From positions 141,256-205,255 of the forward strand of contig JANXAF010000001.1 of assembly GCA_025062045.1 (NCBI GenBank): a DNA stretch of 64,000 nt, in the 5' to 3' direction. The position numbers were made by a program, and so were the translations under genes. The notes beneath the pieces are model-generated. The model was given only the letters and a program-made list of their open reading frames with translations, did no database searches and had not been told where the DNA came from. Shown in pieces: positions 1 to 64,000 of the stretch (position 1 is its first letter; every line of letters begins with the position of its first letter). The DNA comes from Thermodesulfobacteriota bacterium (GTDB lineage Bacteria; Desulfobacterota; Syntrophorhabdia; Syntrophorhabdales; JANXAF01).

Positions 1-12
1 AAGGAGGTAGTG

Positions 13-1200
13 ATGGCCGTCTCGAGAAAGATATCCGAACTTATGAAGGACTCTTCATGGATAAGGGCAATGTTCGAAGAAGGGGTAAGACTCAAACAAA
101 TATACGGCGAGGAAAACATCTTCGATTTCACTTTGGGTAACCCTTCCACAGAACCTCCTAAGGAGGTAAAGGAGGAACTTATAAGGATTGTGAGCTCCCA
201 TGAGAAAGGCATCCATCGATATATGCCGAATAACGGTTACGAAGACGTAAGAAGTGAGATAGCGAGTCTTTATAGGGAAAATACCGGTCTTCCTTTCACC
301 GAGAATCACATAATAATGACGGTTGGGGCAGCAGGTGGAATGAATGTTGTGCTTAAGGCTTTGCTCGATCCGGGAGACGAAGTTATAGTTCCATCCCCTT
401 TCTTTGTGGAATTTAAATTCTACATAGACAACCACGGTGGTGTTATGAGACTCGTGGAAACAAAGGAGGATTTCCATCTAAATCTGGAGGCAATTGAGGC
501 TGCCATAAATGAGAGGACAAAGGCGATAATAATAAACTCTCCGCATAACCCAACAGGAGTGGTATACACTAAAGACGAACTTTTAGAACTCTCTTCTATT
601 CTTAGGGAGAAAAAGAAAAGAAACCAAACCATAGTTATTGTAGCGGACGAGGCGTATAGAAAACTCATCTACGACAATATAGAATTTCCCGATCTCTTCA
701 AAATATATGAGGACACAGTAGTTGTCATATCCCATTCCAAGGATTTGGCCTTGCCAGGAGAAAGAATTGGATACGTTGCCATCTCCCCCCTCATGGAGGA
801 GGCGGATAATTTCATCGGGGCTGCGGTTTTTGCCAATAGAACTTTGGGTTTTATCAACGCTCCTGCGCTCATGCAAAGGCTTGTTAAAGGATTCCAGAAA
901 AATAGCGTTGATATTGGAGAATACCAGAAAAAAAGGGATGCAATATATAGCATACTCATTGAAGCAGGAATTGAGACGATCAAACCCTCCGGTGCTTTTT
1001 ACATATTCCCCAAATCACCCATTCCTGACGATATAGAGTTTGTAAGACACTTACAAAAACACCGCATACTTGCCGTGCCAGGGCGGGGTTTTGGAAAACC
1101 TGGCCACTTTCGGTTGGCCTACTGTGTTGAGTACGAAATCATAGAAAGGTCGAGACCATACTTTCTTGAAGCCATGAGAACATTAAAAGAGAAAGATTAG
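13..1200 (+). CDS. PLP-dependent aminotransferase, class I/II (aspartate/alanine aminotransferase-like)
   Basis: 396-aa ORF with SPHNPTG and SHSKDLALPGERIGY (Schiff-base Lys) motifs of fold-type I aminotransferases. AAGGAGG at 1-7 favours ATG at 13 over GTG at 10. Confidence 0.85.
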   Translation: MAVSRKISELMKDSSWIRAMFEEGVRLKQIYGEENIFDFTLGNPSTEPPKEVKEELIRIVSSHEKGIHRYMPNNGYEDVRSEIASLYRENTGLPFTENHIIMTVGAAGGMNVVLKALLDPGDEVIVPSPFFVEFKFYIDNHGGVMRLVETKEDFHLNLEAIEAAINERTKAIIINSPHNPTGVVYTKDELLELSSILREKKKRNQTIVIVADEAYRKLIYDNIEFPDLFKIYEDTVVVISHSKDLALPGERIGYVAISPLMEEADNFIGAAVFANRTLGFINAPALMQRLVKGFQKNSVDIGEYQKKRDAIYSILIEAGIETIKPSGAFYIFPKSPIPDDIEFVRHLQKHRILAVPGRGFGKPGHFRLAYCVEYEIIERSRPYFLEAMRTLKEKD

Positions 1201-1892
1201 AGCGGAAGTAGTTTGTGACGGATGGAAGATTCGAAGAATTCAGCTAATTTCTCCCTCAAATCCCATATTTTTACTTTCCCAAGATACGGAAAGGACCCCA
1301 AAAAGGGTACAGGGAGGAACTCTTCTAGGACAGAGGCGTTCGATTGTGCAGAGATATCCAACTCTTCTTCTTTATTGTTGAGGATCACACCTAAAACGGG
1401 AACATTTTTTAAAATTAAATAATGGCAGGTAAGGAGAGTATGGTTTATTGTACCTAGTCTATTCTCAGAGACGACAAGGACTGGTACGTTCCACCTTTTT
1501 ACGAGATCTAAAAAGAAAAAACCCTCCTTTATTGGAACGAGTATTCCACCGGCACTTTCTACAATAACCAAATCATGTCTCGAAAGCAGCTTCTTATAAA
1601 CTTCATCAAGAACACCAAGATCTATATCTTTTTTTTCCGATCTTGCTGCCACAAGGGGTGCAACTGGTAGGTCGAATCTATACGGTACTATTTCCTCTAT
1701 CGGATCCTCGGAACCCGAAAGGACCTTTAATGTCATAGCATCTGAATTTTTTGGATCCCACCCTGTCTCAACCGGCTTCATAACTCCGACTTTTAAGCCT
1801 TTTTTGAGAGAAAGGTAGCTACAGAGTGCGCCTCCAACAACTGTTTTTCCCACACCTGTGCCTGTTCCTGTCACGAAGATCGCCTTCATCAT
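1197..1892 (-). CDS. bioD: dethiobiotin synthetase
   Basis: N-terminal FVTGTGTGVGKT P-loop, VESAGG motif, about 230 aa. Its stop overlaps the convergent aminotransferase stop. Confidence 0.9.
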   Translation of the reverse strand: MMKAIFVTGTGTGVGKTVVGGALCSYLSLKKGLKVGVMKPVETGWDPKNSDAMTLKVLSGSEDPIEEIVPYRFDLPVAPLVAARSEKKDIDLGVLDEVYKKLLSRHDLVIVESAGGILVPIKEGFFFLDLVKRWNVPVLVVSENRLGTINHTLLTCHYLILKNVPVLGVILNNKEEELDISAQSNASVLEEFLPVPFLGSFPYLGKVKIWDLREKLAEFFESSIRHKLLPL

Positions 1893-2089
1893 CTTGCCAA
1901 AGCAATGAAGATTAAGGCCACTCCGATGAAAAATGAAGAGATTATGATCGATAGTCCTATTGATCCATTAGGGGCTATCCTTTTTTCGAATTCAAGCGAA
2001 AATGCGGCAAATATTATCTTTGCGCCGACGGTGAGAATAAAAACATAGAGGGCCGAGTAGATGAAAACCTCAACGATTTCTCCTAACAT
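1889..2089 (-). CDS. small two-helix integral membrane protein (DUF350-like by eye)
   Basis: 66 aa with two hydrophobic segments. Stop overlaps the bioD start (ATGA), and the gene lies 12 nt downstream of rex. Confidence 0.5.
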   Translation of the reverse strand: MLGEIVEVFIYSALYVFILTVGAKIIFAAFSLEFEKRIAPNGSIGLSIIISSFFIGVALIFIALAR

Positions 2090-2101
2090 AGCAACCCCTT
2101 T

Positions 2102-2743
2102 TTACTTTGAAAGATAATATACGAGACTGTCCAAAGCGGCAGTAAAAAATAAGTTCCTCACTTTGACATGCTCAGGGGCTCTCACAGGGACAGGTGAAAG
2201 ATTAAGAATCCCTTTTACGTTTGCCTCCACCAAAAGATCTGCTACTTTTTGGGCTTCCTGCGGTGGTACGGTTATTATACCTATCTCGATATTCCTCTGC
2301 TTCACCACCTCTTTAAGTGTATCCACGTGGAGTATTTCTACTGGCCTTCCAAGCCTTTCAGAAATCCGTCCCGTAACACCGACCGGATCTATGTCGAAGG
2401 CCGCAACTATCTTGTAATTCTGTTTCAAAAAATCCTTGTAGACGAGAATGGCACTTCCCAGATTCCCTATTCCAACAACTGCAATCCTCCACTCCCTGTT
2501 TATCCCTAAAATGTCCTTTATGTGATTTTGGAGGTCCTTTATCTTGTAACCCATCCCCCTTACACCAAACTCGCCAAAATAGGCAAGGTCTTTCCGAACC
2601 TGAGCTGGGTTCACATTACACATGGCGGCCAAAGTGGCACTCGATACTACCTTTTCCCCTTTGGACTCGAGCTCTTCTAAGCATTTGAGGTAGTTGGAAA
2701 GCCTCCTTATTGTGGCCTCCGGTATCTTTGCGTGTTTTGCCAC
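2102..2743 (-). CDS. rex: redox-sensing transcriptional repressor Rex
   Basis: N-terminal winged helix (IPEATIRRLSNYLKCLEEL) plus Rossmann VVGIGNLGSA, 213 aa. Confidence 0.9.
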   Translation of the reverse strand: MAKHAKIPEATIRRLSNYLKCLEELESKGEKVVSSATLAAMCNVNPAQVRKDLAYFGEFGVRGMGYKIKDLQNHIKDILGINREWRIAVVGIGNLGSAILVYKDFLKQNYKIVAAFDIDPVGVTGRISERLGRPVEILHVDTLKEVVKQRNIEIGIITVPPQEAQKVADLLVEANVKGILNLSPVPVRAPEHVKVRNLFFTAALDSLVYYLSK

Positions 2744-2827
2744 CTTACCCTCTCTAATTTTTTAAAATTATTGATCTATTTGTAATATCAGCGGGACTAC
2801 AAAAAATCAAGAGAAAAATTTCTCAAG

Positions 2828-3625
2828 CTAGATTTTGAGACCTAAGACATCCTCCATAGAGTAGATGCCTTCCTCCATGTTGACTATCCATTTTGCGGCA
2901 ATGAGTGCGCCCCTTCCGAAGTTTTCTCTCGATGTGGCTTTGTGGGTTATTTCAAGTCTTTCGCCAGGGCCAAAAAATATGACCGTGTGTTCTCCGATAA
3001 CATCCCCCCCTCTTACACTTAGAATCCCAATTTCCCCTTTTTTTCTTTCACCCGTAATTCCGTGCCTTCCGTAGACAGGTTGCCAGCCCACTTCCGGATT
3101 GGTACCCATAATAATATCCCTCATCTTTAGGGCAGTTCCGCTTGGAGCATCTCTCTTTAGCCTGTGGTGGATCTCCACTATCTCTACGTCATAATCTTTT
3201 CCGAGAAGCGGTGCTAGTCTTTTAAGAATAGCGAACATAACATTTACACCCACGCTCATGTTAGGAGAGATTACAGCTCGGACATTTCTTTCTTTTCTTA
3301 TCGTTTGAATCTGATCTTCCGAAAAACCTGTTGTCCCTATAACGATGGCTTTTCTACGGTTTTTTGCGATTTCAAAATGGTAAAGAGAGGCACTAGGTTC
3401 AGTAAAGTCTATAACCACATCGCAATTTTCAATTACTAAAGATAGATCGCTAACGACAGGAATATTCGCTTTAGCCAAACCCAGCTCTTTTAAAGTCTTG
3501 CCGCACGCGGGATGATCTTTTTTCTCTACGGCCCCACATATATCGAATTCCTCCATAGTATCAGCCAGAGCTATTACTGTTTTTCCCATCCTTCCTAAAG
3601 CACCAGTTACGGCAATTCTAATCAT
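2828..3625 (-). CDS. dapB: 4-hydroxy-tetrahydrodipicolinate reductase
   Basis: GALGRMGK NAD(P) loop and EIHHRLKRDAPSGTA signature. Confidence 0.95.
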   Translation of the reverse strand: MIRIAVTGALGRMGKTVIALADTMEEFDICGAVEKKDHPACGKTLKELGLAKANIPVVSDLSLVIENCDVVIDFTEPSASLYHFEIAKNRRKAIVIGTTGFSEDQIQTIRKERNVRAVISPNMSVGVNVMFAILKRLAPLLGKDYDVEIVEIHHRLKRDAPSGTALKMRDIIMGTNPEVGWQPVYGRHGITGERKKGEIGILSVRGGDVIGEHTVIFFGPGERLEITHKATSRENFGRGALIAAKWIVNMEEGIYSMEDVLGLKI

Positions 3626-4514
3626 CTTTTCTCTCCTTTAGAAGGCCATAATTTTTTGAGATCTCTTCCAAGTATTTGCTTGTCTTTTCAGAGGGTGGAC
3701 AAAGAGGAAGCCTAAGTTCCCTTTCTATCATTCCCATAAAGAAAAGTATCTCCTTTATCGGAATTGGGTTTGTCTCAACAAATAAAGCTTGAAAAAACGG
3801 GAGTAACTCTGCGTGAAGCCTTATTGCCTTTTCCACATCCTTCTTTACGAGAAAAGCTTCGTACAACTCCTTTACTCTATTCGGCATAGCATTTGACGCA
3901 ACAGATATAACGCCCGTTCCACCAACACTCATAATTGGAAGGAAAAGGTTATCGTCACCGGAAAGTATTGCAAATTTTCCTTTCGTAAGCCTATATATCT
4001 CTGCTGCCTGTGTTAGGGAACCCGAAGCCTCTTTTATCCCGACTATGTTTGGGATCTCCGCAAGCCGGGCAACGGTCTCTGGTGCCATATTTACACCGGT
4101 CCTTCCGGGAATGTTATAAAGGATTATGGGAATATCAACCTCTTCCGCTACTTTTTTGAAATGCCTGTAGAGTCCCTCTTGGGTCGGTTTGTTATAGTAC
4201 GGCGTCGTAAGTAAACACATATCGGCCCCAACCCTTTTTGCCGCCTGGGTAAGCTCTATTGCCTCATGTGTGCTATTGGATCCTGTGCCCCCTATGACAG
4301 GTACCCTTTTATTTACGAATTTTACCGTGAGTTCTATTACCTTTTCGTGCTCTTCGTACGTAAGAGTGGGTGCCTCACCTGTTGTTCCGCACGGAACAAT
4401 CCCGTCAACCCCATTTTCTATTTGAAACTCTATAAGCCTCTTTAGGGATTCTTCATCTACCTTGTTATCCCTAAAAGGCGTAACTATAGCTGTAAATACG
4501 CCTTTCAATTCCAT
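3618..4514 (-). CDS. dapA: 4-hydroxy-tetrahydrodipicolinate synthase
   Basis: CGTTGEAPTL and YNIPGRTG motifs, 298 aa. Overlaps dapB by 8 nt. Confidence 0.95.
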   Translation of the reverse strand: MELKGVFTAIVTPFRDNKVDEESLKRLIEFQIENGVDGIVPCGTTGEAPTLTYEEHEKVIELTVKFVNKRVPVIGGTGSNSTHEAIELTQAAKRVGADMCLLTTPYYNKPTQEGLYRHFKKVAEEVDIPIILYNIPGRTGVNMAPETVARLAEIPNIVGIKEASGSLTQAAEIYRLTKGKFAILSGDDNLFLPIMSVGGTGVISVASNAMPNRVKELYEAFLVKKDVEKAIRLHAELLPFFQALFVETNPIPIKEILFFMGMIERELRLPLCPPSEKTSKYLEEISKNYGLLKERKDD

Positions 4515-4527
4515 CTTCTTCCTCCCT

Positions 4528-5340
4528 TTAATTTAATGCTTCTTGATGGAGTCTACCTTCGAATACAAATCTAACCTCCCCTTCTAGGAAAACCCCATCT
4601 CTTAAGTAAACCTTGAGGATCTCACCGCCCCTTGTTATCACGTTCACCTCATCTCCCACCATATCCTTTTTATTCAGTACCACAGCCGAAGCAACAGCAC
4701 CTGTCCCGCATGCGTAAGTTTCCCCTTCCACCCCCCTTTCATAAGTTCTCACCATAATTTCACCGCTATTTAAAACTTTTACAAAGTTCACATTCGTCCC
4801 ACCGGGGCTAAAAGCAGAATGGAAACGGATTTCTCTTCCAAGTTCGGACACGGGGGCAGACTCAATATTCTCATAAACCAGAACAACATGGGGTACTCCC
4901 GTATTCACACTGCTTATGAATATCTCTCTGTCATTTAGGCTTATCTCATAGTCGAGTTTTAATGAATGTGGCTCTGTGAGCTCAATCTTTACTCTTTTTC
5001 CACTGACTTCTGCTCTTATGATTCCAGACTTTGTCTCAAACCTCATAACGTTGGAAGCTATCCCCATCTCATAGGCGAAGCGGGCTACACATCTACCCCC
5101 ATTACCGCACATCTCTGCCTCCGACCCGTCTGAATTAAAAAATCTCCAACCAAAATCGGCTACATTCGACTTCTCAACGAGAATTACACCATCTGCACCC
5201 ACAGAGAGATTCCTTCTGCAAATGTTTTTTACAAATTCTGTGACGTTTTCGAAGTTCTTTTCGATGACGGACTCTCTATTGTCGATGATTATAAAATCGT
5301 TGCCGCAGGCGGTCATTTTGTAAAACTTAAGGCCCTTCAT
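4528..5340 (-). CDS. dapF: diaminopimelate epimerase
   Basis: Both catalytic Cys motifs are present (NSDGSEAEMCGNG and GETYACGTG). Confidence 0.95.
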   Translation of the reverse strand: MKGLKFYKMTACGNDFIIIDNRESVIEKNFENVTEFVKNICRRNLSVGADGVILVEKSNVADFGWRFFNSDGSEAEMCGNGGRCVARFAYEMGIASNVMRFETKSGIIRAEVSGKRVKIELTEPHSLKLDYEISLNDREIFISSVNTGVPHVVLVYENIESAPVSELGREIRFHSAFSPGGTNVNFVKVLNSGEIMVRTYERGVEGETYACGTGAVASAVVLNKKDMVGDEVNVITRGGEILKVYLRDGVFLEGEVRFVFEGRLHQEALN

Positions 5341-6605
5341 ATCCTTCCCTCTTTTAGAGGTTCTGGCACTATTTCGTTCCGCATAAGATCCTTGATCGTC
5401 TCCCTTTTCCTTATCAGATAGAATTCGCTTCCACTTACCATCACCTCAGCTGGCCTCTTTCTCAAGTTGTAGTTGGATGACATGGAAAAACCGTACGCGC
5501 CAGCGCTCATAATGGCCAAAAGGCTTCCCTCAAATTGCTCAGAAATCAGTCTTTCTTGGGCAAAGAAATCCCCTGACTCGCATACGGGGCCCACAATGTC
5601 TACTTTTACTTTGTCTCTTTCAGCGCCAGTTACGGGTAAAATCTCATGGTACGCGTTATAAAGAGTAGGTCTTATAAGGTCATTCATGGCCGCATCGACT
5701 ATGTAAAATACCTTTTCTTCAGTCCTTTTGATATAGATTATCCGGGTTAAAAGGATTCCGCTATTGCCCACTATTACCCGGCCAGGCTCAAGTATGAGGG
5801 TATAATCTTTACCGGAAAGAAGCTCTTTTATTTTCTCTCCATACTCCGTTGGATGGGGAGGAAGCTCATCTTTATACGTGATACCCAGTCCACCCCCTAT
5901 GTCCAAGAACTTTATATCGATGCCATCCATCTTCAGGTCCTCCGCGAGGCCAAGAAGCGACCTTAAGGCCTCAAGGAACGGTCCAAGTTCCAGGATTTGG
6001 GAACCTATATGGGATGAGATACCGCAAGGGACAAGATATCTACTCTTCTTCGTCGCCAGATAGAGTCTGCGAGCCTGAGATAGGGAAATTCCAAACTTGT
6101 TCTTTTTCAAACCTGTGGTTATGTATGGGTGGGTCTTAGGATCTATGTCTGGATTGACCCTTAGGGCCACATTCACTTCAGTCTTTAGGCGTTCAGAGAT
6201 CTCTATAAGTCTTTCAAGTTCGCTTTCCGACTCCACATTTATAAGGAGAATCCTCTTTTTTACCGCCTGTTCAAGCTCTTCTTTGGTCTTACCGACCCCA
6301 GAAAACACGATTTTTTTTGGCGGAATGCCGGCCTTTAGGGCTTTTGCGAGTTCCCCTCCAGAGACAACATCAGCTCCGCTTCCAAGTTTGCCTAAAAGAG
6401 TAAGGATTGCAAGGTTAGAATTCGCCTTAAGAGAATAGCAGACAATGTGCGGAATACCCAAGAAAGCTGAATCGAATACGTGAAAATGCCTTTTTAAGGT
6501 CTTCGCACTATATATGTAAACGGGTGTTCCGAAGGCACGTTCGATTTCTTTTAAAGGCACTTCCTCACAGTAAAGCTCACCATTTTTATACTCGAAATAA
6601 TGCAT
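5337..6605 (-). CDS. lysA: diaminopimelate decarboxylase
   Basis: Fold-III PLP decarboxylase (YSLKANSN Lys motif, DIGGGLG, CESGD), 422 aa. Confidence 0.95.
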   Translation of the reverse strand: MHYFEYKNGELYCEEVPLKEIERAFGTPVYIYSAKTLKRHFHVFDSAFLGIPHIVCYSLKANSNLAILTLLGKLGSGADVVSGGELAKALKAGIPPKKIVFSGVGKTKEELEQAVKKRILLINVESESELERLIEISERLKTEVNVALRVNPDIDPKTHPYITTGLKKNKFGISLSQARRLYLATKKSRYLVPCGISSHIGSQILELGPFLEALRSLLGLAEDLKMDGIDIKFLDIGGGLGITYKDELPPHPTEYGEKIKELLSGKDYTLILEPGRVIVGNSGILLTRIIYIKRTEEKVFYIVDAAMNDLIRPTLYNAYHEILPVTGAERDKVKVDIVGPVCESGDFFAQERLISEQFEGSLLAIMSAGAYGFSMSSNYNLRKRPAEVMVSGSEFYLIRKRETIKDLMRNEIVPEPLKEGRI

Positions 6606-7582
6606 CAGTCTTCCTCCAAATAGACTATTGCCATATTCGAATCCTCACTCTCCTCCCCTTTATGGCCGATGGATTTGATAGCGTATATCACGTATGTTCC
6701 GAAAGGAAAATTGTAGTCTTTAAATCTAGTCTCTTCGACAGATACTTCCCCTATGACTTCTCTTTTACCCTCCGAAAACCTATAGATGCGAAAAGACTTA
6801 ACATTTCCATTCCTTTTTGCTTCCCAGAAAATGGATATCCCATCATCCTCTTTTTGCGCAATAACGTTATAAGGCGGAGGAGGTATCACTTTTTTTCTTA
6901 TATCAACTTCCACACCCTTTCCCTCTCCCTCCCAAAGAAGATCTCCTTCTCTCTTTACCTTCCTTACCTCATATACATATACTCCTTCCTTTTCTAAGCT
7001 CGAATCCCTATACCAGGGAAGGTCGATAGGTTTTTCGTTTATCGGAAAGACAGAATAGGTTCCCTTCTCATACCTGTAAATGTTGTAAAGGTAGCCCTCT
7101 TCCTTTTTCCAACTTATGTTAACCACTCCATCTTCAACTTCTATTCTTAGATCTTCCACAGGCTCTGGAGGAACCCTCCATTTTATAAAGAAGGGATTTG
7201 AATGACCGGCGTTTAATCCTCCTTCACCATAGACAAAGACAGTGTACGTGTAAGTTGATCCTTGAGTGAGATCAGAATCAAAGAAGTAGATTCGATTTTT
7301 GTAAAAACCGTAGGAACCTTTTGAACCCATCCTTATGTACTTTTCTTTTTCAGACCCTCTTTTTCCGTTTATCGTTTCTTTTCGGATCACTTTGAACCCT
7401 TCGATAATTAATCCTTTCGGGACTGAAAAAGAAAGAAGAAGGGCACCGTCTTTCACTTCACCTTTAAGATCTGTTATTAGGTATCTTTCAGCCTCTATCT
7501 TTGGAACTGGCGGACCTTTTTTTCCGCAAGAGACGATGACTATTAAAAGGCTAAGAACTAAGATAAACCCTTTCTTCCTCAA
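6605..7582 (-). CDS. lipoprotein with LptM-like N-terminus and three FN3-like beta-rich repeats
   Basis: Signal peptide plus lipobox (LLIVIVSC) followed directly by GKKGPP. Three roughly 95-aa modules each end in Y-x-Y-x-V-type strands. The gene lies between argH and lysA. Confidence 0.7.
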   Translation of the reverse strand: MRKKGFILVLSLLIVIVSCGKKGPPVPKIEAERYLITDLKGEVKDGALLLSFSVPKGLIIEGFKVIRKETINGKRGSEKEKYIRMGSKGSYGFYKNRIYFFDSDLTQGSTYTYTVFVYGEGGLNAGHSNPFFIKWRVPPEPVEDLRIEVEDGVVNISWKKEEGYLYNIYRYEKGTYSVFPINEKPIDLPWYRDSSLEKEGVYVYEVRKVKREGDLLWEGEGKGVEVDIRKKVIPPPPYNVIAQKEDDGISIFWEAKRNGNVKSFRIYRFSEGKREVIGEVSVEETRFKDYNFPFGTYVIYAIKSIGHKGEESEDSNMAIVYLEED

Positions 7583-8924
7583 TCTGTTTCACCACCCCGT
7601 CGTACGAAGCACCACCATAGGTCATTCTCTTTTTTACTATCATGAGGGGGTCCATAAATTCGTAAACATCTTCATCGAATAGAGACGAAAATGACTTCAG
7701 TTCATTTATCTGGAGATCCTTTAGGCTGATCTTTCTTCTGTCGCATTCCTTTATAATGGTCCCCACGAGTCTGTGGGCCTCGCGGAAAGGCAAACCTTTC
7801 AGTACAAGATACTCAGCCAGCTCTGTTGCCTCTATGTAACCGGTCTTTAAAGCATTTTCTATCCCTTCTCTATTTATCTCCAATCCCTCTATGCACAGTC
7901 TCATTATAGAAATCGAAGATTTTGCAACGGATAAGGCATGAAAAAGTGGCTCTTTGTCCTCCTGCAAATCCCTATTATATGTGGAAGGAAGAGCTTTAAG
8001 CAGAACCAGAAGGCTAAAAAGGTCGCTTATCACCCGGGCAGTTCTTCCCCTTATAAGTTCTAAAGCGTCGGGGTTCTTTTTATGGGGCATAAGACTGCTC
8101 CCTGTAAGTAGCCTGTCTGGAAGTCTAAAGAAGGAAAACTCTTCGGTAGAAAAAATGATAAGATCTTCGCTCAATCTAGAAAGATGTACCATAAGTACGG
8201 AAAGCGCGTATGTGGCATCGAGCACGAAATCTCGATCCGAGGCGGTATCCATACTGTTTTCCGTTAGTCTAGAAAAACCGAGCCTCTCTCTTAGATACTC
8301 CCTATCTATGGGGATTGTAGAACCGGCAAGTGCTCCTGTACCGAGAGGCATGGCATCAGCCTGGGAGATTGCGAGTTTTATCCTTTCCCTATCCCTTTTG
8401 AACATGTAGTAGAAGGAAAGCATGTAGTGTCCAAAGGGAACAATCTGAGCTTTTCTCATGTGAGTGTATCCTGGCATAGAAAGGTCCTTGTACTTTTCCG
8501 CTTTTTCAAGTATGGAACCCATAAGGCGAACAAGCTCGCATTCAATCTCCCTTAGCTCATCCTTAAGGAACATTCTTACATCAAGCGATATCTGCTCGTT
8601 TCTACTCCTTCCCGTGTGGAGTTTATTTCCAGTCTCTCCTATCTTTTCGACAAGCCTTCGTTCTACGTGCATGTGTATATCTTCCAATTCATTCGAGAAT
8701 TTAAACCTTCCAGTCTCTATCTCCTCTTTTATCTCCTCTAGGGCTTTGACTATCTTTTTTCTCTCCGCCTCCGAAAGAATTCCAATCCTTTCCAACATCT
8801 CTGCGTAAGCTATACTGCCCATTATGTCATAAGCAAAGAGCCTTTTGTCAATCTCTATGGAGGCGGTAAAGTCCTCTATTTGGGGATCCGTGGGTTCCAA
8901 AAATCTACCACCCCAGGGCTTCAT
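7551..8924 (-). CDS. argH: argininosuccinate lyase
   Basis: Fumarate-lyase signature [11 protein letters not shown], 457 aa. Confidence 0.95.
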
Positions 8925-9598
8925 CTTCTCTCTCCAAAGATCGCGGTCCCTATTCTTACCATGGTTGCCCCTTCTTCTATTGCCACTTCAAAATCATTGG
9001 ACATGCCCATAGAAAGCTCCTTCATTTCAAGGCCAAATCTTTCATTTGTCCTTTGCAGAATCTCCTTGAGTCTTCTAAAGTACGGCCTTGCCATCTCTGG
9101 ATCTTCAAAATAGGGTGGCATCGTCATAAGCCCAATCGGTTCTATGTTTTCCATCTCTTTGGCCCTCTTTACGAGTTCAAAAAGCTCATCCTCAGTTCTC
9201 GCTCCAAATTTTGTCTCCTCCCCAGATAGGTTTACCTGAAATAGAACTTTAAGCGGTTTTCCAAAAGAATTTAGCAACTCGAGAACCTTTACTCTGTCTA
9301 CAGAATGAACGTACGAAAAGATATCCGGAATGAATTTCACCTTGTTTGTCTGAATATGTCCAATCATATGCCAGGTGACATTCCAATTTTTGAGCATTTC
9401 AGCCTTTTTTTTCGCCTCCTGAACGTAATTTTCGCCAATATCGGTAAGCCCCTCTTCAATGGCAAGAAGAATTCTATTCACATCTATACCTTTTGTTACA
9501 CCAATCAGTTTTACAGTTTTAGGGTCCCTTTTAGACTTTACACAAGCTTTTTCTATTTTATGCCGGACGATTTTGAGTGATTCTCGTACGTCTGTCAC
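8921..9598 (-). CDS. yggS: YggS-family PLP homeostasis protein
   Basis: Single-domain alanine-racemase-N-like fold, LIGVTKG Lys motif, 225 aa. Confidence 0.9.
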
Positions 9599-10185
9599 GA
9601 AACGATGCCTAAACTCTGGAGCGCCTCAACGAGTTCGCAGATAGGCAGGCCAACCACATTTGCATAAGAACCCCTTATCTCTTTCACCATGAACCCGCCT
9701 TTGCCTTGTATGGCGTAGGAACCCGCCTTCCCAAATGGCTCGCAGGTCTTTATGTACCTTACAATCTCCTCATCGGAAAGATCCTTCAAAAAAACCTTCG
9801 TTTCGACAGAATCTGTATGATAAACGTTTTTTTCGATATTTACTATACTAAACCCCGTTATCACCTTGTGCCATTTACCCTTAAGCATCTTTAACGTTCT
9901 ATACGCATCTTCCTCATTTTCAGGCTTTCCAATTAGCCTGTTTTTATGGACAACTACTGTGTCTGCTCCTATGACCCATTTGTCCGGAAAGAATTTGGCT
10001 ATTGTCATCGCCTTTTCCATAGATATGCGGCGGACGTAATCTTTAGGAGTCTCTCCCTTTTTCCTCTCCTCGTTTATCGAAGGCGGAATAATGGAAAAAG
10101 GAATTCCGAGCGTGCGCAGAAGGTCAACTCGCCTTGTGGACTCACTTGCAAGGATTATAGAATGTCCGTTATTGAGATGAAACAT
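9595..10185 (-). CDS. maf: Maf-like nucleoside triphosphate pyrophosphatase
   Basis: ILASESTRRVDLL N-terminus and GAYAIQG-like SYAIQGKG motif. Confidence 0.9.
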   Translation of the reverse strand: MFHLNNGHSIILASESTRRVDLLRTLGIPFSIIPPSINEERKKGETPKDYVRRISMEKAMTIAKFFPDKWVIGADTVVVHKNRLIGKPENEEDAYRTLKMLKGKWHKVITGFSIVNIEKNVYHTDSVETKVFLKDLSDEEIVRYIKTCEPFGKAGSYAIQGKGGFMVKEIRGSYANVVGLPICELVEALQSLGIVS

Positions 10186-10248
10186 GGATCTGTTAAATTA
10201 TATGAAATCCCAAATAAATTCAACACAAAATTCACTAAAGGAGGCGTT

Positions 10249-10572
10249 ATGGTCATACAAGTCCTAACTACTGGAGACAAAAGAGACGCTCTTGAAGCCA
10301 TAGCAAAGAACCTTTTAGAAGAAAAACTCATAGCCTGTGCGCAGATTGTGGGACCAATAAAGAGCATGTACTGGTGGAAAGGAGAAATTGCAGAGGACGA
10401 GGAGTATCTCTGTATTATGAAGACAAAGGATGAACTTTTTCATCTTGTTGAGGAAAAAATCCGGAAGTTACATCCATATGAAGTTCCTGAGATAGTGGCC
10501 GTGAGAGCTGATTTTGTTTCAAAGAATTATGAAAGCTGGCTTACAAATGAAGTCATTGGATCTATTGGTTGA
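10249..10572 (+). CDS. cutA: divalent-cation tolerance protein CutA
   Basis: LIACAQI...SMYWWKGEI...YEVPEI motifs. ATG at 10249 is preceded by AAAGGAGG. The longer ORF from 9946 would run antisense through maf. Confidence 0.85.
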   Translation: MVIQVLTTGDKRDALEAIAKNLLEEKLIACAQIVGPIKSMYWWKGEIAEDEEYLCIMKTKDELFHLVEEKIRKLHPYEVPEIVAVRADFVSKNYESWLTNEVIGSIG

Positions 10573-10619
10573 CCAGTAGGTAAAAAAAATAGTAGTATGT
10601 AGGAAAAAAAGGAGGAAGT

Positions 10620-12197
10620 ATGATTCACGGGGAAGAAAGGGAATTTTTCAATGCGGCGGACTATTTTATAGACAGAAATATAAGACAGGGAAGGGGTCAC
10701 AAAATAGCAATTTACACGGAAAACAGAAATTATACGTACAATGACGTTCAAAAAATGGTCAACAAAACTGGAAATGCTTTTAGGGAGCTTGGTGTAAGAA
10801 TAGATGACAGAATTGCCATGCTCATTCTCGATTCACCCGTTTTCTACGCTGTCTTTTTCGGAGCCATAAAAATAGGTGCAGTCCCTATCCCTCTTAACAC
10901 TATGTTGACACCAGACGACTACGAATATTACTTAAACGACAGTAGATCAAAGGTCCTTGTAGTTTCGGAAGAACTCTATCCATTGATAAAGCAGATAAAA
11001 GGGGATCTTCCCTACCTTAGAGATTTGATAATAGTTTCGGAGACAGAGGGAGCCCACGTGCCTTTCAAGCAGAAGTACAAACACGCTCCTTCTGAACTGA
11101 AACCAGAATTCACAACGAAAGACGATGTGGGATTCTGGCTTTATAGCTCAGGCTCTACGGGCTCCCCGAAAGGAGCCATCCATTCCCAGTACGATATGGT
11201 TGTTACCTCCAAATGCTATGCGCAGGGGGTTTTGCAACTTACCGAAAACGACATCTGCCTTTCCGCCTCGAGGCTATTTTTTGCTTATGGACTTGGAGGT
11301 GGAATGTATTTTCCCCTCTCTGTTGGGGCTTCCGCTGTGCTCAGCCCAAAAAGACCGACACCCGAACATATCTTCTCGCTCCTTCGAAGGTTTAGGCCAA
11401 CAGTATTTTTTGGAATTCCGACCCTTTACGCCCAAATGCTGGATTATAAAGAAAAGGAAGACAGAATCCTCGGTAGGAAACCCGATCCAAACTCCGATCA
11501 TGAGTTCTCTTCATGCCGAATATGCGTATCATCAGGAGAGGCTCTACCGCCCGATATCTTTTTTAGGTGGAAAGAGAGATTCGGATTAGAAATACTAGAT
11601 GGGATAGGTTCCACAGAGGTTCTCCATATATTCTGTTCCAATAGGCCAGGCGAGATAAAACCTGGTTCTGCTGGAAAACCAGTGCCTGGATACGAACTCA
11701 AAATAGTAGATGAGGAGGGAAGAGAGGTACCGCCAGGAGAGATAGGTACGCTTCTAGTAAAAGGGGATAGCATTGCTCAGCAGTACTGGAAGAAAAGGGA
11801 AAAAACGAGACTAACCATGCAAGGCGAGTGGATAAATACGGGGGACAAATTTTATAAGGATGAAGATGGATTCTATTTTTATGCCGGAAGATCGGACGAC
11901 ATGCTCAAGGTTGGAGGTATATGGGTCTCTCCCATTGAGGTGGAAAACTGCATAAGACAGCACCCTGCTGTCTTGGAAGTAGCGGTAGTCGGAAAAGAGG
12001 ATGAAAATGGTCTTATAAAGCCAAAGGCCTATGTCGTGCTGAGGGAAGGTTACGCGGCTTCCGAGGCCATGGAAGAGGAAATAAAAAAATGGGTCCTTGA
12101 AAGATTGGCTAAGTACAAATATCCCAGGTGGGTCGAGTTTGTAAAAGAACTACCGAAGAGCTCCACAGGAAAGATTCAGAGATTTAAACTCAGATGA
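10620..12197 (+). CDS. benzoate/aryl-carboxylate-CoA ligase family protein (AMP-forming)
   Basis: AMP-binding box YSSGSTGSPKG and GEWINTGD...GRSDDMLKVGG. The N-terminus resembles benzoate-CoA ligases. Confidence 0.8.
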   Translation: MIHGEEREFFNAADYFIDRNIRQGRGHKIAIYTENRNYTYNDVQKMVNKTGNAFRELGVRIDDRIAMLILDSPVFYAVFFGAIKIGAVPIPLNTMLTPDDYEYYLNDSRSKVLVVSEELYPLIKQIKGDLPYLRDLIIVSETEGAHVPFKQKYKHAPSELKPEFTTKDDVGFWLYSSGSTGSPKGAIHSQYDMVVTSKCYAQGVLQLTENDICLSASRLFFAYGLGGGMYFPLSVGASAVLSPKRPTPEHIFSLLRRFRPTVFFGIPTLYAQMLDYKEKEDRILGRKPDPNSDHEFSSCRICVSSGEALPPDIFFRWKERFGLEILDGIGSTEVLHIFCSNRPGEIKPGSAGKPVPGYELKIVDEEGREVPPGEIGTLLVKGDSIAQQYWKKREKTRLTMQGEWINTGDKFYKDEDGFYFYAGRSDDMLKVGGIWVSPIEVENCIRQHPAVLEVAVVGKEDENGLIKPKAYVVLREGYAASEAMEEEIKKWVLERLAKYKYPRWVEFVKELPKSSTGKIQRFKLR

Positions 12198-13366
12198 TCG
12201 CTATGTCTAGAAACTTTGCATTGCTTTTCATTTCAAACATTTTTAACTCCTTCGCCTTCTATTTGCTCGTCCCGACCCTTCCCTTGTACTTCCTTTCGGA
12301 CTTAAAGCTGAGTTTCCAAGAGATAGGATATGCGATATCCTCCTTTTCCATCTCTGTCATACTTTTTAGACCGTTTGCCGGTTACCTTGTGGACAGGTTT
12401 AGAAGGACAACTCTTTTAAGATTGACTCTTGTGGCTATAGCCCTCACGTACCTTCTCTATCCCAGAATCCACACATTTTTAGGTATTGTGGCAATTAGAA
12501 TCTTTCACGGGATGCTATTCGGTATAAGTTCATCCGTTCTTTCCGCGGTTGCGGCAGACCTAGGAGGGGATAGAATCGGTCAGGCTATAGCTCTCTACTC
12601 TTTAACGATCCCTTTAGGAATGATGGGCGGGTCCTTTCTTGGGCTTACGATTTTGAAGAGCTCTGGTGCGGAAATTATGTTTCTCTTTACGTTTCTTGTC
12701 TCTCTCATACCGCTTACGCTCTCTTTCTTTTTGAGCAGTCCCAGTGAAGATTCAAAGAAAGGAAGGTTTTTTAGCCTAGCTCACCTTATCTCTTTGGATG
12801 CACTACCTTTCTCAGTTTCCATGATCTTTCCCATGATGGTATACGGCTCAATTAATACCTTTGCGGCCATCCATGCAGAACAGGTCGGTTTTGGTTCTTG
12901 TGAGATCTTTTTCTTTCTTTTTTGTCTCTCCCTTATACTTTCTCGGCTATTTATGGGAAAACTCTTTGACAGTGGGATGATAAAAACGTTGGTTTTAGGA
13001 GGGCTTTTTCTGATCCTTCTTGGGACCCTCACTCTTAGCTTTTCTCATGGTATCTTTTCCTTTTCCATATCAGGGATCCTTTCTGGAGCTGGCTTCGGAA
13101 TCCTTATGCCAACTTGTCAGGCTGCCATAAATGCCATCTCAAGGCCAAACGAACGTGGATCGGCAAACTCGACGTATTTTTTATCTTACGATTTGGGAAT
13201 CGGGCTTAGTTCTTTTATTGTCGGGCACCTTCTCGATACGGCAACAGTGGCGGAAGTGTACAGAATATTTTCTTTTATTATCCCTTTTGCGGCAATCCCT
13301 TTCTTCCTCTTTGCCCTCCCGAGATTCCATATGAAGAAAGGGATTGCCAAACTCCAAACGATTTAG
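12194..13366 (+). CDS. MFS transporter
   Basis: 390 aa with about 12 hydrophobic helices and a loop 2-3 motif GYLVDRFRR. Overlaps the ligase stop by 4 nt. Confidence 0.8.
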   Translation: MIAMSRNFALLFISNIFNSFAFYLLVPTLPLYFLSDLKLSFQEIGYAISSFSISVILFRPFAGYLVDRFRRTTLLRLTLVAIALTYLLYPRIHTFLGIVAIRIFHGMLFGISSSVLSAVAADLGGDRIGQAIALYSLTIPLGMMGGSFLGLTILKSSGAEIMFLFTFLVSLIPLTLSFFLSSPSEDSKKGRFFSLAHLISLDALPFSVSMIFPMMVYGSINTFAAIHAEQVGFGSCEIFFFLFCLSLILSRLFMGKLFDSGMIKTLVLGGLFLILLGTLTLSFSHGIFSFSISGILSGAGFGILMPTCQAAINAISRPNERGSANSTYFLSYDLGIGLSSFIVGHLLDTATVAEVYRIFSFIIPFAAIPFFLFALPRFHMKKGIAKLQTI

Positions 13367-13374
13367 TGTGGGAT

Positions 13375-13470
13375 CTACGATTCCTTCTTTTTCTTCTTCT
13401 TAGGACGGTATTTGCCGAAAGTGTGCCTCCAGATCTTTCCTCTTCTCGTCTTTCTGTCTCCCTTTCCCAT
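13375..13470 (-). CDS. 30S ribosomal protein bTHX (31 aa)
   Basis: Hand translation gives [31 protein letters not shown]. It closely resembles my recollection of Thermus Thx ([26 protein letters not shown]...). GGGAG SD lies 5 nt upstream. Too short for the ORF track. Confidence 0.75.
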
Positions 13471-13523
13471 TTTTACTCCCACTTAACGTAAGGTTTTATT
13501 TCTATTCTATTTTTCGGTGATTG

Positions 13524-15275
13524 TCAATCCACAATAAAGCTTAAAGCCTCTTTTTGTCTTAAATCCACAAGCCCCCTGTCTGATACCCTCAAAAATGGGA
13601 TTGCCGGGGTTGTGAGCGTTTCAAGTGTCATAATAGGTTTGTTCCATCTTACTCCCCTTTTTTTTGCCTCTCCGTTTATAAAGGAGATCCTTTTTGCAAC
13701 CTCCTCAAAAGGAAGGTCAGATATGAGAGAGCCTATAGGTAAAGGAAGTTCCTCAACAATACGGCCCTCATCAACTATCACAATGCCTCCCCCAAGTTCT
13801 ATGATTCTATTTATAGCAATACACAGATCATCGATCCTTACCCCCACGGCCAAAACCCCGTACGCTTCCCAAAGACTGCTTGTCGCCAGTGCGCCGGTCT
13901 TCAGTCCGAAACTTTTAATTAGGTAGTTATAGCAACCTTCTGTCGTTACATAAGAAAGCCTAAGTATGTCCTCTTCCGGGTTTGGCGTAAGTTCCCCGTC
14001 TTTTGGCACAATCTCTTTTATTGACTCTCTGGTTATAAGATCTGTAACCTGTTCTACCAATCTTACCTTTACCCTTTCCCTTTTCGGTGCCCTAATTATG
14101 AGATCTTGGGTTTTTATAAACGGTCGTTTAAATCCCTGAAGCCTAAGAGGCTTTCTCTCTTTAAGACCAATTGAATTACCATTTTCGACAACGATCCTAC
14201 CGCCCGATATCACTGTTTGTGGCTCTATTTTCGTAAGGCTGGGGCTCACTACTAAATCTGCGTATTTACCAGGCGCTATTCCTCCAAGCACGTTGTCCAG
14301 TCCGAAATGGGAAGCGGGATTAAGTGTTACCATTTGGATAGCAGAGACTGGGTCTATCCCATTATCTATTGCCCTACTTACTACGTATTCCATGTATCCC
14401 TTACTCAGTATCTCTTCCGGAGACATAAAATCACTAACCAGTATTATCCTTCTTGTGTCTAGTCCAGATCTTTTAAGTTCGGCAAGGCATCCTATATCGC
14501 TCCTTACACTTCCTTCCCTCACCATCACATAAAGGCCGAGTCTCAACCTTTCAACAACTTCTTCATAACTTATTGGTTCGTGGCATGAACTAACACCTGT
14601 AAAAGCGTAAATTTGCAATTTTTCTCCCTTGCACCCTGCAGAATGGCCTTCTATAGTTTTTCTCATCCTTAAGGCATATGGAGCAAGCCTAAAGAAGAGT
14701 TCATGTCCTCTTAGAACTTCTTGCCAGAAACTCTCTCCTAACCCTAAGACATCTTCCCTTTTTAAAAGATTGAGGATCTTCTCAAACTCTGGTGTCCTTT
14801 TTTTCGAAGCCTCACTTAACGTTATAAAGACCGGGATTGTAGCAAAGACCTTACAAGGCGCACCTTTTGTGGCCTCCAAATATTCTTCCATCCCTTCTAA
14901 ATCCACTTTAAATGAAAGATCTAGAAGCTCAGTAACAACTGTAGTTACACCCCTTTTTGCAACTTCGTATAAGATCTCTTGAGGGTGGCAGTAGCTCAGT
15001 ATATGGGCATGTCCATCTATAAATCCGGGTACGATGTATTTTCCCTCTACATCGAGACACAAGGTTTCCGGTCCAATAACTGAAGATACGTCTTTGTCAA
15101 CCCGGATTATCCACCTATCTTTTATAGCAACCGAATATCCATTCAATATCTCCTTAGTGTAAACATTGATGAGATTCCCATTTGTTAACACAAGATCGGC
15201 ATGTCCTTTTTTCAAGTAGGACTCCAAGACCCGTCTCCTATCCATATCCATGAACTGGTCCATCAGAGCCTCCAT
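13524..15275 (-). CDS. ade: adenine deaminase (amidohydrolase superfamily)
   Basis: 583 aa with the GFIDGHAHI metal motif. Size and two-domain layout are typical of Ade. Confidence 0.8.
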   Translation of the reverse strand: MEALMDQFMDMDRRRVLESYLKKGHADLVLTNGNLINVYTKEILNGYSVAIKDRWIIRVDKDVSSVIGPETLCLDVEGKYIVPGFIDGHAHILSYCHPQEILYEVAKRGVTTVVTELLDLSFKVDLEGMEEYLEATKGAPCKVFATIPVFITLSEASKKRTPEFEKILNLLKREDVLGLGESFWQEVLRGHELFFRLAPYALRMRKTIEGHSAGCKGEKLQIYAFTGVSSCHEPISYEEVVERLRLGLYVMVREGSVRSDIGCLAELKRSGLDTRRIILVSDFMSPEEILSKGYMEYVVSRAIDNGIDPVSAIQMVTLNPASHFGLDNVLGGIAPGKYADLVVSPSLTKIEPQTVISGGRIVVENGNSIGLKERKPLRLQGFKRPFIKTQDLIIRAPKRERVKVRLVEQVTDLITRESIKEIVPKDGELTPNPEEDILRLSYVTTEGCYNYLIKSFGLKTGALATSSLWEAYGVLAVGVRIDDLCIAINRIIELGGGIVIVDEGRIVEELPLPIGSLISDLPFEEVAKRISFINGEAKKRGVRWNKPIMTLETLTTPAIPFLRVSDRGLVDLRQKEALSFIVD

Positions 15276-15344
15276 AAGATCTTTTGAAAAGGCTACTTTC
15301 TTTCTTTTTGCCTGTCAACATCTGTTTAAATGGTAAAAAGTAGG

Positions 15345-15353
15345 TGGTATAAT
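15345..15353 (+). promoter_or_regulatory. extended -10 promoter element (TGgTATAAT) for the MBL / Mo-enzyme operon
   Basis: TATAAT at 15348..15353 with TG at 15345-15346. ATG at 15364 has no SD, which implies a leaderless or near-leaderless mRNA. Confidence 0.45.
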
Positions 15354-15363
15354 TGTCACGAAA

Positions 15364-16374
15364 ATGTTCTTCGAAGAGATCCAAAAGGAATTCTATCGGC
15401 TGGTTATTCCTCTACATATTGACTCTCTCAGATCGGCCAATATTTACGTCATAAAGGGAAAGGATATTTCGCTTATTGTCGACACAGGAATGGGTGATGA
15501 GAAGATGTTCCTTGAGCTACTATCCTCACTAGATTCGATTGGGGTGAGCCTTGAGAGATCTCTTGTTGCGGTTACCCATTTTCACATAGACCACTTCGGT
15601 TTTGTAAGGAAAATGCAAAATTTTGGGGCAAGGTTCCTATTAAGTAGAAAGGACTGGGAGAAAGCAAAAAGAATCAGATCACAAACCCTCAAAGAAGAGG
15701 TCTATTCTTTCCTTTCCCTCTCTGGATTTCCACAGGACGAACAAAAAATCTCTTTCTTTGAGGATGTGGACGAAATATACGAGGTAGAGGAAAATAGGTG
15801 CGTCGAATTCGCATTCCACGGTCAAAGGATCGTTATAGGAAATTACGAATTTTTAGTTTTTTTTACACCGGGCCACACACCTGGCCATCTTACCCTCTTT
15901 GAGGTAAAAACCGGCTATTACCTCTCTGGCGATCACATTCTAAGGGAAATATCTCCGACACTCCAAGCGAGAAAGCCAGAAGATGACCCCTTGAAAGAGT
16001 ACTTTAAGAGTCTTCACTCTGTATCCAAACTCCCCATAAGCAGGGTTCTTCCTTCCCACGGTGATCCCTTCCATAACGCAAGGGAAAGGATTGCGGAACT
16101 CTTTGCCCACCACAGAAGAAGGCTTGCTGAGATTATATCCCTTATCGAGCGCGGAACTAAAACTATCTATGAACTGGCATCCAAGATGGATTGGGATTCA
16201 CCTACAGGCGATTTTTACGAGCTTCCAATAAAACACAAGATTTTTGCCATGGGAGAAGCCCTCGCTCATACAAATTACTTAAAGAACAAAGGTAGGATAA
16301 AGTATTTCTTTCATCCAAAAGGAACGATTCAAATGTCACTTAATTTGGAGGTAAAAAGGCGGTGCCTAAGGTAA
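15364..16374 (+). CDS. MBL-fold metallo-hydrolase with C-terminal helical (wHTH-like) extension
   Basis: HFHIDHFG (HxHxDH) motif and a later GHTPGH motif. Confidence 0.8.
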   Translation: MFFEEIQKEFYRLVIPLHIDSLRSANIYVIKGKDISLIVDTGMGDEKMFLELLSSLDSIGVSLERSLVAVTHFHIDHFGFVRKMQNFGARFLLSRKDWEKAKRIRSQTLKEEVYSFLSLSGFPQDEQKISFFEDVDEIYEVEENRCVEFAFHGQRIVIGNYEFLVFFTPGHTPGHLTLFEVKTGYYLSGDHILREISPTLQARKPEDDPLKEYFKSLHSVSKLPISRVLPSHGDPFHNARERIAELFAHHRRRLAEIISLIERGTKTIYELASKMDWDSPTGDFYELPIKHKIFAMGEALAHTNYLKNKGRIKYFFHPKGTIQMSLNLEVKRRCLR

Positions 16375-18410
16375 GAAGTGTCTGCAATCTCTGTCCATCC
16401 CTTTGTGGATTAGAGATAGAAGTTGATGGGGGAAAAATCTTAAGGCTCAAAGGTGACAAAAACTCGCCAATAAGTCGCGGTTTTTTATGCAGGAAGGGAA
16501 AAGCGCTTCTCGAGTACGCAGCTTGCAAAGAAAGGATCCTCCACCCTTTAAAGAGAGTGGACAAGGCAGGTTCCATCTTCTGGGAGAGGATCTCTTGGGA
16601 TGAGGCCTTTGATATCATAGTTTCGGAACTTAAAAGGGTAAGATCGGATTACGGTCCAGAGTCTGTCCTTTTTATAAGGGGGGCAGCTTCAGGCTTAGCT
16701 GACATATTGCTTACGAGACTTGCTTATGCTTTCGGTTCACCTAATGTAACATCTATGGGTTTTCTCTGCTTTATGCCTAGGGTTTACGCGTCATATGCCA
16801 CATTCGGTTCGTTTTTATTGCCTGATTACGATCATCCGCCAAAGACAATAGTTCTTTGGGGTATCAACCCCTACGCAACTTATCCATACATTCACCAAAA
16901 AGTATTATCTGCAAAAAGAAGGGGTTCAAAAATAATAATAATAGATCCTTTCGAGACGCACTTAGTAAAGATTGCGGATCTCTGGCTTAAACTGAGACCA
17001 GGTTCTGATCTTCTTTTGTGCTTAAGTATGCTTTACGTTGTTATAAATGAAAATCTTTACGACAGAACGTTTGTCGAGAGATGGACTTACGGATTCGACA
17101 AATTGAAAGACTTCGTGATGAAGTTCCCACCTGAGAAGACAGAGAGGTACACGTACGTAAAACCACACGAAATCAGAGCATTTCTAGAAATTTACATCCA
17201 AAATCGACCAGCATCGATCGTTGAGGGAAATGCCCTCGATCAAGGAGTAAATCCTTTTTTGACCCTAAGGGCCATATACGTTCTTGAAGCGATCTCTGGA
17301 AATATTGGGGTTCCGGGAGGAAAGATAAGATATAAAAACCCGAATGTAGTAAAAAAGTACGGTCCTTCCTTCACCCTAAGAAACCTTTTGCCAAAAGATG
17401 CCAAAGGCATAGGATATGAACTACTTGCTCCATTCGTACATTACGCTCTTCCCCAGGCAGTCGTAAAATCTTTAATCGAGGGGAGTGATAACAGTCCCAA
17501 AGCCGCCTTCGTAATGAGGGGAAATGTTGTCCTTACTTGGCCAGATACAAAAAAAACTTTGGAGGCCCTAAAAAGACTTAAGTTTTTGTTCGTCTCTGAC
17601 CAGTTCCTAACACCGACTTCAGCTTTGGCAAATGTAATACTTCCTGCGGCTACTTGTCTTGAGTATGATTCGATATGTCTTTCTCCGGACTTTCCTTTTC
17701 TCGTGCATGCCCAAAGGAAAGTTGTGGAATTCGGTGAAGCAAAATCAGATCTCTGGATAATAAATGAGCTGGGAAAGAGGCTCGGTCTTCAAGAATACTT
17801 CTTTGAAGACGAATATGCGCTATTTGATGAAATTTTAAAGGATGACGGACTTACCTTCGAAGAATTAAAAAAGAAAAACCTAATTACTGGCGAAAAAGAG
17901 TACATGTTTTTCGAAAAAGACGGATTCAATACCGAATCTAGAAAAGTAGAGATCTATTCGGAAAGTCTAAAGTCATATGGCTACGATCCCCTCTTTGATT
18001 TTGACGACTCTGTTTTTGAACAAGATGACCATTTTCCCTATGTTCTTACGAGCTATAAACCTAGAGATTTCAGGCACACAAACTTTAGACAGATCGAATC
18101 AATAAGAAAGAGAAACCCCTATCCAAACGTCTTTTTGAACAGTAAAACCGCAAAAAAACTAGGAATAAAGGAGAACCAATGGGTCTTTGTGAGCACAAAA
18201 ACCGGCCAGATTAAGGGATTAGCAAAGTTAATGGATAGAATTCATGAGACTCTTGTTGTTGTCGAACACGGCTGGTGGCTCCCTGAGGATGAAGACTCAT
18301 ACCTTGAATTGAACATAAACGTTCTCACATCCATCGAAAATACTTGGAGGATTACTGGATCCCCAATGCTTAGGGGTATACCTTGCAACGTAAGACACAA
18401 AGATGAATGA
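16362..18410 (+). CDS. cytoplasmic molybdopterin (bis-PGD) oxidoreductase, substrate unknown
   Basis: GTG start with GGAGGT 9 nt upstream. N-terminal C-x2-C-x3-C-x27-C [4Fe-4S] motif starts at residue 8, with no Tat signal. 682 aa. Confidence 0.85.
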   Translation: MPKVRSVCNLCPSLCGLEIEVDGGKILRLKGDKNSPISRGFLCRKGKALLEYAACKERILHPLKRVDKAGSIFWERISWDEAFDIIVSELKRVRSDYGPESVLFIRGAASGLADILLTRLAYAFGSPNVTSMGFLCFMPRVYASYATFGSFLLPDYDHPPKTIVLWGINPYATYPYIHQKVLSAKRRGSKIIIIDPFETHLVKIADLWLKLRPGSDLLLCLSMLYVVINENLYDRTFVERWTYGFDKLKDFVMKFPPEKTERYTYVKPHEIRAFLEIYIQNRPASIVEGNALDQGVNPFLTLRAIYVLEAISGNIGVPGGKIRYKNPNVVKKYGPSFTLRNLLPKDAKGIGYELLAPFVHYALPQAVVKSLIEGSDNSPKAAFVMRGNVVLTWPDTKKTLEALKRLKFLFVSDQFLTPTSALANVILPAATCLEYDSICLSPDFPFLVHAQRKVVEFGEAKSDLWIINELGKRLGLQEYFFEDEYALFDEILKDDGLTFEELKKKNLITGEKEYMFFEKDGFNTESRKVEIYSESLKSYGYDPLFDFDDSVFEQDDHFPYVLTSYKPRDFRHTNFRQIESIRKRNPYPNVFLNSKTAKKLGIKENQWVFVSTKTGQIKGLAKLMDRIHETLVVVEHGWWLPEDEDSYLELNINVLTSIENTWRITGSPMLRGIPCNVRHKDE

Positions 18411-18951
18411 AAAAGAGATATTGGAGTTAAAAAGGATAGCCCTAAAGTACATTGAGAGCCATAATACAATGACTATTGCCACATGTAAAGACAACGTTCC
18501 TTGGGCCGCCGATGTATTTTACGCAAGCTCTGGTTTCAGACTCTATTTCATTTCAAACCCTCAAGTTGCAATCCATTGCAAAAACATAGCGGCAAATCCT
18601 ATAGTTTCGGTTGCAATAAGCGAGGATTACAAATTAAAGGGATTTTCGGACTGGAAAAGGATAAAGGGTATTCAGATGGAAGGTCTTGCAGAAATGCTTG
18701 AACTGGAAAATGAGATAAAAGAAGCACTGGAAATCTACATCAAAAAGTATCCTTTCACTTCCCCCTACCTTAAAAAGCTCTTTCTGTATGAAGAATACAC
18801 ACCCTTGGAAAAACTTCTTATGCGCCTCAAGATCCTCCCAACTTTTACGCCTTCAAAAGAGAACAGGTTCTTTAAAGTGACCCCAAAAAGGCTGTTTCTC
18901 GTAGACAACAAAAGAAGCTTTGAAAAAAGGATCGAGATTCCACTTGAGTGA
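18403..18951 (+). CDS. pyridoxamine-5-phosphate-oxidase-like FMN-binding protein
   Basis: 182 aa with a split-barrel-like sequence (TMTIATC...PWAADVFY...). Overlaps the Mo-enzyme stop by 8 nt. Confidence 0.65.
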   Translation: MNEKEILELKRIALKYIESHNTMTIATCKDNVPWAADVFYASSGFRLYFISNPQVAIHCKNIAANPIVSVAISEDYKLKGFSDWKRIKGIQMEGLAEMLELENEIKEALEIYIKKYPFTSPYLKKLFLYEEYTPLEKLLMRLKILPTFTPSKENRFFKVTPKRLFLVDNKRSFEKRIEIPLE

Positions 18952-18954
18952 ACG

Positions 18955-18982
18955 TTGAAACCGACTTTTAAGTGATTATATT
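18955..18982 (+). promoter_or_regulatory. sigma-70-type promoter upstream of clpB
   Basis: TTGAAA (18955..18960), 16 nt spacer, TATATT (18977..18982). Confidence 0.4.
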
Positions 18983-19013
18983 AGAAGTACCGAAATTTTT
19001 TCGGAGGATAAAA

Positions 19014-21602
19014 ATGAACTGGGATAAACTGACGATCAAAGCACAAGAGGCCATAAGTTCCGCCCAGAGAAAGGCGGAGTCTTTAAACCATCAGATGATC
19101 GAAAACGAGCACCTTCTCTACTCCTTGATCACACAGAAAGATGGGATAGTAAAGCCGCTCCTAGAGAGGCTCGGAGCGAATCTCAATGTGATACTTAATG
19201 AGTTAGAGAGGGAGCTCGCAAAGATACCTTCCGTTGAAGGACCGGTGCAGATCTATATATCCCCAAGTCTAAAACACGCCTTAAGTTATGCCTTCGATGA
19301 GGCGGAAAGGCTAAAAGACGAGTATGTGAGCACAGAACACCTCTTAATCGGGATTACCGAGTCAAAAGAAAGCCCATCCCATAGGATACTCAAAAGCTTA
19401 GGCGTAACTAAAGAATCTATATACTCGGTCCTCAAAGAGATAAGGGGGAGCCAAAGGGTCGTCGACCAATCTCCAGAAGATAAGTACAGAGCTTTAGAAA
19501 GGTACTGTAGAGACTTAACGGAAGAGGCAAGGAAAGGAAAACTCGATCCTGTAATCGGCAGAGACGAAGAGATAAGGAGGGTCATGCAGGTCCTATCCAG
19601 AAGAACGAAGAACAATCCCGTGCTAATTGGAGAACCCGGAGTTGGAAAGACTGCCATAGTTGAGGGTCTGGCACAAAGAATAGTGAAGGGGGATGTACCT
19701 GAAACGCTAAGAAACAAGAAGGTTTTAGCTTTGGATATGGGTGCACTACTTGCGGGTGCCAAGTACAGGGGGGAGTTTGAGGATAGACTTAAGGCGGTTC
19801 TCAAAGAGATAGAGGATGCAGAAGGTTCCATAATCCTCTTTATAGATGAGCTACATACAATCGTCGGTGCGGGAGGTGCTCAAGGAGCCATAGACGCTTC
19901 AAATATGCTAAAACCGGCTCTCGCGAGAGGAGAACTCCGCTGTATTGGAGCCACAACACTCGATGAGTATAGAAAGTACATTGAGAAAGACGCTGCACTA
20001 GAGAGGAGATTCCAACCTGTATACGTACGGGAGCCTAATGTGGAGGAGACTATAGCGATACTTAGAGGATTAAAGGAACGTTATGAAATTCATCACGGCG
20101 TAAGAATTAAGGACTCGGCTATAATTGCGGCCGCAACCTTATCCCACAGATACATCACCGACAGGTTCTTGCCCGATAAAGCCATAGACTTAATAGATGA
20201 GGCGGCATCGAAATTGAGAATGGAAATTGATAGCGTTCCAACAGAGATAGACGAGATTGAAAGGAAGATCATGCAAATTCAGATAGAGATAGAGGCTTTA
20301 AAGAAAGAAAAGGATGAAGCATCTATAGAAAGAAGGGAGAAACTGGAAAAAGAACTCTTTGATTTAAAAAGGGATGTGGAAGAAAAAAGGAGGCACTGGG
20401 AAAAAGAAAAGGCTTTAATAACCGACATCAGGCTAATAAAGGAAAAGATAGAGAACGCGCGAATTAAGGCAGAAGAGTTCGAGAGAAAAGGTGATTTTGA
20501 GAAGGTTGCGGAGATAAGATACGGGATTATTGTGGGTCTGGAGAAAGAACTTAAGGAAAAGAACGAAGAGCTCCAAAATTTGCAGAAAAAAAGAAAGATG
20601 CTCAAAGAAGAAGTCGATGAGGAGGATATAGCGAAAGTTGTATCCAAATGGACCGGAATTCCTGTAAGCAAGATGTTGGAAGGAGAAATAGAAAAACTTG
20701 TGAAAATGGAGGAGAGACTCCATGAGAGAATAGTCGGTCAGGATGAGGCAATTCGGGCTGTCTCAGATACCATCCGGAGAGCAAGGGCCGGATTACAGGA
20801 TCCCAATAGACCTTTAGGTTCCTTTCTCTTTCTCGGTCCAACGGGGGTTGGGAAAACTGAGCTTGCAAAAGCTCTTGCGGAATTTCTATTCGACAATGAG
20901 CAGGCAATCGTGAGAATCGACATGAGTGAATACATGGAGAAACACTCCGTTGCGAGATTGATTGGAGCTCCCCCAGGCTATGTGGGATATGAAGAGGGAG
21001 GCTACTTAACAGAAGCCATAAGGAGGAGACCTTACTCCATAGTCCTCCTTGATGAAGTTGAGAAAGCCCATCCTGACGTCTTCAACGTGCTTCTTCAGGT
21101 TCTCGATGAAGGAAGACTCACCGACGGAAAGGGTAGGACCGTTGACTTTAAAAACACGGTTATAATTATGACTTCCAATATCGGAAGCCAGTGGATAAGC
21201 GAGATCGGCCCGAAAAATTACGAAGAGATGAAAAGGAGGGTCAATGAGGCCTTAAAGATCCAGTTTAAACCCGAGTTTTTAAATAGGATCGACGAGATAA
21301 TAATCTTTAGGAGTCTTACAAAAGACGACATAAAGGCTATAGTGAAATTGCAGCTTAAGGCTTTAAATAGAAGGGCCAAAGAGAGAGGGATAGAACTTAT
21401 ATTTTCTGAAAACCTAGAGAATATGCTTGCCACACACGGTTACGATCCCGCATATGGAGCAAGACCACTTAAGAGGTTGATCCAAAAGAGGATAGAGAAC
21501 GAACTTGCTCTCCAAATGTTAAAAGGGGAAATAAAGGAAGGTGATAAGGTTCTCGTAGATGTCACACCTTCACAAGAAATTGTGTTTAGGCAAGTATCTT
21601 AA
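19014..21602 (+). CDS. clpB: ATP-dependent chaperone ClpB
   Basis: Two AAA+ Walker A sites ([16 protein letters not shown]) and a long K/E coiled-coil M-domain. ATG at 19014 is preceded by GGAGGA. Confidence 0.95.
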
Positions 21603-23194
21603 CTTAGTGTGCGGAGTCCTTCGCACATAGATTTTATGTGTCTTATGACTCCTTCCAGGTTTATTAAGATGTCCACGTAGAGAGGTCCTGCCTCCCGTAG
21701 GCAGATTTTACAGTAGAATCTTTCGAGATGGTTTGAAAAAGCCTCTTTTATCTCTTTTTGTACTACTTCTGTCTTTTTCGTTAATTCCTCTATATCTTCG
21801 ATTTTGGGATCTTGGAGAAGATTTCGCGCACTTTTTAGCCCCATTAGTACCTTTTTTGAGATCGATTCAAGTTCTTTCTGGGCCGCATCCGAAAAATAGG
21901 TTTTTTTATCTCTTTTAATCTTTGCAATCTCCGAGATGTTTTGGGCATGATCGGCTATCCTCTCGATATCATGGACTATAGAAGTATAAACGAAGAGTCT
22001 CCTCGATTGATATTCTGTCATCTCAAAACATGAAATCTGCCAAAGGTATTTCAATATCTCTGTTTGCAGATTGTCCACGATGAGTTCCACGTAATTTATC
22101 CCACGCTCCAAAGACTTTTTGAACCCATATAGAAGCTTGAGACCGTCTTCTACCATGCTTTCTGCAAGCTCCGTCATTCTTAATAACTCTTTTTTCACGC
22201 AAAGAAGTGCCTCATCTGGGCTTCCAAGACAACTCTTTTCAAGATACTCGGGAAAGATGGAGAGAACCCTCCCTCTTTTCGGAATCAACTTTTCAAGGCC
22301 ATGTACGAGTGAGTCGATAAAGGGGTAAAAGACTATTGCAACTAAGAGATTGAAAAGAATATGGCTTAGAGCTATCTTCTGTGGAAGTTCAAAGGGAATA
22401 GACCTCAAAAGATCGTAAAAATGAGAACTAAAAATAGAAACCAAAAGAATACCGGTTCCCTTAAACAAAAACTGGCCCAAAGCCACTTTTTTACCTTCCG
22501 GACCTCCAGAGAGACTTCCAATTAATGGCGTCCCCACCACTCCCAAATTAGCCCCAAGCACGCAAAAGATTGCAGATTCTAGAACTATCATTTCCTTCTG
22601 AGCCATAATTATGACCATAGTTATAGGAACAGCCGAGGACTGGGCAAAAAAGGCAAATAAAAAGCTAACGAAGAATGCCGTAAATCTGTGTCTTTCACTG
22701 ATAACAGTATTCGAAAATATTGGGCTTTCCCTCAAAAGCTCAGAACCCATCGAAACCGTAAGAATTCCGAAAAGGAGAAGTCCAAAATAAAAGAGTCCTT
22801 CCCCTATTCTTCTCAATCTTTCATTCTCAAAAACGAAAAGTACAAAACCAGTAAGAAGGATTAAGGGGGATAACTTGGGTATTCTCCAGACGACAAGCTG
22901 GGCTGTGATTGTGCTACCGATGTCCGCGCCTAAAATCATGGGTAAAGCTCCTTTCACACTTAAAAGACCCGCGTTAACCAGGCTTAGTGCGACAAACGTC
23001 GCAGCCCCGCTACTTTGAAAGAGAATTGTAACGCAAAGACCAAAAATAAGCCCGTTTAACTTTTTTTGTACGGAAAATCTTATGTACTCCTTTATCCTAC
23101 TCCCGATCGCAAGCTGGAGTAGCCTACTTAGCATCGAAAGACCAAAAAGGAAGAGTGCCACTCCTCCAAAAAATAGACCAAAAGTGTAAAGCAT
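21599..23194 (-). CDS. Na/Pi cotransporter family protein with C-terminal PhoU-like domain
   Basis: 531 aa. N-terminal polytopic NptA-like half ([13 protein letters not shown]) plus a soluble helical C-terminal half. Confidence 0.8.
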
Positions 23195-23209
23195 AATGTT
23201 TCAAACTAA

Positions 23210-23539
23210 CTATGAGACTTTAGTTCCAGGGGGTACCTCTCTATCAACCGTCAAAATAGAGACAATACTCTTTTCTTCATCTAAAGCCGCAAGGAGCATC
23301 CCTTCCGAAAGGACACCCCGAAGCCTTTTAGGCTCTAAGTTTTTGAGTACAACAATCGTCTTTCCAATTAGCTCCTCTTTCTTATAGTATGGCTTTATAC
23401 CAGCCACAATCACTCTTTCCTCTCCAATATCTACCGTTATCTTATAGAGTCTATCCGATCCCTTTATTTCTTCGCACATAACTATCTTTCCCACTCTCAG
23501 ATCGAGTCTTTTGAATTCATCGAAGCTCACGTAGTCCAT
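23210..23539 (-). CDS. tRNA-binding domain protein (CsaA / MetRS-C-terminal-like)
   Basis: FKRLDLRVGKIV...DRLYKITVDIGEE...VAGIK OB-fold signature, 109 aa. Confidence 0.85.
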   Translation of the reverse strand: MDYVSFDEFKRLDLRVGKIVMCEEIKGSDRLYKITVDIGEERVIVAGIKPYYKKEELIGKTIVVLKNLEPKRLRGVLSEGMLLAALDEEKSIVSILTVDREVPPGTKVS

Positions 23540-23613
23540 AACTCCTCCTTCTTAAGGGTCTTTGAAAAAGTATAATTACAACTTTTATCCCGTTTTTTTA
23601 AAGAAAATTTCTT

Positions 23614-23643
23614 TTGACAATCGGACCGACCGTTCACTATATT
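23614..23643 (+). promoter_or_regulatory. sigma-70-type promoter of the corrinoid methyltransfer operon
   Basis: TTGACA (23614..23619), 18 nt spacer, TATATT (23638..23643). It lies about 30 nt upstream of AAAGGAGGA and the ATG at 23676. Confidence 0.5.
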
Positions 23644-23675
23644 TAAGGTCCGTAAACCTAAAAAGGAGGATACGG

Positions 23676-24305
23676 ATGAATGAGGATCTTGTAAGAAAGA
23701 TGGCAGACCTTATGGAAGATGAGGTTTTAGAGATAGTAAAAACGGAGATAGATAAGGGGACAGACCCTTTTTTAATCTTAGATTCGGCAAGAGCTGCGAT
23801 GGAGATAGTTGGAGCGAGGTTCGAAAGGGGTGAGTACTTTCTTCCGGATCTCATTATGGCAGGTGAGATACTAAGAGCAGTTTCAGAGCTCGTAAAGCCT
23901 CACATAAAGTATGAAAAAGGTAAGGAAAAACTTGGAAAGGTAGTTATAGGGACGGTGGAAGGTGACATTCATGACATAGGAAAAGACATAGTCGTTTTTA
24001 TGCTAGATGTTAACGGTTACGAGGTTTACGATTTAGGAGTCGATGTTCCACCATCTGTCTTCGTAGAAAAGATAAAAGAAGTAAAACCCCAAGTTGTGGG
24101 ACTTAGCGGCTTTCTGACCCTTGCCTTCGACTCCATGAAAAGAACGGTTGAGGAGATAAAGAAACATGGATTAAGGGAGAGCGTAAAAATAATGATAGGT
24201 GGCGGACAGATAGACGAGAAGGTGAAAGAATACGTGGGTGCTGATGCATATGGAAAGGATGCTGTCGCTGCTGTTACTCTCTGTAGAAAATGGATAGGAG
24301 GGTAA
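23676..24305 (+). CDS. cobalamin-binding corrinoid protein (MtaC/MtbC-like)
   Basis: N-terminal helical cap plus Rossmann B12 domain with DxHxxG (GDIHDIGK). ATG at 23676 has a strong SD. Confidence 0.9.
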   Translation: MNEDLVRKMADLMEDEVLEIVKTEIDKGTDPFLILDSARAAMEIVGARFERGEYFLPDLIMAGEILRAVSELVKPHIKYEKGKEKLGKVVIGTVEGDIHDIGKDIVVFMLDVNGYEVYDLGVDVPPSVFVEKIKEVKPQVVGLSGFLTLAFDSMKRTVEEIKKHGLRESVKIMIGGGQIDEKVKEYVGADAYGKDAVAAVTLCRKWIGG

Positions 24306-24306
24306 A

Positions 24307-25155
24307 GTGCAAACAAAAGTATTAAGCCCAAAAGGAAAGGAAGTTAAAATAGGGGACCTAAATCCGACAGCCATAATAGGAGAAAGAATTAACCCTTTTG
24401 GAAAATCGCAAATTAAGGAGGCGTTAGAGAAAAAAGACATAACCCCCATTTTAAAAATAGCCGAAGAGCAGATATCGGATGGTGCGGACATCCTAAATAT
24501 AAATGTTGGAGCCTTTGGGATAGACGAAAGAGAACTATTACCTTTTGTAGTGGAAAAGATAGTCGAAAGATTCGATGTTCCCCTCTGTTTAGAAAGTAGA
24601 AACAAAGAGGCTTTGAAAAGAACTTTAGAGCTTGGGCTTGGAAAACCGATAATAAATTCCGTACCTGGTGAAACTTCCGTCATTGAGTCCGTTTTCCCTC
24701 TTGTCAAAGAGTATAAAACTGCAGTTGTCATAATCGCTTCTGATGGAAGGGGTATACCAAAAGAGCCAGAACGGAGATTAGAAATAGTGGGGTCTATTCT
24801 TGAAGAAGCACAAAAATATGGGATCGACAAAGAGGATATAATAGTTGACTCCATAGTGGAATCCGTAGCTTTGAGTACGACTGCAGCTCATAATACTTTA
24901 AAAACAATGGCGGATGTAAGGTCCAGATGGGGACTAAATTTGATTCTCGGAGCGAGTAACATCTCTTTTGGGCTTCCCATGAGAAATTTCATCAATATAG
25001 TATTTCTTTCGGCTGCTGTTCTTTTTGGTTTAAGCTGCGTTATCACCAATCCAAAAATACTCAAACCATACATAATGGCGGCTGATCTAATCGCTGGGAA
25101 GGATCATCTTGCGCGCAGGTACACTGCCTACATGAAAGGCTTAAAAACGAAGTAG
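24307..25155 (+). CDS. pterin-binding methyltransferase (methyl-H4folate:corrinoid, MeTr/MtrH-like)
   Basis: GTG start 1 nt after the upstream TAA. DHPS-like TIM barrel features (IIGERINP, ADILNINVG, LGASNISFGLP). Confidence 0.8.
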   Translation: MQTKVLSPKGKEVKIGDLNPTAIIGERINPFGKSQIKEALEKKDITPILKIAEEQISDGADILNINVGAFGIDERELLPFVVEKIVERFDVPLCLESRNKEALKRTLELGLGKPIINSVPGETSVIESVFPLVKEYKTAVVIIASDGRGIPKEPERRLEIVGSILEEAQKYGIDKEDIIVDSIVESVALSTTAAHNTLKTMADVRSRWGLNLILGASNISFGLPMRNFINIVFLSAAVLFGLSCVITNPKILKPYIMAADLIAGKDHLARRYTAYMKGLKTK

Positions 25156-26019
25156 ATGACGGAGAAAAAGGAGCTTGTAAGGAAGGCTCTTAGCTTTTCT
25201 TGCGAGCCCCTTCCTCGGCTTCCAAAAGGAGAACTCTTTATATTCGATGAATTTCTGGATAGTTTCGTCCCTGAAAAGCTAGGACTTGGAGAAAGAATTG
25301 CAAGACTTTCATGGAATCTGGGACTCGATCTCGTCCCTTTTTCATATGACCGATTGGACTCTTTGGATACGACCGACCTAAAGATCCTTTCAGAATTTTT
25401 TTTAGTTCTTAACATACCTGGTCCATTCTCGTATTCTGTTTCGCAAAAAGGTTATCTTGAGACTTTAAAGATCCTCGGTAGGGATCCTAAAAGGTTTTTA
25501 CTTCTGGTTGAAGAACATCTCTTTAGGGTTTTGAGCGATCTACCAAAAATAAAAGAGAAAGGTTTCGACGGAATTTCAATAGTCGATGATATAGCCGGAA
25601 CTTCAGGTCTTTTATTCTCTTTTAGAATTTTCGATTCCATGATTAAACCTTTTCTTGAGAAAGTAACCATGTGTGCCAAATCCGAGGGGCTTTACGTTTT
25701 TTTCCACTCTGATGGATACGTAGAAGAAATCCTTCCTTTCTTGGTGGAGCTTAAAATCGATTGTCTTTCCACTTGGGACCAGCAGGCCCACATGGACATA
25801 TACGCCCATAAGGATAGGTTTTTTGGAAATGTCTCTTTCATGGGAACAATTGACCTTCTAAGTTGGGACGAAAAAAAGATAATTGAGGAGATAAAACGTG
25901 AGGAAGCCGAATTTTCTTCTGGTGGATTGATCCTCGGTTCTTCTTTAGGTCTCTCAAAGGAGATACCAATCGGGAAACTCTCTCTCCTTTATCCAAAGAT
26001 TAAACATCACATAAGATGA
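25156..26019 (+). CDS. uroporphyrinogen-decarboxylase (URO-D/MtaA)-like protein
   Basis: 287 aa. ATG directly abuts the upstream TAG. URO-D-like C-terminal half, but FFHSDG sits where MtaA-type enzymes carry H-x-C-G. Confidence 0.55.
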   Translation: MTEKKELVRKALSFSCEPLPRLPKGELFIFDEFLDSFVPEKLGLGERIARLSWNLGLDLVPFSYDRLDSLDTTDLKILSEFFLVLNIPGPFSYSVSQKGYLETLKILGRDPKRFLLLVEEHLFRVLSDLPKIKEKGFDGISIVDDIAGTSGLLFSFRIFDSMIKPFLEKVTMCAKSEGLYVFFHSDGYVEEILPFLVELKIDCLSTWDQQAHMDIYAHKDRFFGNVSFMGTIDLLSWDEKKIIEEIKREEAEFSSGGLILGSSLGLSKEIPIGKLSLLYPKIKHHIR

Positions 26020-27866
26020 GTAGAATTACGATCACAATCTATCCCTGGGGTAGAAAGATCAGGGCCCGAAAAGGAGAGAATCTTTTGGATATCCTACGAA
26101 GGGCAAATATATACATAGAATCCTACTGCGGAGGCGCAGGAACTTGTGGAAAATGTAAAGTGAGAGTTCTCAATGGGGATTCTCTTTCAGAAGTAACAGA
26201 AGAGGAAAGAAGACTTTTGGGAAACGACGAACTAAGATCCGGCCAAAGACTCTCATGTAAAGCAAAAGTATTTAGTGACATGGCTTTGTACGTCCCTTAT
26301 GAATTTGTCAATCACTATCCCTACACAAAGAAGGAAAAGTTCAATATCAAATCTAACCTAATTCCGGCGGTCAAATCTTTTAGACTTAAACTTTCTCCTC
26401 CGACTATCGACGACCCGAAATCGGACATGGAAAGGATATGTGAGTCTTTAAGTTCACTTTACGGAGTCCGAGTCTCGAGGGTTGACCCAATTTGTCTAGT
26501 TGATGCCCCAGTTGTTATACGAAAGTACAACTGGGATGTCGAAATCTGCGTGTGGATGGAAGAAGAGATAATAGCTGTAAGACCACCTTTCGGGAAAGGT
26601 CTTTATGGACTTGCCATAGATATCGGAACGACTCAGCTTGGTATGTATATTGTAGATCTAAAATGTGGCGAGATAGTAAGTTCTGGTTCAATTCTAAATC
26701 CACAGGTAAGATTTGGAGAGGATCTGATAACGAGACTAAATTACATCGTGAAGAAGGGAAAGAAGGGGCTTTTTGAGATGAACCGGGTTCTTGTAGAAGG
26801 CCTAAATGGCCTTATAGATCGGCTCGTAAAAGAAGCAAATATATCAAGAAGTGAAATCATGGATGTTGTGGCAGTGGGAAATACGCTTATGCACCACGTA
26901 TTTTTCAAAATAAATCCTCAGTCGCTAGCCATATCTCCTTTCGTACCCCATATTTGCTTCCCCTTCAATATTAAGGCCAGAGAGCTAGATCTCCAAGTTG
27001 CAGATACTGCTTACGTTCATTCTGTTCCTCTAAAAGCCGGATTTGTGGGGTCTGACACAATATCCTCTATCACCGCCGTGCTACCAGATCTTAAAGATAA
27101 ACCCAAGCTCATAATAGATATAGGCACAAACGGGGAGATTGTTTACGGAACGGAAGAGAGACTACTTTGTGCGTCCTGCGCAACAGGCCCAGCCTTCGAA
27201 GGCGGTAACATATCGCATGGAATGAGAGCGAGATTAGGAGCGATAGAGAAGGTAAAAATAGAAAGAGATACCCTGAATGTCACATATGGTGTTATCGGTG
27301 GCTGTAAACCCGAGGGTATATGCGGTTCAGGGATCATAGATGCGGTCTCCCAACTTTTCCAAGCAGGGCTTCTCGATAGATCAGGTAGATTCATAGAAGA
27401 AAGGCCCTGCGAAAGGTTAAGGAAAAAAGGCGAGTTTTTGGAATTCGTAATAGCATGGGGATACGAAACCAAAGACGGGAAAGACATAACCATCACCCAA
27501 AAAGACATAAGGAATGTACAGCTTGCGAAGGCAGCTCTTTACGCAGGAGCAAAAATCCTTATTGAGAGGTTTGGAGGTGGAAAACCTGAAAAAGTCTTTG
27601 TTGCTGGCTCATTTGGAACCCATATCGATCTTTTGAACGCGTACTTACTTGGCATGTTCCCTATTGTGGGGTTGGACGATATCATTCCTAAAGGAAATCT
27701 TGCAGGATTTGGGGCTCTAGTTGCCCTCCTTGACCGGTCGATGAGAAATGAGGCGGAAAAGTTCGCAAAAAAGGTAAAGTACGTTGAACTTTCCGCCTCG
27801 AGTGATTTTCGGAGAGAATTTTTCGACGCTTTGTACATACCCCATGCGAAGGACACCTTTTTATGA
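26016..27866 (+). CDS. ATP-dependent reductive activator of corrinoid enzymes (RACE/RACo-like)
   Basis: N-terminal plant-type [2Fe-2S] motif CGGAGTCGKC...C plus a large ASKHA-type ATPase body (DIGTT, DIGTNGE). ATGA overlap with the upstream gene. Confidence 0.85.
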   Translation: MSRITITIYPWGRKIRARKGENLLDILRRANIYIESYCGGAGTCGKCKVRVLNGDSLSEVTEEERRLLGNDELRSGQRLSCKAKVFSDMALYVPYEFVNHYPYTKKEKFNIKSNLIPAVKSFRLKLSPPTIDDPKSDMERICESLSSLYGVRVSRVDPICLVDAPVVIRKYNWDVEICVWMEEEIIAVRPPFGKGLYGLAIDIGTTQLGMYIVDLKCGEIVSSGSILNPQVRFGEDLITRLNYIVKKGKKGLFEMNRVLVEGLNGLIDRLVKEANISRSEIMDVVAVGNTLMHHVFFKINPQSLAISPFVPHICFPFNIKARELDLQVADTAYVHSVPLKAGFVGSDTISSITAVLPDLKDKPKLIIDIGTNGEIVYGTEERLLCASCATGPAFEGGNISHGMRARLGAIEKVKIERDTLNVTYGVIGGCKPEGICGSGIIDAVSQLFQAGLLDRSGRFIEERPCERLRKKGEFLEFVIAWGYETKDGKDITITQKDIRNVQLAKAALYAGAKILIERFGGGKPEKVFVAGSFGTHIDLLNAYLLGMFPIVGLDDIIPKGNLAGFGALVALLDRSMRNEAEKFAKKVKYVELSASSDFRREFFDALYIPHAKDTFL

Positions 27867-29198
27867 GAGCCTTCCGTATTCCTTTGCGGCCTCGATCATC
27901 GCTCTGATATTTTCTGGTTTTCCCTCGTCAAGGGAAGTTCCGCTTGTAAGAACAAACCCCCCATCCCTGCCTACCTTCTCGATAAGATCTTTACAGTAAG
28001 ATTTGATCTCTTCTGGAGTCCCAGTTAAAAGGAGACCTGCTGGAATATTGCCTCCTATGCATACCCGATCTTTGAGCACTTTTTTGGCCTTTTCCATGTC
28101 AGTTCTGTCGAAATGGCAGAAACAAGACTTCTCCGGAAGTTCCTTTAAATAGTCGAGTCTCGTGTTATACGCACCTTCTACGAAGAGGTAAGGCACGCAC
28201 CCTTCCTTTACAAGTCCATAAACCGTCTCAAGGAGTGAAGGCCAGTAGAATTTGCGGAACTGCTCATCGGACATAAATCCGTCAGCTCCTTTGTGGAGGG
28301 GAATGAATACAAAAGGAACACCACTCTGATTGACACCCCGAACACCCTGGTTTATGGCAAGAGGGGTGAGCCTCTCTACGGCCTTTAAGATCAATTCCGG
28401 TCTCCTGTAGAGGTCTATCATTATCTTTCTCGTACCCCTTAGAGTGTCACCGAGTATATCGAACGGAGCCTTCGTTGTTCCTCCCACAATCGGCGGATAC
28501 CCCATGCTTACAATCTCCATCCCACAAAGTCTCATCTTCTGGATCCACTCGAGAGCCAGTTTTCCAGCCTCAATGAGCCTATTTAGTCCGTCCGCAACTA
28601 GCGGATTGGAAAAGGGTACGAAATGGGGAGAAACGATCACTATCTCCCATAAATCTGTAAATGGAGGGATGTCCTTTAGGCCATCGAAAGCTCCAAACAT
28701 TCTCGGAAGCAGCTTTCTTAACCAGAAATCCGTAGGGTCATCGATTAGGTCCTTGTACTCATCATCCCGCATGTACTCCGCTTCCACATACTGGTAACCC
28801 ACCTCTTTGGATACACCCCTTCCCGGCCATCTGTACTGTTTGTAATCGAGTGCTTCAAGAACCCTCCCGGAACCTATAGATAGGGGAGTTAGGGCGTAGT
28901 CCGGTTTGTATTCCTCATGGAATTTTATGTGGGCATCCACGATCTTTTCGTAATCGTACATGGCTTCATAAGGGGTAAGCCTGTAAAGGGAGGCTACAAG
29001 AAAGGTTCCTCTGACAAGCACAGGCACTCTATCGGGGATCTTTTCCATCGTTAAACAGTCGATAAATCTTTGGCAGGAAGCCCTATACATCTCTTCCGCC
29101 TCTTCGTTTTTGAATTTCACGTTATCAGCCCTCTGCCATCTCTTCAATCTTTCTGAGAGCTTTTCTTGCCAAGACATGGATGACAAGTTTTTCTCCAT
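27861..29198 (-). CDS. URO-D family protein (putative substrate:corrinoid methyltransferase)
   Basis: 445 aa with URO-D/MtaA-like TIM-barrel sequence. Convergent with the activator gene, overlapping it by 6 nt. Confidence 0.65.
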   Translation of the reverse strand: MEKNLSSMSWQEKLSERLKRWQRADNVKFKNEEAEEMYRASCQRFIDCLTMEKIPDRVPVLVRGTFLVASLYRLTPYEAMYDYEKIVDAHIKFHEEYKPDYALTPLSIGSGRVLEALDYKQYRWPGRGVSKEVGYQYVEAEYMRDDEYKDLIDDPTDFWLRKLLPRMFGAFDGLKDIPPFTDLWEIVIVSPHFVPFSNPLVADGLNRLIEAGKLALEWIQKMRLCGMEIVSMGYPPIVGGTTKAPFDILGDTLRGTRKIMIDLYRRPELILKAVERLTPLAINQGVRGVNQSGVPFVFIPLHKGADGFMSDEQFRKFYWPSLLETVYGLVKEGCVPYLFVEGAYNTRLDYLKELPEKSCFCHFDRTDMEKAKKVLKDRVCIGGNIPAGLLLTGTPEEIKSYCKDLIEKVGRDGGFVLTSGTSLDEGKPENIRAMIEAAKEYGRLS

Positions 29199-29225
29199 AG
29201 TTCACCTCTCTATTTGATCCGTTTT

Positions 29226-30575
29226 TCAGCTTAAATGTTTTTTTGCAACTTCTGCTATTGCATGGCAGTATCCTTCGACCTTCTCCATATCGGGCCCCTC
29301 GACCATTATCCTTAGGAGGTTTTGGGTACCGGAATACCTCACAAGAACCCTGCCTTCGTCTTTTAACTCCTTTTTTACCTTTTCTACCGCGCAAAGCACT
29401 TCAGGAACGGTATCTAAGCTTCTCTTTTCCCTTACCTCCACGTTCATAATTTTCTGAGGATAAACCTCCATAAGCTTAGAGAGTTCTGAAAGTCTTTTAT
29501 TTGTCTTAAGCATAACAGAAATTAGCTGTAGGGCGGTAATTATCCCATCCCCTGTTGTGTGGTGTTCCAAAAAGATGGTATGACCAGACTCCTCTCCTCC
29601 GAGAACCGAGCCCAGTCTTAACATATCTTCGAGAACGTACCTGTCACCGACTCGGGTAAGGTGGTAATTGATACCGTATCTATTACAGGCCTTGCAGAAT
29701 CCGAAGTTACTCATCACCGTTGCGACTATAAGGTTATTTTTGAGACGGTTTTCGTCTTTTAACGTCTTCCCGCATATGATGAGAACCTGATCTCCCGTAA
29801 GAATATTCCCTTTCTCATCCACAGCGATTAAACGATCCCCATCTCCATCAAAAGCCAAACCGATATCTGCACCGGTCTCTAAGACTTTTTTTCTTAGGCC
29901 TTCCGGGTACAGAGAACCACACTGATCGTTGATATTAAGACCGTTCGGTGTGTTGTTTATCACGTAAGTTTCGGCTCCAAGTTCGAAAAATACCTCAGGC
30001 GCCACTCTATACGCCGCTCCATGGGCAGTATCGAGTACTACTTTTAGGTTCTCCATAGATAGTTCCCTTGGAAAAGTGTTTTTGAGAAAGACTATGTACC
30101 TTCCGTGGGCATCTTCTAACCTAAATGCTTGTCCCATATCTTTCGGTTTTGGAAGGAAACTTGCAAGTTTCTTTTGCAAAACCAGATCCTCGATCATCTC
30201 TTCCTGTCCGTCAGAGAGTTTAAAGCCATCCCTTCCAAAGATCTTTATGCCATTGTCCTCGTACGGATTATGGGAAGCGGAGACAACGATTCCTGCATCA
30301 GCCCTCATGCTTTGGGTTAAAAACGCAACAGCCGGTGTTGGTAAAACTCCTACAAGATAAGGATTTCCCCCCATGGATGTTATACCTGCCTCCAGTGAGC
30401 TTTCTAGCATATATCCCGAGATCCTTGTGTCCTTGCCTATGATTATTCTCGGTTTATGCCCTTCTTTTTTGAAAAGGTGGGTGACTGCCTGACCCACAAG
30501 GAATGCTGTCTCCGCATCCATGGGGTATCTGTTCGCTTCTCCCCGGATTCCGTCAGTGCCAAAAAGTTGACCCAT
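29226..30575 (-). CDS. glmM: phosphoglucosamine mutase
   Basis: SASHNP phosphoserine loop and DGDGDR metal loop, 449 aa. Confidence 0.95.
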   Translation of the reverse strand: MGQLFGTDGIRGEANRYPMDAETAFLVGQAVTHLFKKEGHKPRIIIGKDTRISGYMLESSLEAGITSMGGNPYLVGVLPTPAVAFLTQSMRADAGIVVSASHNPYEDNGIKIFGRDGFKLSDGQEEMIEDLVLQKKLASFLPKPKDMGQAFRLEDAHGRYIVFLKNTFPRELSMENLKVVLDTAHGAAYRVAPEVFFELGAETYVINNTPNGLNINDQCGSLYPEGLRKKVLETGADIGLAFDGDGDRLIAVDEKGNILTGDQVLIICGKTLKDENRLKNNLIVATVMSNFGFCKACNRYGINYHLTRVGDRYVLEDMLRLGSVLGGEESGHTIFLEHHTTGDGIITALQLISVMLKTNKRLSELSKLMEVYPQKIMNVEVREKRSLDTVPEVLCAVEKVKKELKDEGRVLVRYSGTQNLLRIMVEGPDMEKVEGYCHAIAEVAKKHLS

Positions 30576-30602
30576 CCTTACAACCCTCCATGGAGATTGG
30601 GT

Positions 30603-31841
30603 TTAAGTTCTAAACCTAGTCAGTATTCCGAAAGAGGGAAGGACCTTGTCTACTTGAAGTAGGTAATTTTCTATCACACCGGTGAGCCATCTCACTCCCC
30701 AAGAGACCGACTCCTCATTGAGACTCTTTATCGATTGAACGTATTCAAGGCCAGATTCGCAAAAACTTAGTATCCTCTCCTTGAACTTTTCTTTAAGTTC
30801 AGAAGAATTCTTTTGTGTATCTTCATCCAAAAAGATCTCATCGATTCTTCTCATTCCTTCTTTTAGCTCCACCTCTTCCGTTTTTCTAAAAGATAGGTTA
30901 AAGACAAGTTCATTCAACCTTTTTAGCCTTTCTTTCACTGAAATGTCGACGGTTTCGATAAGCCCTTCGTATATCCATTCACCGAATTCCTCTTTTTTTA
31001 GAAATTCGAATCTCACATGCCTATACCATTCTTTCAGGGCTTTAAGATTTGAAAGATAAATTACATTATTCGCCACAATTCTCTTTAAGTCAGGATAAAG
31101 GCTGCGTCGGAAATCTAAAATCTGATCCTTCCCTTTTTTGGCCATGATCAACTTATTCTCGTCAAGGTAATCTTTCCTCAATATGGACCCCGCGGCAACG
31201 ACGTTTCCGTAGCCTAGCCTGATCGGTCCTACAGCACCACCCTGCCCACCAAGAAATATGGGTGGCTCCCGGAGCATAACTCCCCTCGGTACATCTCCAA
31301 AAAGGGATGGTGTGGCTTTATCGTAATGGGGCGTAAAATTAAAATGGACATATGAACTTCCAACCTCCGAATGCTCCTTTCTACTCCTTCCGCCTGCAAT
31401 CAAACAGTCACAGAAATTGATAAGACTCCCAAGGGTAACAAAAGGAAAAAGAATGGTCTGTTTTAGACCGCACGAGTGGGCACATGAAGCTTCCTCCTCA
31501 AATATGCATCCCTCCCTTACGTGAGATCCATAACCGGCCACAGATTTTTGCAGAAAAACAGAGTTTTCAAAAAAGCCACTCTTTAATTCAACATGTGGTC
31601 CGACTCTTACGTCAAGGATGGTCACCGGTCCTTCTGTTCCTATTCGTGATCCTTTGGATATAACAGTTTTCTTTCCATGTATCCTGCAGTTGGGATAGAT
31701 AGTAACATCATCTCCAGATATCCTGCCTAGGTCTACCTCCTCTCCCACATACACACTTTGTGGATTTAAAACTTTAACACCCTTCTCCATTAGTATCTTT
31801 ACCCTTTTTAATGAGCTATCGAGTTCTAAGTTCCAACTCAT
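30603..31841 (-). CDS. left-handed beta-helix (GlmU C-terminal-like) protein with helical C-terminal domain
   Basis: Hexapeptide-like periodicity in residues 30-240. No nucleotidyltransferase domain. About 170-aa K/E-rich helical tail. Confidence 0.5.
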   Translation of the reverse strand: MSWNLELDSSLKRVKILMEKGVKVLNPQSVYVGEEVDLGRISGDDVTIYPNCRIHGKKTVISKGSRIGTEGPVTILDVRVGPHVELKSGFFENSVFLQKSVAGYGSHVREGCIFEEEASCAHSCGLKQTILFPFVTLGSLINFCDCLIAGGRSRKEHSEVGSSYVHFNFTPHYDKATPSLFGDVPRGVMLREPPIFLGGQGGAVGPIRLGYGNVVAAGSILRKDYLDENKLIMAKKGKDQILDFRRSLYPDLKRIVANNVIYLSNLKALKEWYRHVRFEFLKKEEFGEWIYEGLIETVDISVKERLKRLNELVFNLSFRKTEEVELKEGMRRIDEIFLDEDTQKNSSELKEKFKERILSFCESGLEYVQSIKSLNEESVSWGVRWLTGVIENYLLQVDKVLPSFGILTRFRT

Positions 31842-32521
31842 TGTCCCTTAATCCCTTTCACCACGTTTGTAAAACGTTTCGAATCATCCTTTCTTACGGC
31901 TTTTGTAACCAAAATGTCGATGGGGGTAACTTCCCGTCCATAATATGCCCTGTTTAGATCTCCCCTTACCTTTATGACACCGCCATCTAAAGAGAGGCCT
32001 CCGAAAAGCCCTTTCGAGGTGTAGTACGCCAAAACATCGGCACTTAAATTTGCAGACCCGGCCTTTGCCCCTCCTCCTTTTGGCCCTATCGCAATTCCAA
32101 GATCGAGCCCAATTTTAACATTCGTTGCAAGCATTGCGCTCAAACCTCTCTGCGTCATAAAGAGCAAAAGGACCTCAGAGATAGATCCACCCGCCTGAAG
32201 TCCAAAGCTAAGCCCCCCTAGAGTGTAAAATGCGGGACCAATGTAGTTTTTCTCTTTGTCGTCCCACACAAGGAATACCCCATTTCCTCCTGAGACTCCA
32301 AAGACGAAAGCGCCCCTCATAAGCTCAGGACAGATAAAAACACCTTTTGAATTTGAAACTAGCTTTCTAAAGGTCTCTTCCTGCCTTTCTTTTAAGAATC
32401 TTTCGAAAGAGAGTAAAGAAAGCTCAACAAGCCTTTGAGCATCGTAGGAAGGCTCTGCCTTTGTTCTTCCTGCGATAAAAAGAGATGTAACAAGAATCAA
32501 ATAAAGGGTGATCCTTTTCAT
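31838..32521 (-). CDS. secreted SYLF (DUF500/Ysc84-like) lipid-binding domain protein
   Basis: Signal peptide followed by GAFVFGVSGGNGVFL...GPAFYTLGGLSFGLQAGG, typical of SYLF. Confidence 0.7.
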   Translation of the reverse strand: MKRITLYLILVTSLFIAGRTKAEPSYDAQRLVELSLLSFERFLKERQEETFRKLVSNSKGVFICPELMRGAFVFGVSGGNGVFLVWDDKEKNYIGPAFYTLGGLSFGLQAGGSISEVLLLFMTQRGLSAMLATNVKIGLDLGIAIGPKGGGAKAGSANLSADVLAYYTSKGLFGGLSLDGGVIKVRGDLNRAYYGREVTPIDILVTKAVRKDDSKRFTNVVKGIKGQ

Positions 32522-32576
32522 GACGAAATCATATAAAAATCGCCTATTAGTGTCAACCTTAGGCTAAGTAGGCCGT

Positions 32577-32605
32577 TTGAAAATGAAAAGTGACAAAGTT
32601 AAAAT
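32577..32605 (+). promoter_or_regulatory. sigma-70-type promoter upstream of mnmA
   Basis: TTGAAA (32577..32582), 17 nt spacer, TAAAAT (32600..32605). Confidence 0.45.
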
Positions 32606-32624
32606 AAATTCAGGATTGTAAAAG

Positions 32625-33707
32625 ATGAAGATTGCTGTCGGACTAAGTGGGGGTTTTGATTCTTCCATAGCAGCTTATCTTTTGGCAAAGAAAGGATACG
32701 AGCTTATCGGTGTAACCATGAGGATATGGGATGGGAAGATAAGTTGCACTACAAAGAAAAACGCGTGTTACGGGCCGGATGAAGAAAAAGACATAGAATT
32801 TGCACAGAAAATAAGCGAAAAACTCTCCATCCCACACTATGTAATCGATTTAAGAGACGAGTACAGAGAGTTCGTCCTTAATTACTTTTTCCTAGAGTAC
32901 AGAAAAGGAAGAACACCAAATCCCTGTGTTGTGTGTAACTCAAAGATAAAATTCGGGTTTTTGATAGAAAAGGTCCGTTCTTTGGGCCTCGATTTCGATT
33001 GCTTTGCTACGGGACACTACGCACGGATTGAGTTCGATCCGGAAAGGAAAAGATACCATTTAAAGAGGGGTGTCGACGAGCAAAAAGACCAATCCTACTT
33101 TCTCTACAGACTTACTCAAGACCAGTTAAAAACGATTCTATTTCCCCTTGGGGATTTTAGGAAAAATGAGCTAAAAATGAAGGCTTTAGATTTTGGACTG
33201 GAAGAACTTGCAAAAAGAAGGGAAAGCCAGGATTTTTTTGCCGACGATTATAGACTTCTCTTTGAGGACTGTGGCGAACCGGGAAACATAGTCGATGTTT
33301 ACGGTAACGTAATAGGCAGACACAAAGGAATATGCCACTACACTGTAGGTCAAAGGAGGTACCTTAATCTCGCTGGTCTAAAAGAGCCCTATTATGTGCT
33401 AAAAATCGATCCCGAAAGGAACGAGATCGTAGCGGGGCCTAAAAGGTATCTTTTTAGCTCTTCTCTTTTAGCAAAAGATCTTAACTGGCTATTACCTCCA
33501 GAAGAAGTAAAAGGGAAAAAAGTTTTCGCCAAAGTTCGGTCAACAGCAAGGCTTGCCGAATGTACTTTCGATTTTGTAGAAGACATGATTGTTGTTAGAT
33601 TTACCCAACCCCAAGAGGGTATAACACCGGGTCAATCTGTTGTCCTTTACGATGGGGAGGTTGTAATCGGTGGGGGTATTATAGAATCGTATCTAAGCTA
33701 TGAATGA
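32625..33707 (+). CDS. mnmA: tRNA 2-thiouridine(34) synthase
   Basis: PP-loop GLSGGFDSS and catalytic PNPCVVCN. Confidence 0.95.
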   Translation: MKIAVGLSGGFDSSIAAYLLAKKGYELIGVTMRIWDGKISCTTKKNACYGPDEEKDIEFAQKISEKLSIPHYVIDLRDEYREFVLNYFFLEYRKGRTPNPCVVCNSKIKFGFLIEKVRSLGLDFDCFATGHYARIEFDPERKRYHLKRGVDEQKDQSYFLYRLTQDQLKTILFPLGDFRKNELKMKALDFGLEELAKRRESQDFFADDYRLLFEDCGEPGNIVDVYGNVIGRHKGICHYTVGQRRYLNLAGLKEPYYVLKIDPERNEIVAGPKRYLFSSSLLAKDLNWLLPPEEVKGKKVFAKVRSTARLAECTFDFVEDMIVVRFTQPQEGITPGQSVVLYDGEVVIGGGIIESYLSYE

Positions 33708-35293
33708 TGGACATCACAAAAACTGATATAATATCAAAAGCTTTGGTCCGCCTAAAGGGCCTTACAAGTTCTGTTGGAACAAAACTCTTCCTTATCCTCG
33801 TTGCTCTTCTTGCGTTTTCTTTCATAGTAGTCCTCTACCATAATGTTCGAACCTACACGAACCATCTACACGAAAACGTTCTCAAAAATGCCATTCAGAT
33901 AAGCAATATAATAAAGAGCGCCTGTTATCACAGCATGCTGAAAAACGACAGAGAAGGATTGCAGAATATAATCATGAGCGTTGGAAAAGAAGAGGGTATC
34001 GATGCAATAAGGATTTACAACCGGGAAGGAATAATATCTTTTTCGAAGGATAAGGGAGAGATCCACCATGTGGCTGACAAAAGGGCAGAACAGTGCTACG
34101 TCTGCCACAGGGAGGAACCGGCAAAGGGTTTGATTCCAACAAAGGATCTCACAAGGATCCTTGTATCTCCCGAGGGATACAGGCAGCTTGGACTTGTGAA
34201 TCCCATCGAAAATAGTCCGGAATGTTACAATGCGGCTTGCCATGCCCACTCAAAGGATCAGCAGAAACTCGGTTTACTTGATGTCAAACTGTCACTAAAA
34301 AAGATAGATGAAGAAATAGTTCAGACCAAAAGGAGAATGGTCATATACTCTATCCTCCTTATACTTTTTACTGCCCTTCTTAAAGGGGCTTTCATCATTC
34401 TTCTTGTCCACAAGCCCATAAAAAAACTCATAAAAGGCGTAAGAGAGGTGGCAAAACTGAATCTGGATTACAAGGTTGATGTGAAATCGAACGATGAGCT
34501 TGGTGAGCTTGCCGCCTCTTTCAACGAGATGACAAAGGAGTTGAAGAATGCCCAAAACCATCTCATCTTTTCTGAGAGGATGGCCTCTTTAGGTAAAATA
34601 TCGGCCTCTGTTGCGCACGAGATAAATAATCCACTTTCAGGAATACTATCCTACGCAAAACTCACTGCAAGGTTTCTCGAAGAGAACGGCAATGATCCTG
34701 AAAAGATAAAAATGGCGATAGAGAATCTCAAATTTATAAGCGAGGAGAGTAAAAGATGCGGGGAGATAGTGAAGAATCTGCTCCTTTTCTGTAAGAAAAC
34801 CTTTGGTACCATAAGAGGAGAACATCTAAGTACTATAATAGAGAACAGCATAAAGCTCGTGGAGCACAGCGCAAAACTCCAAAAGGTTAAATTTGTAAAG
34901 GAGATAGATACGGAAAACGATATAGTGGTTGTCGATACTGGAGCTATAGAACAGGTTTTTGTCGATCTATTCATAAACGCCATAGAGGCTATGCCAAATG
35001 GTGGAGTGATTAAGGTAAGTACAAAAAACGGAAAGGACGAAATATTGATCACTGTGACAGATACCGGATGTGGTATCCCGGAAAATGTTTTACCCCGTAT
35101 ATTTGAACCTTTTTTCACCACTAAAGACCCAAAAAAGAGCACGGGACTTGGCCTTTGTGTAGTGTATAGTATCATTGAAGATCACGGCGGCAAAATAGAG
35201 GTATCGTCAAAAGTAAACGAAGGAACGACATTCACTATAGTCTTGCCCAGACTTTCGAAGAGATTGCCCAATGAGAAAGGGGGGTTAAGATAG
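33704..35293 (+). CDS. sensor histidine kinase with periplasmic domain carrying two c-type heme-binding motifs, HAMP, HisKA, HATPase
   Basis: TM helices near aa 27-45 and 212-235 flank about 165 aa containing CYVCH (CxxCH, nt 34094..34108) and CYNAACH (Cx4CH, nt 34223..34243). H-box SVAHEINNPL, plus N, G1 and G2 boxes. Confidence 0.9.
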   Translation: MMDITKTDIISKALVRLKGLTSSVGTKLFLILVALLAFSFIVVLYHNVRTYTNHLHENVLKNAIQISNIIKSACYHSMLKNDREGLQNIIMSVGKEEGIDAIRIYNREGIISFSKDKGEIHHVADKRAEQCYVCHREEPAKGLIPTKDLTRILVSPEGYRQLGLVNPIENSPECYNAACHAHSKDQQKLGLLDVKLSLKKIDEEIVQTKRRMVIYSILLILFTALLKGAFIILLVHKPIKKLIKGVREVAKLNLDYKVDVKSNDELGELAASFNEMTKELKNAQNHLIFSERMASLGKISASVAHEINNPLSGILSYAKLTARFLEENGNDPEKIKMAIENLKFISEESKRCGEIVKNLLLFCKKTFGTIRGEHLSTIIENSIKLVEHSAKLQKVKFVKEIDTENDIVVVDTGAIEQVFVDLFINAIEAMPNGGVIKVSTKNGKDEILITVTDTGCGIPENVLPRIFEPFFTTKDPKKSTGLGLCVVYSIIEDHGGKIEVSSKVNEGTTFTIVLPRLSKRLPNEKGGLR

Positions 35294-36637
35294 ATGAAGC
35301 CAAAAGATGTAAGCATCCTTATTGTTGATGACGAACCTTCCATCAGGAACTCTCTTGCGGGCTGGTTCAAAATGGATGGATACAAGACAGAAGTCGCTGA
35401 GGACGCGTATGAAGCTTTAAAAAAACTTCAAGAGAACAATTTCGATATTGCCCTCCTCGACATAAAGATGCCGGAGATGGACGGGATTGAGCTTCAAAGA
35501 AGGATAAAGGAGATAGACAAAAACATAATCACGATAATAATTACTGCATACGCGACAGTAGAGACAGCAATTCAGGCCATGAAAGATGGTGCATTCGACT
35601 ATATCACAAAGCCCATCGATCCTGATGAACTCTCGAGACTCATAAAAAAGGCCATAGAACAGAGGAGACTCATTGCCGAAAATATCATGCTCAGAGGAAA
35701 GATCGAGGAATTACAAAGCCTAGACGAAATAATAGGAGAAAGCCCAGCGATTAAAAAAGTGATGGAGCTTATAAATACAGTTGCGGAGACGGATTCAACG
35801 GTAATGATAAGAGGAGAAAGTGGCACTGGCAAAGAACTCGTAGCAAGAGCAATACATGCTAAAAGCAAAAGGAGATACTTCCCGATTGTCACGATAAACT
35901 GCGGGGCTTACCCGGAGGGACTCTTGGAGAGTGAACTTTTTGGCCATGAAAAAGGTGCTTTTACCGGTGCTCTTTATCAGAGGAAAGGAAAACTCGAGAT
36001 GGCAAATAAAGGTACACTTTTTCTGGATGAAGTCGGAAACATAAGCTTAAAGATGCAGATGGACCTTTTGCGCGTCCTCGAGACGAAGAAGTTCACAAGG
36101 CTTGGCGGCGACAAGGTTATAGAAGCAGATTTTAGGGTTATTTCGGCGACAAACCGTGATCTCGAACAGGCAGTTAGAGAGGGTAGCTTCAGGGAGGACC
36201 TCTATTACAGACTTAACGTTTTTACAATATTCCTTCCTCCTCTGAGGGAGAGAAAGAGCGATATTCCTCTCCTTACATACCATTTCATAAAGAAGTTTTC
36301 GCTCTCAATGAACAAAGACGTAAAAGAGATATCTAAGGAGGCCATGAATCTCCTTATGGACTACGATTGGCCCGGAAATGTAAGGGAGCTAAGAAATGTG
36401 ATCGAGAGGGCAATGGTCAACGTAAAAGGCAGTAGAATTGAAGTCGATGATCTTTACTTTAGCATATCTTCTCCCTATCCCAAGCCTGAAGGAGAGACTC
36501 TCGAAGACGTGGAAAAAGCCCACATAAAGAAGATTCTCAACAAAACGGGATGGAACATCACAAAGGCCGCCGAGATCTTAAACATAGATCGGGTGACCCT
36601 TTATAACAAGATCGAGAAGTACAAACTCAGAAAATAA
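35294..36637 (+). CDS. sigma-54-dependent response regulator (NtrC family: REC-AAA+-Fis HTH)
   Basis: REC (LLDIKMPEMDG), Walker A GESGTGKE, GAFTGA sigma-54 contact loop and a C-terminal Fis-type HTH. Confidence 0.95.
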   Translation: MKPKDVSILIVDDEPSIRNSLAGWFKMDGYKTEVAEDAYEALKKLQENNFDIALLDIKMPEMDGIELQRRIKEIDKNIITIIITAYATVETAIQAMKDGAFDYITKPIDPDELSRLIKKAIEQRRLIAENIMLRGKIEELQSLDEIIGESPAIKKVMELINTVAETDSTVMIRGESGTGKELVARAIHAKSKRRYFPIVTINCGAYPEGLLESELFGHEKGAFTGALYQRKGKLEMANKGTLFLDEVGNISLKMQMDLLRVLETKKFTRLGGDKVIEADFRVISATNRDLEQAVREGSFREDLYYRLNVFTIFLPPLRERKSDIPLLTYHFIKKFSLSMNKDVKEISKEAMNLLMDYDWPGNVRELRNVIERAMVNVKGSRIEVDDLYFSISSPYPKPEGETLEDVEKAHIKKILNKTGWNITKAAEILNIDRVTLYNKIEKYKLRK

Positions 36638-36646
36638 CTACTTTAA

Positions 36647-37174
36647 ATGCCATCCATATACATAGTGCCGGCGTGGCTTGAGGAGAACCATGATCTCGAA
36701 TTTTTGCGACTCCGCATCTCAGAAGTCTTCAGAAAAAAAACGGTCATATACGAGTCAAAAAAGATAGACTTCCACTCCATCTACAACCCCTCAAGGAAAC
36801 AGTACAACTCGTCCCAGTTTCTAATCCAGCTTCTCAATAACCACCCTAAGGACGCATTAAGAATACTGGGAGTCACAGATGTGGATCTATTCATACCAAT
36901 CCTCACGTTTGTCTTCGGAGAAGCCCAGCTTAACGGGATAGCGGGGGTAGTCTCTGTCCACAGACTGAATAACAAGTTCTACGGGTTACCTGAAAATGAG
37001 GAGCTTTTAAGAAAGAGACTTATAAAAGAGGCCATTCATGAGCTTGGACACACTTATGGCCTCGTCCACTGTCTCACTCCTGGGTGTGTGATGAATTCTT
37101 CCACCTATGTGGAAGACATAGATGAAAAATCTGAGTTTTTCTGTTCTTACTGCTCTTCCGTGATCAGGGGTTAA
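36647..37174 (+). CDS. amzA: archaemetzincin-type zinc metalloprotease
   Basis: HELGHTYGLVHCLTPGCVM...CSYC matches the archaemetzincin signature HExxHxxGx3Cx4CxM...CxxC (x16 here versus x17 in the published pattern). Confidence 0.85.
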   Translation: MPSIYIVPAWLEENHDLEFLRLRISEVFRKKTVIYESKKIDFHSIYNPSRKQYNSSQFLIQLLNNHPKDALRILGVTDVDLFIPILTFVFGEAQLNGIAGVVSVHRLNNKFYGLPENEELLRKRLIKEAIHELGHTYGLVHCLTPGCVMNSSTYVEDIDEKSEFFCSYCSSVIRG

Positions 37175-37863
37175 AGGAAGGTTTCTATCAGTTTCAAGTA
37201 ATCTTTCTTTGAGAGTTCCCTAAGTAGCTCCACAAACCTCTTTGAGCCACCGTCCTGCATCGTTGGTCCGACTCTTTCCTTCTGGCTTAATTGAAGTAGA
37301 AAGTTATAAAGCCTCCTTTCATCCCTCTTAAGCCAAAGTAGAGCTTCTTTTCCGGAGAGGAGCTTCTTTATGTCCTTTTCGAAGTTGTCGGGTCTCATCT
37401 TCACTAGAAAACCTTCGTTTAGAGGATCGGAAAGTAGAAGTTCCGGCTTTTTCTTCAAAGAACCATTGACAGATATTACGACACCTGAAACAGGCGAGGG
37501 AAGTGGCAGTATACCCCTTCCCTCAACTATGTGGCAAAACCTTTCACCTTGGACAAACCTATCGCCAGGATTGGGAAAAACAATCGATCTTACGCTCGAT
37601 AAAAAGGACGAAAGGAAGCTATCTATCCCTACTGTGACCTTAGATGGGTTTTCCACTCGGACCCAGAGGTGGTTTGGATGGTAAAAGTTGAAGAATTCTA
37701 TCTTAAAAAAGGGAGCCTCTTCTTTTTCCAGATCTTCGGCCCCTCCACGCATAGCAATATCGAATGGACAGGACGTACAATCGTATTCCCTGTCGCATAG
37801 CTTATAAAGTACGAGGCCCGCTGTCATCCAGACACATCTTTCGTCCACGGCTCTAATCCCCAT
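37171..37863 (-). CDS. GcvH-fold protein with N-terminal 4-Cys segment, no lipoyl-lysine
   Basis: C10-x12-C23-x5-C29-x2-C32, then a GcvH-like core (VGIDSF...SPVSGVVISVN...DPLNEGFLVKM). By hand alignment, Arg occupies the lipoyl-Lys position. ATG abuts the upstream TAG. Confidence 0.65.
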   Translation of the reverse strand: MGIRAVDERCVWMTAGLVLYKLCDREYDCTSCPFDIAMRGGAEDLEKEEAPFFKIEFFNFYHPNHLWVRVENPSKVTVGIDSFLSSFLSSVRSIVFPNPGDRFVQGERFCHIVEGRGILPLPSPVSGVVISVNGSLKKKPELLLSDPLNEGFLVKMRPDNFEKDIKKLLSGKEALLWLKRDERRLYNFLLQLSQKERVGPTMQDGGSKRFVELLRELSKKDYLKLIETFL

Positions 37864-38562
37864 CTACACGTCCTTTGTCATGAAATATTCCTTTACCATC
37901 TCATCCCAGGATTCCGGATTCAAGCTCTTTGCCATTCCAGAGATTGGCAAACCACCATCCTGCAAGAGGTAACCGAGGTTGTAGTTCATTCTGGAAAATA
38001 AACTCTCTTTTAAAGCATCTACCCATCTTATTGCGAGCCGTCCGTTAAGGAGATTTTTTAAATTGGACTTCAAGTTCGGAGAGTAAACCTTAAGTAGCCA
38101 ACCATCGCCGTATGGGTCTTCCGAAAGCTTTTTCGGATTCTTTATCACCTTTTCGTTTATCTCTATTATCTCTCCGTCCAAAGGAGAAAGCATCTTTATC
38201 TCCTTTCCGTCAACAAATAGACTCCAGCCAACTTCCCCTTGGATTATCTCTTCTCCCCTTTTAGGTACCTTTATCGCCTCCACGTTTCCTACAAGTTTTT
38301 GGGCAAAGTCGTCTATTCCAACCCTTGCGATTCTTTCGCCCTCAGGAAAGACCCAAGTGTGTCCCTGGTGGTAGTAAAGGTAATCTGGGATCCTAAAGAG
38401 CCTGCTCATAATCGTCCTTGGCGATTGACTTGGACCTGTGGAGGCTCGGCGGGGTCTTAAGGTCATATAAGAGAAGACCACAAAGGCCGCAAGAAAGAGT
38501 ATCACTAAGATGTACTCGATCCCTTTTGTGGCGAATATGTCGATATAGGTGAATCCTTCCAT
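37864..38562 (-). CDS. N-terminally membrane-anchored GcvH-fold protein
   Basis: TM helix YILVILFLAAFVVFSYMTL followed by RPRR, which predicts a cytoplasmic domain. GcvH-like core VGIDDFAQ...SPLDGEIIEIN...DPYGDGWLLKV. Confidence 0.65.
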   Translation of the reverse strand: MEGFTYIDIFATKGIEYILVILFLAAFVVFSYMTLRPRRASTGPSQSPRTIMSRLFRIPDYLYYHQGHTWVFPEGERIARVGIDDFAQKLVGNVEAIKVPKRGEEIIQGEVGWSLFVDGKEIKMLSPLDGEIIEINEKVIKNPKKLSEDPYGDGWLLKVYSPNLKSNLKNLLNGRLAIRWVDALKESLFSRMNYNLGYLLQDGGLPISGMAKSLNPESWDEMVKEYFMTKDV

Positions 38563-38574
38563 TTTTAACCCTCC

Positions 38575-39927
38575 TTAATAGTCTCTGTATCTTTGGCCAC
38601 CATTTGCCATTGTAAAACCTAGTTCAGCTTGATACTCCTCCTCTTCGAGCTCTTTTTCCTTCGCCCATTCAGGAACTTCCCCATAGACCGGCATCCTATT
38701 GACGACCCATCTGAAGATCCAAAGCTGAGTAAAAACAATCGTTAAAGTTATAACTATCTCTTGCCACGTAGGTATGTACTTCTCGCTAAGCGGGAGGTAC
38801 CACTTGTAAGCGATCATGGAGTAGTTGATCCTGTTTATTATGACGCCGAGCATCGTTACTAAAGCCGCAACTCTAATGAGATTTATCCTTCTGTCCCTTT
38901 GCCCGTAGTAAAACATAAGGCAAGGAATGAGCACGAACCCTAAAACTTCCACAAGATACCAGATCCCCATGGGGCTTGAGATGTATACCCAGCTCTTTCC
39001 GTGTATGAAGATCAAAACCTTAAGGAAGAAGTACACAAAAAGTGTTATGGCACATCCTCTCGCAAGCCCAATAACTATATCATCGTAGTTTTTGAGATAC
39101 TCCTCAGACATCCTATGTCTGAAAACTTTCTTACTTATGGTCCCCTCAACAATCACACAGGAGAGTCCGGCAAATATACTGGAGACGAAAAAGAGAACCG
39201 GAATGAATTCCGTGTACCAGAGGGGGTGTAACTTATTCTTCGCCATCATAAATAGAGCTCCGAGCCCGGACTGGTGAAGGGTTGAGAGGGCTATTCCAAA
39301 GACGCACGCACCGAGCGTCATAGAGCTTAGAATCTTTCTTAGTCTTTTTAGCTCTAGCCACTCGGCAATGGCAGGAGAAAACTCTATAAACTGTGCGATC
39401 ATGTAAAGGAGAAAGTGCCATGCAACAAGAAAAAGTACTGAATTTACACCGAACTCATTTCCGATAATAGGGTTTAGAATGTTCCATTTCCTTCCTAAGT
39501 CCAAAAATATGGCGGATGCATAAAACACATAGGCCAAAAAACCGTTTAATATGGTCGCTCTCAAAATCGGATGGTATTTTTCGGCGTTAAGGATATAAAC
39601 GACGAATGCTAGGACATAGGCACCACCGGCGAATGGCACTCCAACCATGACGTTAAAACCTATAAATATGCCCCACGGAAAGTCTTGAGAAACGTTACTT
39701 CCGTGGGAGAGTCCGTAAAACATGTGGGTTATGATGAGATAGGTCCCCAAAAGGATAATAGGAAGAGTAATGACGTTAAATGCGGTAAGGACCTTTCCTT
39801 TTGGCTTTAATTCTTTAATGAGAAGTACAAGAAAACCGATGAAGTAAAAGGTTAAGAGAACTAGTTTCGATAACGCTAAAGTGAGACCATTTCTCGCAAT
39901 AGTTATGGATTCAAACTCTTTTCTCAT
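38575..39927 (-). CDS. NrfD/PsrC/HybB-family polytopic membrane (quinone-interacting) subunit
   Basis: 450 aa with about 10 TM helices and an acidic cytoplasmic C-terminal tail. ATGA overlap with the upstream Fe-S gene. Confidence 0.8.
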   Translation of the reverse strand: MRKEFESITIARNGLTLALSKLVLLTFYFIGFLVLLIKELKPKGKVLTAFNVITLPIILLGTYLIITHMFYGLSHGSNVSQDFPWGIFIGFNVMVGVPFAGGAYVLAFVVYILNAEKYHPILRATILNGFLAYVFYASAIFLDLGRKWNILNPIIGNEFGVNSVLFLVAWHFLLYMIAQFIEFSPAIAEWLELKRLRKILSSMTLGACVFGIALSTLHQSGLGALFMMAKNKLHPLWYTEFIPVLFFVSSIFAGLSCVIVEGTISKKVFRHRMSEEYLKNYDDIVIGLARGCAITLFVYFFLKVLIFIHGKSWVYISSPMGIWYLVEVLGFVLIPCLMFYYGQRDRRINLIRVAALVTMLGVIINRINYSMIAYKWYLPLSEKYIPTWQEIVITLTIVFTQLWIFRWVVNRMPVYGEVPEWAKEKELEEEEYQAELGFTMANGGQRYRDY

Positions 39928-40790
39928 CTTTCAATCTCCTTTTTACGTTCCTTAGTTAGGTAATGGATACCTGTGAGAAAAGCAGGCCAAAGGATTAGAA
40001 TCACAGGCACAGAGTAGAGAAAGCCTGTCGTGTATTCCGGATAAGGCGTGTAACCCAGATCCATCTGGAAGTTGAGCTTTTCAAATGGATAAGATGAGAT
40101 GTAGAGAAAGGCTGTGCCTCCGACCTCGTTTTCCCCGTAAATGTAAGGCACGTACAAACCGGGGGTTTGATAGATCCTCTTTTTTGCCTCATTTAAAATA
40201 TCCCTTCTTGTACCGAACGTTAAAGCCTCCTTTGGGCAGACTTCGACACAGGCTGGGACTTTCCCAGAACTTATCCTTCCGTAGCACATATCACACTTCA
40301 TGATCCTACCGAAGGCCTCGTCGTATTCGAATTTCGGTATGTCGAAAGGGCATGAAACCATGCAGTACCTGCAACCCATGCAGTTCTCATCCCAGGTTAC
40401 AGGTCCCTCCTTTCGCTTTTTCATTGCCTTTACAAGACAGGCTGCAACACATCCTGGTTGGTTGCAGTGCATACATTGAATTTTTACGTAGATCTCGCCT
40501 TTTTCTGTTAGGAACCTATTGACAACTGTGAGGGTTTTTTCATCCGGCTTTCTTATCTTTGTGAAGACACTTTTGTCCTCTATGTTTGGAATTGGAAGGG
40601 AGTGGGATTCCGCACAGCTCGCCTCACACGTCCTACAACCTATGCACCTTGTCGTATCGACAAGGACACCGAAAAACTCCTTAGTTTTCGCTTTTATCTC
40701 AGAAGAAAAGACGGTTTTGCTACAAATAGCCGAAGATGCGAAAAGACCAAGTCCCGAGAGGGCCACCTTAAGAAACTCTCGTCTTTTCAT
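39924..40790 (-). CDS. Tat-exported 4x[4Fe-4S] ferredoxin subunit with C-terminal TM anchor (HybA/NrfC/DsrO-like)
   Basis: Twin-arginine signal MKRREFLK. Four Cys clusters (CIGCRTCEASC, CMHCNQPGCVAAC, CMGCRYCMVSCP, CDMC...CVEVCP). C-terminal helix VPVILILWPAFLTGI. Confidence 0.9.
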   Translation of the reverse strand: MKRREFLKVALSGLGLFASSAICSKTVFSSEIKAKTKEFFGVLVDTTRCIGCRTCEASCAESHSLPIPNIEDKSVFTKIRKPDEKTLTVVNRFLTEKGEIYVKIQCMHCNQPGCVAACLVKAMKKRKEGPVTWDENCMGCRYCMVSCPFDIPKFEYDEAFGRIMKCDMCYGRISSGKVPACVEVCPKEALTFGTRRDILNEAKKRIYQTPGLYVPYIYGENEVGGTAFLYISSYPFEKLNFQMDLGYTPYPEYTTGFLYSVPVILILWPAFLTGIHYLTKERKKEIER

Positions 40791-41022
40791 CCTCTGCCTC
40801 CTCTTTTTCTTGAACTTTCTCTCCCCCGTCTGCTAGTGTGAAACCGAGCTCAGGAGTGTAAAACAGCGACTTTTCTCTAAGTTTTACTTCCATGGCCTTT
40901 TTTGTCGGATATAGACCCATAAAGAATAGATGCCATGCGAGATACCCGAAAATGAGCCCAAGGATCAATCCACCCCCCAAAAGAAGGACTGGGTAAATTT
41001 CTATGAATCTTCCGGCTTCCAT
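40768..41022 (-). CDS. 84-aa single-pass membrane protein with acidic tail
   Basis: GGAGGTGA SD 5 nt upstream of the ATG. One TM helix followed by basic residues. Carries the ELGFTLADGG motif shared with the NrfD-like C-terminus. 23-nt overlap with the next gene. Confidence 0.6.
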   Translation of the reverse strand: MEAGRFIEIYPVLLLGGGLILGLIFGYLAWHLFFMGLYPTKKAMEVKLREKSLFYTPELGFTLADGGEKVQEKEEAEDEKTRVS

Positions 41023-41052
41023 AAACTCACCTCCTTTCTAACTTATAAATTG

Positions 41053-41067
41053 GCAATATGCGTGCCA
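41053..41067 (-). promoter_or_regulatory. sigma-54 (-24/-12) promoter
   Basis: Minus strand reads TGGCAC-GCATA-TTGC (TGGCAC = 41067..41062, TTGC = 41056..41053), an exact match to TGGCAC-N5-TTGC. It lies 31 nt upstream of the ATG at 41022. Confidence 0.7.
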
Positions 41068-41159
41068 AACTTTTTGCTTTTCTCCCCTTCTGCTAACTAT
41101 TTGGTATTATTTGGGTTTTTTGAAAGAGTGTGGAAAAAATCAAAAGAAGGATTTATTAG

Positions 41160-41202
41160 ATCGTTGAATTTTTCAACGATGGGCTATTGAATTTTTCAAC
41201 GA
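41160..41202. promoter_or_regulatory. tandem palindromic enhancer-like (UAS) sites
   Basis: A perfect 21-bp palindrome ATCGTTGAA-TTT-TTCAACGAT (41160..41180). An exact 16-nt repeat of its core, TTGAATTTTTCAACGA, occurs at 41187..41202. Centres are 23 bp apart and about 104 and 127 bp upstream of the -24 element. Confidence 0.55.
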
Positions 41203-41414
41203 CTCGTGGATAGGTCCAATTCGTATCCTTCCGACTCAATAGCTCGTTTTAATGCCTCTAAATCTATTTCACCCTCGTACGTTACTTTTAGTGTTTCGGT
41301 CTCTACATTTGCCTCACACGCGATCACATTTTTTATCCGTTTTACGGCAGATTCGATCCTTCTTTCGCAATGACTACATCCCATGCCTTTTACTTGCAGG
41401 GTAATCGTTTTCAT
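41196..41414 (-). CDS. copZ: copper chaperone CopZ (HMA domain)
   Basis: 72 aa with the GMGCSHC metal-binding loop. Confidence 0.9.
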   Translation of the reverse strand: MKTITLQVKGMGCSHCERRIESAVKRIKNVIACEANVETETLKVTYEGEIDLEALKRAIESEGYELDLSTSR

Positions 41415-43867
41415 CTTCTTACTCCCAGATTGAGTGCTTTTATTCTCAAAGAATTGAGTACCACAAAAAGCGAGCTCAATGTCATCGCAAAGGAAGCATA
41501 AAGAGGTTTAAGTAGGATCTGAAACGTTGGATAGAATAGACCTGATGCGCACGGTATAAGAAGGACATTATAGAAAAAAGCCCAAAAAAGGTTTTCTTTT
41601 ACTATTTTATTCGTCTTTCTGGAGAGCTTTAAAAATCTCACTATGCCCCTTAAGTCCTCGTTTATGAGGATTACGTCAGACGTTTGAGCAGCGATATCCG
41701 TTCCCTTACCCATCGCGAATCCCAAATCAGAAAGGCTAAGGGCAGGAGCATCATTTATACCATCTCCCACCATCGCAACCTTATATCCTCTCTTTTTGAG
41801 ATCTTCAACTTTTAAAGACTTCTCATGGGGAAGCATATCTCCAAAGACTTCATCTATATTTGCTCTTTTAGCAAAGATTTTAGCCACATTCATGCTATCT
41901 CCAGTGAGAAGACCGATTCTTATCCCCATCTTTTTAAGTTCCGAAATAGTCTCAATCGATTCCTCTCTTAGCGTGTCCCCTATGGCTATAAAACCGGCAA
42001 GAATCCCATCAATTGCTACACAAAGACAAGTACTTCCGTCACCTGTTAGCCTTTCATAAACCTCTCTGTGAGGTTCTATTTCCACGCCCATTCTTTTTGC
42101 AAAAGATAGACTGCCAACTAGTACCTTTTTTGAAGTAACTTCTCCTATCAACCCTTCACCAGGAACGTAACTGAATGACTCCGGTTCAGAAAGAAAAAGA
42201 TTTCTTGCCATGGCGTATCTCACAATGGCACGTCCTAAAGGATGTTCAGAGTTCTTCTCAAGGGACCCTGCAATGGCAACGATCTCTTCCTCTTCAAACC
42301 CATTTACAGGAAAGACCGTCTTTACTTCCACTTTACCGTAAGTTAGAGTTCCCGTCTTGTCGATGAGTACGTAATTTATCTTTTTTGCCGAATCAAAAGC
42401 TTCCCCGTTTCTTACTAGGATTCCATACTCTGCCGCCTTTGAACTGGCCACAAAGATCGCAATCGGAGTTGCGAGACCCAAAGCGCAAGGACAAGCAACG
42501 ATGAGTACCGAAACGAAAATCATAAGCGAAAAAGAAGCCGGATATCCCGAAGTAAGCCAGACTAGAAAAGAAAAAAAGGCAATAAAAAAAACGGTGGGCA
42601 CAAAAATACTTGCTATCTTATCAGCCAGGGCTTGGACAGGTGCTTTTCGGGCTTGAGCCCTTTTTACCATCTCCACAATTTGGGAAAGAAGCGTATCCTT
42701 GCCGATTCTTTGCACCTTTAACTTGAATGCTCCTAAAAGGTTGAGACTCGAAGCGTAAACCCAATCCCCAGTCTTCTTCTCTTTAGGTATGGCTTCTCCT
42801 GTAATCGAAGACTCATCTAGTGTACCATACCCGTCTATTATCAGCCCATCTACAGGGATCCTCTCTCCTGGCCTCACAAGTAGTACGTCTTCTTCTTTTA
42901 TCTCCTTTAAAGGGACCTCTTTTATCTTTCCGTCTCTTATAACGGTTGCTTTTTTGGGTAGTAGTGAGGCCAGTCTTCTTATTGCCTCGTACGCTCTTTT
43001 TTTTGCCTTAAGTTCAAGAAGTCTTCCAAAGAGTACAAGCGTTATTATTACGGCACATGTCTCATAGTAAACATCGAGTGGTGGTGAACCTTTTTTTATA
43101 TATGGAAAAAAAGTATTGAAGGAACTGTATAGGTAAGCTGAACCACTACCCACCGAGATGAGCGCGTTCATATCGAATGAGAGATGCTTTGCGGAGCGCA
43201 AAAATGCGAAGAGAAATCCGCTTCCGCCGTAAAAAAAGATGGGCGTTGTGAGAAAAAAAAGGGCAAGGTTTATGCTCTGTCTGTCAAAGCTCATAAAAAA
43301 GAAGTGAAGAAACATATCCGAAAGGACAAAGAAAGTAAGAATAGCTGAAAGAACGAGTCTTTTTTTTAGTCGTTTCTTTTCTTTTTCTTTTTTTACTTCC
43401 TCGAATGATTCTACATCCTCATCCTCGATATGAAGAATTGAGAGTCCAAGATCGGTCAAAATCTTTTTCACATCTTCGAGAGAGACAATTGTCGGCACAA
43501 ACTCTACGGTTATTTCCTCTGCTAAGGGATTGACATGGACATACGTAATTCCGATCTTACTTTTAAGCCTTTTATCTATGATATCAAAAGCCGGGATCAT
43601 CGATAGTCCCTGAACAGGTATCACCGCTTTGTTTGTTTCAACCTCATAACCTAAATCTTTCACGGTTTTTATTATCTTTTCGAGCAACTCTCGAGAAAAT
43701 TCTTTGGCCTCTACGGTTGCCCTTTCCAAAACGAGATTCAACGAAACTCTTTCTAACTCCTTTATCTTCGAAAGGCTATCCTCTATTCTTTTCACACATG
43801 CAGAACAGGTCATACCGGATATTGGGATTATGAGTATTTGTGTCCCTTCTTGAGCCACCCGGTTCAT
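41411..43867 (-). CDS. copA: copper-translocating P1B-type ATPase
   Basis: HMA GMTCSAC, a second HMA-like repeat lacking the Cys pair (GLSMIPAF), TM CPC, DKTGTLT and GDGINDAP. ATG at 43867 chosen, because the TTG at 43912 would read through the hcp terminator. Confidence 0.9.
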   Translation of the reverse strand: MNRVAQEGTQILIIPISGMTCSACVKRIEDSLSKIKELERVSLNLVLERATVEAKEFSRELLEKIIKTVKDLGYEVETNKAVIPVQGLSMIPAFDIIDKRLKSKIGITYVHVNPLAEEITVEFVPTIVSLEDVKKILTDLGLSILHIEDEDVESFEEVKKEKEKKRLKKRLVLSAILTFFVLSDMFLHFFFMSFDRQSINLALFFLTTPIFFYGGSGFLFAFLRSAKHLSFDMNALISVGSGSAYLYSSFNTFFPYIKKGSPPLDVYYETCAVIITLVLFGRLLELKAKKRAYEAIRRLASLLPKKATVIRDGKIKEVPLKEIKEEDVLLVRPGERIPVDGLIIDGYGTLDESSITGEAIPKEKKTGDWVYASSLNLLGAFKLKVQRIGKDTLLSQIVEMVKRAQARKAPVQALADKIASIFVPTVFFIAFFSFLVWLTSGYPASFSLMIFVSVLIVACPCALGLATPIAIFVASSKAAEYGILVRNGEAFDSAKKINYVLIDKTGTLTYGKVEVKTVFPVNGFEEEEIVAIAGSLEKNSEHPLGRAIVRYAMARNLFLSEPESFSYVPGEGLIGEVTSKKVLVGSLSFAKRMGVEIEPHREVYERLTGDGSTCLCVAIDGILAGFIAIGDTLREESIETISELKKMGIRIGLLTGDSMNVAKIFAKRANIDEVFGDMLPHEKSLKVEDLKKRGYKVAMVGDGINDAPALSLSDLGFAMGKGTDIAAQTSDVILINEDLRGIVRFLKLSRKTNKIVKENLFWAFFYNVLLIPCASGLFYPTFQILLKPLYASFAMTLSSLFVVLNSLRIKALNLGVRR

Positions 43868-43897
43868 AAAAAAAGGGACGGAGGGTAGCCCTCCGTC
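43868..43897 (-). terminator. rho-independent terminator after hcp
   Basis: Minus strand reads GACGGAGGG-cta-CCCTCCGTC followed by CCTTTTTTT. The 9-bp GC-rich stem occupies 43877..43897 and the T7 run 43868..43874. The T-run leads directly into the copA ATG. Confidence 0.7.
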
Positions 43898-43902
43898 TAA
43901 AA

Positions 43903-45537
43903 TCAGACACAAGAAAGCATAGCTTTCACATCTTCTTCCGCAGAAGAGATCGGTTTTAGATCGAACCTTTCAACTATCATCTTTCCGACACGGGGAGAGA
44001 TAAAAGCAGGCAGTGTCGGGCCAAGCCTAATACCTTTAAAACCGAGATACAAAAGGGCAAGAAGGACACTTACCGCTTTCTGTTCATACCAGGCGATATC
44101 AAAAGAAATTGGTAGGCTATCTAGGTCCGAAAACCCAAGTAACTCCTTAAGTTTAAGCGCCACATATGCCAAGGAGTAGGAATCGTTACACTGGCCCGCA
44201 TCGATCACTCTTGGTATACCCTTTATATCACCGAGGGGTAAGGTGTTGTATCTGAATTTGGCGCACCCCGCAGTAAGTATCACTGTGTCTTTAGGCAAAA
44301 TCTTTGCGACTTCCGTAAAGTACTCCCTCGTCTTATGCCTTCCATCACAACCCGCCATCACTACGAATCTCTTTATATCTCCGGATTTTAAAAGATCCAA
44401 AATCCTATCCGCAAAAGATAGGATCTGATTGTGACCGAATCCTCCATAGATTTTTTTATCCTTTAACGGCTTTGGAGGAGAACATCTCTTAGCCACCTCA
44501 ATTATCTTTGTGAAATCTTTAGGCTTTCCATCTTCTCTGTCCGGGATGTGAATAGCCCCCGGATAGCTTACGGGACCTAGTGTGAATAACCTAGAAAGAT
44601 AGGTATTTTCCTTTCTTAGTGGGATTAAGCAGTTCGTTGTGGCAAGAATAGGTCCATTGAAGGATTCAAACTCGTCGTTTTGAGCTGGCCACGAACCTCC
44701 ATAGTTACCTATAAGATTTTTGAATTTTTTGAAGACAGGATAGAAGTGGGCTGGGAGCATCTCTCCGTGTGTGTAAACGTCTATGTTTTCACCCTGTGTC
44801 TGCTCAAGAAGCTCGTACAGATCTTTTAGATCGTGCCCTGTAATTAGGATCCCAGGGTTTGAGCCAACTTTTGTTTTTACTTCCGTAAACTCCGGGTGCC
44901 CGAAAGTCTTCGTATTTGCTTCATCAAGCAAAGCGATAGTTTTGACTGCAATCTCCCCGGTTTTTACAACAAGGGAGAAAAGTTCCTCTTCTTTTAGTTC
45001 CTTCGTTAGAGATGCCAAACCCTCAACTATGAAATTGTAAATTTCGTCACTCTCATAACCAAGATTCGCAGCATGTTCTGCATAAGCCGAAATACCCTTT
45101 ATTCCGAATGTGATTAGGGACTTTAAGGATCTTACGTCTTCATCGGGAATCGAGTTTATCCGAACTTCAAAAGAGGATGCTTTTTCTTTGATATCCTCCT
45201 TTTTATCAGCCGACCATGTCGCACAGTCAGGAAGATCAGTAAGTGGGGACTTTAGTTTTCCTTTTAAAGAATCGCGCAATCTCAGCCCCTCTTTTATCCT
45301 CTCGATTATAATTTCATCATCCCATCCCACATTGGTAAGTGTTGTAAAAAGGGCCCGACATAGAAACCTACCTATCTCTCGATCCAACTTTTCGAGTCTT
45401 GAAGCGTAAATGCTTATCCCCTTGCAAACGTAAATTAGAAGATCCTGTAAGTTCGCTGTAGTTTCGGTCTTGCCGCAAACTCCTCTCGTCGTGCAAGCTA
45501 CGTTCTTTGCCGTCTCCTGACACTGAAAACAAAACAT
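43903..45537 (-). CDS. hcp: hybrid-cluster protein / hydroxylamine reductase
   Basis: N-terminal MFCFQCQET...C...GVCGK cluster motif, 544 aa. Confidence 0.95.
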   Translation of the reverse strand: MFCFQCQETAKNVACTTRGVCGKTETTANLQDLLIYVCKGISIYASRLEKLDREIGRFLCRALFTTLTNVGWDDEIIIERIKEGLRLRDSLKGKLKSPLTDLPDCATWSADKKEDIKEKASSFEVRINSIPDEDVRSLKSLITFGIKGISAYAEHAANLGYESDEIYNFIVEGLASLTKELKEEELFSLVVKTGEIAVKTIALLDEANTKTFGHPEFTEVKTKVGSNPGILITGHDLKDLYELLEQTQGENIDVYTHGEMLPAHFYPVFKKFKNLIGNYGGSWPAQNDEFESFNGPILATTNCLIPLRKENTYLSRLFTLGPVSYPGAIHIPDREDGKPKDFTKIIEVAKRCSPPKPLKDKKIYGGFGHNQILSFADRILDLLKSGDIKRFVVMAGCDGRHKTREYFTEVAKILPKDTVILTAGCAKFRYNTLPLGDIKGIPRVIDAGQCNDSYSLAYVALKLKELLGFSDLDSLPISFDIAWYEQKAVSVLLALLYLGFKGIRLGPTLPAFISPRVGKMIVERFDLKPISSAEEDVKAMLSCV

Positions 45538-45598
45538 GCTTACCTCCTCATTTTTCGTTAAGCTTTCTTAATATTACCCCTTCTTTCATAAACTTTCT

Positions 45599-45612
45599 TT
45601 GCTCTAGATCAA
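45599..45612 (-). promoter_or_regulatory. FNR/CRP-type operator in the hcp promoter
   Basis: Minus strand reads TTGAT-CTAG-AGCAA, a 9/10 match to TTGAT-N4-ATCAA. TAATAT (-10) lies at 45576..45571. The site centre falls near -41.5 if the TSS is 7 nt past the -10. Confidence 0.5.
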
Positions 45613-45614
45613 AA

Positions 45615-46304
45615 TCACCCGGTAGATCCCTTCGTGACATCATCTATGGCATCGGGATCGATAATTACTATTTTTTTCCTCCTAGAGGCTATCCATCCCT
45701 TTGATTCCCAGTCTTTCAAGATTCTGCTCACGGAGTAAAGTGTTGTACAAGCGTATTGAGCAAGCTCTTCCCTCGATATCGGAAGATCGATAGAGATTCC
45801 CGCACTAACTCTTTTTCTCTCATATGCCGTGAGCCTTAGAAGAGCTCGACCTATTCTTTTTTTTAGGTCTTCCGAATAAAGCTCCAATAGCCGGTTTTGC
45901 ACCTCTTCAAATCGGTCTATTACGACCTTTAAGATATTCAGAGTCAATTGGGGGTATACCCTCAATGCTTCTAGTATCACACCTTTCGGCCATGAAAGTA
46001 CACTCGAATCGTGAACCGCTTCTGCACTCACCCCATAACATTTTTCACCAAAAAGCGAAGTGGCACCAAGTATTTCCCCAGGCCCAGCATACCTAATTAG
46101 GACCGATTTACCATCGTCATTTGTCTTAGTAAGCTTAAATTTTCCATTGAGCACAAGATAGAATCTCTGTGCAGTCTGCCCTTCGAGGAATAGTTTTCCT
46201 TTTTTTTTGACACTTCCATGGTCTGCACTTTTGATTATGCCTTCTTTTGCTTTCTCGCTCAGCCCTGATAATATTGCAAAATCGAATACATTCTCCTCAA
46301 TCAT
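45615..46304 (-). CDS. Crp/Fnr-family transcriptional regulator (HcpR-like by context)
   Basis: cNMP-binding-like beta-barrel plus C-terminal HTH (REELAQYACTTLYSVSRILKDWE). Its ATG overlaps the cbiH stop (ATGA). Confidence 0.85.
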   Translation of the reverse strand: MIEENVFDFAILSGLSEKAKEGIIKSADHGSVKKKGKLFLEGQTAQRFYLVLNGKFKLTKTNDDGKSVLIRYAGPGEILGATSLFGEKCYGVSAEAVHDSSVLSWPKGVILEALRVYPQLTLNILKVVIDRFEEVQNRLLELYSEDLKKRIGRALLRLTAYERKRVSAGISIDLPISREELAQYACTTLYSVSRILKDWESKGWIASRRKKIVIIDPDAIDDVTKGSTG

Positions 46305-47074
46305 CCCTCGATTCCGTAGCCTCTTGGCGTTATCATGTACTTCCCCTTTATAAATGTGGAAGAGTTTCCGACGATAAGTGTAGAGACCATATCAATCGTT
46401 TCTAGACCTGATATTCTATTAAGATTCGTGATTATCACTTCTTGGGATTTTCTTTTTGCATTCTTTACAATTCCGACAGGTGTCGATGGAGGCCTAAATT
46501 TTAAGAGTATCTCTAAGGCTACTTGGAACGGTTTTTCCCTATTTTTAGCTTTAGGGTTGTAAAATACAATTACGAAATCTCCCTCACATGCAGCTTTTAC
46601 CCTCTTTTTTATGATCTCTAAACTAACTAAATGGTCGCTTAAAGATATTACCGCAAAGTCGTTCATAAGAGGTGCTCCGAGAAGGCTTGCGCAGACAGAG
46701 GCAGCTGTTACACCGGGAATTATCTCTATCGCTATCTTTTCCATCGCTTCGTTATTCAAAAGCTCTAAAATCGGTCCCGCCATACCGTAAATTCCAGGAT
46801 CCCCACTAGAGACTACACAAACATCAAATCCTTCCAAAACCTTTTCTATCGCCTTTTTTGCGCGAGTTAGCTCACGGCCCATACCCGTAGAAATGACCTC
46901 TTTTTCTGAGAGTATCTCTTGAGAAAAAATCTCTTTTACGATATCGATGTAACCTTCGTAGCCAACTACGATGTCGCATTCTTCTATTGCCCTTTTTGCC
47001 CCAAAGGTCACATCGTCTTTACTTCCGGGCCCAATGCCAACTATCCTAAGTCTTCCTTTGCTATTGCAACGCAT
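46301..47074 (-). CDS. cbiH: cobalt-precorrin-3 (C17)-methyltransferase
   Basis: LRIVGIGPGS and the class III SAM methyltransferase fold. The start is uncertain: ATG at 47074 is preferred to the TTG at 47137, which would overlap cbiG by 97 nt. Confidence 0.85.
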   Translation of the reverse strand: MRCNSKGRLRIVGIGPGSKDDVTFGAKRAIEECDIVVGYEGYIDIVKEIFSQEILSEKEVISTGMGRELTRAKKAIEKVLEGFDVCVVSSGDPGIYGMAGPILELLNNEAMEKIAIEIIPGVTAASVCASLLGAPLMNDFAVISLSDHLVSLEIIKKRVKAACEGDFVIVFYNPKAKNREKPFQVALEILLKFRPPSTPVGIVKNAKRKSQEVIITNLNRISGLETIDMVSTLIVGNSSTFIKGKYMITPRGYGIEG

Positions 47075-47778
47075 ACCTTTCCGTGCCTCTTTTTTGGAAC
47101 GACTAAGCTTGTGTTCTTCCCCGCAAGAAGGGCACAAGGTTCGCTTACTCCCTCCACCCCTATCTTTTCCTTCACGAAAGGCGATCTTCCGTAGGATCCC
47201 CCAAAATTCTTGACAAGTTCGAAGGGTATGATTCTCAATGGTAAACCGAGACTAACACAGGCCTCCTTCAGAGCCCGATCTTGCCCTTTAAAATCGATGG
47301 TGGAAATAAAAAGGACATCATTTAGAGAGTATCCTTCTTCCATCAAAGTCTCTCTCACCGCATCCTCTATCTCTTTGCCTTTTGTTCCCTTTCTAAAGCC
47401 GACTCCCACAATAAGTGACCTTTTAGAATCCGAACGAGTTGTTACTATCGGCTCGGCTCCCAAGATTGCCGCAACCTGATTTGCTAATCTATTCGCACCA
47501 CCTTCGTGACCGGAAAGGGCGCTTATGGCGAACCTCTTTTTCTCATCCACAACCACAACTGCAGGATCCTCGTACTTGTTTCTTATATACGGCGCAATCA
47601 CCCTCACAACTATACCAAGTGCCATGACAAAGATTAGCTCACTGTAGTGGTAGAAAACCTCACCCACTACCTCCCGTAAACTCTTAGTGTATATGATCTT
47701 ACAGTCCCCAAAGAAATCCGAAAGTTCATTGGCAATCTTTAGGCCCTCCTCACTTATAACTATGATTGCGAGGCTCAC
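47041..47778 (-). CDS. cbiG: cobalt-precorrin-5A hydrolase
   Basis: CbiG N- and C-terminal domains (ALSGHEGGAN, VGVGFRKG, VSEPCALLA). The start is uncertain: GTG at 47778 has AAGGAG 8 nt upstream. The ATGs at 47796 and 47832 lack an SD. Confidence 0.8.
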   Translation of the reverse strand: MSLAIIVISEEGLKIANELSDFFGDCKIIYTKSLREVVGEVFYHYSELIFVMALGIVVRVIAPYIRNKYEDPAVVVVDEKKRFAISALSGHEGGANRLANQVAAILGAEPIVTTRSDSKRSLIVGVGFRKGTKGKEIEDAVRETLMEEGYSLNDVLFISTIDFKGQDRALKEACVSLGLPLRIIPFELVKNFGGSYGRSPFVKEKIGVEGVSEPCALLAGKNTSLVVPKKRHGKVCVAIAKEDLG

Positions 47779-48529
47779 TCTTTTTTCTCCTTCCATGTTC
47801 GAATTGAGGATCGTAGAGTTTCGACCTGCCATAGGTTGGTCTTAGGACATCTCCGACTATTATGAGAGCGTGTTTTGTGATTCCATGAAGTTTCACTTTT
47901 TCGGAGATGTCCTTTAAAGTTCCGGTCAATATTTTTTGATCTGGCCACGTTACCCTTTGAATAACTGCACATGGGGTGCCATCGCTCAATCCGGCTCTTT
48001 TAAGTTTAGATACGACCTTTTCTATTTCGTGGACGCTTAAAAAAAGAACGATTGTGGCCTTGCTTTTAGCTAAAACCTCTAAATCTTGGGACTCTAAAAC
48101 GGAAGTCCTTCCGCCTATCCTTGTAATTATGACTGTCTGGCTTACGTCGGGTAGGGTCAGTTCTCTCTTTAATGCACTGGAGGCGGCTTGAAATGAGCTT
48201 ACTCCCGGAATAAGCTCATAGTCTATCCCTTCTTTTTCACATGCGTTTATCTGTTCCTGCAGCGCACTGTAAATCGAGAGATCGCCGCTATGAAGCCTTA
48301 CGACCTTCTTCCCTTCCCTTATAGATCTTTTTATAACTTCGATTATCTCTTCCAAAGTCATCTTAGACGAGTCAAATATCTCTGCGCCCTCTTTTGCAAA
48401 CGAAAGAATATCAGGATTAACGAGAGATCCGGCATAGATTATGGTATCAGCCTCCTCTAAAACCTTCCTACCTTTTATCGTCAAAAGCTCTGGGTCTCCT
48501 GGTCCTGCACCAACGAAGTAAACTTTCAT
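47750..48529 (-). CDS. cbiF: cobalt-precorrin-4 (C11)-methyltransferase
   Basis: MKVYFVGAGPGDPELLT N-terminus, 259 aa. Confidence 0.9.
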   Translation of the reverse strand: MKVYFVGAGPGDPELLTIKGRKVLEEADTIIYAGSLVNPDILSFAKEGAEIFDSSKMTLEEIIEVIKRSIREGKKVVRLHSGDLSIYSALQEQINACEKEGIDYELIPGVSSFQAASSALKRELTLPDVSQTVIITRIGGRTSVLESQDLEVLAKSKATIVLFLSVHEIEKVVSKLKRAGLSDGTPCAVIQRVTWPDQKILTGTLKDISEKVKLHGITKHALIIVGDVLRPTYGRSKLYDPQFEHGRRKKSEPRNHSYK

Positions 48530-48539
48530 TTTGCCTTTT

Positions 48540-49259
48540 TTAGTCTTTTCTTACGACTATTATTGACATGTATCCTTCCTTTCCTACTTTTTTAAGACCA
48601 GAAAGACCATGAATCACTCTTTCCCCATCTTGACCGACTCTAGTTATGAGGTAAGCCTTATCTAAAAGACCCATCTTTTTTAGCCTTTGAAGCACATTTT
48701 CTAATTTTGAGCCAATCTTCATTATCACCACAGTTTCAAAATTTTTAAGCGCGTACTCGAAAACTTTAGGTTTTGCATTGGAAGGGACTATTGCCATCGA
48801 TTCGTCTCCTTGAAGTAGAGGGATTTCTGCCTTTGCCGATGCCGCATTAATTGCGCTTACCCCTGGGACCGTTTCGATTTCCATTGTCGGATAAAGATTT
48901 CTCAGTGTTTTTAGGAGATAGATGTATGTGCTGTAGATAAGAGGATCACCAAGTGTGATAAAAGCGCAGTTTTTTCCTTTTTCGATTTCTGAAAAGATCC
49001 TTTTTGCCGCTCCTTCCCAGTAGTTTCTGAGAACCTCTTTGTCTTTCGTCATGGGGAATACGAGATCGACGAATTCCTTTGAAGAATCTACAAGTCTTTC
49101 GACAATCGAACGGGCAATAGAGCTACCTTTTTCATCTCCTTTAGGACAGAAGATAACATCAACCTCTTTAAGTATCCTTAGTGCCTTTAGCGTGAGTAAC
49201 TCCCAATCTCCAGGACCTATACCGACACCGAAGAGCTTTCCGAACGATTTTTTCTTCAT
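48540..49259 (-). CDS. cbiL: cobalt-precorrin-2 (C20)-methyltransferase
   Basis: LFGVGIGPGDWELLT. The ATG at 49259 overlaps the cbiE stop (ATGA). Confidence 0.9.
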   Translation of the reverse strand: MKKKSFGKLFGVGIGPGDWELLTLKALRILKEVDVIFCPKGDEKGSSIARSIVERLVDSSKEFVDLVFPMTKDKEVLRNYWEGAAKRIFSEIEKGKNCAFITLGDPLIYSTYIYLLKTLRNLYPTMEIETVPGVSAINAASAKAEIPLLQGDESMAIVPSNAKPKVFEYALKNFETVVIMKIGSKLENVLQRLKKMGLLDKAYLITRVGQDGERVIHGLSGLKKVGKEGYMSIIVVRKD

Positions 49260-49891
49260 GAAGCTTCCCCTTTGATTATCATCACACATAAGCCGAAGCC
49301 TCTCTGTTTGGCAATATTTTTCAGATCTGAATCTATTATCTTCTCGTTCGAATACGTGAGATTCTCCATTACTATGGCCCTTCTATTTTCGACCCCATTA
49401 TTTAGCAAAAATTCGGCTATTTTATCCGGTGGAAATTCGGGCCCTGTGTAGAGGAAGATGTTTTCGCTCGATTTGACCTTTTCTACAAGGTCGAAAGGTT
49501 CTCTTCCGTGCAGACTTATGATCTTTGCGTCATGCCAACTCTCACCGAGCCTTGCATACGCAACTTGGACAACACTTATGCCAGGAATTACATCTAACGC
49601 CCCTTTATCCATCTCCTTAGAAAAAACTTGAAGTAGGCTATATAGTCCTGGGTCTCCGGTGACTAAGACAGCAACCTTTTTTTCCTTGCTTTTATCTTTA
49701 GCGATCTTTACAAAATCCTGAAGGCTGCCTTTTAGCGGAATCTTCTCTTTTTCCAATTCGGCAAACAAAGCCAAAGCTCTCTCACTTCCCATAAGCACAT
49801 CAGATTCTTCAATTTTGCGCCTTGCAATTGGGGTCACATAATCTATAGAACCTGGTCCAATACCTACGATCGTTATATTCTTTAGGGTCAT
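49256..49891 (-). CDS. cbiE: cobalt-precorrin-7 (C5)-methyltransferase
   Basis: ITIVGIGPGS, 211 aa. No fused or adjacent CbiT domain. Confidence 0.8.
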   Translation of the reverse strand: MTLKNITIVGIGPGSIDYVTPIARRKIEESDVLMGSERALALFAELEKEKIPLKGSLQDFVKIAKDKSKEKKVAVLVTGDPGLYSLLQVFSKEMDKGALDVIPGISVVQVAYARLGESWHDAKIISLHGREPFDLVEKVKSSENIFLYTGPEFPPDKIAEFLLNNGVENRRAIVMENLTYSNEKIIDSDLKNIAKQRGFGLCVMIIKGEAS

Positions 49892-50961
49892 AAACCCCCT
49901 TTTGGATATAACCCTAGAAGCCTTCCTTCAAGGGAGAGGACGAAACACCTTATATCGAGAGTAGAATCGGTAATAGAAGACAAAGCCTTAACGACATCTT
50001 TAGCTATCATGTCGAACAGGTCCGAAAGACCCGCTTTTTCGATTATTTCGACGGTTGCCTGAGCCGATCGTTCATTTAGGATTCTTTCAACTGTCTCTTT
50101 TTTTGCTCCTTGACTTTCCGCGTACGTGGCTATTGTCTCTATGCGAAGGTCTCCAAAACTTTTATGGGTGTTTAGCTGGCCTTTTGCGATTTTAACAAGT
50201 TTACCCAAGTATCCGGCAAGAATGACTTCTTTAAACCCTTTTTCTTTGCATGCTCCAACCATAAAACCCACATGATCTCCCACTCTCACTATCATCTCTT
50301 CCGAAAGACCTAATACCTCTCTACAGTATCTTTCTCCCAAGTATCCTAAAACGAGGGCCACCTTTTTATGCCCCGAAGCTTTAACCATATCAAGCTGAAG
50401 CACAAGTGACGTTTTATAAGCATCAACCGATCTAGGCTCCACAAAACCGGTCGTTCCTAGTATGGAGATTCCTCCCACAATCCCAAGTTTTGGGTTGAAT
50501 GTCCGTTTTGCAATCTCCTCCCCTAAAGGGACAGAGATTATGACTTCTAAACCTTTCACCATTATAAGAAACTGTGAAAGCTCTTTAATTATCATCATTC
50601 TGGGTACTGGATTTATGGCGTACTCACCCTTTGGGATAGGAAGACCCGCCTTTGTTACAATCCCAATACCTTCTCCGCCTTTAATCGTTATGCCCGGTTT
50701 TTCTGACACACGAACGGTTGAGTAGACTTTTATCTTATCTGTCACATCTGGCTCATCTCCTGCGTCTTTTATAACGGCACACCTTGCAAAATCCTCGTCC
50801 ACCTTTTGATCGACTATGGGTAGACGGAGTGGAACACCTATGGGTGTTACGATAGAAACCTCATCTATAACTTTTTTTTCAAAAAGCATTATAGCGGAAG
50901 CCTTCGATGCGGCTTGCGCGCATGTACCTGTCGTATAGCCTTTTCTCAGTTCATGAGTCAT
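49888..50961 (-). CDS. cbiD: cobalt-precorrin-5B (C1)-methyltransferase
   Basis: LRKGYTTGTCAQAASKA N-terminus typical of CbiD, 357 aa. Confidence 0.9.
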   Translation of the reverse strand: MTHELRKGYTTGTCAQAASKASAIMLFEKKVIDEVSIVTPIGVPLRLPIVDQKVDEDFARCAVIKDAGDEPDVTDKIKVYSTVRVSEKPGITIKGGEGIGIVTKAGLPIPKGEYAINPVPRMMIIKELSQFLIMVKGLEVIISVPLGEEIAKRTFNPKLGIVGGISILGTTGFVEPRSVDAYKTSLVLQLDMVKASGHKKVALVLGYLGERYCREVLGLSEEMIVRVGDHVGFMVGACKEKGFKEVILAGYLGKLVKIAKGQLNTHKSFGDLRIETIATYAESQGAKKETVERILNERSAQATVEIIEKAGLSDLFDMIAKDVVKALSSITDSTLDIRCFVLSLEGRLLGLYPKGGL

Positions 50962-50994
50962 CGTTTAGATCGTCACATAAAAAGTTTTCGTTTT

Positions 50995-52239
50995 TTACGA
51001 CTCCTTTTTGGTTTTCCTAATCATAGAGTAGTAAGCCTTAACCTCTTCCGGTGACATAGGTACGAACTCCTCTTGGCCTGCGGGAATCGGGAAGGATTCT
51101 CTTTTCGGAACAACTGTTCCCCTTATGTCTTTTAGGTTTAAGGACTCTTTTATCCTCTTTTGCACAAGATCGACTAAAACCTCGTCGAATCCCAATCCCT
51201 TACCAAGGATGAGTTTTACGTCCGGGTATTTCTCAGCCTCTTTTAACATCATCTCCGGCACATCCACCACAAGGTGGAGTCCCTCGTGGAGAAAATAAGG
51301 AATGACTACAATCGTCTTTAAGCCTTCCTTTACCAATTTTTCAAATACTTCTGGAAAGTGTGGTCCGAGCCTAGACACGTAGCAGACACTAACATTTTCG
51401 TAGCCGTATTTTCGCTTTAGCTCATCTGCTACCCTTTCCATATACCTTCCAGCGTTCGGTACCCTGCTTCCATGGCCCATAAGAATGATTCCAACCGAAG
51501 AAATACCTTCTATTTTTTCCAAAGGCTGTCTTTCCTCGGACTTAGACGTATTAGCATCAGAATCTCTCGTACAGAGTCCATGAAGGGCACTTATTGCAAG
51601 GGTACTTCCGCCCCTTTTTCCCGCAACCATTATGTGTGGGATACCCAGAGATAAAAACTCTTCCTTGCTTTCATTTACATGAACGAAACCAACAGGCATG
51701 GCAATCACAAAAGATGGTCTTTTTTTCTCCTCCATGATTAGACGGTTGAGTTCTAAAAGGGCAAGAGGTGAATTTCCAATAATCACTATTCCTCCGTCGA
51801 TGATTGGCCTTGCCTTCCTTATGGCAATGACGGATCGGGGAATAGAGCTTCTCAAAGACTCAAAATGTACGTCCTCATCGTCTATGTGACAGAAGATAAG
51901 CTCTTCTGTATATGCCAAATTCATAGCCTTGAGCCTTCCTATAGAGATACCGTGGCGTATCATTTTCGAATCAACGTATATTGGAACACCTTTTCTTAGC
52001 GCCTCTTTTGCTATTTTTATTGCATCGTTCGAAAATCTCACATAATCCATTATGCTCATGTCTCCCGTTGCGTGTATCATTCTACGTACGATTTGCCATT
52101 CATCGGAACTAAAGGTGTGAGGCGGAGCCTCTTTTTCGATTCTCATAAAAGAAAGGTTCTCTATCTCTTCTCCGGTTAGGGGTCCATGAAGTATATCAAG
52201 AATCATTGGTCTTTTTTTTGATGTATCACAAACGCTCAT
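50995..52239 (-). CDS. fusion protein: precorrin-8X methylmutase (CbiC) plus small sirohydrochlorin cobaltochelatase (CbiX-S)
   Basis: The N-terminal ~225 aa carry CbiC motifs (IHATGD, IIGNSPLAL, MPVGFV, KRGGS). The C-terminal ~150 aa are CbiX-like (ILMGHGSR...VVIPYFLHEGLH). Confidence 0.85.
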   Translation of the reverse strand: MSVCDTSKKRPMILDILHGPLTGEEIENLSFMRIEKEAPPHTFSSDEWQIVRRMIHATGDMSIMDYVRFSNDAIKIAKEALRKGVPIYVDSKMIRHGISIGRLKAMNLAYTEELIFCHIDDEDVHFESLRSSIPRSVIAIRKARPIIDGGIVIIGNSPLALLELNRLIMEEKKRPSFVIAMPVGFVHVNESKEEFLSLGIPHIMVAGKRGGSTLAISALHGLCTRDSDANTSKSEERQPLEKIEGISSVGIILMGHGSRVPNAGRYMERVADELKRKYGYENVSVCYVSRLGPHFPEVFEKLVKEGLKTIVVIPYFLHEGLHLVVDVPEMMLKEAEKYPDVKLILGKGLGFDEVLVDLVQKRIKESLNLKDIRGTVVPKRESFPIPAGQEEFVPMSPEEVKAYYSMIRKTKKES

Positions 52240-52274
52240 CTATTCTCTCCTTCGAATCTTTCGACTCAAAAATG

Positions 52275-52904
52275 TCAGAGGGTACTTCCACACCTAGGAT
52301 TACTCCGCTGCCACTCTAAAATTCGAGGATCGACTTTTTTTAGATAGACGACAGCAAAACCCGAGATAATTCCTTCAATGGCCGAAATTGGAAGATGCAT
52401 CATAAAAATAACAGAAATTAAAGGATAGAAGTTTCTGTCACTTAGGATTAGGGCAAAACTTACAATCGCGGCACAAAGTAGCGGACCCAGAAAACCAAAA
52501 AGGAACCCTCCAAGAAAAGGAGTTGTCCTACTGGAATTTATAAACCTTCTTAAAGTATAGTGGAGTAATACCGCGGGAAGCGCGCTTGCACAAGTATTTA
52601 CACCTATTGCAGTCACCCCTCCAAACTGTAAAACTACGCTTTGGACTACTAAAGCTACAAATATTGAGGGAAACGAAGTCCAGCCGAGAATAAGACCTAT
52701 AAGTCCGTTCATTCCCGGATGAACGCATGAAGGCCCAACCGGAACATGGATGAGCGAAACTGTAAAGAAAACTGAAGACAGAACTGCTACCTTTGGAATG
52801 TCTTCTGTTTTTACCCTTTTAAGACCGAAAAAGATGCCTGCAAGACTCCCAATGGCTCCTCCTGCAAGAATAGGTACTGAAAGGACCCCATCTTGAATAT
52901 GCAT
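52275..52904 (-). CDS. cbiM: ECF-type cobalt transporter substrate component CbiM
   Basis: N-terminal MHIQDG metal-binding motif and about 6 TM helices. No cbiN, cbiQ or cbiO follows. Confidence 0.85.
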   Translation of the reverse strand: MHIQDGVLSVPILAGGAIGSLAGIFFGLKRVKTEDIPKVAVLSSVFFTVSLIHVPVGPSCVHPGMNGLIGLILGWTSFPSIFVALVVQSVVLQFGGVTAIGVNTCASALPAVLLHYTLRRFINSSRTTPFLGGFLFGFLGPLLCAAIVSFALILSDRNFYPLISVIFMMHLPISAIEGIISGFAVVYLKKVDPRILEWQRSNPRCGSTL

Positions 52905-52994
52905 TTAGATTATTCTCTTCTGTGAATTTCTTCTAAAAATTCGTTCAGGTCTTTTCTCTTTATGGGATGCTTCTCAATGGGCATTTAACGATGA

Positions 52995-53024
52995 ATGATA
53001 TGAAATTTCCAGAGTTTAAGTCAA
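52995..53024 (-). promoter_or_regulatory. sigma-70-type promoter of the cbi operon
   Basis: Minus strand reads TTGACT (53024..53019), 18 nt spacer, TATCAT (53000..52995). This leaves a leader of about 85 nt to the cbiM ATG. Confidence 0.4.
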
Positions 53025-53107
53025 GTCTAGAAAAAATCTGAAAAAATGGTGGAGAAACTCTTTTGACTCTAATAGAGACGATAAAGTACACGGAGATCCT
53101 TGATAAA

Positions 53108-53179
53108 AGCCGATGGTGGGATTTGAACCCACGACCTGCTCATTACGAGTGAGCTGCTCTTCCACTGAGCCACATCGGC
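53108..53179 (-). tRNA. tRNA-Thr (anticodon CGU)
   Basis: Hand-folded cloverleaf. Acceptor GCCGATG/CATCGGC, D-arm GCTC/GAGC, anticodon stem GCTCA/TGAGC with loop CT-CGT-AA, T-arm GTGGG-TTCAAAT-CCCAC. CCA is not encoded. Confidence 0.9.
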
Positions 53180-53263
53180 CTTTAAGGAATCTTTGTATCA
53201 CAAAAGTCTCATTCGGTCAATGGGTTTGACAAACTCGTGCACATTATGTAAAGTAACGATCCT

Positions 53264-53863
53264 ATGTTGGGGGTTAGAGTTACTGTCTCCTTTCTACTCT
53301 TTTTTAGTTTTCTTTTTGGATCTTCGGTAATCCTTAAGAAAAACAATGCCTTAAGGGAGGTCAAAGAGGAAAAAAACAGAGAGGAGTACGTGGTTTCTAC
53401 GACAGTGGATTTTCTAACAAAAGATGGGGTCGACGTGGATAGGAAAACATTAGAAGGAGTTGTGAGGTCGATTTATAGAGTTGCGAAAACAAAAGGTGTA
53501 GACTACAGGATAGTTCTTGCTCTAGCCAAAGTAGAAAGTAACTTTAGAAACGATGCTGTCTCTCCGAAAGGAGCAAGAGGGATCTTACAGATAAAACCGT
53601 CTGTTGCGCAGGCTGTCGCAAAGGATTTGGGCATAAAGTTAGAAGGAAAAAAAAGCTTACATGAATCCGAAAAGAACATAGTTATTGGTACGCATCTTTT
53701 GTCTAGCCTAATAGACAAATATTTCGACATCCACGGAGCTCTAAGCGCGTATAATATGGGACAGACGAGGCTTGCCGAAAAAGGCAAAAATTACGAAACC
53801 AAGTTTTCAAAACTGGTTCTGAAGGAGTATAAAAGGTACATCGAGATTCTTCCTGACCCATAA
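53264..53863 (+). CDS. lytic transglycosylase (SLT domain)
   Basis: N-terminal hydrophobic anchor. Catalytic motif LALAKVESNFRNDAVSPKGARGILQI and AYNMG. Confidence 0.85.
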   Translation: MLGVRVTVSFLLFFSFLFGSSVILKKNNALREVKEEKNREEYVVSTTVDFLTKDGVDVDRKTLEGVVRSIYRVAKTKGVDYRIVLALAKVESNFRNDAVSPKGARGILQIKPSVAQAVAKDLGIKLEGKKSLHESEKNIVIGTHLLSSLIDKYFDIHGALSAYNMGQTRLAEKGKNYETKFSKLVLKEYKRYIEILPDP

Positions 53864-53869
53864 GACAAA

Positions 53870-56800
53870 ATGTTCGACTTTGGCCCGGGCCGAAAATTCA
53901 CTTTACGTGGGGTTTGCGGCTCTTTTCCTTCCTTTTTAGTTTCGCGTTCAGGAAAGAAGACTCTCTTTTTGTATGAAAACGAAGAGGAGGCTCTTTTAGT
54001 AAAAGAAGAAATCGAGTTTTTCTCTGGAAGAGAGGTCCATTTTTTTCCCATAAAAAAAAACAGGATCTTCGAAAAGGATGACGAACTCAAAAGAATTGGC
54101 TTTTTCTTCAAATTCTACAGGGATTTCACATCGATTGGTCTTTTCCCTGAGGAGGAAGTAACACAAGCCGTAATCCTTCCAGAAGAGATAGGATCGCTTC
54201 TTTTTGAAGTAAAAGTGGGAGATTCTGTTTATCAGGAAGATCTCCTAAATTTTCTCATTGAAGGGGGCTACAGTCAAACTTCCCTTGTTAGGGAAAGGGG
54301 TGAATTTTCAAAAAGGGGTGGGATACTTGACATTTTCTCCCCCAATTACGATGAACCCGTAAGGATCGAATTTATGGGGGATGACGTAATCTCCATAAGG
54401 TTTTTTGACCCCCATTCACAGAGGTCAAAAAAACACATAGATAAAGCTGAGCTCTTGGATCTTCGGTATGAAGTAAAAAAAGTCGGCTCCATACTCTCCT
54501 ATCTCGATGCAGGATCCTTAATAGTTCATAACGGGCTCCACGAAAAGCTAAAGATACGGGGAGATTTGTCCCTTTTCAAAAAGTGGAATGAAACTGTTAA
54601 CCATTGTTTAAGTCTTGATCTTTCCGGCCTCACAGAGGAATATTCCGAAGTAATTCGTGCCACTTCCAATGAGGATATAAAAGCCGTCTTTAACGCAAAG
54701 AAGAATGAAGTTTTCAAAATCCTTGTGGAAATGATGAAAAATGAATGGCGAAATGTTCCCTGTGTATACATAGTTGCGAATTCTGAACATCAAGCTCATA
54801 GATTGAGAGAGATTCTCATAAACTACGGGATCTTCCTTCCTTGTGTGGAAAAACCCTCCTTCGATCCCCAACTAAGGGAGTGGGCGATCACCTACGGTAC
54901 CTTAAGGAGGGGTTTTAGAACTGATAGTATAGTCGTAATTGCAGAAGACGAGCTACTCGGTCCGAAAAGAAGGACTGTAAAAGTAAAATCTCAGGCTCTC
55001 GACGAATTTGTAGAATCATTCAAAGAGTTGTCCTACGGTGACTACGTGGTTCACATTGACTACGGAATAGGGATATTTAGGGGAACAAAAGAGCTTAAAA
55101 TAGACGGATGCGTTAAGGATTTTTTAGTCATTGAGTATGAGGGTGGAGACAAGCTTTATGTTCCAACCCATGATTTACATCTCGTGCAGAAGTACATAGC
55201 TACTGAGAAGGCAAAACCAAAGATAGATAGACTCGGGTCGACAAGATGGGCATATACTAAGGCAAAAGTTAGAAAGAAAATAGAAGACATGGCGCAAGAA
55301 CTGATTGAAATCTACGCCGAAAGACGGTGTAGAGAAGGTTTTGCATTTTCCGAAGAAGACGAGATTTATAAAGAGATGGAGTCTAAATTTCAGTATGAGG
55401 AGACGGAGGGGCAAAAAAGGGCAATAGAAGAAGTTCTTTCGGATATGAAGTCACCAAGGCCAATGGATAGACTTCTTTGTGGCGATGCTGGTTTTGGGAA
55501 AACGGAAGTTGCTTTAAGAGCCGCTTTTAAAGCTGTAATGGACAATAAACAGGTTGCCGTGCTTGTTCCAACAACGGTTCTTGCCGAGCAGCATTACAAG
55601 ACCTTCACCGAAAGGTTAAAAGAGTATCCGGTAAACATAGAGGTACTTAGCCGTTTCAAATCGCAAGAAGAACAGAAAGAGATTATCGAGCGACTCAAAA
55701 AAGGGACAATCGACATAGTCATAGGGACCCATAGGATCCTCCAAAAAGATGTGGAATTTAGAGATCTCGGGCTACTGATTATAGATGAAGAGCACAAATT
55801 CGGTGTGAAGCACAAAGAAAAGTTAAGGTCCATAAAAAAGACCGTAGATGTTTTGACTCTCAGTGCAACACCCATCCCTCGAACACTTTACATGGCCCTC
55901 ATGGGCATTAAAGACTTAAGTATCATCGATACTCCGCCTCTCGACAGACTCGCCATAAAAACATACGTCACAAAGTTTGACGACGAGATCATAAAAAGAG
56001 GTGTACTAAGAGAACTCGAGAGAAATGGTCAGGTCTTCTTTGTCCATAACTACATCTACAACATTGACAAGGTAAAAGATCATTTGCAAAAGCTCCTTCC
56101 AGAGGTGAGGATCGCTATTGCTCACGGAAAAATGAAAGAGTCCCATCTTGAAAAGGTGATGCTCGACTTTATCGATAGAAAGTACGATCTTCTTCTGTCA
56201 ACGAACATAGTTGAATCCGGCCTCGACATTACCAATGCAAATACAATTTTCATAAATAACGCCCATAGGATGGGGCTCTCAGAACTTTATCAGCTTAGGG
56301 GAAGGGTTGGAAGGGGGCCGAGACAAGCCTATGCCTACCTTCTAATTCCCTCAGGGGAGATACTCACAAAAGACGCGATGCTTAGGTTGAAAATAATAGA
56401 GGAGATGTCCCATGTGGGATCAGGCTTCCAAATAGCTAATTACGATCTCGAAATAAGGGGATGTGGGAACCTTTTGGGTAAGGAGCAGTCAGGTAATGTG
56501 AATTCTATTGGATTTGAGCTATTCGTTTCAATGCTCGAAGAGGCGATAAAGCGGCTAAGCAAAAAAGAGGTCGCGGAAGAAGATATAATACCAGAGATCT
56601 CCCTACCTATTGAGGCTTATATCCCTGACTCGTACGTTGAGGATCCCTCTCAGAAGTTGCTCCTCTACAAAAGACTCGCAAGGATAAAAACCGAAACCGA
56701 ATTACAAGATATAGAAAGCGAAATAGTGGACAGGTACGGAAAGATGCCTGAGCCCGTAAAAAACCTACTAAAAATCATCGAATTTAGGCTTTTTCTTTCA

Positions 56801-57016
56801 AAGGCGAGAATCAAAAAGGTCGAAAAGACTGATAAAGGACTTTTTATTTACCTTACGGAAAAAACCCCGATAAACACTGAAAAATTAATAGAGTGCGCAA
56901 TGAGGGATGGATTGAAACTTATGTCAGATCGTAGAATCTTTGTCCCATTAGCGGGCAAATTTTCGGAAATTACCGAATTTGCAAGGAATGTGTTGTTGAA
57001 GGTTTTGTCTCTGTGA
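53870..57016 (+). CDS. mfd: transcription-repair coupling factor
   Basis: 1048 aa. UvrB-homology N-terminus, RNAP-interaction (CarD-like) region, and superfamily-2 helicase motifs GDAGFGKTEV, DEEHKFG and QLRGRVGR. Confidence 0.95.
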   Translation: MFDFGPGRKFTLRGVCGSFPSFLVSRSGKKTLFLYENEEEALLVKEEIEFFSGREVHFFPIKKNRIFEKDDELKRIGFFFKFYRDFTSIGLFPEEEVTQAVILPEEIGSLLFEVKVGDSVYQEDLLNFLIEGGYSQTSLVRERGEFSKRGGILDIFSPNYDEPVRIEFMGDDVISIRFFDPHSQRSKKHIDKAELLDLRYEVKKVGSILSYLDAGSLIVHNGLHEKLKIRGDLSLFKKWNETVNHCLSLDLSGLTEEYSEVIRATSNEDIKAVFNAKKNEVFKILVEMMKNEWRNVPCVYIVANSEHQAHRLREILINYGIFLPCVEKPSFDPQLREWAITYGTLRRGFRTDSIVVIAEDELLGPKRRTVKVKSQALDEFVESFKELSYGDYVVHIDYGIGIFRGTKELKIDGCVKDFLVIEYEGGDKLYVPTHDLHLVQKYIATEKAKPKIDRLGSTRWAYTKAKVRKKIEDMAQELIEIYAERRCREGFAFSEEDEIYKEMESKFQYEETEGQKRAIEEVLSDMKSPRPMDRLLCGDAGFGKTEVALRAAFKAVMDNKQVAVLVPTTVLAEQHYKTFTERLKEYPVNIEVLSRFKSQEEQKEIIERLKKGTIDIVIGTHRILQKDVEFRDLGLLIIDEEHKFGVKHKEKLRSIKKTVDVLTLSATPIPRTLYMALMGIKDLSIIDTPPLDRLAIKTYVTKFDDEIIKRGVLRELERNGQVFFVHNYIYNIDKVKDHLQKLLPEVRIAIAHGKMKESHLEKVMLDFIDRKYDLLLSTNIVESGLDITNANTIFINNAHRMGLSELYQLRGRVGRGPRQAYAYLLIPSGEILTKDAMLRLKIIEEMSHVGSGFQIANYDLEIRGCGNLLGKEQSGNVNSIGFELFVSMLEEAIKRLSKKEVAEEDIIPEISLPIEAYIPDSYVEDPSQKLLLYKRLARIKTETELQDIESEIVDRYGKMPEPVKNLLKIIEFRLFLSKARIKKVEKTDKGLFIYLTEKTPINTEKLIECAMRDGLKLMSDRRIFVPLAGKFSEITEFARNVLLKVLSL

Positions 57017-57045
57017 TATAAATTTCGGTAAAAGGAGGCTTCCGG

Positions 57046-57924
57046 ATGAAAAAGCTAATATTAACAATTGTCGTAGTATTTTTGATTCTTGGATGTGGAA
57101 AGAAGGATGATTCGAAAGTTGTTGCTGAGATAGATGGAGAGAAGATAACTTTGAACGAATTCAACAAAGAGCTCGACAAGATTCCTACGGAACTTAAGAT
57201 GCTTGTCGCAACTGAGATGGGCAAGAGGGCTTACCTTGAGAGGCTGATCATGAAGCGGCTTCTTTTGAAGGAGGCTAAAAAGGAAAAGATAGAGAAGGAT
57301 AAAGAGTTCCAGGAAAAACTGGCAGAGATAAGGGAACAGCTCCTTATAGACATGCTCGTTAAAAAAAGATTGGAGAAAGCGGAGATAAAGGAGGAGGAGA
57401 TAAGGAAATATTACGAGGAGAATAAAGAGCAGTTTAAAAAACCCCCGGAAATAAATACGAGACACATCCTTTTGAGAACAGCGGAAGAAGCAAAGCAGAT
57501 CCAGGAAAGATTGTCGAAGGGTGAAGATTTTGTTGAGCTTGCAAAGAAGTACTCGATAGACCCAGCTGCTAAGACTACGGGAGGGGAAATAGGCTATCAT
57601 CCGAAAGGAACACTTGTCCCTGAGTACGAGGAGGAAGCATTCAAGCTTAAAAAAGTCGGTCAGATAAGCGGGATCGTTAAAACGCGGTTCGGATACCATA
57701 TAATAAGACTCGAAGGAATAAAACCGCCTTCGTATGCTTCTTACGAAGAGGTAAGGGAGATAATAAGGCAAAAGCTTCTACAAGAAAAGAGAGGAAAGAT
57801 GCTGGAAGATTACTTTGCGGAGCTAAAAAATAATGCCAAAATAAAGATAAATGAGGAGGTCTTGAAAGAGGAAAGGATAGAAAAGAGAGAGGCTCCAAAG
57901 CCCGAGGAAAAGCCTAAAAAATGA
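57046..57924 (+). CDS. parvulin-type peptidyl-prolyl isomerase lipoprotein (PrsA/SurA-like)
   Basis: Lipobox VFLILGCG. SurA-N-like helical region plus PpiC domain (RHILL...FGYHIIRL). Confidence 0.85.
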   Translation: MKKLILTIVVVFLILGCGKKDDSKVVAEIDGEKITLNEFNKELDKIPTELKMLVATEMGKRAYLERLIMKRLLLKEAKKEKIEKDKEFQEKLAEIREQLLIDMLVKKRLEKAEIKEEEIRKYYEENKEQFKKPPEINTRHILLRTAEEAKQIQERLSKGEDFVELAKKYSIDPAAKTTGGEIGYHPKGTLVPEYEEEAFKLKKVGQISGIVKTRFGYHIIRLEGIKPPSYASYEEVREIIRQKLLQEKRGKMLEDYFAELKNNAKIKINEEVLKEERIEKREAPKPEEKPKK

Positions 57925-58853
57925 AACGGGTCCTTTTTTTCGTCCTTTCTGTGTTTTTTACCCTTTTTCCTTTCGCTTTTACGGCCGGTGAGATCATAGA
58001 CAGGATCGTTGCCGTAGTGAACGATGACATAATCACATTAAAAGAGGTGGAGCAGTTCGTACACGTCGAAAAAAAAGAGAGATTTAAGTCAGTTGATGAT
58101 TACGTTTTAGGTCTTAGACTTCGAGATAAGCTTGAAATCCTCATAGAAGGTACCCTCATCAAACAACAGGCAAAAAAGATGAAGATTGACGTTTCAGAAA
58201 AAGAAGTACAAGCGGTAATCGAAAACATAAAGAGGCAGAATTTGATAACAGAAGACGAATTAAAAGAACAGCTAAGGCGTGAAAACATAACCTATGAGGA
58301 CTTTATAAAAGGTATAAAATTGAGCCTCCTTAGAAATAAGGTTCTCGCTAGGGTCATAACTCCTGAAATTAACCTTTCGGAAAAGGATTTGATGGACTAT
58401 TACAAAAATCATCCGGAGGAGTTTACAGACGAGGAGATCCACATCCACCAAATCTTTATCTCTGGCCTACGGGAGGATTCGAAGGAGAGAGCAAAAAGAG
58501 TTTATGAGTCGATAAAGGAGGGAGTTCCGTTCGAGGAACTTGCGAAAACGTACTCGGACGATCCCTCAGGTAAGTACGGCGGCGACGTTGGGTTTGTAAA
58601 AAAGGGAGATCTGATGCCAGAACTCGGTGAAGCTTTGAAAGGATTGAAGGAGGGAGAGTATACGGGGATCGTCCAGTCCCGCTACGGCTTCCACATACTG
58701 AAAGTAGTGGAAAGGAAAAAAGGTGAGATAGAACCCTTCGAGAATGTAAAGGATGAAATTAGAAAAAGACTCATAATGAGGGAGTCGGAAAAAAGATACA
58801 AGGATTACATAGAGAAACTTAAAAAGAATTCCTACATAGAGGTTAAGCTTTGA
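57921..58853 (+). CDS. SurA-like periplasmic chaperone / PPIase
   Basis: Signal peptide, SurA N-terminal domain (DRIVAVVNDDIIT) and one parvulin domain (HIHQIF...YGFHILKV). Immediately upstream of pdxA, as surA-pdxA is in E. coli. Confidence 0.85.
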   Translation: MKRVLFFVLSVFFTLFPFAFTAGEIIDRIVAVVNDDIITLKEVEQFVHVEKKERFKSVDDYVLGLRLRDKLEILIEGTLIKQQAKKMKIDVSEKEVQAVIENIKRQNLITEDELKEQLRRENITYEDFIKGIKLSLLRNKVLARVITPEINLSEKDLMDYYKNHPEEFTDEEIHIHQIFISGLREDSKERAKRVYESIKEGVPFEELAKTYSDDPSGKYGGDVGFVKKGDLMPELGEALKGLKEGEYTGIVQSRYGFHILKVVERKKGEIEPFENVKDEIRKRLIMRESEKRYKDYIEKLKKNSYIEVKL

Positions 58854-59830
58854 TTAGGATACTCGTTTCGATGGGTGACCCTTCTGGGGTAGGAAGCGAA
58901 ATAATACTTAAATCGATTCCCAAGATAAAAAAGAGGAGCATCCCTGTTATTGTTGGCGACTTGGAGGTTTTAAAAGAGACAGGGAGAATACTCGGGATGG
59001 ATATTTCCAATTTGTTCTTGCCTTACATGGAGGGCAAAAAGGGAGATGTGGAACTTATAGACCTAGGTCTTCTAAAAGATGTAAGGTACGGTCTTGTTAA
59101 TAAGGATTACGGGTACGCGGCTTACCAGTACGTTTTTGAGGGGTTAAAGCGGGTTCTAAACGGGGAAGTTTATGGCATAGTTACCTGCCCCATAAACAAG
59201 AAGTCCTTCGAGCTTGCAAACATCCAATTTACCGGGCATACCGAGATGCTTGGCCGGCTGGCTGGTGTTAATGACTACGTCATGATGCTGCAGAATAGAA
59301 AAATGAGGGTCTCACTTGTTACAACCCACGTTCCTTTTAAGGAAGTACCGAACCTACTATCGGTCGAAAGGGTCTTCAAGACCATATACATAACCCACAG
59401 ATCTCTTGTAGAACTATTCAATATCGATTCGCCTAATTTAAAAGTTTGCGGATTAAACCCACACGCGGGAGAAGAAGGCCTTATAGGAGATGAGGAGCAC
59501 ATAATCGTAGAGGCCATAGAAAGAGCAAAAAACCTAAATATTATTGTTTCAGGTCCGTATCCTGCAGATTCTGTCTTTTCAAAAATTGACTGTGATGCTT
59601 ACGTATCAATGTACCACGATCAGGGACTCATTCCACTAAAGACCATTGACTTCAAAAGAACCGTGAACGTTACACTTGGTCTTCCATTCGTTAGGACATC
59701 CCCCGGTCACGGTACGGCTTTCGATATAGCCGGTAGAGGGATTGCCGATCCTACAAGCTTTATTGAAGCCTACCTTTTAGCTGAGAAGCTTACAAAAAAC
59801 CTTTTGACAAAGTCTCACGATAAGGATTAA
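58850..59830 (+). CDS. pdxA: 4-hydroxythreonine-4-phosphate dehydrogenase
   Basis: GDPSGVG, GLNPHAGE and YHDQGLIP motifs. Confidence 0.95.
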   Translation: MIRILVSMGDPSGVGSEIILKSIPKIKKRSIPVIVGDLEVLKETGRILGMDISNLFLPYMEGKKGDVELIDLGLLKDVRYGLVNKDYGYAAYQYVFEGLKRVLNGEVYGIVTCPINKKSFELANIQFTGHTEMLGRLAGVNDYVMMLQNRKMRVSLVTTHVPFKEVPNLLSVERVFKTIYITHRSLVELFNIDSPNLKVCGLNPHAGEEGLIGDEEHIIVEAIERAKNLNIIVSGPYPADSVFSKIDCDAYVSMYHDQGLIPLKTIDFKRTVNVTLGLPFVRTSPGHGTAFDIAGRGIADPTSFIEAYLLAEKLTKNLLTKSHDKD

Positions 59831-59890
59831 AATAAGAAAAACCGCTTGGATCCAGGATACTGGACTGAGACGGAGGGTTTTTTTGGAGGT

Positions 59891-59926
59891 AAAACCTTCT
59901 GGGCAATGTCCAGAAGGTTTTTTTTT
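59891..59926 (+). terminator. rho-independent terminator between pdxA and panB
   Basis: AAAACCTTCTGG-gcaatgt-CCAGAAGGTTTT, a 12-bp perfect stem followed by a T9 tract. The tract runs directly into the panB SD GGAGGGG. Confidence 0.65.
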
Positions 59927-59936
59927 GGAGGGGTCG

Positions 59937-60722
59937 ATGGAGAAAGTTACGGTACCACTTATAAAGCAGAGAAAGAATAAAGAGAAGATCACGATGCTTA
60001 CGGCTTACGATTATTGCTTTGCGCAGATTCTCGATGAGGCAGGAATAGACATTATTCTTATTGGCGATTCTCTTGGGGTTTGCGTTCTTGGTTATCCGAC
60101 TACAATTCCTGTTACGATCTCAGATATGATCCATCACGCAAAGCCTGTAGTAAGAGCGGTAAAAAGGGCTCTTGTCGTCATAGATATGCCCTTTATGTCA
60201 TATCAGGAAAGCGTAGAGATGGCAAAGAGAAACGCGGGGAGGATGATAAAAGAGAGTGGAGCAGAGGCGGTAAAGATAGAAGGTGGTGAAAAAATGAAGG
60301 ACGTCATAAAGGCCCTTGTGGACATAGACATTCCTGTCATGGGACACATAGGTCTCACGCCTCAGTCTTATTACGCCTTAGGTGGTTATAAAGTCCAAAA
60401 AGAGGAAGAAAGACTAATTAAGGACGCAAAGGCCGTCGAGGAAGCTGGTGCCTTCTCTCTCGTACTTGAATGCATACCTAGACAGATAGCAAAAAGGATC
60501 ACACAAGAGCTCACAATCCCAACAATCGGGATAGGGGCAGGACCTGAATGCGACGGCCAAGTACTTGTCACCCACGATCTTCTTGGACTCCTTGGAGAAT
60601 TCCGGCCAAAATTCGTAAAGCGGTATGTGAATTTAAAAGATATCATAAAGAAATCTGTAGAGGATTTTATAGCTGAGGTAAAAGGTGGTGTCTTTCCTGA
60701 CGATTCGCATTCCTTCCATTGA
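59937..60722 (+). CDS. panB: 3-methyl-2-oxobutanoate hydroxymethyltransferase
   Basis: ITMLTAYDY, GDSLG and VKIEGG motifs. ATG at 59937 with GGAGGGG upstream. Confidence 0.95.
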   Translation: MEKVTVPLIKQRKNKEKITMLTAYDYCFAQILDEAGIDIILIGDSLGVCVLGYPTTIPVTISDMIHHAKPVVRAVKRALVVIDMPFMSYQESVEMAKRNAGRMIKESGAEAVKIEGGEKMKDVIKALVDIDIPVMGHIGLTPQSYYALGGYKVQKEEERLIKDAKAVEEAGAFSLVLECIPRQIAKRITQELTIPTIGIGAGPECDGQVLVTHDLLGLLGEFRPKFVKRYVNLKDIIKKSVEDFIAEVKGGVFPDDSHSFH

Positions 60723-60731
60723 GAAGATAAC

Positions 60732-61583
60732 ATGCTTTTTGTGACAAAAGTTAAAGAAATGCAGTCCCTTTCCGAAAGCCTAAGAAAAACGAAAACGATA
60801 GGCTTTGTTCCCACAATGGGATTCTTACACGAGGGCCACCTCTCCCTTATCAGAACTTCAAAGAGAATGGCAGAAGTTACTGTTGTGAGTATTTTTGTAA
60901 ATCCAATCCAATTTGGACCGCAGGAAGACTTTGAAAGATATCCAAGAGATCTAGAAAGGGACAAGGGTATACTCGAAAAAGAACAAGTCGACATTCTCTT
61001 TTATCCTTCGGTTGACGAGATGTATCCCGAAGGCTACAAAACCTATGTTAGGGTTTTGGAGATGGAGGATTATCTGTGCGGCAGAACCAGAAAGGGTCAT
61101 TTTCAGGGAGTAGCCACTGTCGTGACAAAGTTATTCAACATTGTCAAACCACATTTCGCTTTTTTCGGGGAAAAAGATTATCAGCAGTTAAAGATAATCG
61201 AAAGGATGGTAAAAGACCTGAATATGGATGTGAATATAATCGGCTGCCCGGTTGTGAGAGAGAGTGATGGTCTTGCTATGAGCTCAAGGAATACTTATCT
61301 GAGCCCAGAAGAGAGACAAAAAGCCGCAAATATCTACGTTGCTTTAAGGGAAGTTCAGAGGCTTTTTTTGGACGGGGAAAAAAAAGCAGAAAAGCTTATA
61401 GAAGCAGCACATAAAATACTTTCTTCTACTTCGGGTTTGGAGATTGAGTATGTGGAAGTGGTGGATACGGAGACCTTAAGGAAGCTAAGTACTGTCGAAG
61501 ACAAAGCTTTGGTCGCTTTGGCTGTTTGGATAGGGAAAACGAGACTTATAGACAACGTAATTCTTCGGAGGGATAGAGTATGA
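60732..61583 (+). CDS. panC: pantoate-beta-alanine ligase
   Basis: [13 protein letters not shown] (HIGH-like) and FGEKDYQQ motifs. Confidence 0.95.
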
Positions 61584-61933
61584 TGAGAGCTATGATGAAA
61601 TCTAAGATTCACAGAGCTACCGTAACAGAAAGTAACATAGACTACGAGGGAAGTATAACTATCGACGAGGCTCTCATGGAGGAGGCCAATCTGCTCCCGT
61701 ATGAACAGGTCGATGTCTATAACATCACAAATGGTGAACGCTTTACAACTTACGTGATAAAGGGTGAAAAAAACTCAGGAACCATTTGTATAAATGGAGC
61801 AGCTGCTCATAAGGCGAAGAAAGGTGACCTTATAATAATTGTTTCCTACGCTTACTACGACGAAAGAGAACTTAGCTCTTTCGAGCCAAAAAAGGTTTAC
61901 GTGGATGAGAAAAACAGGGTTTTACGGAAATAA
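61580..61933 (+). CDS. panD: aspartate 1-decarboxylase
   Basis: [12 protein letters not shown] and the self-processing YEGSITID site. ATGA overlap with panC. Confidence 0.9.
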
Positions 61934-61938
61934 CCGTT

Positions 61939-62739
61939 TCACTTCGTAAGATTTTCTTTGAGTTTAACTCCTATGCAATCGTATGTGACGATACCTCCCT
62001 GATAGGTATTAGATGCTTTTCTTAAGATCCGCCATCCACCTGCGTGGAATACCCCCTCGTTTTCAATTTTTTCAACCAAATCTTCTGACCACTGTAGTTG
62101 CTCGAGAAGGGCTGGGTTGTGGGTGAGTATCAAAGGTTTCGTCTTTGGTACGGCAACGATGGTCATGGGCTCGATTATGAGGTTAGAAAGATCGTGAAAA
62201 ATGTAGGCTTCTTTCTGAGGACGGGCCTGAAGTCTTATCATCCTTGCCCTAGAATCAGGACCTATCGTCTCTTTTGTGGAGTCTATAAGGTCTAGAAGGT
62301 AGTTTCTCACATCGTTTAAACTACTCACATATCTTATCTTTTCAACGTCCGGATACGTTTCTATAGCCTTTGCGATCATTGAAACTTCGCGGAGATAGTG
62401 GTTTCTTTGGTTTTCCGGGACGAGGTACATGACGATCAGGTGGACAGGTTTTCCATCGGGAGCTCCATATTCGATACCCTGGGGGCTCCACCCTACCACG
62501 CATTTAAGATCTTCCTCAAATGGAACTCTCGCATGTGGACATGCCCATCCTTTGCCCAGAGCAGTATTTACAGTTTCCTCCCTCTTCATTACCAGTCCCA
62601 CAACATCAGTATCGGGGGGGATTTCTGGAAAAGCTTCTATTACGTGAGCAAGAAACTGTAATGCATCCTTCTTTTCGTTCTCTGGTAACTCAAAGAGTCT
62701 TCCTTCTTGAAGGGCATCGAGTAGCGAATCCATTCTCAT
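61939..62739 (-). CDS. PTS EIIA type-2 (PtsN-like) domain protein with ~110-aa C-terminal extension
   Basis: N-terminal ~150 aa resemble EIIA-Ntr/Fru, with His in GKGWACPHAR. Its ATG overlaps the mgtA stop (ATGA). Confidence 0.65.
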   Translation of the reverse strand: MRMDSLLDALQEGRLFELPENEKKDALQFLAHVIEAFPEIPPDTDVVGLVMKREETVNTALGKGWACPHARVPFEEDLKCVVGWSPQGIEYGAPDGKPVHLIVMYLVPENQRNHYLREVSMIAKAIETYPDVEKIRYVSSLNDVRNYLLDLIDSTKETIGPDSRARMIRLQARPQKEAYIFHDLSNLIIEPMTIVAVPKTKPLILTHNPALLEQLQWSEDLVEKIENEGVFHAGGWRILRKASNTYQGGIVTYDCIGVKLKENLTK

Positions 62740-64000
62740 TCACCTCCATATCTTTTGAAAAACCAAACTTTTACTCTGTGGGTGAGAAGACAATATGAGG
62801 CAAGAAATAGAATTATCCATAGCCAGTATGTCGGAGGAAGAGGAACAAATCCTAAACTTTCCGCAAAAGGGGAATAGGGAAGGTATACTCCTATTGCCAT
62901 TATCGTTAGAGTTGCAACAAAAAGCGGGATGGATGGAAAACTTTCGATTATTGGCACTTTCTTCGTTCTTATAACGTGTATTATCAGGGTTTGAGTGAGA
63001 AGCGACTCCACAAACCATCCCGTCTGGAATAGTCTCTCACTAGCAAGTTTTACTTCTTCAGCTACTCCTGGCAAAGTGTACATTCCACATCCAAAAACGA
63101 ACCATAATAGTGCAAAGGTCAAGTAATCGAAAATTGAACTTATAGGCCCGATAAACATCATAAATTTTCTTATCCCTTCGATATTCCACTTGAGAGGCTT
63201 TTCAACCACTTCCTTATCCACATTGTCAGTAGGGATTGCAGTTTGCGAAAGGTCATAGAGGAGGTTGTTTGTGAGAACCTGAATTGGTTGCATCGGTAAA
63301 AACGGAAGAAGGTAACTCGATCCAACAACACTGAACATGTTTCCAAAATTTGAACTCGATCCCATCCTTATGTACTTCACTATGTTTGCAAAAACCTTTC
63401 TCCCCTCGACTATTCCTTCTTCTAGTACTCCCAGACTCTTCTCCAAAAGGACTATATCCGCGCTTTCCTTAGCTACATCCACCGCCGTATCTACAGAGAT
63501 ACCGACATCTGCTGCCTTCATGGCCGGTGCGTCATTTATGCCGTCCCCCAAGAATCCCACAACGTGGCCGTTGGCTCTAAGTTGACGAACAATCTGTTCC
63601 TTCTGCACAGGTGAAAGTTTAACGAATATGTCATATTCCTCAACTGCTTTTGCGAAAGCCTCCGCATCCAAAGATGAAAGCTCACCCCCTGTGATGAGTT
63701 TTTCAGCTTTGAGGCCCACGTCTTCGCACACCTTTTTTGTGACAAGCCCGTTGTCACCTGTAAGAACCTTTATCCTCACACCCCTTTCCTTTAGGAGTCT
63801 TATGGCCTGAATCGCCGAGTCTTTTGGGGGATCGTAAAAAGCTATGTATCCGAGGAGAATTAAGTTACTCTCATCCTCAACTGTGAAGGTCTTTTTCTCT
63901 CTGGGAAATTCCCTATATGCTATTCCCAGGACCCTAAATCCGTCCCTATTTAGCGCTTCCACATCTTCAAAAAGATCGGCTCTTATAAGATCTATGAGTG
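62736..64000 (-). CDS. mgtA: magnesium-translocating P-type ATPase, C-terminal part (truncated by window edge)
   Basis: LTGDN, GDGINDAPAMK and MgtA-type TM region LLPFLPMQPIQVLTNNLLYDLSQ. The reading frame stays open to the window end. Confidence 0.9.
   Translation of the reverse strand, partial: LIDLIRADLFEDVEALNRDGFRVLGIAYREFPREKKTFTVEDESNLILLGYIAFYDPPKDSAIQAIRLLKERGVRIKVLTGDNGLVTKKVCEDVGLKAEKLITGGELSSLDAEAFAKAVEEYDIFVKLSPVQKEQIVRQLRANGHVVGFLGDGINDAPAMKAADVGISVDTAVDVAKESADIVLLEKSLGVLEEGIVEGRKVFANIVKYIRMGSSSNFGNMFSVVGSSYLLPFLPMQPIQVLTNNLLYDLSQTAIPTDNVDKEVVEKPLKWNIEGIRKFMMFIGPISSIFDYLTFALLWFVFGCGMYTLPGVAEEVKLASERLFQTGWFVESLLTQTLIIHVIRTKKVPIIESFPSIPLFVATLTIMAIGVYLPYSPFAESLGFVPLPPTYWLWIILFLASYCLLTHRVKVWFFKRYGGE

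Follow-up and report, generated by a model that had tools for sequence, protein, structure and literature searches.

A sigma-54 promoter with tandem dyad sites as the probable control region of an operon for NrfCD-like and GcvH-like proteins

Introduction

Sigma-54 promoters require an enhancer-binding AAA+ activator. The classic sigma-54 enhancer is that of NtrC at enteric glnAp2, where tandem dyads, comprising strong and weaker sites, lie roughly 100-150 bp upstream. AtoC and ZraR likewise act through paired inverted repeats that precede a sigma-54 promoter, an arrangement also seen at the locus described here. NtrC4 of Aquifex aeolicus reportedly binds two upstream dyad sites via its Fis-like domain. 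In the anaerobe Desulfovibrio vulgaris, according to one report, the activator OrpR, the sigma-54 polymerase, and IHF jointly control the orp operons (PMC8359166).

The locus lies in a 64-kb stretch of DNA, the whole of which was analyzed and is called the window below. We estimate a probability of roughly 85% that positions 41027..41201 are the control region of an operon encoding an 84-aa protein, an NrfC/HmcB-like and an NrfD/HmcC-like subunit, and two GcvH-like proteins, with transcription predicted to start from an activator-driven sigma-54 promoter. This reading draws on the sequence of the window and its comparison with related loci.

Results

The Operon, Its Neighbors, and Related Loci

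The operon, the gene immediately upstream of it, and the regulatory genes that converge on it are as follows.

40768..41022, minus strand: first operon gene, an open reading frame (ORF) for an 84-aa protein that has a single hydrophobic helix and, in its C-terminal part, the motif LGFTLADGGE
39924..40790, minus strand: NrfC/HmcB-like 4Fe-4S subunit (Pfam Fer4_11; best NCBIfam match HmcB, 335 bits, below the cut-off of 420)
38575..39927, minus strand: NrfD/HmcC-like integral membrane subunit (Pfam NrfD; best NCBIfam match HmcC, 390 bits, below the cut-off of 550)
37864..38562, minus strand: GcvH-like protein type 1, about 230 aa, with an N-terminal hydrophobic helix (Pfam GCV_H; alignment)
37171..37863, minus strand: GcvH-like protein type 2, about 230 aa, with a Cys-rich N-terminus (Pfam GCV_H; alignment)
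41196..41414, minus strand: copZ (Pfam HMA), its TGA stop codon at 41198..41196 inside the distal 16-nt copy described below
36647..37174, plus strand: archaemetzincin-family (M54) protein (Pfam, NCBIfam), its gene always adjoining that of the activator
35294..36637, plus strand: candidate activator with receiver, sigma-54 AAA+ (GAFTGA), and Fis-type helix-turn-helix domains (Pfam, motifs, synteny)
33704..35293, plus strand: sensor histidine kinase with HAMP, HisKA, and HATPase_c domains (Pfam; syntenic with the activator)

A preliminary description of this DNA had named the NrfC, NrfD, two GCV_H, CopZ, ATPase, regulator, and kinase genes from their translations, and Pfam gave the same identities. 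Upstream of the operon on the same strand lie hcp, copA (encoding a P-type ATPase), and copZ, and on the plus strand mnmA and the genes for the histidine kinase, the activator, and the archaemetzincin-family protein converge on it. The ORF for the 84-aa protein overlaps the NrfC-like gene; its product has no match in Pfam or NCBIfam, and homologs with 50-54% identity are found at loci L001, L009, and L010. The only Rfam match in the window is a tRNA at 53108..53179, with nothing in the promoter region.

The window was compared with 88 related loci, making 89 sequences and 705 kb in total. Scanning genomes with the NrfD-like protein yielded 8 loci, and a metagenome scan with an alignment yielded 540 relatives, of which 80 were kept. 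A look-up of the exact NrfD-like protein sequence returned no existing record. Synteny was assessed by running the window's proteins through tblastn against the full set of 89 sequences. At about 35 loci, labeled Bacteroidales, deltaproteobacterial, or unclassified, genes for the orthologous kinase, activator, and M54 protein accompany the NrfC-like and NrfD-like genes and one to three GcvH-like genes; gene order varies among these loci. The closest relative is L001, from an unclassified metagenome bin, whose NrfD is 73% identical to that of the window. At L008 (Spirochaetota) the kinase is present and a full-length orthologous activator is missing, and a subfamily comprising L021-L027, L031, L032, L034, L044, and L087 is without GcvH-like genes and has other regulators. 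A link between the dyad sites described below and copper regulation was considered, with copA upstream in the window and in L001, and was dropped because cop genes are absent at all the other loci.

A Sigma-54 Promoter Element Precedes the Operon

41053..41067, minus strand: sigma-54 -24/-12 element TGGCACGCATATTGC, with GG at 41066/41065 and GC at 41054/41053
41041, minus strand: predicted transcription start, taking the C of GC (41053) as -12 in standard numbering
41027..41034, minus strand: ribosome-binding site GGAGGTGA, identified by sequence and invariant in the alignment of the window, L001, and L010

The minus strand reads TGGCAC-GCATA-TTGC at 41067..41053, an exact match to TGGCAC-N5-TTGC, with TGGCAC at 41067..41062, the spacer GCATA, and TTGC at 41056..41053. 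The GG-GC spacing is exactly 10 bp, as the sigma-54 class demands. The element is intergenic and on the strand of the operon, and it stops 31 nt short of the ATG at 41022, which is preceded by GAAAGGAGGTGA. The predicted start at 41041 would leave a leader of about 19 nt. These letters and coordinates agree with the preliminary description, which had also seen no other exact match in the intergenic DNA that it read. A systematic scan of both strands of the 64-kb window now shows that the exact pattern occurs once, where dinucleotide shuffles give a mean of 0.02 per window and only 2 of 100 shuffles contained any match. Permitting one mismatch added a single match, at 47967 and within an ORF, and no other convincing sigma-54 promoter was found in the window, the relaxed matches all lying within ORFs. 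The region's sole terminator call, at 41050..41068 of the plus strand, is nothing other than the -24/-12 element; we set it aside as a chance TTGGCA/TGCCAA repeat with no plus-strand gene to serve.

Elements of the same kind are readable at related loci. L001 carries the identical 15-mer upstream of its homolog of the 84-aa gene, the L010 element reads TGGCACGGGAATTGC, and that of L003 reads TGGCCCGATGTTTGC. The deltaproteobacterial loci L004, L007, and L083 have TGGCAT-N5-TTGC, and in Bacteroidales-type loci the -12 part is TTGG or TTGA rather than TTGC. Judged by its letters, spacing, and conservation, the element at 41067..41053 is very probably a real sigma-54 promoter, of ordinary type. 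No RpoN-box protein is encoded within the window, and the presence of a GAFTGA activator implies that rpoN is in the genome.

Three Candidate Enhancer Sites Lie Upstream of the Promoter

41185..41201, unstranded: candidate enhancer site 1 (distal), minus strand reading CGTTGAAAAATTCAATA, centered about -152 from the predicted start
41162..41178, unstranded: candidate enhancer site 2, the perfect dyad CGTTGA-N5-TCAACG, centered about -129
41129..41145, unstranded: candidate enhancer site 3 (proximal, weak), minus strand reading TTTTGATTTTTTCCACA, centered about -96

Upstream of the promoter, a 21-bp palindrome with 9-bp arms, ATCGTTGAA-AAA-TTCAACGAT in the minus reading, occupies 41180..41160, and an exact 16-nt repeat of it lies at 41187..41202, 23 bp away, all as the preliminary description had it. 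For the core TTGAANNNTTCAA, 0.36 occurrences are expected in the window and three are found, of which the palindrome and its copy account for two. Site 2 is the core of the palindrome. One half of site 1 is degenerate; this site overlaps the copZ stop codon and lies partly in copZ coding sequence. Site 3, with two mismatches to the dyad, is 33 bp downstream of site 2. Measured from the -24 GG, the three dyad centers lie about 72, 105, and 128 bp upstream.

A position matrix was derived from 63 sites of other lineages, leaving out the window, L001, and L010. Over the approximately 64,000 positions of the window this leave-clade-out matrix ranked site 2 first, site 1 second, and site 3 fourth, an unpaired site in a coding region at 59407 scoring slightly above site 3. 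The two sites reported initially are thus the two best in the window, but the count of two was too low, the weaker third dyad at 41129..41145 having been missed. In the alignment with L001 and L010, sites 1 and 2 are conserved in both, as is the site 3 block TTGA..T.TC.ACA.

The copZ stop codon inside the distal repeat brings to mind an alternative that the preliminary description had itself raised, in which the palindromes serve only to form a hairpin in the 3′ end of copA-copZ RNA, a terminator or stabilizer unrelated to the operon. The minus-strand RNA has a predicted fold of -22.5 kcal/mol (z = -4.4 versus shuffles), and a U-rich stretch starts about 13 nt past the stem. Every DNA palindrome folds as RNA, however, so the fold is no independent evidence for a hairpin; the stem is A/T-rich, with G-C in 2 of 9 pairs, no U-tract abuts it, and a terminator scan of 40500..41700 made no minus-strand call. 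The dyads are also kept at L004, L007, and L083, where the upstream gene is the divergent activator, and at L001, where copA is not followed by copZ. The half-sites moreover keep their sequence across phyla, a constraint that a hairpin would not impose. With the dyads persisting where no gene converges on them, we rejected the hairpin as their only function and regard it as highly improbable, while a secondary terminator role of the palindrome in this genome is possible.

The Dyads and the Promoter Recur Together at Related Loci

Dyad pairs of the form TGTTGA-N5-TCAACA are visible in the upstream regions of L001, L004, L005, L006, and L007. Allowing up to two mismatches, this pattern has 150 matches in the 705 kb, compared with 22-43 in block shuffles, and clusters of two or more dyads number 31, compared with about 0.25 (range 0-2) in shuffles; 28 of the 31 clusters are situated 200-2300 bp upstream of NrfC. 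The preliminary description had proposed looking for the same palindrome upstream of orthologous operons, and dyad clusters are indeed found there in many lineages. An orthologous activator together with 2.1 kb or more of upstream DNA is present at 23 loci, and every one of them has a dyad. At the strict threshold 15 of these have two or more and 8 have a single dyad; a matrix scan finds more, but with a matrix derived from the same sites. At L008, L024, L027, and L087, which have no orthologous activator or GcvH-like genes and were searched to the same depth, no dyad followed by a promoter element was found.

The spacing of the dyad pairs depends on lineage. It is 23 bp in the group of the window and in several more, 22 bp among deltaproteobacterial loci, and 19 bp in those of Bacteroidales type; additional dyads lie nearer the promoter. 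The outer dyad positions read CGT...ACG in the window's clade in place of TGT...ACA. On this evidence the palindromes of the window are members of a conserved TGTTGA-N5-TCAACA dyad family.

Promoter elements accompany the dyads. A TGGCAY-N5-TTG(C/G/A) element, counted when it scored at least 8 of 9.5 and lay no more than 260 bp downstream of the dyad cluster, is present in 37 of 42 loci; among random 240-bp windows, 6% reach the same score and 0.6% reach 9 or more. This conservation at orthologous loci bears out the earlier reading of 41067..41053 as a sigma-54 promoter. When the window, L001, and L010 are aligned, block conservation is confined to the three dyads, the -24/-12 element, and the ribosome-binding site plus ATG, and the spacers have diverged. 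L004 and L083 contain a second unit, downstream of the operon, in which two dyads followed by TGGCACACAT(A/T)TTGT precede a gene for a small membrane protein; this protein and the 84-aa protein of the window have in common the motif LG-x-T-x-x-DGGE. By its layout this second unit is an independent instance of the dyads and the promoter occurring together, and the sequence comparison indicates that the arrangement recurs in several bacterial phyla.

These comparisons also bear on how the operon is transcribed, since the -24/-12 match might be fortuitous, with the operon expressed from a sigma-70 promoter or by read-through from copZ. A candidate TCCACA-17-AATAAT at 41134..41106, overlapping site 3, matches 9 of 12 positions, a comparable TCTACA-17-TAAAAT is readable in L001, and copA and copZ lie on the strand of the operon with no clear terminator. 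However, two such sigma-70 matches were found where 1.8 are expected, which is the chance level; the match is lost in L010, and its -35 part is the conserved half of site 3. The exact sigma-54 match is expected far less than once per window. L001 has it without change and L010 in conserved form, and distant lineages show the element again at a constant position with respect to the dyads. We therefore accord transcription from sigma-70 or by read-through a very small probability, and return to the sigma-54 promoter as the probable start of the operon.

The Neighboring Two-Component Activator Is the Best Candidate to Bind the Dyads

The preliminary description had proposed the neighboring NtrC-family regulator, encoded at 35294..36637, as the protein acting at this promoter. 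It has the Pfam domains Response_reg, Sigma54_activat, and HTH_8, together with a GAFTGA motif and the receiver aspartate. The window encodes no other sigma-54 activator, and no second GAFTGA protein was found in it. Its NCBIfam scores are below the cut-off for every named family, at 479 bits versus 714 for AtoC, 421 versus 760 for ZraR, and 421 versus 559 for NtrC, and the best-scoring curated families for the kinase are AtoS and ZraS. Because its domains are NtrC-type and the equivalog cut-offs are not reached, it is, on sequence criteria, an NtrC-type response regulator outside all named equivalogs. The C-terminal recognition helix (I/V)DR(V/A)TLYNKI is kept across phyla in all orthologues, whose identity ranges from 55% to 93%; the unrelated activators of L024 and L026 read LSR(P/S)RLYALLK at this helix.

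The dyads could instead be operators of a different protein encoded elsewhere, the synteny of the activator being coincidental or reflecting another role. TGTTGA-N5-TCAACA is tied to no named regulator in the literature searched, and the divergence of the outer positions in the window's clade might be taken in the same sense. Against this, the dyads accompany the orthologous activator at every one of the assessable loci, the subfamily with other regulators shows no dyad followed by a promoter element, and conservation of the recognition helix parallels that of the motif. The dyads moreover precede, by 50-220 bp, a promoter of the sigma-54 class, which needs such an activator, and the window encodes no further candidate of this type. 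We judge binding by another protein to be unlikely, and the earlier proposal of the neighboring regulator gains from its synteny, its conserved helix, and this co-occurrence. The dyads are most likely bound by the neighboring two-component activator.

DNA between the Dyads and the Promoter, and a Proposed Mechanism

41094..41106, minus strand: IHF-like sequence TACCAAATAGTTA, one mismatch from WATCAANNNNTTR, between the dyads and the promoter

A/T tracts are present between the dyads and the promoter. The preliminary description had recognized this A/T-tract-rich character but overlooked the IHF-like element at 41106..41094. The block CAAATAGTTA, common to the window and L001, fits the IHF consensus with one mismatch in the window and perfectly in L001, where it reads AATCAAATAGTTA. 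In the alignment with the window the element is absent from L010, so its assignment to IHF is tentative.

We propose the following mechanism, in which binding, control by phosphorylation, looping, the start site, and the signal are inferred. Sigma-54 RNA polymerase would bind at 41067..41053 and be held there as a closed complex. On detecting a signal, the kinase (33704..35293) would phosphorylate the receiver domain of the activator (35294..36637), dimers of which would occupy the three dyads, the strong sites at 41185..41201 and 41162..41178 and the weaker one at 41129..41145. The dimers would then form an active AAA+ ring, three dimers giving one hexamer, and the A/T-tract DNA, possibly with IHF at 41106..41094, would loop the ring to the polymerase. 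ATP hydrolysis would melt the promoter, and transcription would begin at about 41041, which is 12 nt past the C at 41053.

Discussion

The regulon controlled by this promoter appears to be undescribed, whereas the sigma-54 enhancer architecture is already well known. Our literature searches returned no paper pairing NrfD with GcvH or archaemetzincin with sigma-54 and nothing relevant for GcvH-like proteins with HmcB/HmcC/NrfCD; searches with the dyad motif strings returned primer-type matches only, and the Desulfovibrio sigma-54 regulome paper mentions neither the dyad motif nor these genes. A wider reading would make the promoter and dyads the operators of an undescribed, multi-phylum two-component sigma-54 regulon, with a kinase, an activator, and an archaemetzincin-like protein, serving an uncharacterized, quinone-linked HmcBC-like membrane module that acts together with membrane-anchored and Cys-rich GcvH-like proteins and with small proteins that have the LG-x-x-x-x-DGG motif in common. 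We see the odds on this wider reading as evenly balanced.

If it is true, the dyad motif would be a handle with which to define the regulon and find the inducing signal. The promoter architecture offers nothing new on sigma-54 itself; the gain would be a regulator-operator-target assignment for an activator family without a named equivalog, in which site motif, promoter, and activator are conserved together in Bacteroidales, deltaproteobacterial, and unclassified lineages. The NrfD-like gene is abundant, with about 540 or more metagenome relatives, and a defined 17-bp motif would provide an entry point to an abundant and unstudied HmcBC-like and GcvH-like membrane redox module.

Compared by description with OrpR, which is described as sensing redox via an iron-sulfur cluster (PMC8359166), the activator here differs in having a receiver domain. 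Among solved structures, NtrC1 and NtrC4 of Aquifex aeolicus (4L4U, 1NY5, and 3DZD) are the best sequence matches, over the full length and with E values of 2e-115 to 1e-104; the regulated genes and the site sequences here differ from those of NtrC1 and NtrC4. The best curated families for the kinase and activator are AtoS/AtoC and ZraS/ZraR of E. coli, which have the same domain order; the scores here are nevertheless far below 714 and 760, and the targets are HmcBC-like and GcvH-like genes rather than ato or zraP. With NtrC at glnAp2 the locus shares a kinase-controlled activator of receiver, AAA+, and Fis-type helix-turn-helix domains, a TGGCAC-N5-TTGC promoter, and tandem dyads of stronger and weaker sites at a comparable distance upstream. 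It departs from that system in that the activator, at 421 bits against the cut-off of 559, is no NtrC equivalog, the dyad, TGTTGA-N5-TCAACA, differs from that of NtrC, the spacing of the strong sites is 23 bp instead of about three helical turns, and the target is a redox operon rather than nitrogen assimilation.

Gene Cluster Conservation and Flanking Genes

Genes encoding the kinase, the sigma-54 response regulator (the activator), and the archaemetzincin-like protein M54 were found together with HmcB/HmcC-like and GcvH-like genes in ~35 loci from several phyla (window 33704..41022; related loci L001-L088), and the M54 gene is always immediately 3′ of the activator gene. The NrfD-like gene has at least 540 relatives in metagenomes. 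A literature search found no paper connecting the kinase, activator, and M54 with the HmcB/HmcC-like and GcvH-like genes.

The mnmA stop codon and the start codon of the kinase gene overlap (window 33704..33707), and the order mnmA, kinase, activator, M54 is common to the window and its closest relative, L001. Because of this overlap and the retained gene order, the kinase and activator genes may be cotranscribed with mnmA, a housekeeping tRNA-modification gene; neither dyad sites nor a -24/-12 element was seen upstream of the two-component genes in the window. At the other end, the convergent M54 gene (plus strand) and the last GcvH-like gene (minus strand) share 4 bp at their overlapping stop codons (37171..37174), leaving the two operons without space for terminators between them. 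Upstream of the redox operon and on the same strand is an hcp-copA-copZ region (41411..45537), comprising copZ and:

43903..45537, minus strand, hcp (hybrid-cluster protein)
41411..43912, minus strand, copA, listed with a TTG start overlapping the end of hcp

In L001, too, copA is adjacent, but every other locus lacks it, and its link to the redox operon therefore looks incidental.

Variation within the Redox Operon

The leading gene of the operon varies between lineages, as is seen when the window is compared with L002, L004, L005, L007, and L008.

First gene of the redox operon by lineage
Window's group: 40768..41022, 84-aa single-helix protein
Deltaproteobacterial loci: L004 8500-8952 and L007 2940-3461, cytochrome c3-like protein
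Spirochaetota locus: L008 8500-8967, cytochrome c3-like protein
Bacteroidales-type loci: L002 7353-9047 and L005 7320-8999, ~560-aa fusion of a periplasmic-binding-protein-like domain and GcvH

The two GcvH-like paralogs of the window are distinct; both end in a conserved QDGG motif. Type 1 (37864..38562) has a hydrophobic N-terminal helix and retains a lysine near the lipoyl position, which is replaced by arginine in type 2 (37171..37863), whose N terminus is Cys-rich (C-x6-C-x2-C). The 84-aa protein of the window and a small membrane protein encoded in L004 both carry an LG-x-x-x-x-DGG motif resembling QDGG.

Promoter-Like Elements and Dyads in the Window and Related Loci

In Bacteroidales-type loci (L002, L005, L006, and L041-L085), the promoter-like elements retain TGGCAY at -24, but at -12 TTGC is replaced by TTGG or TTGA, as exemplified by TGGCACTGTTATTGG and TGGCATTGTATTTGG, which may reflect a lineage-specific -12 preference. 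A plus-strand terminator-like hairpin called by a consensus scan at window 41050..41068 was rejected: the hairpin is simply the -24/-12 element, which by accident has inverted repeats (TTGGCA/TGCCAA) at its ends, and no plus-strand gene ends there. The single site TGTAGAACTATTCAATA (59407..59423), ranked third in the window by the leave-clade-out matrix (built without the window, L001, and L010), lies within an ORF (58850..59830) with no partner dyad or -24/-12 element close by, and is probably a chance match.

L004 (~13138-13310) and L083 (~8921-9085) each contain a second TG(C/T)TGA-N5-TCAACA-type dyad pair together with TGGCACACAT(A/T)TTGT, located downstream of the operon and ahead of a small membrane-protein gene (13427-13741 in L004). 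In these deltaproteobacterial genomes, this second dyad pair and promoter-like element suggest that the regulon has a second member.
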